Below, piece after piece: positions 1 to 64,000 of a stretch of 64,000 nucleotides of DNA. The notes below the pieces were generated by a model that saw only the letters and a list, made by a program, of their open reading frames with translations, ran no database searches and had not been told where the DNA came from. Position 1 is the stretch's first letter, and every line of letters starts with the position of its first letter. Location of the stretch: assembly GCA_951406725.2 (NCBI GenBank), contig OX597820.1, forward strand, positions 68,572,001-68,636,000. Reading direction: 5' to 3'. A program made the position numbers and the translations under genes. Source of the DNA: Octopus vulgaris (taxonomy: Eukaryota).

Positions 1-519
1 GTAGAACCTGATAAAGCTGTTAAAAAATTTAAAACATCCGATTTGTGACCATCTCGTCTATCTGGGTACCATGGAATGGCTAATAATTGTGACCTTGTAG
101 ACATTTAAGACGATAAGGTGTGATTTGAAGGACCTAGATTGCCATTTCCAGACGAACAGGTGAACATGAAGAGGATCCGTCTTTGGTTTGTGTATGCGTA
201 TACTGCATGGTTGTGCGAGAGGAAAATTAATTTGTCGTAGGATTCAGATAGGCTAAATCTGCAAAACAGAAATTCTTACAGAGTTGCAAACATTTGGATC
301 AATTCGTCTGTCCATGAAAACATTTTTGTTATAAGTTATAGACGCTCGAAAAAGGAGTTAAGGCTGATGATGTGACCTCTAAGTAGGCCACTGAATCAGT
401 CTTTGACCACTTCTTGAGTTCATGATTTACTTTGAAAGTGTCCCCACCATAATCAGATAAAGTTACTTACAACTTATCTAACTTTTCAATTCATCAACTC
501 CGAACAATATTTTGATTTC

Positions 520-678
520 AAATTTTGTTACAAGCGGTTACTTATTTTATTGACCTCGAAAAGATGAAAGTAAAGTTGACCTCGGCGGCTTTTAAACTAA
601 AAAAAACCCTAAAGATACACAAAATACCGCAAAGCATTTTCCTGGTGCAGTAATGCTTCTTCCGGCTCGCTGCTTTAC
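520..678 (-). mobile_element. SINE family B, degenerate copy
   Basis: Reverse complement matches the 33214-33432 copy (ccgaggtcaacttt...tcgaggtcaataaaataagt). Confidence 0.6.
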
Positions 679-2007
679 TTCAAATTGAGATATTAATGAT
701 TAATTATAACACCTATCTGCATTTAGTTTCATTAAATTATTTTCGGATAAGAACACTCTTTGGTATCCAGTTAAAATTAGTTCAGCTAAAATCAATAAAA
801 TGAGTTCAATGGAATAACAGAATAAAAAAACAACTATACTAATGCCCCACAAATAATTAGCCTGGTACCAGTGTAAGAATGATTATTTCGAAAGAAACAA
901 AAACGAGTTATTATTTTTTTTGTGACTAAATTGTTTTACCCGTTTAACTGTAGTACATTTGAAGATTCCATTGGAAAAATATAAACCTAACTTTAAAATC
1001 AGACCTAATTCTATTTAATCTGAAACGACTGTTTTCAGTTAAAGCGACGTATTCTTTGCTTTTTTTGTAGAATAGTTTTGAAGATTTTATTCAGGGATAG
1101 GCAACGCTGATGTCTGTTTACAGTGGAATTATAAGAAAAACATCCATTCTGGTAAATGACGAATACTTAAGATGATGGGCAGATTGTTCACAGGGGAAAG
1201 AAAAACTAGAAAAATAAAGAATAACGAGAAGCAATGAGGCAAAATAAAAATAATTAAATATACGATACAGCAAAACTAAAACTAATTTCTTCGAGATGTC
1301 AGAGTTTAAAACTTACGTCAAAACTTCAATCCCCCTCGGGCAAATATTAAAGAAGAAAAATATTCCTTATATTTACGAAGGGTTTACCTTCATGCCGCTG
1401 AGAACATTATCCCCAACTCTCTGTTTCTTTTTCCTTTTGCATTTGTTTTGCAACTTAAAAGTCGAGGAAATGTGAAATATTTTCGCTATGTTTTAGCAAA
1501 TTACTTGTTTTGTACTCGATGACATTTGATGCCGTCACGCATCATCATTGCCTCAGAATTTATTCTGAGAAGAGTTGCCAGAGGAGGAGAAAAATGACTC
1601 CTTTTGCTAATACATGAATTTATCTATACAGATTGTGATGTAAACATGAGTTTGTCGAATAAGTGAACGAAATAGCAAAGCAAAAATAAAAAGAATATGA
1701 GAGAAAATATATGTGAAAAGTTTGACAATATTTTATTTATTTATATATTTTCTGTCTCTCTCTTTTATGTGAATGAATATATAAATATAAATCTTAAACT
1801 AACAGAATAAACAAATAATTTGTTTCCTGAACGCAAAAAATATTTGCATTTTCTACTTTCGCCATTTAACTTGATACATAGGTGCACATAAACAAAGAAA
1901 CGCGCACGCATACCCTCATACGCGCACACACACACACATATACACACATACACACTCATACACACGAACACATACACGGGAACATTCCAAACATATATAC
2001 TTTCAAG

Positions 2008-2063
2008 GAGTCTGGTCACTCGATCTGCTAGGAATTCCTGACAAACTTTCCTCCTACACAAAG
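2008..2063 (+). CDS. Candidate 56-nt internal coding exon (GVWSLDLLGIPDKLSSYTK)
   Basis: tactttcaag acceptor and AAG|gtatga donor, with an open phase-1 frame in non-repeat sequence. No recognised homology. Confidence 0.25.
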
Positions 2064-2435
2064 GTATGAAATATTGTCTATTATAATCCTCAATATCAAT
2101 TTAAGTGGGATGTTTATGGCTGGAATGGTGATTTTGAAAACAAGCTTGTTCGACTTATGTTGATTTCTAAAAATCAAATAGATTTATATAATATAAGATT
2201 ATTTTTACTTCTTTTTCCTATTGACTTTCCATGGCTTTCTTCCTTTTTTTTAGTTCGTTTCGTTTATCTGTCTGCCTGATTGTCTACTTCTATCCCTGTA
2301 TAGATAGAGAATAAAAAACAAGAATAATTATTATTATAATTATAAAAAAAACAAGAATAAATGTAATTGAAAATCTATTAATAAAACAGAATGTTTCGAA
2401 GAAAATCGTTTCTCCTTTGTATACATACATACATA

Positions 2436-2490
<55 letters not shown>

Positions 2491-2999
2491 TCACACTCAC
2501 AATCCTATATACATACATGAACGCTCGCATACATACACATACATACAGAGACATATATAAATATAATACTATAGACTAATGGGCGAAATTGCCTTCAGAG
2601 TCAGTCTACAACAGAAGAAATAATTCGGTGGCCTGGGTTATAGTTTACCTTGTGTAATTTATTCTTTAGTCTTTGATTAATCTGAATTCTATTTGTGCAT
2701 GTATAAACTTATATGCAGGAATATACATGAAAATATATGGTATACACACGCACATACGCATACACACACATATGTATGTATATGTACACACACATGTATG
2801 TATATATATGTGTGTGTGAGCATATGGGCATACGCACAGACACACAAACACACGTACCCACACACACTCATACACACACACAAATATATAGATATGCATG
2901 TGCGCATATTTAGGTGTGGACGCATGTTTGTGTGTGTGTGTGTGATTTTGTTTAAATTTATTCCATTAATTTTAATGAATGCAAGATAGAGAATGCTGT

Positions 3000-3330
3000 A
3001 TTAGTTATAGTGTGAAAATATATTTATGGCCAGAATACACACCTATATTTTTCCTTCTACGTGTTCATGAAATCATGTGGAAGCTTAGAGATTGACAGTA
3101 GCCAATAGCCCAATATAAATTATTATTATTTTGCATATAGCTTGCACAAACGGACACATTTTTCATTAGTTGTCGACTGGGGATCTCAAGTATTTCTTCG
3201 CCTAACGACTTTATCGTCCCTTCCAGTGGTATCAAGTGGTAGTGATACAATGAGAGAATACCCGTGTTATATGGGTCACGCAATTATTTCAATCCTCGGT
3301 GTTGCCAACTTAGCATGCTACATGTAATTA
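3000..3330 (-). pseudogene. Highly decayed Gypsy-type integrase relic
   Basis: Frame-broken pieces ILSLYHYHL..TIKSL, KCVRLCKL, FHMIS and SGHKYIFTL resemble the zinc-binding domain and the start of the integrase core. Confidence 0.3.
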
Positions 3331-3991
3331 TATTCATCACAAACAAGTATCAAATATTGTGCTTCACTTCTCAGTGATGATTTGCAAATCTCTCTGTGGT
3401 TTAACTCTTACGTACATGTGAGGAAGCATTTAAAAACAGTCTTTCTGGAAACAGGTTCTATTTAGATTCAGTTTTAACCAGATATGTCACGACAGAGCTA
3501 GCCACAAACTCACAGCATTTAACCGAAACTGGATGCAACTTACACGTTTTTCTCGTGCATTACGCGATTCTTACTTTTTTACATTTAAGGTGATTTTACA
3601 CGATGGGCTTCTTTTAGTTTCCCTCTTTTTCTCTCACGAGGTTTCGGTCGGTCTGGAGGCATAGTGAAGTGCCATAGAGTAGAAATGAACTCTAAAGCTT
3701 TCAGCTGAAAATGCTTCTGCTTTAAATAATTCTATTTATTAACAGTATAGGTACTTTGACATGCTGAATGTTTTAGAAGAGACAAAACATAATCACTATG
3801 CCTTGATGGCATCAGTTCTGGTAAACTTGTAGCGAGACAAATGGGATGACAGGTGGTGTTTTGATACATCGCTGTTTGTTACGAATTTAAATCCTACTGA
3901 GGTCACCTTGGCTTTTCATCCTTATGCACAGAACGTCATGAGAAGTAGCAATACATTTAGGGCAATATAAATCAACTTTCTAAAAACTTCT

Positions 3992-4175
3992 GCGGGAGTG
4001 GCTATGTGGTAAGTAGCTTGCTAACCAACCACATGGTTCAGGGTTCAGTCCCACTGCGTGGCATCTTGGGCAAGTGTCTTCTGCTATAGCCCCGGGCCGA
4101 CCAATGCCTTGTGAGTGGATTTGGTAGACGGAAACTGAAAGAAGCCTGTCGTATATATGTATATATATAAGTATA
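3992..4175 (+). mobile_element. SINE family A, 5' half (tRNA-derived head plus CORE-like segment)
   Basis: A box TGGCTATGTGG, B box GGTTCAGTCCC and CORE-like CTTGGGCAAGTGTCTT, then the internal microsatellite. Matches other copies at 48480-48945 and 57203-57582. Confidence 0.85.
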
Positions 4176-4812
4176 CTAGCAGTATCGCCCGGCGTTGCTC
4201 GGGTTTGTAAGGGAAATAACTATATAAGCATTTTTAGAGAGTTATAGCAAAAAAATAGCAAAAAATGCATTAAAAATGGAAAAAATATGATGGTAAATTT
4301 TTTTTTAAATCGTTGACTCATCGTAGACATTTTTAGAGAGTTACTTCCCTTATATAATAGCGAAAAAATGCATTAAAATGGAAAAAAAACGATGGTAAAT
4401 TTTTTTTTAAATCGTAGACTCATGTAGACGCTTTCTTAGCCATTTCTGTTTTGGTGTCTTCAAGCCATGAAGTCGTTGTTCTAAAAGAACACTGGTCTCC
4501 TTGACAACGCATTACGACGTTGATTTCCTTACACTCCCTTCCCCACAGGTGCAGGTGTGAGCGTGGACGCCAACTCCGCCGCCATCGACACACGAAAAAT
4601 TATGCATTAAAATGGAATAAAAAATGATGTTAAATTATTTTTAAAATCGTAGACTCATCGTAGACGCGCGCTAATATTCAGACGGGCTCGATATGAATCA
4701 CGACTATAAGCTACCCGAATTTGGTTAAACTGTACCGCAAAATGTGGGAGTAGTTAGGAATCTAAATCGAAGGGGACAGACACTCACACAACTACAGTTT
4801 TATATATATAGA
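4176..4812 (-). mobile_element. Non-autonomous Helitron
   Basis: Minus strand starts a|TCTATATATATAAAA and ends with hairpin CCCGAGCAACGCCGGG then CTAG|t. Three internal subrepeats (aaatgcattaaaatgga...aatcgtagactcat). Confidence 0.85.
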
Positions 4813-4829
4813 TATACATAGCGCAGTAG

Positions 4830-5185
4830 TGGTGAGATATGACAGCAAAGAAAAGCATACATTCACTCTCTGCATGCAATTAGACTCGGAAAGTTCGTGA
4901 GGAACCCATTGACCCAATTTGCTGACTTTTCCGATAGCACACAGGTGTCAATGAATGGTTGAATGACCAAATCCAAGCTTCTCTGCTAGTTCCTCAACAG
5001 TTACGATGATATTTTGTTCCACCAGGGTTTTCAGGATGTCCTTGTCGAGTTCTACAGATCTTTCAGGATGAGGCTCGTCTTCTAGGCTGTAGTTTATGGC
5101 TCGGGATTTCTGGAACCACCATTGACACTGCCTTACGCTTATTGTCCAATCCCCATATACTGCATTAATATTTCTTGTACTTTGC
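4830..5185 (-). mobile_element. Mariner transposase N-terminal fragment
   Basis: INAVYGD..SVRQCQWWFQK..SLEDEPHPER..TVEELAEKLG..HSTI followed by GQWVPHEL: mariner HTH and WVPHEL motifs. Confidence 0.85.
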
Positions 5186-5247
5186 ACACATTTATATTCT
5201 GTTATTCTTTTATATGTTTCAGCCTTGAGGTTGTGGCCATGCTGGAT

Positions 5248-5291
<44 letters not shown>

Positions 5292-5518
5292 TATCTGTCT
5301 GTCTGTCTGTATGTATATATGTATATGTATGTGTGTGAACAATAATATTTTCAACAGATGTGTTGCAAATGTATCTGATTGTTCTCAAGCTTCAATACTG
5401 TGTGTGTGTGTTTGTGTGTGTGTGTATGTATGTATGTATATGTATGTATGTATGTATATGTATGTATGTATGTATGTGTGTATGTATGTATGTGTGTGTG
5501 TATGTATGTGTGTGTGTA

Positions 5519-5580
<62 letters not shown>

Positions 5581-5689
5581 TCTATGAGTGTATGTTTACT
5601 TTATTACTAATTACTCTCTTCCAAGAACATTTTCACTCACTCTTAGCTCTTAGCTTCCCATACATTTTACTCATATATCTATCAGCGTC

Positions 5690-6008
5690 ATAGACAGAAT
5701 ACTTTCACTTTAGTCTTCCTCAAATCACTGTCGCTATTTACTTTCATTTTATTCGTTGCCCACTGTGTGTGTGCGTTTGCGTGTGGTGTAAACCAGACTA
5801 AGAAAAGCATTTGACACACACACCAGAATGTGAGTTTTCTGTAAATTTTGCTTAATTGGAGTTTAAATTTTAAAAACTGGACCTGGCATGACGCGATGCA
5901 TTGTACTCTCAAAAATGCCAGGTAAATTGTAATTGAAGAAATCCTATATTGTAGATTTGTATAACTCCCAAAGGGAGGCAGATAAAATCTGCCTTTTATA
6001 ATAAGAGA
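5690..6008 (-). mobile_element. Second Helitron 5' end (3'-truncated)
   Basis: Minus strand a|TCTCTTATTATAAAAGGCAG resembles a Helitron 5' terminus and lies exactly where the SINE resumes. Confidence 0.55.
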
Positions 6009-6240
6009 TGTATGTATGTGTATGTGTTTGTGAGTCTGTTTTTGTACTCCTAGCATTGCTTGACAAACGATGCTGGTGTGTTTACCTCCCCGTAAATTAG
6101 CGGTTCGGCATAAGAGACCGATAGAATAAGTACTGGGCTTCCAAAGAATAAGTCCCGGGGTCGATTTGCTCGACTAAAGGCGGTGCTCCAGCATGGCCGC
6201 AGTCAAATGACTGAAACATGTAAAAGAGTAAAAGAGAGAG
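6009..6240 (+). mobile_element. SINE family A, 3' half
   Basis: cttgacaaacgatgctggtgtgttt...GGCGGTGCTCCAGCATGGCCGCAGTCAAATGACTGAAAC followed by (taaaagag)n; matches 57203-57390. Confidence 0.85.
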
Positions 6241-8082
6241 TATATCAGCGTTAGAAATGGATATACACAAAGATATGAACATTTTCGGTTTTTATAAATC
6301 ATTTTCTTAATACATTTGAAACTGATTTAATTCATTTAAGACACACTCAATAAACTTTTCTGAAGGTAAATGTTGAATTAAAGACGGATTAGTGACAAAT
6401 AATTCTCTTTTTGTTACTATAAAAAATTTAACTACTTAAATCTGGTATTGTATTTCATTTCGTTCTGCTTACTAAAACCTAGTTTAACTTTTTGTTTTCA
6501 CATTCTCCTGGATTCAGTATGTGTAGAATAACAAATAGAACAAAATGCATTGATCAGAATAATTACAGTATTAAACATTGTAACTACAGTCAGAAGCAGA
6601 AGAATAACAATCTCGTTATGTCTTCTGTACTTTCTCGTGAAGAGTTTCCATTCGTGTTAGATAACATCATCTTTTGGTTTCGCATCCAGCATTCCACAAC
6701 CTAAAATTCTTCGTTCATATATAACTTATATATAAAGAAAATAGTAAATAAATAAATTATGCAAGTAAATATATTACGTTATACATCATGATCAACAGTA
6801 AGATACGTCTGAATGTTATTTTAAAAGCAGAGAAAATTTCGCGTCTTTTCACTTAATGTTTTTCCTATTTTGCTTATTTGTTTCAACTTTTCAGCTTGTA
6901 AGCTTTTGTTTTCGATTGCATGAGAAATTCAATTTTGACACGCTAAACATAGCTTGTGGTTACAGATAATCAAAATATAAATTCATCTGGTTTTGAAGCC
7001 AAAAACCTCCATAATATTTAGATTGGTCAGGCTGCAAAAATAAATCGATGGCGGGTTTTTTGGAAGACAAGAAAACATATTTAACCGTAAGCTATTCACA
7101 AACTCCTACTGACATCAATGGCAGACGAGAAATATAATCGTCTCACATATTCGATATGTGACACTAACTTTAGATGTTATCGTCTTCTGAGAGTGTTAAA
7201 CCGAACATGATGTATAGAGGTGGCCCAGAGCATTAGAAATATTGAAGGCACTAATTTTAACTCGTGAGCATACTGTCTAATGACATTGTCCGGTATCAGT
7301 TTTGCTTATCATTACTGTGTGTGAAATGCAGCACACATAATCAGTTGCAATCTTTGCACAATTACTGTGAATGTAACGTTGAGTGGAGATATTATTTACC
7401 TTTCTTTTGCTGATGCAAATTAGACTACCATGCTTATTCCATGTCGTTCAGTCATACAATGAAAGCCACTTAATAGATTGATAATATGGTATCTTCATTT
7501 GTTTTCCAAATTCCTTAATCTACGAATATTTTCCACGGGGCAAATATTTACCGTCTTGAAATGATGTGATATTATTTTCTAGCTCAGCTTACATACGATG
7601 ATGAAAGCAACTTCTCGCGTATTAGTTATTTACAAGCGGCCAGTTAGCAACCAAATGAAATTGTAGTGCTAGAATGTCGTCTTGTATATTATAACGTAGG
7701 TTTTTATAATTATATAAGCCATAAACATACATATACTGCCAAGATACAGTTCAATACACTCTCACACACATTCACACGCAGACACATATACACACACTCA
7801 TACAGGTCCGAACATTTGTGTAAACGAATGAAAGGGGTCCCACATTACTTATGTAATGCATATATTACCTAATATATTTATCTGCAGATTGCTAGCAAAT
7901 GATTATACCGCGATTACCCTGAATATTACCGACATGTAAACACATGTACAATCGCTCAGGTGTCTTCATATTTATACGTATGTATGTAGGTGTGTATGCA
8001 TATGTGAATATATACGTATATATATATATATATATATGTATGTATACATAAGTATATATATATATATATATATATAAATATG

Positions 8083-8157
<75 letters not shown>

Positions 8158-8326
8158 GGAAAACCGCTCGCACACACTATAAAAAAACCTTCTTCCATAG
8201 AAGGTTAACGACATCCTGATAAAAGATGATTTTTATAACTTTTTAAAAAAATATTTGTTTTAAAAAATCCCCTATATACTTAAAAACTGTATTAAGGAAT
8301 TTTCAAAAAGTCTTTCAAATATATAC

Positions 8327-8387
<61 letters not shown>

Positions 8388-10243
8388 TATATATATATAA
8401 ATATATATAAATATATATATGTATGTGTTTTTGTGAGGAGGAGGAGAGAGAGTGTATGTGTGTGTGTATTGGTTTGTGTATTCTATGGCGCTTCTGTATT
8501 TAATCACTTAAATTCTTCTTCTTCTGAAGGAGCTGGATTCTAAGAAGGACACGAAGCTCGATCTTTGCTATCTACATAACGAAAACAACGGCACATTTTC
8601 AACTTGAGAAAAGTGTGTACAATTTTGTACGTATGTATGTATGTATGTATGTATGTATGTATGTATGTATGTATGTATGCATGTATGTATGTATGTATGT
8701 ATGTATGTATGTATACGTGTAAATTTATCGTTATGAGTTAAAATACCATCATTAATACAGTTTTGCGAGGGTAGATTGTTACCAAATAATCTAACTCCCA
8801 GAAAATATGTTTTATCCTCTCACCTAAGAGGATATAAGATTTACGAATACGATATAAATTTCTAATAACTTTGTGGATATATCTACATACCTATGCTAAT
8901 AGTGATGTATTCACTAAGCAGAATATCAACTTTAGCAACATTGAGGATTAGAGAACTTAGTCTATTCGACATTGTCGTGTTACACAACAGGTTAACTAGG
9001 GAAAGATGAATGGAAGAAATATCACTAACAGGACTAACATAGCTTAAAGTCGATGAGTAATTATTCTAATGTATTGTCTGAAAAATTCCCCGATTTTTAA
9101 TAATTTCCTATGCGTTTTGAATTAACACAAAAACTACTTTTTTTCGCATTGTGTTATAATTTTTGTAGTTCTAATATCCATTTAGATTTCTGTTTATTGT
9201 TCTTTTGAAAAAAGTTGAAAGAATTTACGACAATCCAATATTTAATTTGGAGCCCTACTGTTTCTAACATCCAACAGAGATTTTGTGATGTGAATGTATC
9301 ACACCTGAAACCTGGTTTCATGGGATAAAATTTACAACATTCCTCACAGCACTCTTACCAGAAGCATCTGTACGGAGAGATAACGAAGACAATCATTATA
9401 TACACAAAAATACGGTTGATTGCCGTGTTGTAATGTATCACACATTTATGGATCATGGTTTTTCTAAGCTAGGTAACTTGAGGCAATGATTAAGTTAAAA
9501 AGGATTTCGGTAACTGGGCACTACAGGTACAACATCGACATTCCAGACATTGATGGTTCGGAACCGCGTATAATCCGGAGAGACACTTCAAATACCTACA
9601 GCCGCCATATTAGTTTACTAACTTTGCACAATATAGTATCAACAAGAGTCTATCATTTATATTAATATACAGGTATCTGCATGTGAATTAATTATTTAAC
9701 TGAAATTAATATAGTTTAATTTAGAGAATGGTGACAAAGTGACCACGCATGGTTCGGAAAAAATCAGTTCTTCGGAGAGATTTATGAATTAAATCTTCGT
9801 GTACATATACTAGCCTTATGTTAAGAACTAGTTACTTTCTTCCACATGATCAATACGAAGAATTGCAAATCACCTCTACATGATACATAATATCAGAAGC
9901 ATTAAGATATCTATTCTTCCAAAGGAATCCCGTATAATGAAACCGAATTAAAATATAAAGCATTAAAATTAAAATTAAATCAAATGTATATTGATTTATT
10001 GAATCACTAAATAATTTAAAATCATTATCTAATTTCTTTTGAAAAATACCAATAGATTTGGAAATGTACGGAAAATAAAAGCAATTTAGGAAAGATTAAA
10101 TTATTAGATTTATTTGATGGTTGAACTAATATATTCTTTTCTATGTGATTCGACGATTTTGTATTCAGTTTATTAAAATGTATGAAAGCAACAGTCTTTG
10201 CTCCGAGGGTTTTGTAAACTTCTCATATATGTGTATATGTATG

Positions 10244-10354
<111 letters not shown>

Positions 10355-10434
10355 TATATGTAGATACATATATACCTATTTATATATATATTTGTGCGTA
10401 TACTTGATGGATTTTAAACATTCTCATTATATAT

Positions 10435-10863
10435 ATCCTTAAAATCCTTAAATCCTTAAAAATGTTTTAGCCCGAAGGCCGCGGCCATGCTGGGGCACCA
10501 CCGCTGAATGAGCTACACTAGTTTGTGAATCCACCTCTGATACGTGGCACTTGATCAACAAGGGAGTTCGATGCTGCTGCCCGCATCCGCGTCTCCTATC
10601 GTGAGGTAGGTTCATCTGGGACTCCCAACAAGAAGAGATCCAGTTTAGTTTTAAAGAAACCCACATCCACACCATGTAAGTCTCTCAGGCATTTAGGGAG
10701 GATGTTAAAGAGCTGTGGTCCTCTGAAACCCAAGCTGTTGCAGTATCTGGACCTGTATTTTGATGGTGATGTTGGAATCCTTGGCACCACGCAGCGGCGC
10801 CCGTTCTGCGGTTGGGGTAACTTTGAATGCCAAAGTTTAGGACAAGACCCTCCAGGATTTTCC

Positions 10864-10865
<2 letters not shown>
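10435..10865 (-). mobile_element. CR1-group LINE 3' fragment
   Basis: ORF2 C-terminus YCNSLGFRGPQLFNILPKCLRDLHGVDVGFFKTKLDLFLLGVPDEP, then 3' UTR and (taaggatt)n tail. Confidence 0.85.
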
Positions 10866-10923
<58 letters not shown>

Positions 10924-11250
10924 ATGTATGTATGTGTGCGTGTGTGTATGCATATACATCTCGAAAAGTAGTACTCTAGCACAAACTGTGCAATATGAAT
11001 ATATCCAAATATTGTCAGGCTGAAAAACTTGAAAATATGTGATACGTTGTTTATCAGGCATCTAAATGATTAACATTAGTTGTTAATAAAATTGGCTTGT
11101 ATCGGATGCGCAACTTCATCGCAGAAATGAAACATATTTTAAGATTTAGAAAAGTTAGTTTGTCCAACGAAATATCTCGTTGTATTTAGGCTATTTTCAT
11201 TCAGAGTTCAGATCCCAACATTAATTGATATATGTGTATAAATGTATATA

Positions 11251-12320
11251 CAGGGTGCGGTGAATAAATTGTCGTCTAAACTACGCAGATATGTTTGCCA
11301 AATTTACGTAAAAATATTTTGAAATACTAAATAGCAAATTTATTCAATAAATCGCAGTTGGCTTCAACCACGGTCTCCAGACGACTTCGGATTCTCCTGG
11401 AAATCTTCTGGACGGTCTCCTTGTTTAAACTGATGAATGCTGCCACAATCCTTGCCTTCAGTTTATCTTTGTTGTTACGAGGAATTTTGCTGGTCTTCGC
11501 TCAACTACACCCACACATAATAAACAAGTGGGGTGCAGTCTGTGGAGTAAGTTAGCCAGATGTTAGGGGTGATGTGATCGCAGAAATTGCCTGACAGCCA
11601 TGACTGGGTTCTCCTGCTTATGTGACATGGTGCAGAGTCTTGTTGCCAGACACAGTGTCTTGAAGCAGTTACCCGATTGATCCAGGGAAACACTATCTTC
11701 TATAGACACTTAGTGTAGGCCTCGGTGTTGAGTCTGAGGCCGTGTGTGAAGATGAATGGAGGCATAACTTCTCCATCACTAGTGACCATCCAAACACCAC
11801 GATGTAGATTAGATGTTTGATTTTTATCACTCTCAGTAAATGTTTTGGGGACACAGCAAGCCAACAGTATTTCTATGTATTCCCCATGTGATCCTAGCAG
11901 ATATTTTTCTCGTCTGAGAAAAACCAAAGCATGTTCGGTTGCAGGGGATGCTTGAGTTTGTTCAGAAGCTTCGTAGCGCGGCCTTTCCTCATGTATTTGA
12001 TAGCTTAGGATAAAATTGGCCCTTTCCCATCTTATATTCCCATCTTCATACACTACCTGCCTGATAAGAAACCTAGACACTCACAAATCCCAGGCGTTGT
12101 ACCTGATTGACTTGGAAGGGATCGTTATCAATCATGGCCTGGATCTTACCAAAAACTTCAGGAGTTCTTTAGTAATCAGAACGATCTGGGTGAGTTCTCC
12201 GAGTTGCCGTACATTCGTAATCAGCATTAAACTCATCCAACTCTTTCCGAATCTTCTGCTCTGTCCTCTGATCGACACTCAAACAATCCGAAATGTTCGT
12301 ACTGGAGTACGTAAACAAGA
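11251..12320 (-). mobile_element. Decayed maT/DD37D Tc1-mariner transposon
   Basis: TA|CAGGGTG terminus. WQQDSAPCH...DCTPL(V)YYVW has 37 residues between the catalytic positions; also TSDGEVMPPFIF..GLRLNTEAY. Confidence 0.85.
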
Positions 12321-12559
12321 AGAAAAAGTGGAAAACAGGTCCAGCAAACACAGAGAAAGGACCCTTCAACAGTAGCCAGCTGTCTATCTACCCCTCATGT
12401 ATTTGTATTTATCAATTAAATAATTCACAAGAAATAAATATTGGATTAGATGGTCGCTTGCTTAGTTGATAAAAAGTATATTTTCTCTTTTACAAATATT
12501 TGTTCAGGGAAAGGGTTGTACAAGAACATAATGCGTATGTGACTTATTCTTTTTTTCGT

Positions 12560-12800
12560 GTAGGTTATTGATTCCTTGCTCTTATTCGAATGCCGTTCGT
12601 TTGATTGTGGTATTGTGCTGTAGGACCAATTCCACCAAATACTGCGTTGGAAAAGTATTCTTATTCGGATTTCAATGTACAGGACAAGGTTTTGAAACAG
12701 GAGTATATTATAGTTCTAACGTTGATTGTCTTTACTGTTGAATATCTCGCGTTTTGCGTTCATGAAATCAGTAAGCAATCAGTAATTTCTCAATGAACGG
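12560..12800 (-). pseudogene. Decayed Gypsy integrase core relic
   Basis: TAQYHNQTNGI resembles T.YHPQTNG; upstream LKSE*EYFSNAVF. Confidence 0.35.
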
Positions 12801-13799
12801 GAAGAAGAGCGTTGGGAGAATAACTGACACTTAGATCTCATCTAAGCTGATTGTTTTTGAATAATTTAAAATTTCTCCTGAACAAGGTAGGAGCCCAATC
12901 AACTTAGATCGAATATATGTATCCAAGAATAAAACACATGACAACTATCGAGATATACTTGGAAGCGAAGTGTAAACGTGTATATTAAAAAAAATGCTTC
13001 CCACCTAAAAATGAAAATCATAGGTAGGAAAATCAGATTGTAGCGTATTTATTATTAATTTTAAATACTATATTGATACATTCTTGCCACGGAATGAGTT
13101 GTTATCTACTGTTCGGATTAGTATCTCACGAAAACTCACCAGTTTCGTGTCTACAAATGGGCAGGAATCTTACTACAGTAATCTTACATATTAATTATAG
13201 TCGCTATTATTATACTAACCAGCCCCTTCCTCCAAATGAAATGAACCCCCAGATATTCTACCCTTGCTCATGTTTCTACTGCATCTAGCCAAGAAAGAAA
13301 AATAATTGTTAAGGAACTCTACCATTGTTTTGTTGATTTTTGTTGTATGTTTGGTTTCAAGTGGCTTTCCCTCAAGAACCTGATAATCGAAAGCTTCTCT
13401 CCCGAAAGGCTACGATAAAAATACTTATAGAATATTTTAAAAAGTAGCGAAGAAAGCGTTGTGCATTCATTACAATATAATACAAATATAATTTACCAGA
13501 AAATAATTATTGGTATAAAAATGTCCTTAATGCCCCCCCCCCCCAAAAAAAAATACCCAACGCAAAATGATTGGAAATAAAATAGTATATTAATTAATAT
13601 TATTATCGAAAAGTGCAGCACTTCAATCCTTAAATATATGCGCTTTATCTTCTAATTCTTGTTCACCGTTTATAACGAGAGGATGATAAATCTGCATATA
13701 TTTATTTAGGTTTTTATTTTAGTATTTCACATAATGCGAAATATGTATCACTGAAATAACTGAATATGTTGTTGTGTAAGAGCGTAAGACCGATCCTTA

Positions 13800-14012
13800 G
13801 TCATGCTGAAGTGCATGAACTTCTTGCCAGTTCTAAATGTCCATAGACATAGAAACGCCTCAGGCAATAAGGGTCATAAGAGCTTATAAGAGAATCTTCA
13901 AAGAGAACAATGAAATCATCAAAAACCACAATATCTCGTACTTCTTGATCCGATAAAGCCATTTGAAACCAAACTATAATCATAATAGGTCTCAGTAAGG
14001 TATTTACCAAAA
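13800..14012 (+). pseudogene. Decayed Gypsy RT-RNaseH linker relic
   Basis: PQYLVLLDPIKPFET and IGLSKVFT resemble P.L..FDP.KPF...GLGAVL. Confidence 0.3.
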
Positions 14013-14562
14013 TTGGTTGGTTTGTTTATCTTTGTAGTTTTTATCTTATTTCTCACCACTTCTTTGTATTGATCATAACGTCATTGCATGTTTGAAATAA
14101 CTTAGCTTTGATATGGAAAATATAACAAGACAGGAGTGCATCTTGATATGAATGTTATTTGATATAATACAGTCGTATGCACGTGAAATGTCACAACTGA
14201 AAAAGAGAATATCTCATTGATACCTACTTATATATATCCAAAGTGACACTGGTGTTTATTCATCTGCTGACAAGAAGTTTTTCTGAACCTGATTTATAGA
14301 TCTAAGGATGGACAGCATTTTCCACTATACTGTACCGTGATTAAGTATCATAATAGGCTAAACTTGTCATCTCTTCTGCATCTTTCATAATTTCGTATAA
14401 GGGTAATAACACTTACCTTCTTAGCTTGTTAAAAGAAATTTCTTTCCATTAACACACTTCATAAAATTGGATTGAAATCCCTAGTTTAATACGATATAAT
14501 GTATAATTTTTCATAGACACACACAGACACACACAGACACATACATATATATTTATATGTGC

Positions 14563-14635
<73 letters not shown>

Positions 14636-14640
<5 letters not shown>

Positions 14641-14847
14641 TCGCCATGTTGATTCGTTAGCTACTGCACGCATTTTTTCTCTCCTTCTTTCTGTGTTTTT
14701 CTCTCTCTGTGTATCTTTCTGTTGAAGAGCGTAGGCTCGAAACGTTAAAGACTTGTTTTATTTATATTACCTGAGCGCCATACTAATACAATTGTTCGTT
14801 TGTTTTCCACCTGCCTTCGTCTTTTGTTTATTTTCATAAAGCTTCCC

Positions 14848-14850
<3 letters not shown>
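14636..14850 (+). mobile_element. Short (TA)n-flanked element with hammerhead-like motif (Penelope-like terminal repeat)
   Basis: tcttt-CTGTTGA-A-GAGC-gtag-GCTC-GAAA-CG-TT-aaaga at 14714-14751. Confidence 0.55.
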
Positions 14851-14919
<69 letters not shown>

Positions 14920-15749
14920 GTATTTGTATAGATACACACATAGCACACATCACATACACATACATATGCGTATATGTATATATATGTATATTACATGCAT
15001 ACACATACAAGCATACTGTGGTGAGCTGAATTGGATATTTTATCAAAATTTATAATCGTAAATGAAAACAGCAATGTAAAAATTCAATAACGTTAAGCAA
15101 AATTGTTTTCGAAAGACACAAGGGTGAGAACTTCTAAAATTTGAACTGATGTAAAAGGAAATGAAAATACACATTGAAATATACCGCTTCAGCCATTTTA
15201 GTCCTAGTATCCCGGCATGATATAAAATCATTAAAGATTATTTTCTACCTCCAATATTAATTAATGAAGATCCGAAATTTAGAATGCCTACAGTTTGTAC
15301 TATCTATTCGAATATTTTCACTTTATTTTCACACAAAAAGTATATCTTCTAATAATTTTTAAGGCCTTCTTAAATGCATTTTCGTTATGGTTTTCTGGTG
15401 AAACGTAATAAAACTGATATATGTTGTGTTCAATACAAAAAAAAAAAAAAAAAAGCGAAAAAGACGCATTTTGTCAGCATAGACACGCAAATTTTCTTGC
15501 ATTATAATTTCGCAAGTTCTCTTCCTTGCAAATATCGAAAGCAATTTTCGTTAGAGTCAATGACATTTCTTCGCACTACAGATTTGATTTCAATTGTTAT
15601 CTTTGGTTTACTACCTTATTTTCTCTTAGCTTAGTCAGGAGAGTAAACTCTCTTATCTGAAATTTCCTGTATAAGAAATTCTGAAGAAATTTCCTAATGT
15701 ATATCTCTTTATGTATGTATGCCTCTTCTATTTTTTAATTATTATAAAT

Positions 15750-16490
15750 CTTCCACTGAGGAAGGCGCCGGTTTCCAACAAAGATACAAGGCTCTATCTT
15801 TGGGATGTAGTTAACACAAATTCACACTTGGAGCTTGGGAAAAGTCTTACATATTTTTACTGTTCTACTCACAGTTTGGACTTGTAATGTATGAGTCAGC
15901 CGGTCAATTTCTCTTTCTGGAAATCCCAGTTTATCTAGATTCTCCTTTAAACACTTACTAACAAAATGTAGTGCTCCAATTATTATTGGTATGGATATGA
16001 ATTCATAGTCTGAATATAGAAGCTGGAGCTTTCGAAGTTGTCCATAGATAACACCCTTCTCTTTGATTTTCAAAGAAATATTTATATCTACAGGGCAGCT
16101 AACCTCTATGGTGAGACACACTTTTGCCCCTTGTCCCAAACAACTGTATCCGGCCTGTTATGCCTACATTTGACAGAAGTTTTGATGGGAATATTCCACC
16201 AGTATTCCTTGAGTTGATGTTTATGAATGTATTTCATAACAGAGGGGTTTTTTACGTTTATTTCAAGACAGTCTTTTTTTGCGGATGGCATTCTAAATTG
16301 TTTTAGCAACAGCATCGTGCCGCATTGGGAGATAGTACCGTGACGACATTTAAGGATAGCTGTTAATTCCATGCATAGTATCTTCCACAGAAACATGACA
16401 TAGCCTACAAATGCGGTTGCGCTTTGAGATTACAAGAGCGTCACTGTCTCTCTTGTTCAACAGGTTCTTTGTTGTAATCTCCTGTACCTG
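15750..16490 (-). mobile_element. R4/Dong-type LINE 3' end (restriction-like endonuclease)
   Basis: CRLC..EDTMH, RHDAVA, KCRHNRPDTVVWDK, TIEVSCPVD.N, IPIIIGAL; frameshifted. Confidence 0.85.
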
Positions 16491-16579
16491 TATGTATGCA
16501 TGCATGCGTGTATGTATGTGTGTATGTATGCGTGTATGTATGTATGTGTGTATGTATGCATGTGTGTATGTATGTATGT

Positions 16580-17500
16580 CATTATTCAGTTATATTTCAA
16601 AATTTAATGCCAATACAGAAAGAGCTGGTTTCTAACCTAGATCCAAGGCTCCTCCACTGGAATTTCAACAACATCCACAGGGTATTTTTTGTATGTATGT
16701 ATACCCGCAGATTTGTATGGTTTGCTTTATGTATGTTTTTTCATGCATATAGTTGTATATGTAGACACGCTCATATACACATAAATGATAAACATCTGGA
16801 AAGTTTTACAGAATTTTACAGTTCCAATGATGGAATGGATCTGTAGTCTTCGAATCAGACTCCTCTTTTGTTGTTTCTGAAGACTGGTATTTAGACAGTG
16901 TGCTACATATCCTAGTGCCCCAATAATAACAGGTATAAACACGGACTTGTAATCTGAAGATTTCTCAATAATTCGACGTAGGTATTCTATTTTTCACTGA
17001 TCTTCCACATTTTGTTAACATCCGCTGGGTAGCTGATTTCCACGACTGTACACAGTTTCTTTTCTTTATCGCAAATCACTATATCAGGTCTATCGTATTT
17101 ACATTTTATTGAGGCCTTCACTGGTACATTCCACAGTATTTCTATTTATTATGAGTGGCTATGGATTCTACCCTACTGTGGGTTGTTATTTCTTTGTCCT
17201 CTGGTTTATCCTTCCGACGGATTTTATTATATAGTGTCCTCGCTCCAGCATCATGTCTCATTGATAAATAATACTGTAATGATATCTGCTTATGATGTGA
17301 GTGATGTTTTCAGTGTTAACTCCGCAAAGTCTGCAAAGGTTGTCACATTTTACTGCTTTTCCTGCATATCTGCATCGGATATTTGGCTGATATTTCCTGT
17401 TCCTGGATTGCAAACGCATACCCTTCACAGTGGAAGGTTGTAATCCGGTTGTGGGTTCATGATAGACTGCTCTGATGATCAAAGTTACTATCATCTAAGA
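16580..17500 (-). mobile_element. Second R4/Dong-type LINE 3' end
   Basis: CRLCGVNTENITHIIS, FIPVIIGALGYV, LQIHSIIGTVKFCKTF; 3' UTR abuts (CATA)n. Confidence 0.85.
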
Positions 17501-17639
17501 GCTTTCTACTAACATGTAAGTATATATTTATGTATGTATGTATGTATGTATGTATGTATGTATGTATGTATGTATGTATGTATGTATGTATGTATGTATG
17601 GGATGGAGGCATAAGTTATTGTTAGTGGTGGTTTAGTAT

Positions 17640-19436
17640 TGGGATCGATGTAATCCACTTGCACGCTCCCTTGAAATTGCTAGTCTTTGTGTAATTAGTT
17701 CCCAGAGATTGTTCCTGGGCGCAGTACATCTTTTCAGATAACTTTTTCTGAGTCATTTCCAAGTGTTCATCTTGTCTTTTCCTTCCATTTCTCTGAGGTA
17801 TTGCCCATGTAGTGGTTTCACTTTCCCCTTGTATACTTATTCTTCTTCATCTTGTTTCTTAAATGTTTGTGGGTGCATCGCATTTTCGGTAGCTATTATG
17901 TTATTAATTCTAATAGCGGCAAGCAAGGATTTAGTCTGCTGTTTGAGGTACCATCCCAGACTGTTCTTCTCACTGAGAACACAGATCTTGCATCCAATAA
18001 GTCCTCTTCCACTCTTGTTTCTAGGCACGCACAGTCTTTCAGTATTGCTTTTGGGGTGTAGTTCCTGTCCAGTTCCTCAAGCTCGTTCTTTGTCCACCTA
18101 AAAACACATGCGTCGTATTGCGTTAAGGAAACAGCCCATGAGTTCATTACCTTGATTTTGTTGCTTCCATTGATTCTACTTCCCATATTTTAACTTGGTT
18201 CTTCTGAGATATTCTCGCCTAAAGCTTTCCTTCATTTCACTTTCCTTGATTTTGCCGTATTCTAAAATCCCCAGATATTTATTTTCATTAGTCTCAATAT
18301 ATTCACTTTTCTCGCCTTTGGGCAGCTCTACACCATCAGCGGCCACTACTTTGCCTTTTTGTATTATAAGTGTACCACATTTTTTAGTCCCAAATTCCAT
18401 TCCATATCGTTACTGAATATCTGCACTGTTGAAACAAGGCCATTTATTTCCTTTTCGGTCTTTCCGAAGATCTCTGAATCATCCATACATAACAGATGAT
18501 TTAATTTTCCTCCACTTTTCAAAATTTACCCCGATGTCACTTTCCGTATTATCTTCGTGAGGGGTATCATACAAATTACAAACAACAATGGTTGAAATAT
18601 ACTTCTCTTGATGTTAACCGTCGCCAAACATTTTCCGCATGAAGTTAACTCTGTATTCCATTTTTTCATTGATCTAATAAAATTATCAGACATCTGTACA
18701 GCTCAAGACTTTCTAAAATCCTTTATTGGGGGACCATGTCATACGCTTTTTTATAACAGATTCACACCATCCCCAGATTAGCAAGTCTATTTTTTCAGTC
18801 GTTCAGTACCATTCTGTCTAGCATAAGTTGGTTTTGGTCCCTCGGCTTCTCCTTCTGCACTCTTTCTGTTCAACTGGCAGTTTGCCATTCATTTCCAGGA
18901 AGTTATACACATAATTAGATATTATTCCTATTATTAGCTTCCACATCAGGAGCAGACAGGTGATCATTTTGGCAAACAATTGTTTTACTTGTGGTCAGCC
19001 ACTTTAGGATTTGTACACCGTTGTTGATCATTTTATCAATTTGCGTGTCTATTCTTCTGTTTAGTCCTGGGAAATTTTCCAGTCAATGTCTTTGCACCCA
19101 ATCCGGTGCTGGGCATTCCCAGTTTGGGATCTTTGTTGTCTGTTCTGTTACCTTTTCAGCGGTTATCCTAGGTTATTGCTCTGCTTCATTTCATATTTTA
19201 TCGACCTTAATTCCTTCAATCATTTGTTATGCTTTCTTCCATTATCCAAGATGCTATTCTAAAACATTTTACTTTCTTCAGCGTCTGATCTCTCATTGCT
19301 GTTAATCTTTCCATTCAGCTGTTGATAAAATCTTTTCTTGTCCTGTTGGAACAATTTGTTGATTTTATATTGTTCAATTCTTTGGTCTTATCTGTTGATC
19401 TTTGTCGCTTTAGCCTGCAATCTTTGTACTTTAAGG
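17640..19436 (-). mobile_element. R4/Dong-type LINE reverse transcriptase fragment
   Basis: HLLCMDD, MEFGTKKCGTL, KYLGILE, NKIKVMNSWAVS, PRNKSGRGL; many stops. Abuts a (TAA)n array. Confidence 0.85.
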
Positions 19437-19487
19437 TTTATTATTATTATTATCATCATCATCATCATCATTATATGCTTTACGGCG

Positions 19488-19552
<65 letters not shown>

Positions 19553-19595
19553 TAACAACAACAACAATAATAATAATAATTATTATTATTATTAT
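19437..19595. repeat. Compound (TTA)/(CAT)/(TAA)n microsatellite
   Basis: Read directly from sequence. Confidence 0.95.
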
Positions 19596-19783
19596 ACATA
19601 CCCATACTCACACACACACACTCATAATCACACACACACCTAAATATACATATATATATATGTATGCACTCGCGATTTTAGATCCATTTTCCTGTCCCTA
19701 TTACCAAACATATCTACATATGTCTATATACTTACGTATCTATCTATCACCCTCTCTGCTCCCTCCCTCTCTCCCCCTCTCTC

Positions 19784-19827
<44 letters not shown>

Positions 19828-19867
19828 CGCGTGTGTGTGTGTGTGTTTGTGTGTGTATACTGTGTAA

Positions 19868-20431
19868 TTATAGGGGTAAGAAATTAGAAACATTTATTAC
19901 CAGTGGTTCACATGCGTAATAAATGTCAGAAGACAACACATTTTCATATATAAGAGTGTATAATGATTTATATACAAAGAGAAAACCCTTGACAGGGCTT
20001 CTTATATGCTAAAAAGGGCAGTTCAACACAAACCACGAAAAAAATAATTCTAAAGTGACGCCGATAATGGTACTAGACTAAAAATATATTATTATTAGTT
20101 AATCCGATACTCGAGATTCCCTATTAATGACCGAATAAATTAATTTGCATCCGTAGTTCATCAGTGGGATGTCTAAATCAATGCATGATTATTTCGCTTA
20201 ATACGTACAGAAAAAAAAACACATGCGATCCCACTGATGAACTACGGATGACAAATTAATGTACTCGGTCATTAATAAGGAAACTCGAGCATGGGGTTAA
20301 CTACGAATAAGTTTTTTTTCATTTTAGTACCATTATCGGTGTGCCTTTAGAATAAATTCTTTCGTGGTTTGGAATTCACTGCCTATCTTAGCATGTAAGT
20401 AGTCCTGTCAATGGTCTTCTCTCTGTCTATA
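19868..20431. mobile_element. Fold-back element with about 200-bp arms, each carrying a hammerhead motif
   Basis: Arms 19969-20170 and 20228-20431, with inner CATCCGTAGTTCATCAGTGGGAT perfectly inverted. AGGGGT...ACCAGTGGT leader. Confidence 0.8.
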
Positions 20432-20443
20432 GATCTTTATACA

Positions 20444-20514
<71 letters not shown>

Positions 20515-20992
20515 GTATATACATATATTGAATTCGTTTTGTCAATGTCGTTTTTATTTCTACACCACACTCCTTATATTGGTTTTGTCAATTTTATTTT
20601 GAGTACCCAAGATATGAAGTAAACCAGTTTAATTGATATATTTCTAAAACGAATAACGCACGAATTATCTAAAGATCGAGATAAGTTAGTAAGTTATAAG
20701 CATCAACCTTCTAGGGCATCAATATCTTTATATGATGTCAATCTATAAGATGGAGATGTACCTGTGTGGAGAAGAAACACATTAGTCGTAAGTGGCACGT
20801 TATGTTTTGAAAAGAAGTGGCAATGAAGCATACGCAAACGTGAATACATACATTGATATTATTTGTGTATGAGTGCGCGCAGATAAATAAATGAATGTAA
20901 ATATTTATATGTAGGAATACTACCTGTATAAATGTGTGTGTATATATATATGTACATACGTATGTGTGTATGTCTATATATATATGTATATG

Positions 20993-21060
<68 letters not shown>

Positions 21061-21910
21061 TGTGTGTGTGTGTGTGTGTGTATGTGCATGTATATTTCTG
21101 TGGATATCTATATCTACCTATGTACATACACACACATATATATATGCATGCTATATGATCCTTATCTAAGCCAGCATATTATTTCTACAATATATATTTC
21201 TATATAGTGAAAAAAAGAAGACGTATATTTTATTCCTTCTAAATTAAGCTAAGAAAACGTGTCTTAATAATTATATCTTTTCTGAAAGGGGGAAAAACAA
21301 AAGAAAAAAAATTCTATCGGTTACCAAGCAGTAAGATATCCATTGCATATTGTCTTGATTAAATATGGACATAGATTAAAACAAAAGTTAAATAGGAATA
21401 AATAAGAGACAATTGATGACATTATTATACTACAGAAATAACAAACTCTATATTTAGAAACCTGATTTTGGTGAGTATAATCGATATTTCTAACGATAAG
21501 TTGACCAAGGGAACCGCTAAAATGAGATGCGTATTCCTGATGGGTCTGCTGTGAAGTAAGACACACTTACGATACATAACTGTCATGATTCGGTTATTTT
21601 GAGCGTAGATTCTAATACAAATTAGAATTTTTTTCCTGGAGGTTGCTAGCTCTCTGATGAAGTCAAGTATCATGGGAAATATAATTCTTCATATAAAGAA
21701 GTCCTTTATAAAGAGGCATAAGAAGCGTTGAATAAAAGAGAAACAAATATATTGTGTTCTGTGTGGGAATACTGGATGCAGTTTGGATAAGGTATGGCCA
21801 AATGAGGTTCGTGACGTAATATTCGACTCCCTCTCTCTTTCTCTCTGTCTCTCTCCATATATACATATATACACGTAAGCGTACATAGATACACACACAC
21901 ACATATATAT

Positions 21911-21963
<53 letters not shown>

Positions 21964-22010
21964 TACATATGTATATAGGCATATATGAATACAACTATCT
22001 GTCAATCTAT

Positions 22011-22057
<47 letters not shown>

Positions 22058-22149
22058 TTTTAAGATACTTATAATTTATTTGTCAACAATAATAACGATT
22101 TTCTCAAGTTTGTTGTGTATGATTCTTAATGTATGGGAATTGATTATCT

Positions 22150-23460
22150 GATTTATTTTCAGATTGACTATTCTGTTTGAAAATTAGAAGCACTACAAAC
22201 ATGGTCTGATCTCTTTTAAAATATCCTTTAGAGTGATGAAGTGGTATTCCATATCGGTGGGTTTGTGAACCCTCACAACTGCAACTACTGGGCTGGAGAG
22301 AATCCTCGTATTACCTCTGATAAAAGCAGAATCAGCACAAGGTTACGGTATGGTGTGGAATGACTTCGGACAAGATTGTAGGTCTTTTCATCCTTTGCAG
22401 TACCATGAATTCTGAAAGCTACCTCATCGTGCTGCAGGATGAAATGTAGCCAGCTATCAGCACTCGGGAGAATATTGAAGATTTGATGTTTGTGCAAGGT
22501 GGCGCTACTCCATATTTTGCTATTGTTGTTCATAAATGGTTGGAAGATTCCCACTTCCCTCAGAGATGGATGGATCGTCGAAGTCAGCATGATTAGCTGG
22601 TCAGAAGCCCTGATTCCACACCCTTCGACTTTTTCTTTGGGACTGGTTAAAGGAGCAAATCTACTCTAACAAACCAACAAATTCGGAAGAACTTGAAAGG
22701 CGAATACGCAAGAGTTCCTAATGAAACCGGTTGATGCGGTTCCCGGGCGGGCTGGGGAACTGGTGGCGAATGCTGCTGCCTATATGGAATTTTAAATAAA
22801 ACTCCATGCTTTCTTCATATTTTTCTTACAAGTTTCAGTTGAAAGCTGTGGCCATGCTGGGGCACAGCCGTTTTGCTACACTGTTATTATTGAGAACCTC
22901 CTCTGATTATTGACATTTGGTGAATAAGGGAGTTTGATGTCACTACTCTCATTTACGCCTCCTGTCGCGAAGTAGGTACATCTGGGACTCTCGATAGGAA
23001 GTGATCCAGTTTTGATTTGAAAACACCTGCATCCACTTAGTGTAGGTCTCACTCTTTGGGAGAATATTAAAAAGATGTGGGCCCCTGAAACCCAGGCTGT
23101 TGCAGTAACTGGTCCTGATGCGCAACGGCATTGCTGGAATCTTTGGCATTGTGCAGTAGCGACAAGTTCTGGCATTTTTGTAGCTTTCAATGCCAAAATT
23201 TGGCACAATCCCTTCCAGGATCTTCTAGATGTATTTTACTGCATAACTTTCCCGCCTTCGCTTTAAAGAGTAGAGTCGTTGCTGCTTCAGCCTTTCCCAG
23301 TAGCTGAGCTGTTGCAGTGAGACGATTTTCTTTGTGAAGCTTCGCTGGATTGCTTCAAGATCCGCTGTTAATTATATATTTACTTTTTCTAAAAATTATA
23401 GTTAATAAATAAATTATTAGTATTTTAAAATAGGGAGTTACTTTTCAATACCCCTGCATA
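22150..23460 (+). mobile_element. Decayed rosa (DD41D-like) Tc1-mariner interrupted by a CR1 LINE
   Basis: MFVQGGATPYFA..KWL..HFPQRWM.R....RSPDSTPFDFF, then WLKEQIYS after a frameshift. TIR-like gttacttttcaatacccctgca|ta near 23460. Confidence 0.75.
22825..23372 (-). mobile_element. CR1-group LINE 3' fragment nested in the rosa-like element
   Basis: PKIPAMPLRIRTSYCNSLGFRGPHLFNILPK and tail GTGCCCCAGCATGGCCACAG. Confidence 0.85.
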
Positions 23461-24214
23461 TTTATATGTACGTACATAAAACTAAATTTTAAACTGATAT
23501 GAATATATCTTTATATTTTATTCGCTCACAGAATAAAGAAGAATGTTTGACATGCATTTTTCTGTTCATACAGCAATCAGGAGTTTGCAAGTAATTCTCT
23601 AATCTTTCAATCCATAAAGAGAGCTCACAAGAATTAATAAATTTAATTTAATTCCACACAAAAAAGAAATTATTTGGAATAACTAGACAAATTAGCACGT
23701 AGCGCATTTATTGACGGTATGATTATGTAATTAGCATCTTTTTTATGTACAGTATAAACTAGAGTTTTCCACGCATCCTCTGTGAATGACTAATCAGAAG
23801 TAAAGAAACCCTGTTCTGATTCTGACTCAAAGAATAATATACGATTTTACCCTGACATGTTTTTTAGCGCCTTGGTCACTCCTCAGTGAGTAAAATATAC
23901 TTCCATCTTTTTCCATCGCTACTTAAATCAAACACAAACTAGAAATTTGCACACACACAGATACACACACACACACATACAAACTCATACATATACATAT
24001 ATATATTTTTTATACCCATAGATTTATTACAGAAAATTAGACCTTCCCATACATCTTTGTACTCTACTACTCTTTAGTGTATTTTATCTTGCCTTATTTT
24101 ATTATATTTCATTTCACCTTCCTTTACCTTCCTACCTTCTACTAACTGCACTACTGTTATCTTACTATATGTATGACATAATGTAATATTGAATATATGT
24201 ATATAAATATAACT

Positions 24215-24493
24215 TTAAAATGAGGGTGAAAAATTGGATGTTAATTTAATTAACATGAATTTAACACCAGTGGTCTAGCATATAAAAATCTGAAAGTTCA
24301 GTAAATTGTATTATATACATAAGAGAGGGATGACCACTATGTGGGAAACCCTTATGCTTGAAGAAGAACCGCTATGGTCTTACCACTAAGAAACGATCTG
24401 GTGTTTGCTAAATTTTTCGTGAGAACATTTCTTAGCGGTAAGACCATAGCGGATCTACTTCTAGCAGAAGGGTTTTCCACATAGTGGTCGTTC

Positions 24494-24500
<7 letters not shown>
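24215..24500. mobile_element. Fold-back element with about 71-bp arms
   Basis: Arms 24323-24393 and 24428-24498 with about 8 mismatches. AGGGT...ACCAGTGGT leader; followed by (TA)n. Confidence 0.75.
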
Positions 24501-24541
<41 letters not shown>

Positions 24542-24844
24542 ACTAACATTTGTGACTCTGTTGGTTATTCTGAGGTTGTTAAATCTAATTGAGATAAATG
24601 AATAAAAGGGAACGGAATTTTAGATTTTTAGTATATTGGACTTGGTTAGCAACATGTGTCTCACCTGACAGACAGTTAATAAAAATTTCAAGCAATCTAT
24701 GACTCATGTCAGGAACAATTCCTTACCAACTATATGATCACGCATTTGTCTGTCCCTTGTGGATGCTCCTTCGTTTAATAGTTAAAACTTCCTCGTCACG
24801 AATTTGTGACGTGGAAGGTTGTATTTTGTGTGTTTCGGATTATC

Positions 24845-25552
24845 TTGAGAATGGAGAGCTCAAAAGAACATTATCGATGCTGCATACTTTTTTTTTACTT
24901 TAAAAGAGTTACCAAATCGACGCAAAACTTCAGAGAGGTATGTGATATTTGTGCGGAGGGGAGTTTTCAAGATGTCGATCGGGAAATTTTTCGGTTCAAG
25001 ACACACTTTAGTCTGATAAGCCAACTGAGATTAATAGCGACAACAAATCCCGTTATATGACCAGCGGTGTCGCAGATATTTCATAAATATACAGATAGAG
25101 TGTTGAAGACCATTTGCATCAAATCCGTTTTGCCAGCATCAACTGGACAAAGCTAACCTCGCCCAGCATATTTCTATTTGCGATTCATTGCAGAAACGTG
25201 AGGAAAACAATTCTTTCTAGAAGATAATGTTAACAGAGACGACAAATGGATCTTCTATAACAATATAAAGCGCACACAATGAGACCGGAAACTCGGGAAA
25301 CCCCCACAACCAATATCTAAAGCAGGAGTTGACCTGAACAAAGGTTGTGTTTTCAGTTTTGTGAGATTAAAATTTTTCACCAGTAAAACCAATAAGTTTT
25401 TTAGTATGACCGAATGGATCTGCCCAGGTGATCTGCCTAGAAGTTACTGGAACGAAATGGTGATTATATCATTGATTGAATATATCACATTGTGTTTAAA
25501 ACTTGAGTCTTAAAAAAAAGAATCGTACGGATTCTTTGGCTAACCAAATATA
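24845..25552 (+). mobile_element. Decayed, internally deleted mariner
   Basis: MESSKEHYRCCILF, later TEDDKW-like (acagagacgacaaatgg); TIR-like ggattctttggctaaccaaata end. Confidence 0.6.
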
Positions 25553-26247
25553 TTGCTCTTTATCCGCAAGAACGTTCAACTTATTCAGAAAAATATTTAT
25601 GAGAAATTGATAACGATGTAATAGTCTAAAGATCTATCTATTAATCTAATGTTAATATGATTGAAAATTCTAAATTAGAAAGAGAGCCAAGACAATTGAA
25701 AAATAAGCCAAATTATTAAACTAAATGAAATAATAGTGATTTAGGGAGATGTAGGCGATGTTCGAACTATATCAAAACAATTCTTAAATATATGTCTGAC
25801 GATGTAGAAATTTCTGGCGTTATCTCCACTGCTTACTTAATATAATTAGACACTTTCTACTGTAATGTGGATGGAATCCTCTCAGGAATTCATAAATAAA
25901 ATAGTCCCCAGAGACTAGTTCAGAGGACAAGTTATATTAATATGGAAGAGTAATGTTTCTCATTTATTTGCAAATATACAGCCACAGGCTGCAATAGGTT
26001 CGTATATTAACGCCACCTACTGTCGTCACCGCTGTACTTGTGTAAATATACGTGGTGTATACATACAGGTTTGCAACGCAGACACACTCATAGGGGCATG
26101 TCTACTAACATTCGTATATAAACATGCTCACACAAGTATATGTGTGCAAACGTTGGTACACACGCATTTGAACAATAGGCACTGCAGCTAGCAAAATGCA
26201 CGTGCTTCCATGCATAAATCTAATGTAAAAATTGAAATATATGTATA

Positions 26248-26342
<95 letters not shown>

Positions 26343-26756
26343 GCATGTATATATATGTATGTGTATATATATACGTATATATATATATATTTATACGTAT
26401 AGGTGTAATATTTATCAGATAAGTAGATGGTGAAATTGAATGAAGATGTAAAAGAAGGTAAGGTGAGTATATACATATGTATGCATGTACATACTTGTGT
26501 GTATGCATATAAATATAAACAGATATACATGGAAATGTCACACACATACATACAGAAACACACACATAATTGCTTTCAGAAATACCTACATACATGCATA
26601 CACGCATACATACAAATATGTGTAATTTACGAATATGCATGATAGAATATATGTATGTATATATACATACATATATATATATATATACATATATACATAC
26701 ACACTGACATGCTCTCAAAATTATATATATGCATTTCTTTTATTCTTATGTGTGTG

Positions 26757-26798
<42 letters not shown>

Positions 26799-27149
26799 TG
26801 TGTGTGTGTGTGTGCGGTATATATATTTTTTCATATCCAACAATTTATGTGAGTACTCTCTCAGCCCATTGTGTATATTAATATTTCTAATATCTCAAAT
26901 ACATACGGAGAAACACACACACACACTAATGTGCGTGCACATACTATTTTGTATAGGAGACAGTGTATCCGGTTAAATGCCTAAGTAATACTAGCTTGAT
27001 CTTCAGCTACGAATAATTAAGATTAAAATTAGTCATGTTGAACGAATGCGTTTTATTATTAAATTTAATGTAATAATTTTATTATTGATTGTCCCCCTCA
27101 CAAACTGGACTCTCTAATTCATGCCATGCAGAAATTCATCAAACTGATA

Positions 27150-28000
27150 AAGCATCTTGGGAAACCACATTTCTCGTTTGCTTATTCGGATGCATTTTAA
27201 TTAATTTCTCGACATAATTTCCCATGAAAGATGTATCGGACTGAGAAATCAAAATCAATTCCTTTCAATGTCTACCATCGTGTCTTATTTACTTTGAAGC
27301 CATCCACAGTTTCCATGAAAATTGGAGACGCCTAAACATAAAGAAGCGTCCAGTGTCTGACCCTGGACAGTATCGCTTTTCTAGGGACCACAGGAAACAT
27401 TTTGGAGCCGGGAAAAGATTTACAGACTTTAACATTCACTACATTTGGTACGTCCATGTTCCTGAGAATCAAGATGAAAACTCCAAATTTAAGTTTTATT
27501 ATGTGAAAGGGCATTCAGAGAATCACAATTTAGTTTAAGGGTTCCACTGGATAGTTACAGAAACTTTATCTCTGACAACACCATCCCCAGATTTGTAGCC
27601 TTTTCTTTCCCTCGATAATTTCCAAATAACAATTTGTCGAGCTTATTGACATTGGTATTTAAAGAATATATTGCTCTTTCAGCTAACCACTCAGACCTGA
27701 TTCACTTGATAGCAGAGGAAAAGGGTTCAATTTTGAGTTGCTCTAGTTATGTTATTGTTTACTCTAGTTCCTGAGGAATATTAATGGGGTCATGCTCTGC
27801 TACAATGAAGATCTCTATATTACCAAAGTTTACTTATAGCTTTGCAATCTTTACGTATCATTCGTATCTGATAGGGGAACTATTATGTTAGTGGTGAAAT
27901 GCTCAATGGCAATGTTGCGTTATATATCAGGAGCTAGGAATGTACTGACCTCCGGAATGAGGTTTCTATCTTACTGGACGTGGCTACCAGAGACGACTGA
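27150..28000 (-). mobile_element. Decayed Helitron PIF1-like helicase fragment
   Basis: WLAERAI, MPFHIIKLKFGVFILILRNMDV (compare PPH.L.LKVG..I.LLRNL), and NKT...TLKGI...FHGKL. Confidence 0.7.
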
Positions 28001-28119
28001 AGAAACTTTCATATTTGCAGGATATGGTTGCCACAGTCACTTAAAAATAGACAGTGACTATGTTTGGTATTTTGAATAACTTTTACCCTTGCAATCTAGA
28101 AGTTCTGGTTTTAAGGTAG

Positions 28120-28250
28120 ATATTCTATGTAGTGACGCACAATCGTAAGGTTGCGCGTTGTTTCCTTGAGCAAAACACTTTATTTTGCGCTGCTCCAGTT
28201 CATTCAGCTGCTAAACATGAGTTGTCCATCTATTACAAAAGGACCAGTCT
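28120..28250 (+). mobile_element. CORE-type SINE fragment
   Basis: gtttccttgagcaaaacacttt...tgctccagttcattcagctg resembles the CORE domain. Confidence 0.45.
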
Positions 28251-29063
28251 TGAAATAGGATATACCAAATCATGATGTTGGCCGATAAGAAAAGAAATCA
28301 TTATATTTTGTTGGGTACCAAGTTATGATTCTATGGTATACCACGGTTAAATCGTCATTATAGTGTCATTCACATATTAAATACGATAAAACTATGTTCA
28401 CATTTACTTTCAGAGCGTTGTAGAAGATATATAATCGCTTTGGAAATACATACAGAAATTAATAGACCATATTAATCAACACTTTTATTGTAAAATGCTT
28501 TTAAAGATAAACAAAAATTAAACATATTCACTGTTTATTCTTGGCTCACCGATCATAAAATCGAATTAAAAGATTAAGTAGTATTTAAAGGAAATATTGG
28601 AAAATACGATGAAGTAATTTTGGCTAATTGTTCCTTGTTGTCCAAACCGTCTTATAATTACAAACAAAACACGTGTATGTATGTTTGTATGTATGTATGT
28701 ATATATATATATATATACAGGGAATGAAACAGGTATATATATAAACATTGGAAGAAGTGATTAATATCCGTAATCGATTTTCGAATATTATTGAGTTATC
28801 AGAGGTGTCTACATTAATTTGATCAATTTCTGACAAGCATGTACCAGTCTGTTTATATGCTCATCAAATCCAGTAGCTACAGAAGACTTTAGGTACTACT
28901 TTTCATACCGAAAGTGTTGGGAGCTTGTGAATTACATCACAGCCAATACTGTATCAAGTTATGATAATATGCACACGAACACATAAACACGCACACACAA
29001 ACACACATACATGCGCGTGCGCATATGCACACATGTATATATGTGTGTATACATACATACATG

Positions 29064-29097
<34 letters not shown>

Positions 29098-29310
29098 TAT
29101 ATAAATAGATGAGTGTATTTTTACCTTGTTAACAATTAACACGGAAAAATAAATAAATAGTTACCAGGGCAGCAAAAGATTGCATTGTTTATACCATTTA
29201 TTCGTTTGAATAGTATCAGTGGAATTTTCGAAACATGTGTAGAAAGTAAAAATACTTGTTTAAACCTGCGTTAACTCCATTTTTTATTCATATATATATA
29301 TATACATATA

Positions 29311-29342
<32 letters not shown>

Positions 29343-29352
29343 CACACATATA

Positions 29353-29400
<48 letters not shown>

Positions 29401-29404
<4 letters not shown>

Positions 29405-29461
29405 GGTGCCCCAGCATGGCCACAGCTCATGAGCTGAAACTAGAATCAATCAATCAATCAA
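29401..29461 (+). mobile_element. Extreme 3' tip of a CR1 LINE inserted in (TA)n
   Basis: GGCGGTGCCCCAGCATGGCCACAGCTCATGAGCTGAAAC followed by an (aatc)n tail. Confidence 0.7.
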
Positions 29462-29586
29462 TATATATATATATATATAAATTCCACTAAGGAATTTATA
29501 TCCCTTGTCAGTCTTTAAGATAGTGCATTTGTGGTGGCAATTGAGTTGTTTTGACTCTTATTTCTAGCAATCCCAGTACCAAATTA

Positions 29587-30818
29587 TCAGGCCATTAAGA
29601 ATAAAATGTCCGATTTTCTTCTGCACCAAGGTTTTGTCCTGACAGTTCTTCGTTTTACAACATTGAAGAGTTACATCATCACTTTTCAAATTGCAATTCA
29701 TGGTGTCTGATTATATTGTGAGTTTTCTCTTGTAAATCAATTTTTGTGAACCCATCGATAGATAAAACATTCTTGTTGTTTATGAATACGAGTCCCATTG
29801 TGGAACCTATGTATCCCAGACTGCTCATGAAAGTGATGTTTGGTGAAGATGTGGCAAATGAGCGCACTGTACGTCGATGGTTCGAGAAGTTTCGGTCTGG
29901 TGACTTTACTCTTGAAAATCAGCCCCGTGGTAGACCCGAAACCAAGATGGATAATGATGAACCGGAAACTGTAAGTGGGAGCGGATGCATCTCAAACTAT
30001 GTGAGAATTAGCAGCAAGATTTGATGCTTCAATTCAAACTGTATTCAAACGTCTGACACAAATCGGCAAGCTTCAGAAGGTGAACAAGTGGATTCCACAC
30101 GAACTGAACGGACATCAAATGATACGTCGTCTTGACACTTGCTGTACTTTGCTGTCACGGCATAAAAGCGAACTGTTTTTGCATCGTATTGTTACGTGTA
30201 ATAAAAACATGTATTCTTTTCAACAATAGCTAGCGTTCTGCACGGTGGTTGGATAGAGACGAAGCGCCAAATCACAATCTAAAACAGAATATTCAACAAC
30301 AAAAGCTAATGGTGTCTATTTGGTGGTCCAGCGCCGCTGTCATCCACTACAGTTCATGAGACCTGGTAAGTTCATTACAGGGGATGTATACATCAACGAA
30401 TTGGATGAAATGATGAGTGACCTTGCAATTAAAAAACCGAGATTGCTCAATAGAAACAGACCAATTGTCTTGCAAGACAATGCTCGACTACATGTTGCTA
30501 CTCAAATTATAGGAACTGAACTTGGAAGTACTCTGAAGTTCACCAGATCTTTCACTAACTTACTCTCAGGTTTTCCAGACAACCTTTTCTAAGGAAAACA
30601 GTTCAAATATGAAGAATATGCAAAAAGAGCCTTTCGTGATTTCATCACCTCTGGCTTTCCAGAATTCTTCGCTGACGGCATAAATAAAATACCAATAAAA
30701 TGGCAAAATTGTGTTCATAATTTAGGTGCATACTCTGATTAACTACATTGGTTTTTGTTGAGATAAAGTATAATAAACTTTCAGTTCAAAATCGGACATT
30801 TCATTCTTAATGACCTGA
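29587..30818 (+). mobile_element. Near full-length mariner (DD34D type) with pseudogenised transposase
   Basis: 31-bp TIRs with 2 mismatches (TCAGGYCATTAAGAATRAAATGTCCGATTTT), TA on both sides. ERTVRRWFEKFRSG, WIPHEL, LQDNARLH. Confidence 0.92.
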
Positions 30819-30890
30819 TATCAACATCTGTCACTTTAGTAACGTCTATAAATTTGCATTTAAGTTATTAAATTGCTAATAAGCCACCAA

Positions 30891-30932
<42 letters not shown>

Positions 30933-30938
<6 letters not shown>

Positions 30939-31256
30939 TAATATTAGGGTAGCAAAAAATTCAATAGAAATTATTTTGCCACCAGCGGTCCAGTGAAAAA
31001 GAGGAAATAGTCAGAGACCATTAATAAATTCAACAACAAATTGAGGAACGGCTATAATAGGCCGTTCGACCCACTAGAAGAAGCAGCCAGGGCTCCAACC
31101 GCAAATAGTAGCTGAAACAATGCATTGTCTAAAGATGAACGGGGTAAATGTTTTTTAATTTTCCTCCTTTCGGAATTACTACTATTTGCGGTTGGAGCCC
31201 TGGCTGCTTCTTCTAGTGGGTCGAACGGCCTATTATAGCCGTTCCTCAATTTTTTG

Positions 31257-31258
<2 letters not shown>
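30933..31258. mobile_element. Fold-back element with perfect 74-bp arms and a partial hammerhead
   Basis: 31038-31111 is the exact reverse complement of 31179-31252. GAAACAATGCATTGTC at 31114-31129; (TA)n on both sides. Confidence 0.85.
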
Positions 31259-31299
<41 letters not shown>

Positions 31300-31379
31300 A
31301 ATGCGCGCACGCCCACATATACTCACACGCACATATTTATACTCACTTCAACATTTGTCCACTGGAACCCATTTCATCG

Positions 31380-31960
31380 CAATGATTTCTAAACCTCCCT
31401 TAAGTGTCAGTGCCTCCATCAGCGACTATATTCAGTAAAATCCTAGGATAAATTCAACAGGCATTTCCCTCTATCATCTCTGCATTCATCACGCATGAAC
31501 GGGTACTGCTGCACTCTCTCGAACTAAGCATTAACTGTGGATGCATAATACGCCGTTCTGAACGAATCCGCAGATAATGGTATAGACTGAACTCACACAA
31601 GAAGGCATCTGCCCATCTGTACGTATATTGATGCATGTATACATAAACGTTCATGAACTACTAGTACCGGCCTTTCAATTGGTGTCACTTTGAGGTTCCA
31701 AAACTCCATAATGCCTTCAAATAGCTAAATTGAGTTGAGGTATCACGAGTTCTATCAACTTGCACTAATCCGCTAATTAGTTTGGTTGATTCTAGACTCA
31801 TAGTTGGCTGAAGAGGCTCTTCCGCCTAAACTGTGTCGTGTAATTTCGTCTAATTAAGATCAAACATCGAATGAAGATCAATACACCAAACTTCATATCT
31901 GCCATGCTACTCCCCATGACTTTGTCATGCCCCTGACTCGACGATTTTTCGTCATTGAAG
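31380..31960 (-). pseudogene. Decayed Gypsy integrase relic
   Basis: acggcgtattatgcatccacagttaatgcttagttcgagagagtg resembles TAYHPQ.NG.VER with frameshifts. Confidence 0.3.
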
Positions 31961-33213
31961 TTAACTATTCTGGTGCATATAAGAATGTATACAAATATAA
32001 CAGTAACAATTTAACATTAAAATAAAGAATTACTCATAACTTATTGTAGCGTATATATTTAATATACTTTTACAAGAAGGTTGTTAGTGACATCAAAATA
32101 TCAGCCTACTAGCTTCAATTGAACTGTCGTAGATTTAGATTCATTTCGGCTTCATACAGTCTCCAGTAAGATGCTTGTTTTAAGCAGATGGAGTGATATG
32201 GAATAATAATAATGTGTTTTGGTATGTGAAGCCAGGGTATAGATGCATATGTGCAGGATAGAGAAGGATAGATGTTAAATGGGTATGCAATATGAACGCC
32301 CAAGGAAAGATATTATAAATGGCTGTAATGTTTGAAGTGGGATTTGTTTTATTGTTCCGATTTCAATCAAGCACGTAAAACTTTACTATCAGGTATGAAT
32401 AGTTAATGTGTGTCATGCATTTCATGGGCTTATTATCATATAAACTTGACTATTGTTGCATTTTATGGTTCACAAAACAATGTAAATTGATTAAAAGGTT
32501 AGTTGTAAGCAGATGTGTAACTAGTGTTAGAATGTTGTGGGTGTTATATTATTTATATTTAGAAAATTTAACTAATGATTTATGAGAATGCAATGGTTGG
32601 GGACCCTTTTATTATGTTAGTAGTGACCCAACAGTCTCAAGAGAGAAGATGACAATCGAATGTAACTACATAACATAGATGTTTAACTGTTATGTGGAAA
32701 CTATTCTACGACAGCATTTTCTAATAATTGCGCCATACTTCCCAACTAAAGACATTTTCACGTCAATCTATAATACAAGAGATAGTTTATATTTTGCATA
32801 TAGAATTTACAAGCACCTAAGCGGCGACTTTAGATTCAAATTCAACTAGTTAGCAATTCACATGTGTGTGCATCCGTGTGTGTATGTGTGTGTATGCGTG
32901 TGTGTGTGTGTATGAGTGAGTGTGTTTGTGTATGTGTGTGTATGTATTAAATCCATATCCGAAGTTTTTGGACCTTCCTACCCACATCATCAGGAACTGA
33001 ATCCAATATATCTGCTATTTGTGTTCTTTCTTATATATTCATTAAATTCTTATAGACTTTCTCACAAAAGAATTTCTTTCAGGTAGCATCATACCTCAAG
33101 TTCTAATATGTTTGTTACGGTTAAATTTAAGCATTAGGTTTTATAAGGTTTTTATGTGTTTTTGTTCGAACAAGAGATATACTGGTTCACAGATATCTTT
33201 ATATTATACTTAA

Positions 33214-33432
33214 TAAGGTCAGCGATCTGGCAGAATCGTAAGCCCACCGGGGGAAAATATTTAGTGGCATATTGTCTGTCTTTACGTTCTGAGTTCCAAT
33301 TCCTCTGAGATCGACTTTGCTTTTAATCCTTCGGGCTCGATAAAATAAGTACCGGTTGAGCACTGGGGTCGATGTAATAGACTTAACTCTTCCCAGAAAT
33401 TGTGGGCCTTATGCCAAAATTTGAAATCTATA
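33214..33432 (+). mobile_element. SINE family B
   Basis: tRNA-like head TGGCAGAATCG...GAGTTC, body tcgactttgcttttaatccttcgggctcgataaaataagtacc. Confidence 0.8.
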
Positions 33433-33454
33433 TTATACTCAATACATGCACGAG

Positions 33455-33690
33455 TAAGACGGTGAGATGAGAGATTCATTAGCATGATGTGCAAAATGCA
33501 TAGCGATATTACGTTCGTCCTTACGATCTGAGTTCAAATTACGTGGTGGTGTACTTTGCCTTTTATCGATAAAATATTTTATCGGGGGTCGATAAAACAA
33601 GTGCCATTTCGGCAGTGGGGTCGATGGAATCGACTTACAATATCCCCTGAAATTTCTAGCCTCGTGCCAAAATTCGTGAAACCAATATAT
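33455..33690 (+). mobile_element. SINE family B, adjacent second copy
   Basis: GAGTTCAAAT B box and ggggtcgataaaacaagt...gtgccaaaatt. Confidence 0.7.
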
Positions 33691-34068
33691 GCAACAACAT
33701 ATGGTTCAAGAAATAAAAAAAAACTTGCAAAGAGAGAGAGAAAGCTGGAAATTTGTGCATAAATAGGTGGAACCATAGATAAATTTGTAGAAAAAAAATG
33801 ATAAAGGAAGATGGATAAGTGAAACACTGTTATTGATTTTTATATGCACCAGTTCCAATGTATGCAAGTATATTAGAATGTATGAAATCTCTTTTACCGC
33901 ACGATCTTTGACCTGCATTTGTAGAATATCTTAACTTGAAATATTGGCACAGAGCCTTAGAATACACGTGTGTGACCCAGATGTTAGCAGCGTCCCTGGC
34001 GATGACTCGAATGCATCATACTACAATGACGTCATCTTTGTTCAAACCTTCGTTTTTCTTTCACTTAG

Positions 34069-34190
34069 AGCTCCAGAAGATACATTGCATGAAAAAACTG
34101 TATTACAATGAGCGAATGATGTTGAAAAGAAATATATTTCAGATATTCTCATTTATGCCATTTCCCCACCCCCCTAATTTATGAGAAATG
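34069..34190 (+). other. Candidate 122-nt exon with two in-frame stops
   Basis: Strong acceptor cgtttttctttcacttag and donor ATG|gtaagt; reads APEDTLHEKTVLQ*ANDVEKKYISDILIYAISPPP*FMRN. Confidence 0.35.
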
Positions 34191-34584
34191 GTAAGTTTAA
34201 ATATCATACTTTACTGTGTTAATATTATTTCTTTTTCCAGAAAATTATTCAGATTAAACCTAACTTTAATTAAACAATTACAAGTTTACTTTGATGTAAT
34301 TATCGTCATTTACAACAACAATCTAAACTATTTCATAGAAATACTTCATTAATAAAATATCATAAAGCTAATTATTGGTGGAAAAGTAGTCCGTGTATTA
34401 CCTGCTACCTCATGGCTACAAAACTAATAAGATACTTACAACTATGCATAATGGGAAACACAGATATCTAGTCCAAATATCGCTTTTTTACATAAGGTAT
34501 TGTTTATTACGCATGTATACGCCATTCTTCAATTCGAAGTGATGTACATATATGTGTACATTAATACCTATACTTATACACAGG

Positions 34585-34643
<59 letters not shown>

Positions 34644-34659
34644 TATCATTTGCCTTTAC

Positions 34660-34880
34660 ATTTTTCAGTCATATAACTGCGGCCATAATGGGCCAGCGCC
34701 ATTTTAATCGAACAGATGGATCACAACACAATGTTTTGAAGCCTATTAAATATTCTATCGTAATCTTTTGCCGAACCGTTAAGCTATAGAGATGTAAACA
34801 CAGCAACACGGGTTTCAAGCGTTGGTGGTGAGAGACAAGCACAAACACAAAGACACACACACTCCCAAACATACATAGAC
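34660..34880 (-). mobile_element. SINE family A 3' half, degenerate
   Basis: tttcagtcatataactgcggccat...ttttgccgaaccgttaag. Confidence 0.65.
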
Positions 34881-35254
34881 ACACACACATACATGTATGT
34901 ATATATATAGTGATGCTTATATGCCAACGGAATGTGGCATTCCTATTTAAGGACGATGTTACTGCTGTTTTAGCCCCAGGTAAACATATTTTCCAGTTAG
35001 CTATCGACACACAGTTTGTGTCCGTAAAGCATTTGCAAGGGAGGTCATCGCTCTCATATCTAGCCTTACGTGATATATACGGCCATAGGCCTCTGGATGT
35101 TTACATCTCTGTAGCTTAACGGTTCGGCAAAAGATACTGATAGAATATTTAATAGTTAAAATCTGTGAAATATTGGGGTCGATGCAATACACCTTTCCTT
35201 CATATTTCAGAACTTGTTTTCATAACAACAGGTAATATTTGAGTTACTGGATTT

Positions 35255-35600
35255 GGTAAAATCGTTAGAAGATCGGCCAACACGTTTAGTTACAATCTCA
35301 TTAGACTCGGAGTTCAAATCCAAGTACGAACATCTTTTCAATTTATCATCACAGGATCGATAAAATTAAGAACTGGTAAATAACTGAGATCGATCTAAGA
35401 AATGAACCCTATTCGCTCAATTTTCAAAACTTGTACCTGTTTCCCTTTTAGGGTGGTGCGGGTGACAGATTCATTAGTGTCGGGGAAAATGCATTACATT
35501 ATTGTGTTCGGTTCTTCGAAATCTGATTAAAACTCGTGTAAAGATCAACTGTACCAGTCAATTACCTAGATCGATATAATTGAGCAACCCCGTCTCTTTA
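35255..35600 (+). mobile_element. Two old SINE family B remnants
   Basis: gagttcaaatcc...gatcgataaaattaag and gggtgacagattcattagtgtcggggaaaatgc. Confidence 0.45.
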
Positions 35601-35928
35601 ATTTGATTTATATTACAAAACCCAACAATCGATTGTTGCATTTCTACTTTCTGAGTTTCATACATGGATATTCGATTTATGAGGGATTTATTTATAAACT
35701 TATGAATATTTCAAAATAAACTTTTAAAAGAAACTAGCAACGTACATATTAATATATTTATGTGTGTTATTATGTGTATGTGTATGTGTGTGTGTTGATA
35801 TATGACTGTTTATCTATACACATAGATGCACATATCTATTTATTTATCTATATACCTATCTACCTATCTATCTATTTGGGTACATATACACACATATATA
35901 TATATATATACACTCATATATATATACA

Positions 35929-35976
<48 letters not shown>

Positions 35977-36024
35977 TGTATAGACGCACATACACCTATA
36001 TATACATGTATAGACGCACACTCA

Positions 36025-36074
<50 letters not shown>

Positions 36075-37167
36075 CACAACGCACACACTCATACACGCAC
36101 GCACACACACATACACACACACGTACAAATAGATGCACAAAGACATGCATACCACACACGCGCACCCACCCACCAACTCACACACATACACCGATATATT
36201 CTTCTTTATTGTTTGGAGCCACTATATTGTACGCTGGGCAGCAACACCAGAATCAGTCACGATATGTATTGTTGCTAACACTTTCCTTGTGACCTGTGCT
36301 GCAGGGTAAACTTCAAGCAAACGATCCCTCCGAATAAAATCACGCTTTCTCCGTTGACATTCTGACATATGCTCGGATTTAGAATATGCGCCAACGGATG
36401 AGACAATAAAATCCTGACCTGGACCTCAATCATTACCATCAACCTGGGGCCTCGGTCAAATCTGACTAATGGACAAGGCTTTTCATCTAGGCCATCTCCG
36501 ATGTCTTGTTATTTTGCTCGGTATTATTTGCCTCTTTATTTCTATGTCATCTTTCTCTTCTTTCTTTCGTTCACTACTAAAATGAATGAATGAATGATTG
36601 AATGGATAGATGAATGAATGTCTCACGTATTTCATTATAATTCCTTACAACTTTTTTTCTTTATACTGGGTTAAGGTCTTTTGCATTCCGGAAAACAACA
36701 ATTAGCAAATGCTGGATCGAATTGTAGATAATAACGTGAATAGATAAACATATTGATAGATAGACAAATAAATAGATCGATAGATAGATAAGCAGATAGA
36801 CAGAGACAGACAGATAGATAGATAGAGGGAGAGAGAGAGGGGGAGAGAGGGAGGGAGTGAGAGAGAAGTGGGGTGATAGAGTGAAATATTTCGGTGGATA
36901 GAATGGTAGACATAGTATGGTTTAAGGTTTTGTAAGGCCTTTACGCTATGTACTTTAGCAAGATAGACAGGAAATAGTTCAATTTGTATATCCAATATGC
37001 ATGCGTATGTTTGAATTAAATCTGTATGTATGTATGTATGTATGTATGTATGTATGTATGTATGTATGTATGTATGTATGTATGTATGTATGTATGTATG
37101 CATGTGCGTATGTATGTATGTATATATATATACATATACCTATCTATCTATCTATCTATCTATCTAC

Positions 37168-37233
<66 letters not shown>

Positions 37234-37280
37234 GTCTATCTATCTCTATATCTACTTATGTATCTCTCTATGTATCTATA

Positions 37281-37319
<39 letters not shown>

Positions 37320-37321
<2 letters not shown>

Positions 37322-37566
37322 ACATATAAGGGATGGCCATAATAGGACATCCGACTCACTAGAAAGAGCAGTAAAACTCCAAACCACTAATAGTTGTAAT
37401 TCTGAAATGGAAAGAAAAATAAAAACGTTTACGCTATCCTTTCTGGACTATGCATAGTTTCGGCAATCTTTTGTAAATAAAATAAATTTATTTACGACTG
37501 GCGTTGCCTCTTCAGCTGGTAGCGAAGAATTTTTCTAGAATTTTTTGCTACCCTAAAATTTATTAA
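37320..37566 (-). mobile_element. Hammerhead-bearing element of the same family as 30933-31258
   Basis: CTGAAGA-GGCAA...TTGCC-GAAA-CTATGCATAG-TC; the downstream body aligns to 31140-31250; AGGGT..ACCAG leader. Confidence 0.8.
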
Positions 37567-37603
37567 TATATATATATAAAGAGAACAAAGAGTACGTACG
37601 CCG

Positions 37604-37644
<41 letters not shown>

Positions 37645-37646
<2 letters not shown>

Positions 37647-37785
37647 TACAAAATGGGACAAGAACGCAAAACATCCAGATAGACGATACAAAAAAATCGG
37701 ACGGGTCATTCGAAACCTTTAATCTTCAGTCAAGAACCGGATCATCCTCGCAATTTCGACTGCTTGATATTGAGATTGCACCAAT
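37645..37785. repeat. (TA)n-flanked dispersed repeat, homologous to 54305-54437
   Basis: Shared gggacaagaacg...cggacggg...cagtcaagaaccggatcatc..cgcaatt. Confidence 0.75.
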
Positions 37786-37799
37786 ATATATATATATTC

Positions 37800-38175
37800 A
37801 CATTGAAAGCTACACCAGTGCCAGAACTGGATGACACTGTATAGTGCCAAAGATCCCAGCAATGTCATCACGCTTCAGGACCAGTTACTGCAACAGTCTG
37901 GGTTTCAAGAGCCCACAGCTTTTTAATATTCTCCCAAAGCGTCTGAAAAACTTGCACAACGTAAATGTAGGGCGTTTTAAATCAAAGCTGGACCTCTTTC
38001 TATCGAGAGTCCCAGATGAACCTACCTCACGGCAAGAGGTGCAAATGAGGGTAGCTATATCAAACTCCATCCTTCACTAAGTTCCACATATTAGAGCAGG
38101 CTCTTAGTAATAACAGTGTAGCAAGGCGGCGGTGCATCAGCATGGCCGCGGCTCCGAGCTGAAACTAGAGAGAAA
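37800..38175 (+). mobile_element. CR1-group LINE 3' fragment
   Basis: PKIPAMSSRFRTSYCNSLGFKSPQLFNILPKRL...FKSKLDLFLSRVPDEP plus the shared tail. Confidence 0.85.
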
Positions 38176-38580
38176 AAAAGCATATATGCACACACACACA
38201 CACAGAGCCACACACACACTCACACACACATATATTAGCGACAGAGGCAGTATTATTACCGAGAATTTATATATATCCACGCTTAAACATGGAGGTGCTG
38301 TTAGAGCAAACTACACTGCGGTAGTTACAATGAGAGAAACACTAACGTTTGCCAACATGAGAGTTCCTCTCGTGGTATCTTGGTATCAACCACATTATAA
38401 TTTGTTCCAACAGAACATTCATGTTTAAGTAGGGATATTAAATATTATATGGACTGCCTTGAAGAATTTTAGTCGCAGGAATCGACACCAGGGCTTAGCT
38501 GGTTTTAAACCTGGTGCTTATTCTGTTTTATACAAACATAACGGAATACTACACACACACACACACACATACACACACAT

Positions 38581-38651
<71 letters not shown>

Positions 38652-38968
38652 AACACACACACTCTGTTTCGAGTCACTATAATGTATGCTGGGCAGCAAA
38701 ATCCGAACTAGTCACGAAAGATATTTTTGCTAACACATTATTTCCTAAATTCTTGATTTATTAAAATCGTAACCGAGGACATGTCCAAATTGTTATATGG
38801 TAACTGGGACCAACTATATTTGAGAAAATATCAAAATACCAAGAAACATGGAATCTCTTCAGCTCAATGGCATTAATGATGATGTCATTTTTATTCTCTG
38901 GACGACTGTTTGGACTCGCCTTTCCGCCTGAATGTGCGTCACCAGGATGACCATTTGTCCTACCTTAT

Positions 38969-39053
<85 letters not shown>

Positions 39054-39375
39054 CATCTATCTATCTATCTGTCTGCCTGTCTGTCTATTTATTCACATTA
39101 TTATGTACAATTCGATCCAGCATTTGGTAATTGTTGTTTTCTTGAATGCAAAACACCTTAAACCGAATAAAAAGAAATTTATAAGGAATCTTAATGAAAT
39201 ATGTGAGACATTCATTCAAAAATACAGAGCACATCCATATTCCTGGTAATTTAAATACATTAAAAATCTGAGTTAAGTAAAACAACTTCAGGTGGATAGT
39301 GGCATACGACATAGAGGTATTCTATAATTCTTCTATGTTTTTGCCCCCGTTGGTCCTACAGATATCGTAGGACAT

Positions 39376-39416
39376 CATGCTGATGAGGCATTCCGAAGCA
39401 GAAACATGTGTCCACG
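39376..39416 (+). ncRNA. Type I hammerhead ribozyme motif (slightly decayed)
   Basis: catg-CTGATGA-GGC-attccgaa-GCA-GAAA-CATGTG-TC-cacg. Confidence 0.65.
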
Positions 39417-39846
39417 TGTTCTTATATACACACAGTAAGACTCTACTTCTTTTAAATGACATTTCAACTTCGGAGAATTCGTGTTCTAGAGATAATCTAC
39501 TCCTCTAATATGGATCATGTCACAATTGGAATTCGATAATTGTGGACAAAACATCTCCAAGCAGAGATAATTACGATAAACTGGATATTTCTGTAACATG
39601 GAATATGATATGATTATATTAGTCGATGTTTATCATATACATGCTAGTGGCCACTAACTTATTTCTCATAGGTATATTTTTACGTGTGTGTATGTGTATA
39701 TATGAACCTACGTGTGCACGTATATATGTATGTGTGTATACTTACATGTATGTATGGATATTCCTAGGTATATATAATTAGGAACAAATATCAAGTACGA
39801 GTATGGTGCTTATTCCATAGTAGATGGAATAAATACATACATGCAC

Positions 39847-39880
<34 letters not shown>

Positions 39881-39944
39881 GTTTATGTATCTATCTATCT
39901 ATATGCTTATATACGTATGTACAACATTTATATATATATGTATG

Positions 39945-40001
<57 letters not shown>

Positions 40002-40068
40002 GTATATATATGTATGTATATATATATGTATGTATACACACACATATATATATATAATGTGTACGTAT

Positions 40069-40215
40069 GAAGGCGGTGGCGAGCTCACAGAAGACCGATG
40101 TCGACTTTGCCTTTAATCCTTGTAGGGTTGACAAAATAAGTACTCAAAGCGTTGATATCAACTTTCACTCTTCCCCAATTTTGCTGGCCTAGTACAAAAA
40201 TCTGAAATCAAAATA
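40069..40215 (+). mobile_element. SINE family B, internally deleted
   Basis: aaggcggtggcgagct...gtcgactttgcctttaatcct...aaaataagtac. Confidence 0.65.
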
Positions 40216-40225
40216 TATATCAGTG

Positions 40226-40265
<40 letters not shown>

Positions 40266-40273
40266 AACAAACA

Positions 40274-40350
<77 letters not shown>

Positions 40351-41237
40351 GGAGGGAGTGAGAGAGACGGGTAAAGAGTGTTCGTGCTTGTGGTCGAAAG
40401 AGAGAGAATGTCTCTTTATCTGCGTGTAGATACTTGTTTTTGAAAGCTTGTTTGCGTGTAATTTTGTGGGTGAACATAAATACGCATAAATGCATTTATG
40501 TGTGTGTCTGTGTGAGTTAGTTTTGAGAGGCAAGTGTGTAAAAATAGACAAGGCATTTGATGAACATGGATAGAATCCTCCCGCGGGAATTTGTTTTTGA
40601 ACTAACTGAACTGCTTGTCTAACTAACTGACTGACTGACTGACTGACTAGAAACGAGTTTTCATTACGGTTTCATGTAACAAGCATAACACCAGAAATGT
40701 GTGCATAAGTAACTATAGAGCAATGGCTGGGTAATAGATGTGCAGCGAGATGGGTTGGTGTGGTGTAGGCTCCAAAGGTTAGCCAGAAAAGGAGTGTGGG
40801 GGTCGGATGAGGCGTAAGTGTGCGAGGAGGAAAATAGTACACGAGATATACAGAAATATAAAGACTAATAAGACAAGGGAAGAAAAAGTGAAGATTAGTT
40901 TAGTAAAATATTTATGAGAGAAATAAAGCTTATATGTGTGTGTACATATGTGTCTATATTTGTATGTATGTATATATATATATGTTCATATGGGGGGGGG
41001 GGAGAGTATGTAACAATAACAGAAGTTTCATTGAGTGCCTGACTTGTTCAGTGTTGGGTGTTAAGCCATAACATCGAAAGTTCTGCCGCTAATAGTGTTA
41101 GGATATAATGAAATTTAACTTTCTCTGACTTTCGTCTTTTATTCAGTTACCTACTTTATGTATAAAAAGAATCATTGATACTGTATCTATCTGTCTCTTT
41201 GTCTGTTTGCCTGCCTATCACTCTGAAAATACACGCG

Positions 41238-41303
<66 letters not shown>

Positions 41304-41395
41304 TAAATATATATATATATACACATGCACACATGTTCACATACACACGTACACACACGCGTATACACACGTATATATATACAGAGATATATATG

Positions 41396-41442
<47 letters not shown>

Positions 41443-41463
41443 GATATGCATATGTATATATAA

Positions 41464-41523
<60 letters not shown>

Positions 41524-41589
41524 GTTTAAATTATGTATATGCATATATAAGACACAAGAGATTTACATTGGGAAAAATATAGACAGATA

Positions 41590-42125
41590 GTAGATCAATA
41601 TATAGGTAGATAGATAGATAGTGAAATGGTGAGTGAAGAGAAAGAAGAGAGGGGGATGAACGTGGCAGACAGAGAGAGAGAAGAGAAAAGACAGAGGGAA
41701 AGAGAGACACAGAGTGGGCTAGAGAGGGGGAGAGAGAGAAAGGGAGAGAGAGGGGGGGCGAGAGATGAAGTACTTGGCAAAGGTGGGTAGAGGAAGAAGT
41801 ACAGAAAAAGTTGCAAAATTAGGAATAAGAAATACGATCAACACAAAATTAACAAAAAAAGGACAAAAATAAAGAAACAAAAAATATAACTAAACATAGG
41901 GGAGGATGAGAAGAAAACGATGAGAAAACAGAAAAGAGAGGATAGAGGTAGAAAGAGAGGATAGAGGCAGAAGAAGAAGAAAGAGATATATAGGAAAGAA
42001 AAAGAATTGAGAAGAATGAAATACAATAATGGGACTAGCGAAGAAAGAGAAAGAATTGAAATGAAAGGAAAAGGGGAGGAGAATAAAGAGGAAGGTAGTT
42101 ATAGAGCGGAAGCAGAAAGCTGGAA
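41590..42125. repeat. Purine-rich low-complexity tract
   Basis: Strong A/G strand bias over about 530 bp. Confidence 0.8.
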
Positions 42126-42155
42126 CAATAACACAAAGTTAGCTAAGAAATACAT

Positions 42156-42211
<56 letters not shown>

Positions 42212-42368
42212 AAAGAAATAGAATAAAAATTTATAAAATCTAAAAAAAAATTTGTGATATAAAGACAACAGAAATATTAGTACCATGATAAATAAGCCAC
42301 GTAATATTTGCGCCGAGAAATCAACAAGCAACATTGTATGTGTGTATGTGTGTTTGTGTGTTTGTGTG

Positions 42369-42410
<42 letters not shown>

Positions 42411-43047
42411 AGTATGTGTGCGTGTGGCTGTACGTATGTAGATATATATGTGTGCTTTATGTACATGTACATATATACATATATTTGTATGTATATAGAC
42501 ACACACACACACCGACTCACACACACACCGACTCACACACACACATATATATATATACATATACATATAAAAATATATATGTATGTGGGTGTGTTTGTGT
42601 GTGTGTATGTGTGTGGGTATGTGTGTTTACAAGATTATACATACATAAATACAAATATTCAGTGTCTGTTTACATAGAATTAGATCGTTATCAATGACAA
42701 ACGAAGATTTTTGAAGCATACATAATGTCGTGTAAAGAAAACTAAATCTAAGATCAAAATTCTGAGCACACACACACACATATCCACACGCACACACGCA
42801 AGCATAAACACATACGCAAACACAGATACAAACACTTGCATAAGCTCATGTATATACACACACACGAACACGGTCATATATACAAATATGTATGTACATA
42901 GATATATATGTATGTATATATATTTATTTATTTATCTCAATATACATTCGAATATACACACATATAAGAACACAAATATATATGAGAATTGTACGTAAAT
43001 ATAATCAGACATATATAAATATAGAGGTATATACACATGCATATATA

Positions 43048-43142
<95 letters not shown>

Positions 43143-43563
43143 CAAAATTATAGGTATTATAAATATATATATATATTTATATATACACTTTAATATTTTT
43201 TACTCTTATTCCTTTCCTTTCAACCCTCTGCCTATGCTGGAGCAATGCTTACATATAAAATACGTTCTGTGCGATAGTGAGTGTGCGTGTATGTGTGTGT
43301 GTGGAATATATATACATAAATTCATTAAATATATATATATATGTAAAAATACTTTTTACACATGTTTTAAAACTATAAATGCTTACTTACACAAGTGTAT
43401 GTATGTATTATATATCACGAGATAATATAAAATTAAAATTTATGGTCATATAGTTATACACAGAAACATATGCAGATGCACATATATAGGAAGAATGCAT
43501 AAACACCCAACACCACGCACATATATATATCCACATATATGCATATATATGTATATATATATG

Positions 43564-43603
<40 letters not shown>

Positions 43604-43666
43604 TGCATAGGGAAATGTTAAGATAGTTATATAGACATTAAATATATATATAACAGATTCTATACG

Positions 43667-43767
<101 letters not shown>

Positions 43768-43876
43768 CATATATATATATATATATAAAATAAGAAAATG
43801 GAGAAATACATCCAAATCAAATATCAATTACCAGATAATACTCAATCACATACTTTATTAAACAACCCCTATCTCA

Positions 43877-43954
<78 letters not shown>

Positions 43955-44166
43955 TTATACATGCATACATATATAGAGATACGTATATAGTATGGTTAAA
44001 ACATATATGCAAATATGCATATATAGATATATGTATATATTTATATATAAGCATTTATGTACATTTATATAAATATCTACATCTTTCTATCTAGCTATCT
44101 ATCTCCAAATATATCTTCTATAATACGTATATATTTATTTATGTATACATAAAATATATGTATATA

Positions 44167-44225
<59 letters not shown>

Positions 44226-44234
44226 CTATCTATC

Positions 44235-44265
<31 letters not shown>

Positions 44266-44368
44266 CTATATACGTGTACATATATATAAATATATGTATA
44301 TATAAATATATATTTATATACATATCTGCATGCATACACGTGCAACATGATCTCACGGTAAACAAAAG

Positions 44369-44526
44369 GACACCAAGAAACAATTAAGGAAGAAGGCATG
44401 CGTATTTGGAACCTGGATGAAGTCTGGGAATATTATGACCAGCACGGTCATCATCATCATTTTAACGTACTTCATCGTCATAAACATCTCCACCATCCGC
44501 ATGAAGAAGAAAAACATGAGCTTTAA
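44369..44526 (+). CDS. Probable terminal coding exon of an ER-resident protein (His-rich tail, C-terminal KHEL)
   Basis: (G)[51 protein letters not shown]: an island of complex sequence among microsatellites. The 5' boundary is uncertain because the acceptor is weak. Confidence 0.6.
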
Positions 44527-44698
44527 CATCTTATTGAAGCATGTTAGTACATGTATGTATATATATATGTATGTATGTATGCATATATGTATACAAACAT
44601 AGAAAGGAAGATTTAAGAATGGGACTTAGGTATGTTGTTTATTTGTTAATTTCATGTATGGCTATATTGTTCACCCTGTTAATCTATCTATCTATCTC

Positions 44699-44763
<65 letters not shown>

Positions 44764-44862
44764 ATATATATATATGCATTATATATGTATATATATATGT
44801 ATATATATACATTTATATATATATGTTTACATCTATATAGATTTCTATGTATATCAATATAC

Positions 44863-44948
<86 letters not shown>

Positions 44949-44968
44949 ATATATATATATATATATAC

Positions 44969-45015
<47 letters not shown>

Positions 45016-45524
45016 TATATTTAATATGTCTGTATACATGCAAATATTTGTGTATGTGTGAATATTTTCATATACATGTCTTTATATCTATCTATTTGTG
45101 TATGTAGCTATATGTACACCCCCCACCACATATGGAATATATTTGCTTACATATTCATTTATATATCTCTGTGTTATATTGTAATTATATTTTGAATGTA
45201 TTGTCTGTTTATCTAACTAATTTTCTAATAGTTTCTCTCTCCACATATACATGCATATGTGCATGTGTATGCGTATATAAACCATACATACCCGCACATA
45301 CATAGGCACACACACACACACACAGACACAAACACACACAGACACACACACAAACACACACACACACATTTTTATGTGTAAGCGTTCGTTGCTGTCACCG
45401 TATATTATGGTTCTCGTTCCTGTCAATGATTTAACAAGTTTTGAACTGATAAAATATATACTTTGAAACTTTGCAAACCATTATTTTTATTATTGCAGTT
45501 TTTCTTCTTACAAATAATATAATC

Positions 45525-45700
<176 letters not shown>

Positions 45701-45723
45701 ATATATATATATATAGTATATAT

Positions 45724-45782
<59 letters not shown>

Positions 45783-45841
45783 CCTACACATGGAATTTGA
45801 ACACACGGACGCACACAAGGACATGCTCACCTACATATACG

Positions 45842-45889
<48 letters not shown>

Positions 45890-45921
45890 TTATATATGTG
45901 TGTGCATGTGTATATACATAC

Positions 45922-45953
<32 letters not shown>

Positions 45954-46206
45954 TTATTCATTTATTTATATCTACATACACACAGTCAATCTCATATGGC
46001 TATGTGGAAATGCATACGAAATAGTCACAATTAGAAACAGAATCATGATGATCCTCCAACGACAGACATACTCTACACGTATATATATATCCTTAAATTT
46101 ATTGTGAGAATTATATATTATAAAAGTAATTAAAGAAAAGATATTGAATATCTAGATATAGACACGCAAGCAATCGTACATATATATGTGCATGTATATA
46201 TATCTA

Positions 46207-46317
<111 letters not shown>

Positions 46318-46532
46318 ATATATATTGAGAATCAGGAGGCAGTCTAAGATTTTGGAGAATCCTTTATTATCGCTTTCGTACGTTTTTTGAACTCCTCAAG
46401 ACAAAATAAGAATCCAAATGATCTGATTTAGTCTTGCCGAGTTCGAAAAACGAGCGATTGCTCTGATAAGGTGTTATCCAAAATTGTGATTATCCACACA
46501 CACACACACACACACCCACATACATAAACACA

Positions 46533-46588
<56 letters not shown>

Positions 46589-46630
46589 CACACACACACA
46601 CACACAAACGCACACATACACATACACACA

Positions 46631-46682
<52 letters not shown>

Positions 46683-46959
46683 AACATACATATATGCATA
46701 TACATATTTATATATACATAGGCATATATATATATTTCACATATATTCATTTATAGATAGACAGATGTACATGCATACAAATCATAAAACTTCCACGCGT
46801 TTATGTTTCCGGTGATGAGCCCAAACTTAAATCGTCAATAGATTTCAACGTAAATACTATTAAAATCTGTAAAAATGTCCTTATTTTCATCTCATATGAA
46901 ATGCTCTATTGCCTGCATTATATCTTCATGATATTATATATAATTCTTCTATAAATGTT

Positions 46960-47110
46960 ATACTAAGGTATTTTCTCTCGAAGCATTTCGTTCTGGGTTC
47001 AGTCCCAGTGCGTGGTAGGTTGGACAAATGTTCTCTGATAGAGCTCCCAGCTGACAAAATCCTTGTGTGTACATTTATCAGAGACAAACTGAAAGAAGCT
47101 TGCAGTGTAT
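46960..47110 (+). mobile_element. SINE family A head, degenerate
   Basis: gggttcagtcccagtgcgtgg...aaactgaaagaagc. Confidence 0.65.
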
Positions 47111-47260
47111 ACACACACACAGACCCACACGCACACACACAGACTCCCCCATGTATATACATGTATGTATATGTATTTACACACACACGCACACATATAT
47201 ATGTGTGTGTGTGTGTTTATGTGTGAGTATATAATATATGTGAAAGTCATACATACATAC

Positions 47261-47296
<36 letters not shown>

Positions 47297-48006
47297 ATGT
47301 GTGTGTGCGTGCGTGTGTGTGTGTTTGTGTGAGCATGTAGTACGTGTGTATATGTATTTATGTGGGTCTCTGTGTATAATAGATTGGTTGCCTCTGTATA
47401 TAAGCTTATATATATATATATATATATACATACATACACACACACACACACACATACACACACACACACACACACATATATATATTTATATATATATATA
47501 TATATATATGAAAGAATAAGCAATATATGTACATATGTGATAAGCAGACTTCTAGTTAAAGATGGACACCTTAATCTGCAAATGTGCCTAATTATCTCAA
47601 CATATACTCAGATTTCATACATAGTAATGAACACAAATATTTACTAATTGATATTAACAAAACATTTAATACTTTATACAAGGAAAGCTCTTGCTCTAAA
47701 TTATAATATAAAACATATTGTTCAAACACGCATATATAATTTGCGCTTATGTATGGTGCAGAAACAAATGTTGTAATTTGCAATTAAAACCTGTTTTTCC
47801 ATCTTCGTGTTTATATATTTCATTACGTAAATGAAAGGAAACGTGTGATTATGTTATGTAGCTAATGAAGTATATTACGTAATTGTCGTTCATTTAATCT
47901 ATTATTACGTACTGTATTAGACTAACACCTTTTTTTCAAGCATATTCATGTTGAGTTCTAACATCAGATTATAAGTATCACTTCACGTATTTAACATTCT
48001 ATCTAT

Positions 48007-48080
<74 letters not shown>

Positions 48081-48243
48081 GTCTGTCTGTCTGTCTGTTT
48101 GCCTGTCTGTCTGTCTGTCTATTTTTCCATCCATACATGTAACTATCTATCTCTATCTATCTTTCAATATATATATTCATGTTTGTATAAAAACATGCAT
48201 AAAAGCATACATATATATATGTATATGTAAATGTAAATATATA

Positions 48244-48303
48244 AGGCGGTGCTCCAGCATGGCCGCAGTCAAATGACTGAAACAAGTAAAAGAGTAAAAG
48301 AGT
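48244..48303 (+). mobile_element. SINE-A/CR1 3' tip
   Basis: AGGCGGTGCTCCAGCATGGCCGCAGTCAAATGACTGAAAC followed by (taaaagag)2. Confidence 0.8.
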
Positions 48304-48384
48304 ATATATATATATATATACAGACACATATACATATATGTATATCTTTACATATGTATATATATATATATGCATACATATATT

Positions 48385-48443
<59 letters not shown>

Positions 48444-48479
48444 CTATATATATATATATATATACACACACGCACATTC

Positions 48480-48737
48480 CTTTATTATTCTACTTGTTTC
48501 AGTCATTTGACTGCGGTCTTGCGGGGGCATCGCCTTCAAAGAATTGTAGGATTTTCGGTCGACAAATCGACAAATCGACCCCAGATGTTCCTCTTTTTAA
48601 GTTCTTCTCTATCGGTCCCTTATGTTGATTCACTAAGTTACAGTGACATAAATACAGCAAAATCTGTTCTAATGCAATGTTAGACACGCACAAGGGCACG
48701 AAGACACACACAGTACATGTACACACACACACACACA

Positions 48738-48794
<57 letters not shown>

Positions 48795-48950
48795 ATATAT
48801 ATACGGCGGGCTTCTTTCAATTTCCGTCTACCAAATCCATTCACAAGTATTCGGTCAAATCGAGACCGTACTAGAAGAGACTCTCCGAAGGTTCCACGCA
48901 ATAGGACTGAACCCGGAACCATGTGGTTTGGAAGCAAGGTTCTTATAACA
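48480..48950 (-). mobile_element. SINE family A, near full length
   Basis: Head (ccacatggttccgggttcagtcc), internal (TG)n and tail. Confidence 0.8.
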
Positions 48951-48985
48951 TATCCATATCAATACATACATATACATACATATAC

Positions 48986-49022
<37 letters not shown>

Positions 49023-49033
49023 TACATACATAC

Positions 49034-49140
<107 letters not shown>

Positions 49141-49316
49141 AGAGGTGTTTAAAACCACTAAGGAATTGTTAAATCCAAAGGCGCTTCTGGAGATTACCTA
49201 CGTAGGTTCAGGCCTTGGTTTTAAAGTTATACCTTCTTCTTGCATATATACATATATATTTCTCTCTCTATAATTCTGTATATATATATATATACATATA
49301 TATTTCTCTCTCTATA

Positions 49317-49354
<38 letters not shown>

Positions 49355-49790
49355 CATATAGAGAGAAATATGTATGTATATATTTATTGTTATTCTTGCA
49401 GTAGTCATGAATAAATAATCGAAAACAGGTGACATAGAATCCGTTTAACCACAGCACTTTTTAAATAATAGGAATGTAGCGTGTAGAAAATTTCTTTACT
49501 CTAAAAGTTTTCGAAATTTTAGTATCAAATATGACTTTAGCGACTATCATATATTATTTCTTGCTATTTCTAAATAAATGTCTGCATGTACAGAATTTCT
49601 GGACGTATATGTTTTATGTCGGAATTAAGGAGTTTTGGAAGAATGTAACAATCGTGTATATATATATAAATAAAAATGTATGTGCATCTACACAATTATT
49701 CTAGTCATAAAAAATAACATATATTCATGAAGATAATAATACGTATATCGTAACATATGGAAATAGAGAACATCATAAATAAGTAAATGA

Positions 49791-55044
<5,254 letters not shown>

Positions 55045-55164
55045 AGAGAGGTAGGCCCCATACACTTACTGGCTTCCGGTATGTGGAGGTTTTGACTGGT
55101 AGCACCTGCATGTGCAAGTTGTTTGCAAGACATATATAAATATATACATGCTTACATATAGATA

Positions 55165-56195
55165 TAACTCTTTAACTCTTTAATTGTTTCAACTTTAAAT
55201 CTTCGGTCATACTGACCCACCACCGTTGGCTGTGTTACACCATTATTCGTAACCTCGTCTGATATATGGCATTCAGTGAATGAAGGGGTCTGTTGCTGCT
55301 GTTCTGAGTGGTGTTTCCTGCCATGGAAACCTTGACAGGAGCAGATCCAGTTTTCCATTGAAGACACCTAAATCAAGTTTTGCTTTGAAGACCCCTAAAT
55401 CCACACCATGCTGGCCTCTCAGGAATTTTGGCAGGATATTGAAGAGCTGTGGTCCCTTGAAACCCAAGTTGTTGCAGTATCTGCTTCTCTATTTTCACGG
55501 CGAGGCTCGTAATGTACAACGCCAAAGTTTGGTTAAAATCTTCCAGGATTTTCCAGATGCATATCGCCGCATATTTGTCCTGCTTTCGCTTTATGGAGAA
55601 AAGTTTGAACTCATTCAGTCCTTCTCAGTAGCTTATATGTTACATTGAGACGATTTCCTTCGTGTACCTTCGTTAGATTCCGTCATATTCCACCGTTAAT
55701 CTTAAACTGTATAGTGACCATTGCCAGGCCGTTAATGACATATGTTCTCCAAAGGGCCATCATAGTTTTCTTTTTCCTCGTCTTAATACCCACCTGGAAA
55801 TAAGCATCACTACTGATGTCCAGGTCACGCGTTGATTTTGATTCAGGAATTGCAGTTCTTCCTTGGTCAGTGTATCCTGTCTGCATGTCGTTCAGCTTTA
55901 TGTGCTGATAGAGCAGGGCTTGGAATTTTCCTGCATTAACCTGAATGTTGTTGTTCTCAGCTCGCCTGTACATTGCGTCCAGCTCTCCTTGGAGATGCGC
56001 AACATTTCTATGGTTCTGAATTGTCTCAGAGACTTTTGTGTCATCTGCACAGCCAGCTAGGGTAGCTATTCGAGCTGCAGGTGGCATGTCTAAGAGAGCC
56101 ATTATAAATATCAGTAACCATAAGTCAGTGCCCTGTGCAACACCAGTTACTATTTGTGTTTCCATTGAGATGTCTCTATTGGCCACTACCGCCTA
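55165..56195 (-). mobile_element. CR1-group LINE fragment including the RT core
   Basis: TGVAQGT.L.LLIF, CADDTKV, LQGELD.MY..AENNN..VN.GKFQ, GFKGPQLFNILPK. Confidence 0.9.
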
Positions 56196-56196
56196 T

Positions 56197-56231
<35 letters not shown>

Positions 56232-56272
56232 CATATACTTACATGCATATATATATGTACATATATATATTT

Positions 56273-56317
<45 letters not shown>

Positions 56318-56339
56318 CACATATATACATATATGTATA

Positions 56340-56407
<68 letters not shown>

Positions 56408-56429
56408 CACATATATATATATATACATA

Positions 56430-56825
56430 TAGTAGAAGACACTTCCCCAAGGTGCCACGAAGTGGGACTGAACGCGGAATCATGTGGTTCGTAAGCAAGC
56501 TACTTACACACAGCGACTTCTGAGCTTGCGTATATATATATATATCGTCCTATTTGCCGAACTGCTAAGTTACGAGAACGTAAGTACACTAGTACTAGTG
56601 GTAAGTCTGTGATGGGGGACAAATACACACACAAACACACGCACATATATACATGTATATGACAGACTTTCTCCAGTTTCTGTCCACCAGATCTACTCAA
56701 AAGTTTTTTTTTTATCGGCTAGACTATATAGATGCAATCTGCGCAAGATGTCACGCAGTCAGACTGAACCTGGAACAATGTGGTTGGGAAGGAAGCTTCT
56801 TTCTACACACCCAGATCTTCGCCTA
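56430..56825 (-). mobile_element. SINE family A pieces (head at 56430-56530; older copy at 56545-56825)
   Basis: agtagaagacacttccccaaggtgccacg...; tttgccgaactgctaagttacg. Confidence 0.7.
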
Positions 56826-57151
56826 TACATGTATACATGTGATTATTCAAATGACGGACAAATATTTTTAGGTGTAACTAAAATGAACTTAGTTAAGGCT
56901 TTACATAGACATTAAAATTGCAATATTGAAATGTAGCTTACCAGCCGTTTCCAGGGTGCGATTACTTTCTTATGATATACATCATGCAAGCAGTTTTATA
57001 TAATGAGGCAATAATTACAAACAACGTAAAGGCAACAACATTATCAATTCCATGAAACACGACAAGGGAATAAGCTGAAAACATTGCATAATATTCACGT
57101 CGGAACGATGAAGTTATATATACTTACAAAGTACACAGAAACACGCACTCG

Positions 57152-57202
<51 letters not shown>

Positions 57203-57205
<3 letters not shown>

Positions 57206-57582
57206 TTACTCTTTTAATTGTTTCAGTAATTTGACTGCAGCCATGCTGGAGCACAGCCTTTAGTCGAGCAAATCGATCCCAAGACTTATTCTTTGTAAGC
57301 CTAGTACTTATTCTATCGGTCTCTTTTGCCGAACCGCTAAGTTACGGGGACGTAAACACACCAGCATCGGTTGTCAAGCGATGTTGGGTGGACAAACACA
57401 GACACACAAACACACACACACACACATACACACATACATAAACACACACACATACACACACATATATATATATATACATATAGTAGAAGACACTTGCCCA
57501 ACGTGTCACGCAGTGGGACTGAAAGCGGAACCATGTGGTTCGTAAACAAGCTGCTTACACACAGCGAATTCTGCGCCTGCGT
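57203..57582 (-). mobile_element. SINE family A with head, internal microsatellite and tail
   Basis: Matches the join of 3992-4090 and 6009-6240. Confidence 0.85.
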
Positions 57583-57968
57583 ATATATATACATATACAT
57601 GTACACACACACACACATATATATATACACACATGTACACATATATGTATACATACATGCATATATATGTCTATAAACACAGAGACATACGCAAACAAAC
57701 TGTTACGCAATGTGATGTAAATAAATACGTTTAAGTTATAGTTATTGAATTAGAATTTAATGGATTTGGTATGAACGCTTTATTTCTGCGTATATTGGTA
57801 CAATATGCGATTATATATGTGTCTATATAAATATATGTGTGTGTATATAAATATATATGTATATATATATATATATATACATATCTATATATACACACAC
57901 GCATATATATATAGCGAGAGAGAGAGGAGGGGAGAGAGAAAGAAGGACTGATGTAAATAGATAGAGAA

Positions 57969-58009
<41 letters not shown>

Positions 58010-58500
58010 ATTGATAGGGAGCTATGTGAATAGGTAGCTAACCACATATATGAAGATAGAGAAGGAATGATAAACCACGAATCTATTTTCCTCCACAGAA
58101 TACTTATGAACCTGAAGCTAAAAGTGGAATGCAAAAAATAGAAACAAGTTGAAATACAGATTTGAAGAAATTCTCTGATTAATGATTATAAATGTTTGAT
58201 TCATATACAGAATACACGTTATGAATATTATGATACTACTTTGGCATTTTACATTTTGTTTTACAATGTATGCTTCGTGTCAGGCTCACGCTCATGTAAT
58301 GATTATGATGTTTTGCTGACGTCTCTGATGTATTAACTTCCTTGTTAAATCTCTAGCGCAAAGCTATCTACTCTAAATCACAAAACCAGACTTGCTATCG
58401 TAGCAAACGTTTCGAGTACGACTTCATTCACAATGACATGTGAAACTGCTGAAATATGATGGCATCTGGGACATAAGTCAAGTTATCTATCTATCTATCA

Positions 58501-58597
<97 letters not shown>

Positions 58598-59419
58598 CCG
58601 ACTTATGTATGTATGTATCTATCAATTTATCTATCTACCTATCTATCTCACAACGTATATATATATATATATATAAATGCACACACATATAAATGAAAGA
58701 AGAAATAAAGAGAGAGAGAGAGAGACAGAGAGAGACAGAGAGAGACAGAGACAGAGGCAGAGAAAGAGAGAGAGACAGTGTAAATGTGTTTATACTTTTG
58801 AAAAGCAAAGCAACAGAACGCAGGTAAAATGAAATGGTTCGTCCATTTATCTTATATTTCGATATTTCGGAGTCAAGACCTCCTCTTCCCTGAATGTGGT
58901 GAAAGTAATTTGGAAATCTCGTGCTATAAGCCAGCTTCTCCGCTTTGTAGTGTGTTTAACACTGTTTATATAGAGCAGCGGTGCTTAAATTATGCAGAAC
59001 TGTATTGCAATAATAACCAGTCAACTATCTGCACCTCAATTCTGTTGGTAATACAACTTTTTCTGTCGCTAATGATGAAGGCTTCTTTTATTCCAAGACT
59101 CTCAATTTTGCGCCCCGTGGGGTCAGTGATGATTTGGGTGAAACCTTTCTGTAGGAGTTTTGAAAGGAATGAAATATAAGTATGTAATCTAGACATCGAA
59201 TAGTACATCTAAATTATCACCAGCTTTGACTCATATTCAGTCCACCCTACATAAAATGCTAGGCTTATTGAGGAGAATAGAAAAAGAAGCAATTATATCG
59301 CTTCTAATGCTAGTCTAACACTTCACCCTATCAACAACTCAGGGAGGATAACATGGAAATGTAATCTCAGCCACATTACATAGGAGAAATTCTATGTGAT
59401 ATCTGTTCGGAACAGATCT

Positions 59420-59712
59420 AAAATTTTAGTGCGCAAAAAGTAAGTATTAGACCCACATCTGTATAATATTTTTCCAAGGAACCTGAGGGATCTATATCGA
59501 CGAGGAATAGATGTTTTCAAGAAGTATGTTGACCGTTTGCTGACCAAAATACGAGATGAGTTTGTATTGCTGCAAGAAACTCACATTAGGGCAATAATAT
59601 GAAATTCCCTTATTAATCAAAAGTCAACCATATGAAAATGGAGATTGAGATGGTGGTGAAAATGACCTTGCCCCAATGTGGTCGCAGCCATTCGGGTTAG
59701 ACACATAAAGGA
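59420..59712 (+). mobile_element. Old CR1 LINE 3' fragment
   Basis: PHLYNIFPRNLRDLY..IDVFKKYVDRLLTKIRDE plus a degenerate tail. Confidence 0.65.
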
Positions 59713-60231
59713 AATGAGGTTTAACTCGACACAAATCTCATTTGCATATCATAGCGATCTTACACTCTCACCAAAGGCATTATTGTGATTATTTAGTCCA
59801 CCTTTTGCCCTGTACAAGCTCATGTGTGACCAAAAGCATTTTAGTCATGATAATCTGATAATTTTACAAACTTTTCCCCACATAGATCCAAGTTTACTTC
59901 CTTTCTGTGAAGATATTCGGGTGTAATTTGTACGAGATTTTGTTTTAAATTCTTGTAGTTTGAGTTCCTCATAAAACTATATTCATTGGTTCCTCTAAAT
60001 GTTGCTATGGTTCTTTTGTAAACTGAGATCAAATTCGACCAGGTACGCATCCCAATCATGACCGATCTCGTTGTCTTTTAATAAATTAAGATTGAGAAAG
60101 GTGTATGTAATTAAATCGTTATTATATTCATTACTATTTAAAAGAAGAAACTATAAATTCTTCCGCTTACGTTTACCGATCTTTAGCGGGAACAAAATTC
60201 GTGTATATATATATATACACGAATTTTGTTC

Positions 60232-60281
<50 letters not shown>

Positions 60282-60299
60282 GTGTGTGTGTTTAAGTGA

Positions 60300-60515
60300 A
60301 AGTGTATCTTTGTGTGTGTTTCCTCCATCACCGCTTTAGAAATGGAATCGGTGTGTTTGCATCCCCATAAACTAGCAGTTCGAAAAGAAAGACTGATAGA
60401 ATAAAAGTTTTTTTAAGAAAAAAAAGTGCTAGTGATGATTCGTTTGACGAAGATTCTACAATGCAGTGCACCAGCATAGACACAATCTAATGACCGAAAC
60501 AAACAAAAATATACA
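60300..60515 (+). mobile_element. SINE family A tail, degenerate
   Basis: cggtgtgtttgcatccccataac...gactgatagaata...ccagcatag...gaccgaaac. Confidence 0.6.
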
Positions 60516-60555
60516 ACGTTGTACAATATAATTTGATATAATATAATATAATATA

Positions 60556-60656
<101 letters not shown>

Positions 60657-60763
60657 TTATATTTATATTTATATCAATATATCAGTTTATAGACCAACTC
60701 GAAGTTTCACCAGAAGTGGGCGCCTGTCTGGGGAGCGAAACTTACATCATATGTGTGAAATGG

Positions 60764-60809
<46 letters not shown>

Positions 60810-61029
60810 CACACACACGCACACACACACTTATATAAGAGGCCAGAGCAGGTGAAAAGAAAGTTGGTGGGTGATTCTAACCACAGACACCTGAGTAAAA
60901 TCTTGGACTGAATATAATATTTCGCATTGTCGGTGTACGAGTTGACCTTCTCCAGTGTGTCTTCGGTAAGGAAAGGCAGTATATTTATTGTTTTGTTGTT
61001 TCACTGTAGGGCTGTTTCGCTCGAGTAGA

Positions 61030-61360
61030 CCTATGATTAGCACTTTCTGATGATTCATCCCTCCAATAATCAATGTTTTACGATCAAGCACATCTGAAAC
61101 CCGGCAGACTCTTGAACTGTTGTCATATGATTAGGCAATCCTATAACCAGCGGTTCCACGATCAAGCAGACAAAAATACCAGTCTTCTTATGACCAACAC
61201 TCCAATGATTAAACATACCAAATATTAGCAGTCTTACGATCAGAAGTCCTATGATTAGCAGGCTAGTCGTGAAGCAGACCGATCACAAGCAGGTTCATAA
61301 AAGCAGGCACATAATCATCAAACCATTGACCGGCAGATTTATGATCGAAGAAACCTCTCA
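61030..61360 (+). repeat. Degenerate 15-bp minisatellite
   Basis: Recurring units tatgattagcactt, tacgatcaagcac, tataaccagcggttc, tacgatcagaagtcc, tatgattagcaggct. Confidence 0.6.
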
Positions 61361-63180
61361 TCAAATGCACTTTGGTCACGGACGTGTCTATTTACATCTA
61401 TTTAGACCTGCTTCATGTAATGCATATTTTTATTTTATTTCAGTGAGATATTTTATGATTCCTATGCGAAATCTGTGACGGGCATAGCAAACCTGATTTT
61501 ATTGGCTCAATATGATTCATTCCAATTTAGTGGTGATTATATTATAAATTATGTTTGAAGATATCTTCTACAGGCGCTTGAACGAATACGTATATTAATG
61601 ATCAGTGCTCTCAAATTTAAAATTGAAATAATATACTGACGACGGGAGTGAGTAGAAATATGATTTTACATTTCTTTATATCTCTTTAACTCAGAAACGC
61701 GTATATAGTATATAGCCGGGTGGATTATTTTATTTATCTTTACCTGCGTGAGTTGAGAGTATTGCTGTCTGGGAGACATCTTATGGTAGTGGAATAATAT
61801 TTAACGGCTATTTCTAAATTTCGGTGTTTTGAAGCAATTTTTGCTGGACCCTAATTATAATTATGCTTATAATTATAGACGTTTTGTATACATAATCATA
61901 TTTAAGTTCACTTTTATATAACGGCTTCTTTTCTGTCCAGTCTTTAGTTAGTTTCCGTGCTGAAGCACCATCTTCAAGGCCTTAATAAATTATATAACCC
62001 TCAACAGGTATTTTATCGAATGTGGCTTAAAATTTTTAAAGGGCGCGTGGGTGTAAAGAGACGTTATGAGGTGTAAGCTGGGGTTCTTTCCGCAGAATGT
62101 TGGTGAAGTGGTTATTGAGACAATGATGTGAACGATTCTTTCTTGTCATCTTACGGGTTGCTGATTTGGAGACATAAGGTGAAATCAACCCTGTACCTGA
62201 TTAGTATTGATTTCATAAGGATTATATGCAAATTTAACGTCGTTGGAATTTGAACTACGATCAAATTAACGAGAATCGTCAAATATTTTCTCGTTGCTTT
62301 AATGACAATTAGAACGTTGGAGAGTATTCCCCAATTGTGGAACATTTTTTATTGTGTAAAACAAATATTTTACGTAGATTTGATTACTGACAAGTATATC
62401 GTAAGTATATTTACTTTGAAAATCTACACGCAATTCTTGAAACCAAATTAAAATTTCCTCTATTTAACACAGCTGAACAGACAAAACAAACTGTTCGGAA
62501 AGAGTCAACGGAAACATTTGTACGGAAACGTCAGCTACCAATCTAAGATAGTTTATTACATGTTGTGCAACGTTCAACTATTTGTACACAATCATACATC
62601 TGGCCTGGAGGGGAGGTGTTACGAAGCTGATAACCACAAAAAATGACTAAAACAGAAACGTATTCACCTCTAGCTAATTCAAACAAAAGAAGGTTGCGAC
62701 GATATCCGCAAGTACATTTACTTTGGAAATAAAAACTGAATTTTGTGCTGTAACACGAGGAAAGGACAAGTAATGTTGTGAATAACTAATACAATAGTAA
62801 TTCCAATAAGAACTGTAACAAGAGGGTTACGTAATACAACAGCAGATAAATAAATAAGCAAACAATCGAATCTGAATGAAAACAACATGATCAACAATGA
62901 AAGCTATAGCAAACAGTTGACAATGCTAATATATGTTCTCAACACATAGTGAACTATTGGACAGCCAGCATTTTATTCCTTTTTCCTTTTCGTGTTTCAA
63001 CCAATAGACTGAACCATGCTGGAGTAGAGCCTTCGATGAATTTCAGTTGATAATCTTGTGGCCAGGATCATGTTTGTTATTCATTTCTTTGCTCTTTTAC
63101 CATAAGTTATGCAAGACTTAAACAAAAATAAAAAATGTAATCGGTCTTAACGCGCGTGCACGCACACACACACAAAGGTA

Positions 63181-63770
63181 TTGGGTTGTCCGGAAAGTTC
63201 ATGCCGATTTTTAAAGGAAAGAAAAAGGTCAATAAATACTTGCCATTACATTTTTGATCGACCAAATATGAAACATTTTGTTGCACAATGCGTCTCCATC
63301 TTTCCATTAACTTGAAAATACCCTCTTCCCAGAATTGAGGTGGTTTCATGGCAAATAATTCATCAAGGTATCTTTTTACGTCATCCAAGGAATTGAAATA
63401 TTTACCATTAAGACTATTCTGCAGAGACCTGAATAAGTGGAAATCCGAAGGAGCAATATCTGGTGAATATGGAGAGTGGGGTAACACATCCCAGCAGAGC
63501 TGCAGCAGTTTTTGTCTGGTTCCTAAAGCAACAAGTGCCGAAAATGAACTTTCTTATCTTCCATTTTAAAGGGTTACAGAATTAACACAGGTTATAGGAG
63601 CATAAACCTTCTTGCACGAAAAGATAGCTTAAACTGTGTTCTAAATGGAGGTGTAGTCAAATCTTATTCTATGGACTCAACTAGTTGGAATGGACTCAAT
63701 CCATTTTATGGACTCAACCAGTTGAAATGTAAGCTACTATAAATCGGAATGAACTTTCCGGATAACCCAA
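63181..63770 (-). mobile_element. Internally deleted young mariner with both TIRs
   Basis: TA|TTGGGTTGTCCGGAAAGTTCAT and ATGAACTTTCCGGATAACCCAA|TA; MEDKKVHFRHLLL joined out of frame to LPHSPYSPDIAPSDFHLFRSLQN. Confidence 0.92.
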
Positions 63771-63777
63771 TACATAT

Positions 63778-63843
<66 letters not shown>

Positions 63844-64000
63844 GATGTTTAACCCTCTCTTTCTATATTTATGTATATGATATATATGATGATTGCTGTG
63901 TCTTAACATATGAGTGTCGCCGCCTCTTGCTTGCTCGTTATCGATGTGATCACTGACTTGTCATCCGTGGTCACTCAGATGACTACAGAGTCCCGTTGCA

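Follow-up and report, generated by a model that had tools for sequence, protein, structure and literature searches.

A SINE interrupted by a nested block

The window analysed here is a stretch of DNA of 64,000 nucleotides, in which positions 3992 to 6240 hold a SINE whose head and tail are separated by a block of 1833 bp (4176-6008). The block is composed of a high-copy repeat (element X), a Helitron-type element (element Y) and old repeat DNA lying between them (passenger M), arranged as follows:

3992-4175, plus strand: SINE head, a 5′ part of tRNA type in which motifs like the A and B boxes occur, and the first half of the mid-microsatellite, from BLAST and alignment
4176-4812, minus strand: element Y, a 637-bp non-autonomous Helitron-type element, from sequence and fold
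4813-5606, no strand assigned: passenger M, a 794-bp mosaic of old repeat DNA whose boundary towards X follows from the X end at 5607
4822-5196, minus strand: Tc1/mariner transposase fragment, N-terminal HTH region, from translation and Pfam (HTH_48, E 4.5e-07)
5198-5249, minus strand: older SINE/LINE 3′ tail fragment adjoining the mariner fragment, 79% identical over 52 nt to the focal tail at 6184-6235
5250-5595, no strand assigned: microsatellites at 5250-5337 and at about 5399-5595, separated by about 60 bp of other DNA, from Tandem Repeats Finder
5607-6008, minus strand: element X, a high-copy repeat represented here by 402 bp, from depth and joints in the contig runs X4, X16 and X17 and from folds
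6009-6240, plus strand: SINE tail (the remaining mid-microsatellite and the 3′ part), 90% identical to the copy at 57396-57205

When the block is excised, the SINE head, whose terminal base is A at 4175, meets the tail, whose first base is T at 6009, at an A|T dinucleotide within what is the mid-microsatellite of a normal SINE (...ataagtata|tgtatgtatgtg...; across the excision point the rejoined sequence reads ...tatatataagtata|tgtatgtatgtg...). Alignment with four other copies in the window showed that the rejoined SINE is collinear with them, without gap or overlap, that the join falls at the usual position of the mid-microsatellite, and that these paralogous copies match the reconstructed empty site of the whole unit. 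The longest repeat common to both junction zones is 5 bp, and repeats around the SINE ends are likewise no longer than 5 bp, so that the block has no target duplication and no TSD links the head to the tail. Sequence and alignment are in agreement here with an earlier note on this DNA, according to which removal of 4176-6008 rejoins a SINE at A|T without duplication.

The start of the head is approximate, with homology from 3997 and box motifs judged by eye. In BLAST comparisons the head is 71-87% identical to five other head fragments of the window, and two of these five heads lack a nearby tail that would match them. Identities of the focal head/tail to three other copies holding both parts were 84.6/90.1, 77.0/75.3 and 74.1/66.7%, and this identical ranking fits what is expected of the halves of one SINE. 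Against a single SINE speak the CpG observed/expected ratio, 0.38 in the head versus 0.98 in the tail, and the heads without a tail. We take the focal SINE to be of the octopus type, which together with the one named protein match for the passenger (Octopus sinensis) makes an octopus the probable host.

Related and other repeats are present elsewhere in the window. Two nearby SINE tails lie in opposite orientation at 48243-48536, with 48243-48302 being 98% identical over 60 bp to the 3′ end of the focal SINE, and a 30-bp fragment of an old SINE head at 3597-3626 (minus strand) is 83% complementary to 4126-4155. Long stretches that match their own reverse complements (68-80% identity over 90-660 bp) are found at 19438-19534, 19946-20454, 24312-24509, 31024-31266, 49791-50102 and 51487-52203, and could represent inverted repeat elements or DNA rich in microsatellites.

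Four of the 24 listed public runs were compared with 5590-6790 at 90% likeness, one of raw reads (X21, organism A) and three of contigs (X4, X16 and X17, organisms B, D and E). The SINE tail reached very high depth in the three contig runs. The last ~25 bp of the SINE were found together with the right flank on a single contig in X4 and likewise in X16, indicating that the SINE end exists in organisms B and D, where the contigs differ from the right flank at 9 positions in 575. None of the contigs listed for the three runs spans 6008/6009. In X21, 11 raw reads were matched from 1,934 million letters, none of them bridging a junction, and this run is uninformative; such scarcity contrasts with the extreme abundance of the SINE tail in the contig runs under the same species label, and could be due to filtering or to a different organism. 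In small runs, 0.24-0.39 of the sampled words of 2900-7400 were present, close to the upper limit of about 0.35 that might be contributed by repeats alone (the SINE, X, Y and the microsatellites).

Read on the minus strand, the block starts with A|TC at 6008 (TCTCTTATTATAAAAGG), holds a second A|TC end at 4812 (TCTATATATATAAAAC), and closes with a hairpin at 4203-4188, 8 nt and CTAG|T (4179-4176), all of which can be read directly in the sequence as the earlier note had described them. A loose Helitron-like 5′ motif occurs three times in the window compared to 1.17 times in shuffled sequences (maximum 5; 100 shuffles), and the motif by itself is therefore not significant. The positions of the signals are another matter: that the TC and the hairpin-CTAG lie exactly at both points where the SINE stops and resumes is beyond chance, and so is the fact that X is a high-copy repeat. 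The structure is a real nested arrangement, for which one boundary was wrongly placed in the first description.

Elements X and Y and the passenger between them

Element Y starts with TC at 4812-4811, with A just before it, and at its 3′ side the CTRR motif takes the form of CTAG, found 8 nt beyond the hairpin. This hairpin is weak if taken alone (z −1.68; 14 of 200 shuffles equally good). The element is set between A and T without target duplication or TIR (3 of 30 terminal bases complementary) and contains three internal subrepeats of 70-100 bp, at 4229-4328, 4328-4429 and 4593-4667. Judging by its sequence, Y has all the marks of a putative non-autonomous canonical Helitron. Excision of Y alone also leaves A|T, and Y is adjoined by 8 bp of microsatellite-like DNA. 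A second copy of Y was not found within the window, and an exact-pattern scan with its 3′ end returned 0 loci in JGI metagenome contigs, a collection that is not expected to contain this animal.

Element X is a high-copy repeat, as follows from its depth in all three contig runs, which exceeded that of the single-copy right flank 2,659-8,248-fold in X4, 4,469-34,916-fold in X16 and 3,560-35,373-fold in X17 (ten bins over 5590-5999), values that represent summed depth and not copy number. The earlier note had placed the inner boundary of X at 5690. There, the hairpin is not significant (z −0.87) and high depth goes on leftward, so that X extends well beyond that position and remains high-copy down to about 5607 in three of three contig runs. 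Joints leading from 5729/5736 back to 5607/5611 were present in all three runs, disclosing a unit of about 127 bp (5607 to ~5733) that is tandem in other X copies and single here, and the depth of bin 5590-5630 amounts to 0.54-0.66 of that of the next bin, where 0.585 would be expected if the family ended at 5607. In addition, loose ends at 5699 and 5742 in X16 and X17 point to an X subfamily with a different tandem-unit end, and the severalfold greater depth of 5754-5999 compared to 5607-5753 implies that several subfamilies share the first 250 bp of X.

At its outer end, the family homology of X reaches at least 6004, and the TC at 6008, preceded by A in this copy, is compatible with other X copies, the comparison having skipped 6005-6041. 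A hairpin with an 8-bp stem lies at 5994-5976, on the 5′ side of X and 14 nt inside its end (z −3.47, equalled by 1 of 200 shuffles). At the opposite side, no terminator hairpin was detected (5586-5640, z +0.19), and the homology of X halts near 5607 at TTAG|T. In other X copies this TTAG is a tandem-unit boundary with a further unit next to it. Such lack of an own 3′ hairpin and CTRR is what a 3′-defective copy of X would show. TTAG|T differs from CTAG|T by one base, and excision of X alone also leaves A|T (...tttatta|tgtatg..., with TTAG|T as the minus-strand end). The parts of X and Y that are present are unrelated, with a local alignment score of 19 compared to a mean of 21 in shuffles.

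Within about 400 bp of X, 2-4 differences were held by the majority of the family depth (5910 and 5919 and, in two of the runs, 5708 and 5646), compared to 3 within about 150 bp of the SINE tail (6096, 6111 and 6141), both counts being incomplete; the lower number of fixed differences in X fits an insertion of X that would be younger than the SINE. By subtraction, 6 records in X4, 7 in X16 and 0 in X17 run past the left end at 5590, based on 7 and 8 overruns in X4 and X16, respectively, one of which in each is at the right end. The X4 and X16 records may represent the orthologous junction or a few further copies of the composite. Exact-pattern scans with the 5′ end of X gave 0 loci in metagenome contigs, prokaryote genome contigs and viral contigs, where this animal is not expected.

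Other assignments of X and of the block were considered and rejected. As a Helentron or HINE on the plus strand, X should carry subterminal inverted repeats, and none of at least 11 bp is present within 4813-6008; the sole inverted pair in X is a local one of 9 bp (5881/5915), although truncation may have removed the partner of a subterminal repeat. Furthermore, homology does not end at the T run of 5994-5997 but extends, with 0.36-0.71 of the depth that precedes, to 6004 or beyond. The junction, too, is of the A|T type with TC and not T|T. The block, M or X as a cut-and-paste TIR transposon is rejected by 3-10 of 30 complementary terminal bases and by flanking repeats of only 5-6 bp.

Since X reaches 5607, the passenger covers 4813-5606, that is, 794 bp. 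The 1.2 kb of other DNA of which the earlier note spoke corresponds to 4813-6008 (1196 bp) and includes X, and the cargo is thus smaller than was thought. Its composition is as that note described it, with the mariner fragment (supported by the HTH_48 match), the SINE/LINE tail and the microsatellites all lying between the two 5′ ends. Neither terminal repeats of its own nor a target duplication were found for the passenger, and BLAST gave no second copy in the window. The segment 4813-4845 was also inspected as a decayed SINE head and rejected (best local score 16).

The mariner fragment is cut at both ends and has one in-frame stop (4950-4948), and its nearest proteins are 60-74% identical (7 matches among 8 candidates). 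The HTH_48 match was obtained for one of the two mariner pieces scanned. A reading in which the mariner continues into the flanks was dismissed, with neither an N-terminal nor a catalytic continuation seen there. A frame of 100 codons (5250-4948, minus strand) begins in the old SINE tail and crosses the mariner HTH, and is probably fortuitous. A protein search with it found no near-identical copy, the best of 7 matches being 74% identical and the only one named belonging to Octopus sinensis; this blank is a weak one, since gene annotation seldom includes frames of this kind. Between the microsatellites, a short frame at 5340-5395 (minus strand) presumably resembles the N-terminal helix of mariner, and tblastn against seven relatives gave no significant match for it. 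A more distant, second mariner transposase fragment lies at 29996-30157 (plus strand), 37% identical over 54 aa to that of the passenger.

Possible origins of the block

We consider it probable that the 1833-bp block was inserted in one rolling-circle event, as a composite Helitron. According to such a scenario, X would have been deprived of its 3′ part at the donor locus, the break falling on a boundary between tandem units, and Y would have been located 0.8 kb downstream of it in the same orientation. A RepHel transposase acting in trans would then nick at the TC of X, and rolling-circle copying would pass the internal 5′ end of Y and terminate at the hairpin-CTAG of Y. The product, X-passenger-Y, would finally land in the AT-rich microsatellite of the SINE. 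This proposal is supported by TC and CTAG lying exactly at the SINE break points, without TSD or TIR, and by the structure of the block, which holds the 5′ and 3′ ends of two elements in the same orientation with mariner cargo between them, the mariner fragment being cut on both sides. Against it counts that neither a donor locus nor another copy of the passenger was found by BLAST of the window or by the protein search. As for a RepHel partner, the window contains no ORF of Helitron size, the longest stop-to-stop frame being 229 aa (22 frames of at least 150 aa). The central idea of the earlier note, a 3′-defective Helitron borrowing the terminator of a downstream one, is hence retained in a corrected form: the high copy number of X, its lack of a terminator hairpin and the collinear SINE halves speak for it, and the boundary assigned to X and the size of the cargo had to be abandoned.

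Alternatively, the two elements could have arrived by separate insertions, Y into a SINE consisting of a head only and X into a different SINE consisting of a tail only, with the 0.8 kb between them being native and X being either complete at 402 bp or truncated later. Separate insertions could take place because X alone and Y alone each leave A|T, and the TTAG|T at the end of X, the 8 bp of microsatellite-like DNA beside Y and the long microsatellite just left of X agree with them, as do the abundance of half SINEs in the window and the missing TSD between head and tail. However, such a history requires complementary SINE halves on the same strand, with like divergence and cut in the same microsatellite, to lie 1.8 kb apart, and both cuts to be occupied by Helitron-type elements, of which only these two were seen in the 64 kb. 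Moreover, no hairpin stands before the TTAG, and in other copies a further unit comes after this TTAG, which there marks the boundary of tandem units. We therefore regard separate insertions as unlikely. The perfect rejoining of the SINE would be explained equally well if a full-length X had inserted at A|T into one SINE and its 3′ part had afterwards been replaced in place by passenger and Y, through break repair or gene conversion from another locus and without composite transposition. A tandem-unit boundary, at which X is cut, is a likely site of slippage or template switching, and yet the CTAG of Y would have to fall exactly at the 3′ end of X itself, which requires 3′ sequence shared by the two elements, and no similarity to Y is found in that part of X which is present (local score 19, shuffle mean 21). 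Such a two-step replacement seems improbable to us.

The composite could also be older than the insertion described here, if X-passenger-Y were an established chimeric family in many copies, with capture having happened earlier in a master copy and with an ordinary insertion at this SINE. The 6 and 7 records beyond 5590 in X4 and X16 exceed what would be expected from a single clean orthologous contig, and amplified captures are known, as described for HelibatN3 in PMC4778049. On the other hand, X17 has 0 records beyond 5590 despite the 3,560-fold depth of X in that run, depth arithmetic sets the high-copy end near 5607, and no protein near-identical to the passenger frame was found, the last point being a weak one. 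We regard an established family of this kind as unlikely.

Relation to known Helitrons and significance

The proposed mechanism is already published and not new. In the model of Tempel et al. 2007, as presented in PMC4224331, a nearby Helitron provides the terminator, giving rise to a chimera with the host DNA between the two elements, and the same source documents HelibatN539 in bats as a composite Helitron with its donor locus. As in HelibatN539, one Helitron's 5′ end and the 3′ end of a second, oriented alike, would here have moved together with the DNA between them. The differences lie in the cargo, which in HelibatN539 is a piece of the KCNQ5 gene (PMC4224331) and here is decayed repeat DNA, and in the donor locus, found for HelibatN539 and unseen here. 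Furthermore, the downstream element of our composite is complete and keeps its own 5′ end inside, and the recipient SINE serves as a built-in check of the empty site.

The junctions also conform to what PMC4778049 describes for Helitrons: 5′-TC is linked to an A and CTAG-3′ to a T, no duplication arises, and AT-rich targets are preferred. In the same paper, loss of the 3′ hairpin of Helraiser leads to read-through to a downstream terminator, and copies in bats carry new 3′ ends derived from adjacent Helitrons. The block shares with these read-through products the TC start, the CTAG end, the A|T target and the missing duplication. Helraiser is an experimental system built on a reconstructed bat element, whereas the mechanism considered here is deduced from anatomy in a window that holds no coding partner. 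X further resembles the Helentron/HINE/DINE-1 elements described in PMC4067079 in having internal tandem units, a microsatellite and a stem-loop near one end, but the 11-15-bp subterminal inverted repeats, the T-run end and the TT insertion given there for Helentrons and HINEs are absent from it.

In the O. vulgaris assembly, Helitrons amount to 1.02% and belong to 84 families, 8 of them recently active (PMC13282606); neither the X nor the Y terminus string occurs in the supplement of that paper. No report of composite Helitrons in cephalopods was found in the literature covered, most subscription journals lying outside this coverage. It is doubtful, in our opinion, that X-passenger-Y became a new mobile unit, built from two unrelated non-autonomous families and copied further in the lineage. 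If it did, the locus would record how a chimeric Helitron family arose, the empty site being anchored by the SINE, and pieces of mariner and SINE would have been spread through what is probably the genome of a cephalopod.

The cargo, decayed repeat DNA, shows no sign of function, and the locus neither opens nor settles a standing question. It illustrates why repeat annotation of such a region would give several unrelated fragments. If the composite reading is right, the locus would be a case of terminator borrowing across families at a single site, for which the recipient SINE supplies the empty site, and it would add a probable octopus as a taxon to a mechanism for which a model, cases in bats and a reproduction in cells already exist.

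Follow-up and report, generated by a model that had tools for sequence, protein, structure and literature searches.

Short head-to-head repeats with damaged hammerhead motifs in Octopus vulgaris as likely truncated insertions of a Penelope-like retroelement

The window analysed here (64,000 nucleotides of Octopus vulgaris, assembly GCA_951406725.2, contig OX597820.1, positions 68,572,001 to 68,636,000) contains four short head-to-head repeats, E1 to E4, which are TA-flanked, carry damaged hammerhead motifs and have a tail at one end only. They are likely to be 5′-truncated insertions left by a Penelope-like retroelement (PLE) with an endonuclease, probably of the Hydra clade or near it. In kind the copies are ordinary, since truncated hammerhead-bearing PLE ends are already known; what is new is a tail of 85–100 nt and a predicted hairpin preceding each 3′ end.

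EN+ PLEs are recognised by the linkage of their terminal repeat to an ORF that encodes a PLE-type RT and a GIY-YIG endonuclease. The Penelope-like origin of E1–E4, also proposed in the initial annotation, is most likely on anatomical grounds, namely the inverted 5′-truncated layout and the one-sided tail, and not through such a link. All four copies are shorter than 600 bp and lack an ORF. Pfam revealed no PLE domain in the 150 window frames scanned (220 candidates), only mariner fragments and sub-threshold matches, and a short peptide-motif scan of the window found no PLE RT motif. We read E1–E4 as truncated copies because each has a cut point of its own and because sequence upstream of the E3 junction is present in relatives.

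Layout and flanks of the four copies

Table 1. Parts of the four copies (positions within the window)
Feature	Positions	Strand	Basis or remark
E1 tail (leader antisense), ~85 nt	19868–19954	-	left arm runs on past the (TA)n junction of the right arm
E1 predicted tail hairpin, closing stem GGUAA/UUACC	19875–19901	-	fold prediction, pair count
E1 left arm, inverted 5′-truncated copy with damaged hammerhead ~20101–20170	19955–20170	-	arm identity; descriptor match 20164 minus
E1 unpaired spacer, probably upstream of hammerhead in one of two copies	20171–20227	+	inferred assignment
E1 right arm, sense copy entering (TA)n	20228–20444	+	arm alignment
E1 right-arm hammerhead	20228–20297	+	core boxes and stems
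E2 tail, ~100 nt, predicted hairpin 24225–24268	24215–24317	-	fold prediction, leader pattern
E2 left arm, inverted copy	24318–24399	-	arm alignment
E2 sense copy, cut downstream of hammerhead, end in (TA)n	24400–24500	+	arm alignment
E3 tail, ~95 nt, predicted hairpin 30948–30983	30938–31034	-	fold; both ends found again in other genomes
E3 left arm, inverted copy	31035–31111	-	arm alignment
E3 sense copy, predicted terminal hairpin ~31223–31244 before (TA)n	31112–31258	+	alignment, fold
E3 hammerhead 3′ half: GAA, 12-nt palindrome ACAATGCATTGT, C	31114–31129	+	contigs extend upstream of here
E4 partial tail, ~48 nt, predicted hairpin 37518–37552	37515–37562	+	fold prediction
E4 hammerhead without stem I 5′ strand	37446–37515	-	core boxes and stems
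E4 sense body, predicted terminal hairpin, end in (TA)n	37320–37445	-	homology to E3, fold

The inverted repeats annotated at three loci were borne out, the arms being 82% identical over 216 nt in E1, 86% over 84 nt in E2 and 99% over 80 nt in E3. E4 lacks self-overlap (arm length 0 nt), its inversion consisting of the partial tail only. The copies are thus inverted and 5′-truncated, with overlap in three of four. Their outer ends are fixed, while every copy has a different inner junction: one lies upstream of the hammerhead, one at the core, one within the motif and one downstream. The one-sided tail, found in 4/4 copies, gives two fixed 3′ ends. Profiles built from E1–E4 detected no fifth copy in the window.

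A homologous body had been claimed for all four loci. Pairwise comparison against 500 doublet shuffles gave z of 20.8 for E3–E4, 5.2 for E1–E4 and 4.9 for E2–E3, vs. 2.1 for E2–E4, 1.4 for E1–E3 and 0.2 for E1–E2. The claim holds in that the three significant pairs of six link all copies in a chain; E1–E2 and E1–E3 alone are not significant. Judged by sequence, E1 and E2 are distant relatives.

Six of the eight element ends lie within 15 nt of (TA)5+, vs. 6% of background positions within 25 nt, which supports the proposed TA targeting. The assertion that all flanks are (TA)n or (TG)n turned out to be only partly right: the left end of E1 is 22 nt from (TG)n, but that of E2 shows degenerate TA only, the nearest run being 209 nt off. 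Within the (TA)n flanks of E1–E4 a target-site duplication is unreadable.

Hammerhead motifs, tail and hairpins

In E1 and E4 the terminal repeat has a minimal type I hammerhead on its sense strand, recognisable by core boxes and stems. The E1 right arm has stem I ATCCCA/TGGGGT, CTGATGA at 20234–20240, a long irregular stem II, GAA at 20280–20282 and stem III ACTCGAGC, with U16.1 lost (changed to C). In the left arm stem III reads TCTCGAGT, A15.1 is changed to U and stem I has a mismatch. E4 presents CTGAAGA, a stem II GGCAA/TTGCC capped by a long apical hairpin, then GAA, the palindrome ACTATGCATAGT and C; the 5′ strand of stem I was lost at the junction, leaving 2/5 pairs. E3 keeps the 3′ half only and E2 has no hammerhead, so that 0/4 copies possess an intact one. 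The reported hammerhead pieces with palindromic stem III at three loci are real in E1, E3 and E4, but all are damaged, and one of the listed stems, ACTCGAGT, was discarded: it never follows GAA in the window and is a composite of the right-arm and left-arm versions of E1.

Rfam, proposed as a check in the initial annotation, returned no hammerhead for E1 or E4 at E up to 10, nor any at 39350–39450; in a whole-window scan hammerheads were absent among the best 150 of 557 matches, many of which were to microsatellites. On E1, Rfam gave miRNA-precursor matches below gathering score. The predicted self-duplex of stem III has −15.7 kcal/mol in E3, −16.5 kcal/mol in E4 and −9.5 kcal/mol in the E1 right arm. 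No stable hairpin is predicted for stem III in isolation, and the E4 context gives one of 4 bp. Lünse and colleagues (2017) are said to have described PLE hammerheads cleaving as dimers. Such cleavage, suggested earlier for these loci, is not applicable to the window copies, whose motifs are damaged and predicted to be inactive; the two hammerheads of E1 are, moreover, on opposite strands.

The leader pattern GGGT-N20-45-ACCAGYGGT matches three times in the window (19874–19907, 24224–24274 and 30947–30989), whereas 100 shuffles gave 0.03 matches on average and never more than 1, a comparison that is not blind because the pattern was taken from the finding itself. A fourth leader, in E4 (37515–37554, minus strand), stops at ACCAGC, exactly as had been described, so the common leader stands. 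Its interpretation as an antisense 3′ tail is also favoured, since in 4/4 copies the hammerhead strand gives the better hairpin fold: z is −0.87, −3.23, −3.37 and −4.52 for E1 to E4, vs. −0.11, −1.75, −1.01 and −1.89 on the opposite strand. The E1 hairpin is weak and not significant at a predicted −5.1 kcal/mol; predicted energies are −11.9, −14.0 and −17.5 kcal/mol in E2, E3 and E4. The closing stem covaries, pair 4 being A-U, G-C, G-U and A-U and pair 5 A-U, mismatch, G-C and G-C across the copies; pairs were counted directly, and a MAFFT alignment misregistered this hairpin. For the 3′-body hairpin the predicted strand preference is not consistent among copies. The tail has no open reading frame conserved across copies, and body plus tail contain no ORF start, with stops in 9/9 frames of the three tail-bearing arms.

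The suspicion of a telomere-like tail is not supported. A single hexamer occurs in 2/4 tails, and the window holds 13 TTAGGG vs. 15.8 expected and no array; the conserved ACC belongs to the stem that closes the tail hairpin. A telomeric EN-minus PLE of the Athena/Coprina type, marked by reverse-complement telomeric-repeat stretches and an attachment to telomeric arrays, was rejected on the same observations. A splice acceptor (pyrimidine tract and AG/AAT in E1, E2 and E4) was dropped as well, E3 having CGG and the relatives CTG there.

Relatives and known elements

Contigs from four public sequencing runs aligned to E3 (383, 241, 64 and 4). Because the runs contain at most 29% of the words of E3, they represent relatives and not the source genome. 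The contig details below rest on the 23 of 95 loose ends and 28 of 693 pieces listed, each loose end being known from 30 letters. Among these, loose ends enter TA/CA repeats at 31035–31039 and 31251 (the short end) and at 30940 (the long end, at least 8 contigs in run X2), and both 3′ ends of E3 recur in runs X2, X6 and X16. Upstream of GAAA at the E3 junction at least 9 and at least 5 contigs continue in two runs (at least 14 in total), and further inner junctions, e.g., 31073 to 31227, are present among the pieces listed. The relatives thus make up a family of many copies in which two 3′ ends, ~95 nt apart, are fixed and the inner junctions vary. Matches to one viral contig and three metagenome contigs were rejected, all four being by chance and free of element body and TA runs.

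Canonical PLEs (Penelope/Poseidon PAc, Adineta Pen2a, Neptune) share with E1–E3 the head-to-head inverted 5′-truncated copy, with a tail at one end (PMC8557442, PMC3846280). As in the window, they show an optional one-arm tail, a hammerhead in the terminal repeat and opposite-strand hammerhead pairs; such pairs lie 100–700 bp apart, and the motifs, mostly solo, are related to truncated PLEs (PMC4209133). In PLEs the tail equals what lies between two RT start sites, and both strands are cleaved in AT-rich sequence (PMC11167929). Published tails measure 30–40 bp (PMC8557442, PMC3846280), so that those of the window, at 85–100 nt, are ~3 times the usual length. Unlike the PAc and Pen2a tails, which lie in the ORF start, the window tails have no conserved ORF, and unlike canonical PLEs the window copies have a predicted hairpin before each of two ends. 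Neither a tail this long nor such a hairpin pair was found in the literature searched, which lay outside Repbase, Dfam and subscription papers.

The parent element probably belongs to the Hydra clade or lies near it. These C-terminal EN+ PLEs share with E1–E4 the (TA)n target and a sense minimal hammerhead near the 3′ end with a short, mostly palindromic stem III (PMC8557442); the clade is further marked by RWK and DKT motifs, a CxCX5C linker and an endonuclease without CCHH. The (TA)n preference is not specific to it because Neptune and Naiad share the microsatellite bias. Naiad itself, which has no canonical hammerhead (PMC8557442), was rejected, E1 and E4 carrying a hammerhead with three stems in outline. 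An octopus member of the Hydra clade, Hydra-1_Obim (PMC8557442), opens with a TAGGG-hairpin-CGGTC leader, has TAGGGTA at base 8 and shares words of 7, 9 and 10 nt with the E3/E4 leader, in a comparison by eye with words chosen after the sequence was seen and no computed alignment. The only place in the 584,262-character supplement where the E4-leader words ATTCTTCGCT and CGCTACCAG occur is the opening 100 nt of Hydra-1_Obim. Five further words taken from the window do not occur in this supplement. In contrast, the 3′ body and hammerhead of Hydra-1_Obim are unlike those of E1–E4, and its end follows the hammerhead by ~35 nt vs. ~130–150 nt in E1, E3 and E4; the window copies also differ in their 12-nt stem III palindromes, a stem II region of 37–47 nt and the missing ORF. 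In Octopus vulgaris, 190 PLE families together account for 6.83% of the genome (PMC13282606, supplement).

Alternative origins and a possible insertion mechanism

The initial annotation described the copies as retrozyme-like non-coding elements, i.e., dedicated non-autonomous PLE derivatives whose short non-coding masters would use PLE protein in trans with two-site priming. Animal non-LTR retrozymes and the ORF-less window copies are indeed alike in being non-coding, a few hundred bp long, PLE-related and equipped with a type I hammerhead; retrozymes derive from PLE pLTRs (bioRxiv 10.64898/2026.07.22.740005), and a pLTR by itself can be enough for integration in trans (PMC3846280). Retrozymes are, however, head-to-tail tandem arrays (PMC7229834; bioRxiv 10.64898/2026.07.22.740005) with an intact hammerhead per unit, at least two consecutive units and circular RNAs, whereas the window holds single head-to-head units with damaged motifs, 0/4 copies in tandem and no head-to-tail unit. 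Four copies with four truncation points, and relatives extending upstream of the E3 junction, also speak against short masters, 5′ truncation being usual for most PLE insertions anyway. We consider this origin unlikely and abandon the designation.

Even less probable, in our view, is that the leader is a true 5′ end, with an inverted repeat as part of the master and with short copies that arose as internal deletions by template switching across the hairpin. The ORF-sense orientation of the Hydra-1_Obim leader is compatible with it, and in run X17 one contig (depth 4.5) runs 179 nt past the outer end of the leader into non-microsatellite sequence with two CCAAT words in the 30 letters given, but internal RT initiation or insertion at that site by chance would account for this extension as well. 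In 4/4 copies the strand opposite to the leader gives the more stable hairpin, and the nearly identical E3 arms share a rare variant (31080/31210), missing from nearly all relatives among the pieces listed, as if copied from one template. Target-primed reverse transcription would, moreover, not usually keep the 5′ end in 4/4 copies and lose the whole ORF. The short, non-coding, fold-back, TA-flanked copies and the Tc1/mariner fragments in the window might point to DNA-transposon MITEs that target TA and have hammerhead-like words by coincidence, but such MITEs are largely refuted and highly improbable. The inverted arms are sub-terminal, with the leader outside, and measure 216, 84, 80 and 0 nt instead of forming fixed TIRs of uniform length; junctions vary among relatives; and the outlines of the hammerhead stems and palindromes are complete, a relaxed descriptor, designed after the loci were seen, giving 0 matches in 20 shuffles.

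If E1–E4 are truncated PLE insertions, the parent RNA would comprise, in order, an ORF, a minimal type I hammerhead, ~130–150 nt, a hairpin and the short 3′ end, followed by the 85–100 nt tail with its hairpin and the long 3′ end. The RT/GIY-YIG protein would nick each strand of a (TA)n target and start two cDNAs inside the RNA, one just 3′ of each hairpin; both would end prematurely at varying points and be joined head to head. Overlapping cDNAs would produce a fold-back (E1–E3), and a tail cDNA that stops first would produce none (E4). The hammerhead may be a passenger in insertion, and that of the parent is predicted to cleave best as a dimer. We tentatively suggest, as an unlikely combination, that the two conserved hairpins ~95 nt apart are a ruler setting the RT starts of a dimeric RT-endonuclease, and that the long inverted 5′-side tail of a full-length insertion serves as a new 5′ end/promoter, replacing the direct pseudo-LTR missing in Hydra-1_Obim.

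How PLE inverted insertions with a one-sided tail form has been named an open question (PMC8557442), and their formation has been examined in vitro for one element only (PMC11167929). The window copies offer natural predictions: two RT start sites at a distance of 85–100 nt, with a covarying hairpin immediately 5′ of each, conserved across divergent families. Truncated hammerhead-bearing PLE ends being abundant in animal genomes, the small gain from E1–E4 is mechanistic. Such loci also carry an annotation risk, since they can pass for MITEs or miRNA hairpins.

Fold-back loci beside TA repeats

The four-locus feature proposed in the initial annotation (E1–E4, short fold-back/hammerhead loci) turned out to be real: the full leader pattern, GGGT-N20-45-ACCAGYGGT at one outer end, occurs three times in the window vs. 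0.03 expected, and the leader of E4 ends early, at ACCAGC. The window has a G+C content of 32%, and TA/TG runs make up about 10% of it. The claimed TA flanks were likewise borne out, since (TA)5+ lies within 15 nt of six of the eight ends vs. a background of 6%. Body homology is significant by shuffling in three of the six pairs (z 20.8, 5.2, and 4.9) but not in the other three (z 2.1, 1.4, and 0.2), which implies at least three divergent families among E1–E4. A search of the window for a fifth copy found none.

Coordinates of the four loci in the window and identity between their paired arms
Locus	Coordinates	Strand	Arm identity
E1	19868-20444		82% over 216 nt
E2	24215-24500		86% over 84 nt
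E3	30938-31258		99% over 80 nt
E4	37320-37562	minus	no paired arms

Two old fold-backs (38273-38438 and 46349-46484; 68% and 72% self-complementary) also lie beside TA or CA runs. They are unrelated to E1–E4 by profile. Their arms look terminal, and they are possibly MITEs.

Hammerhead motifs

Both arms of E1 carry CTGATGA and GAA, each with its own defects. A stem I of 6 bp, a palindromic 8-nt stem III, and the cleavage triplet GUA emerge only when the two arms are combined; the stem III reported earlier, ACTCGAGT, is a composite of the two arms and is present in neither alone. In E4 both core boxes are present, together with a stem II of 5 bp and a palindrome of 12 nt, but the 5' strand of its stem I was lost at the junction. 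E3 begins at GAA, and E2 begins downstream of the motif. A hammerhead descriptor, designed after the loci had been seen, gave two matches in the window in its full form (the E1 left arm and 61636) vs. one in 20 shuffles in total, and one match (E4) vs. none in the shuffles when relaxed. The E1 right arm failed the full descriptor on stem II. An Rfam search of E1 and E4 returned no hammerhead match, probably due to their stem II region of 37–47 nt.

The predicted dimer energies of the 12-nt palindromes (−15.7 and −16.5 kcal/mol) favour a dimer. The same palindromes can alternatively form a predicted 4-bp hairpin with a tetraloop, so the parent element might also be active as a monomer. The E1 transcript is predicted to fold into a single long duplex in which the motif is masked.

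Two further hammerhead-like motifs were noted on the plus strand. The one at 61629-61712 (CTGACGA, a long stem II, GAA, and the palindrome ACGCGT) passes the descriptor and pairs at four of five positions in stem I, with neither a fold-back nor TA flanks nearby; it could be an old end of a Penelope-like element (PLE) of another family, or chance, given one match in 20 shuffles. The other, at 39374-39418, is compact (CATG, CTGATGA, GGC...GCA, GAAAC ATGT GTC, CACG), has one mismatch each in stems I and II and a weak constrained fold, and received no support from Rfam.

Polarity, tail, and copies in related genomes

The outer ends of E1–E4 are conserved and the inner junction is different in every copy, hence the hammerhead strand runs from the junction to the outer end, as in a retroelement truncated at its 5' side. 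On this strand the left arm extends 85–100 nt beyond the (TA)n junction of the right arm, which supports the earlier suggestion that the leader is the antisense of a tail. AGGGT-(N)-ACCAG is also a predicted hairpin that had gone unnoticed: GGT pairs with ACC, and the adjacent pairs covary between families. In predicted folding, this hairpin is more stable on the hammerhead strand in all four copies and is significant in E2–E4, not in E1. The tail lies between two fixed 3' ends, short and long, and a second predicted hairpin sits before the short end. This second hairpin stands out in the E1 left arm, E3, and E4 (z −3.25, −2.88, and −2.55), weak in the E1 right arm and E2, and without a consistent predicted strand preference across copies. 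The telomere-like hint of the initial annotation is not sustained, as pairing in the tail hairpin accounts for the conserved ACCC and TTAGGG is neither enriched nor arrayed in the window.

Part of E3 is present in 20 of 24 public sequencing runs (four organisms), at no more than 29% of its words in each. Comparison at 80% likeness with contigs of four runs gave 383, 241, 64, and 4 matching contigs; X2, X6, X16, and X17 below denote runs of related genomes, and the contig detail rests on the 23 of 95 loose ends and 28 of 693 pieces listed. Among the loose ends listed, contigs exit into TA/CA repeats at the short end at 31035-31039 (X2, X6, X16) and also at 31251 (X6). At the long end, eight X2 contigs do so at 30940. 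Nine X2 and five X6 contigs extend upstream of GAAA into sequence ending GTACGTC, putatively the 3' strand of stem II; the 30 letters visible per loose end do not include the CUGANGA half. In other contigs the left arm runs on, by as much as 105 nt in X17. The junctions differ as well: one contig joins 31073 to 31227 with a short side of 25 nt, and in an X17 contig the inversion goes no more than a few bases beyond the tail. A loose-end consensus looks like a tail interrupted near ACCAGCGGCC and followed by sense body, as in E4, its far letters possibly coming from few contigs.

One X17 contig (record 10, 30940-30986) continues past the long end for 179 nt; the added sequence is not microsatellite and holds two CCAAT words some 20 nt from each other. 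It is a candidate continuation of the master element or a promoter, although one contig is not enough to tell such a continuation from an insertion site.

Probable origin of the four loci

E1–E4 are a known sort of feature, most likely PLE-type insertion ends. The standard PLE insertion is an inverted 5'-truncated copy with a one-sided tail of 30–40 bp (PMC8557442; PMC3846280), and PMC4209133 reports hammerhead pairs on opposite strands, 100–700 bp apart, as well as solo motifs that are probably related to truncated PLEs. PMC11167929 describes the tail as the sequence between two internal RT start sites, RT initiation within a stem-loop, cleavage of AT-rich DNA on both strands with a predicted protein dimer, and insertion in vitro that does not require hammerhead cleavage. 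PLE coverage of O. vulgaris is 6.83% (PMC13282606, supplement), at which four such scraps per 64 kb are to be expected. What is new, modest, and testable is the long tail with its covarying predicted hairpin; a possible tie to a Hydra element lacking a pseudo-LTR (pLTR) is a further modest addition.

We consider it likely that the layout arose from a pair of cDNAs primed at (TA)n nicks. Nicks on opposite strands would prime two cDNAs beginning at the two hairpin-marked sites; both would halt early and be linked in head-to-head orientation. PMC3846280 proposes self-priming on an antisense template, which could lead to this layout by another route; junction palindromes are not evident in the window copies. 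The upstream extensions and differing junctions in related genomes indicate that a longer unit exists in multiple copies, of which E3 is a truncated one, and a dedicated non-autonomous family appears unlikely. Slightly more doubtful still is that the leader is a true 5' end, with deletions produced by template switching, and it is highly improbable that E1–E4 are MITEs.

According to PMC8557442, (TA)n is the target of Hydra-clade elements, every one of which has a hammerhead, and Hydra-1_Obim of Octopus bimaculoides is annotated without a pLTR. At its start this element has TAGGGTA, followed by a possible hairpin and then CGGTC, resembling the leader, and it holds the sole occurrence of the E4-leader words ATTCTTCGCT and CGCTACCAG in the supplement of that paper. 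With words chosen after the fact and compared by eye, the likeness may serve as a lead. TAGGGTA occurs eight times in the same material, among them in Naiad_Omin (an octopus Naiad consensus), roughly 55 nt in from its 5' end, where it may be chance. The 3' end of Hydra-1_Obim, as given there, is unlike that of E1–E4.

The window is also rich in SINE-like repeats and mariner/LINE scraps. Its repeat content resembles that of an octopus, in keeping with the likeness to Hydra-1_Obim. A family of 70–80% identical repeats (10464-10871, 22820-23234, 37801-38177, and 55372-55700) looks like a LINE 3' end. Frames 55683-56192 and 15822-16429 resemble, by eye, LINE RT and restriction-like endonuclease fragments, with no match in Pfam. 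Tc1/mariner transposase fragments were recognised by eye at 4948-5391 and 11700-12080, and those at 29722-30589 and 63107-63553 match HTH_48 and Transposase_1.
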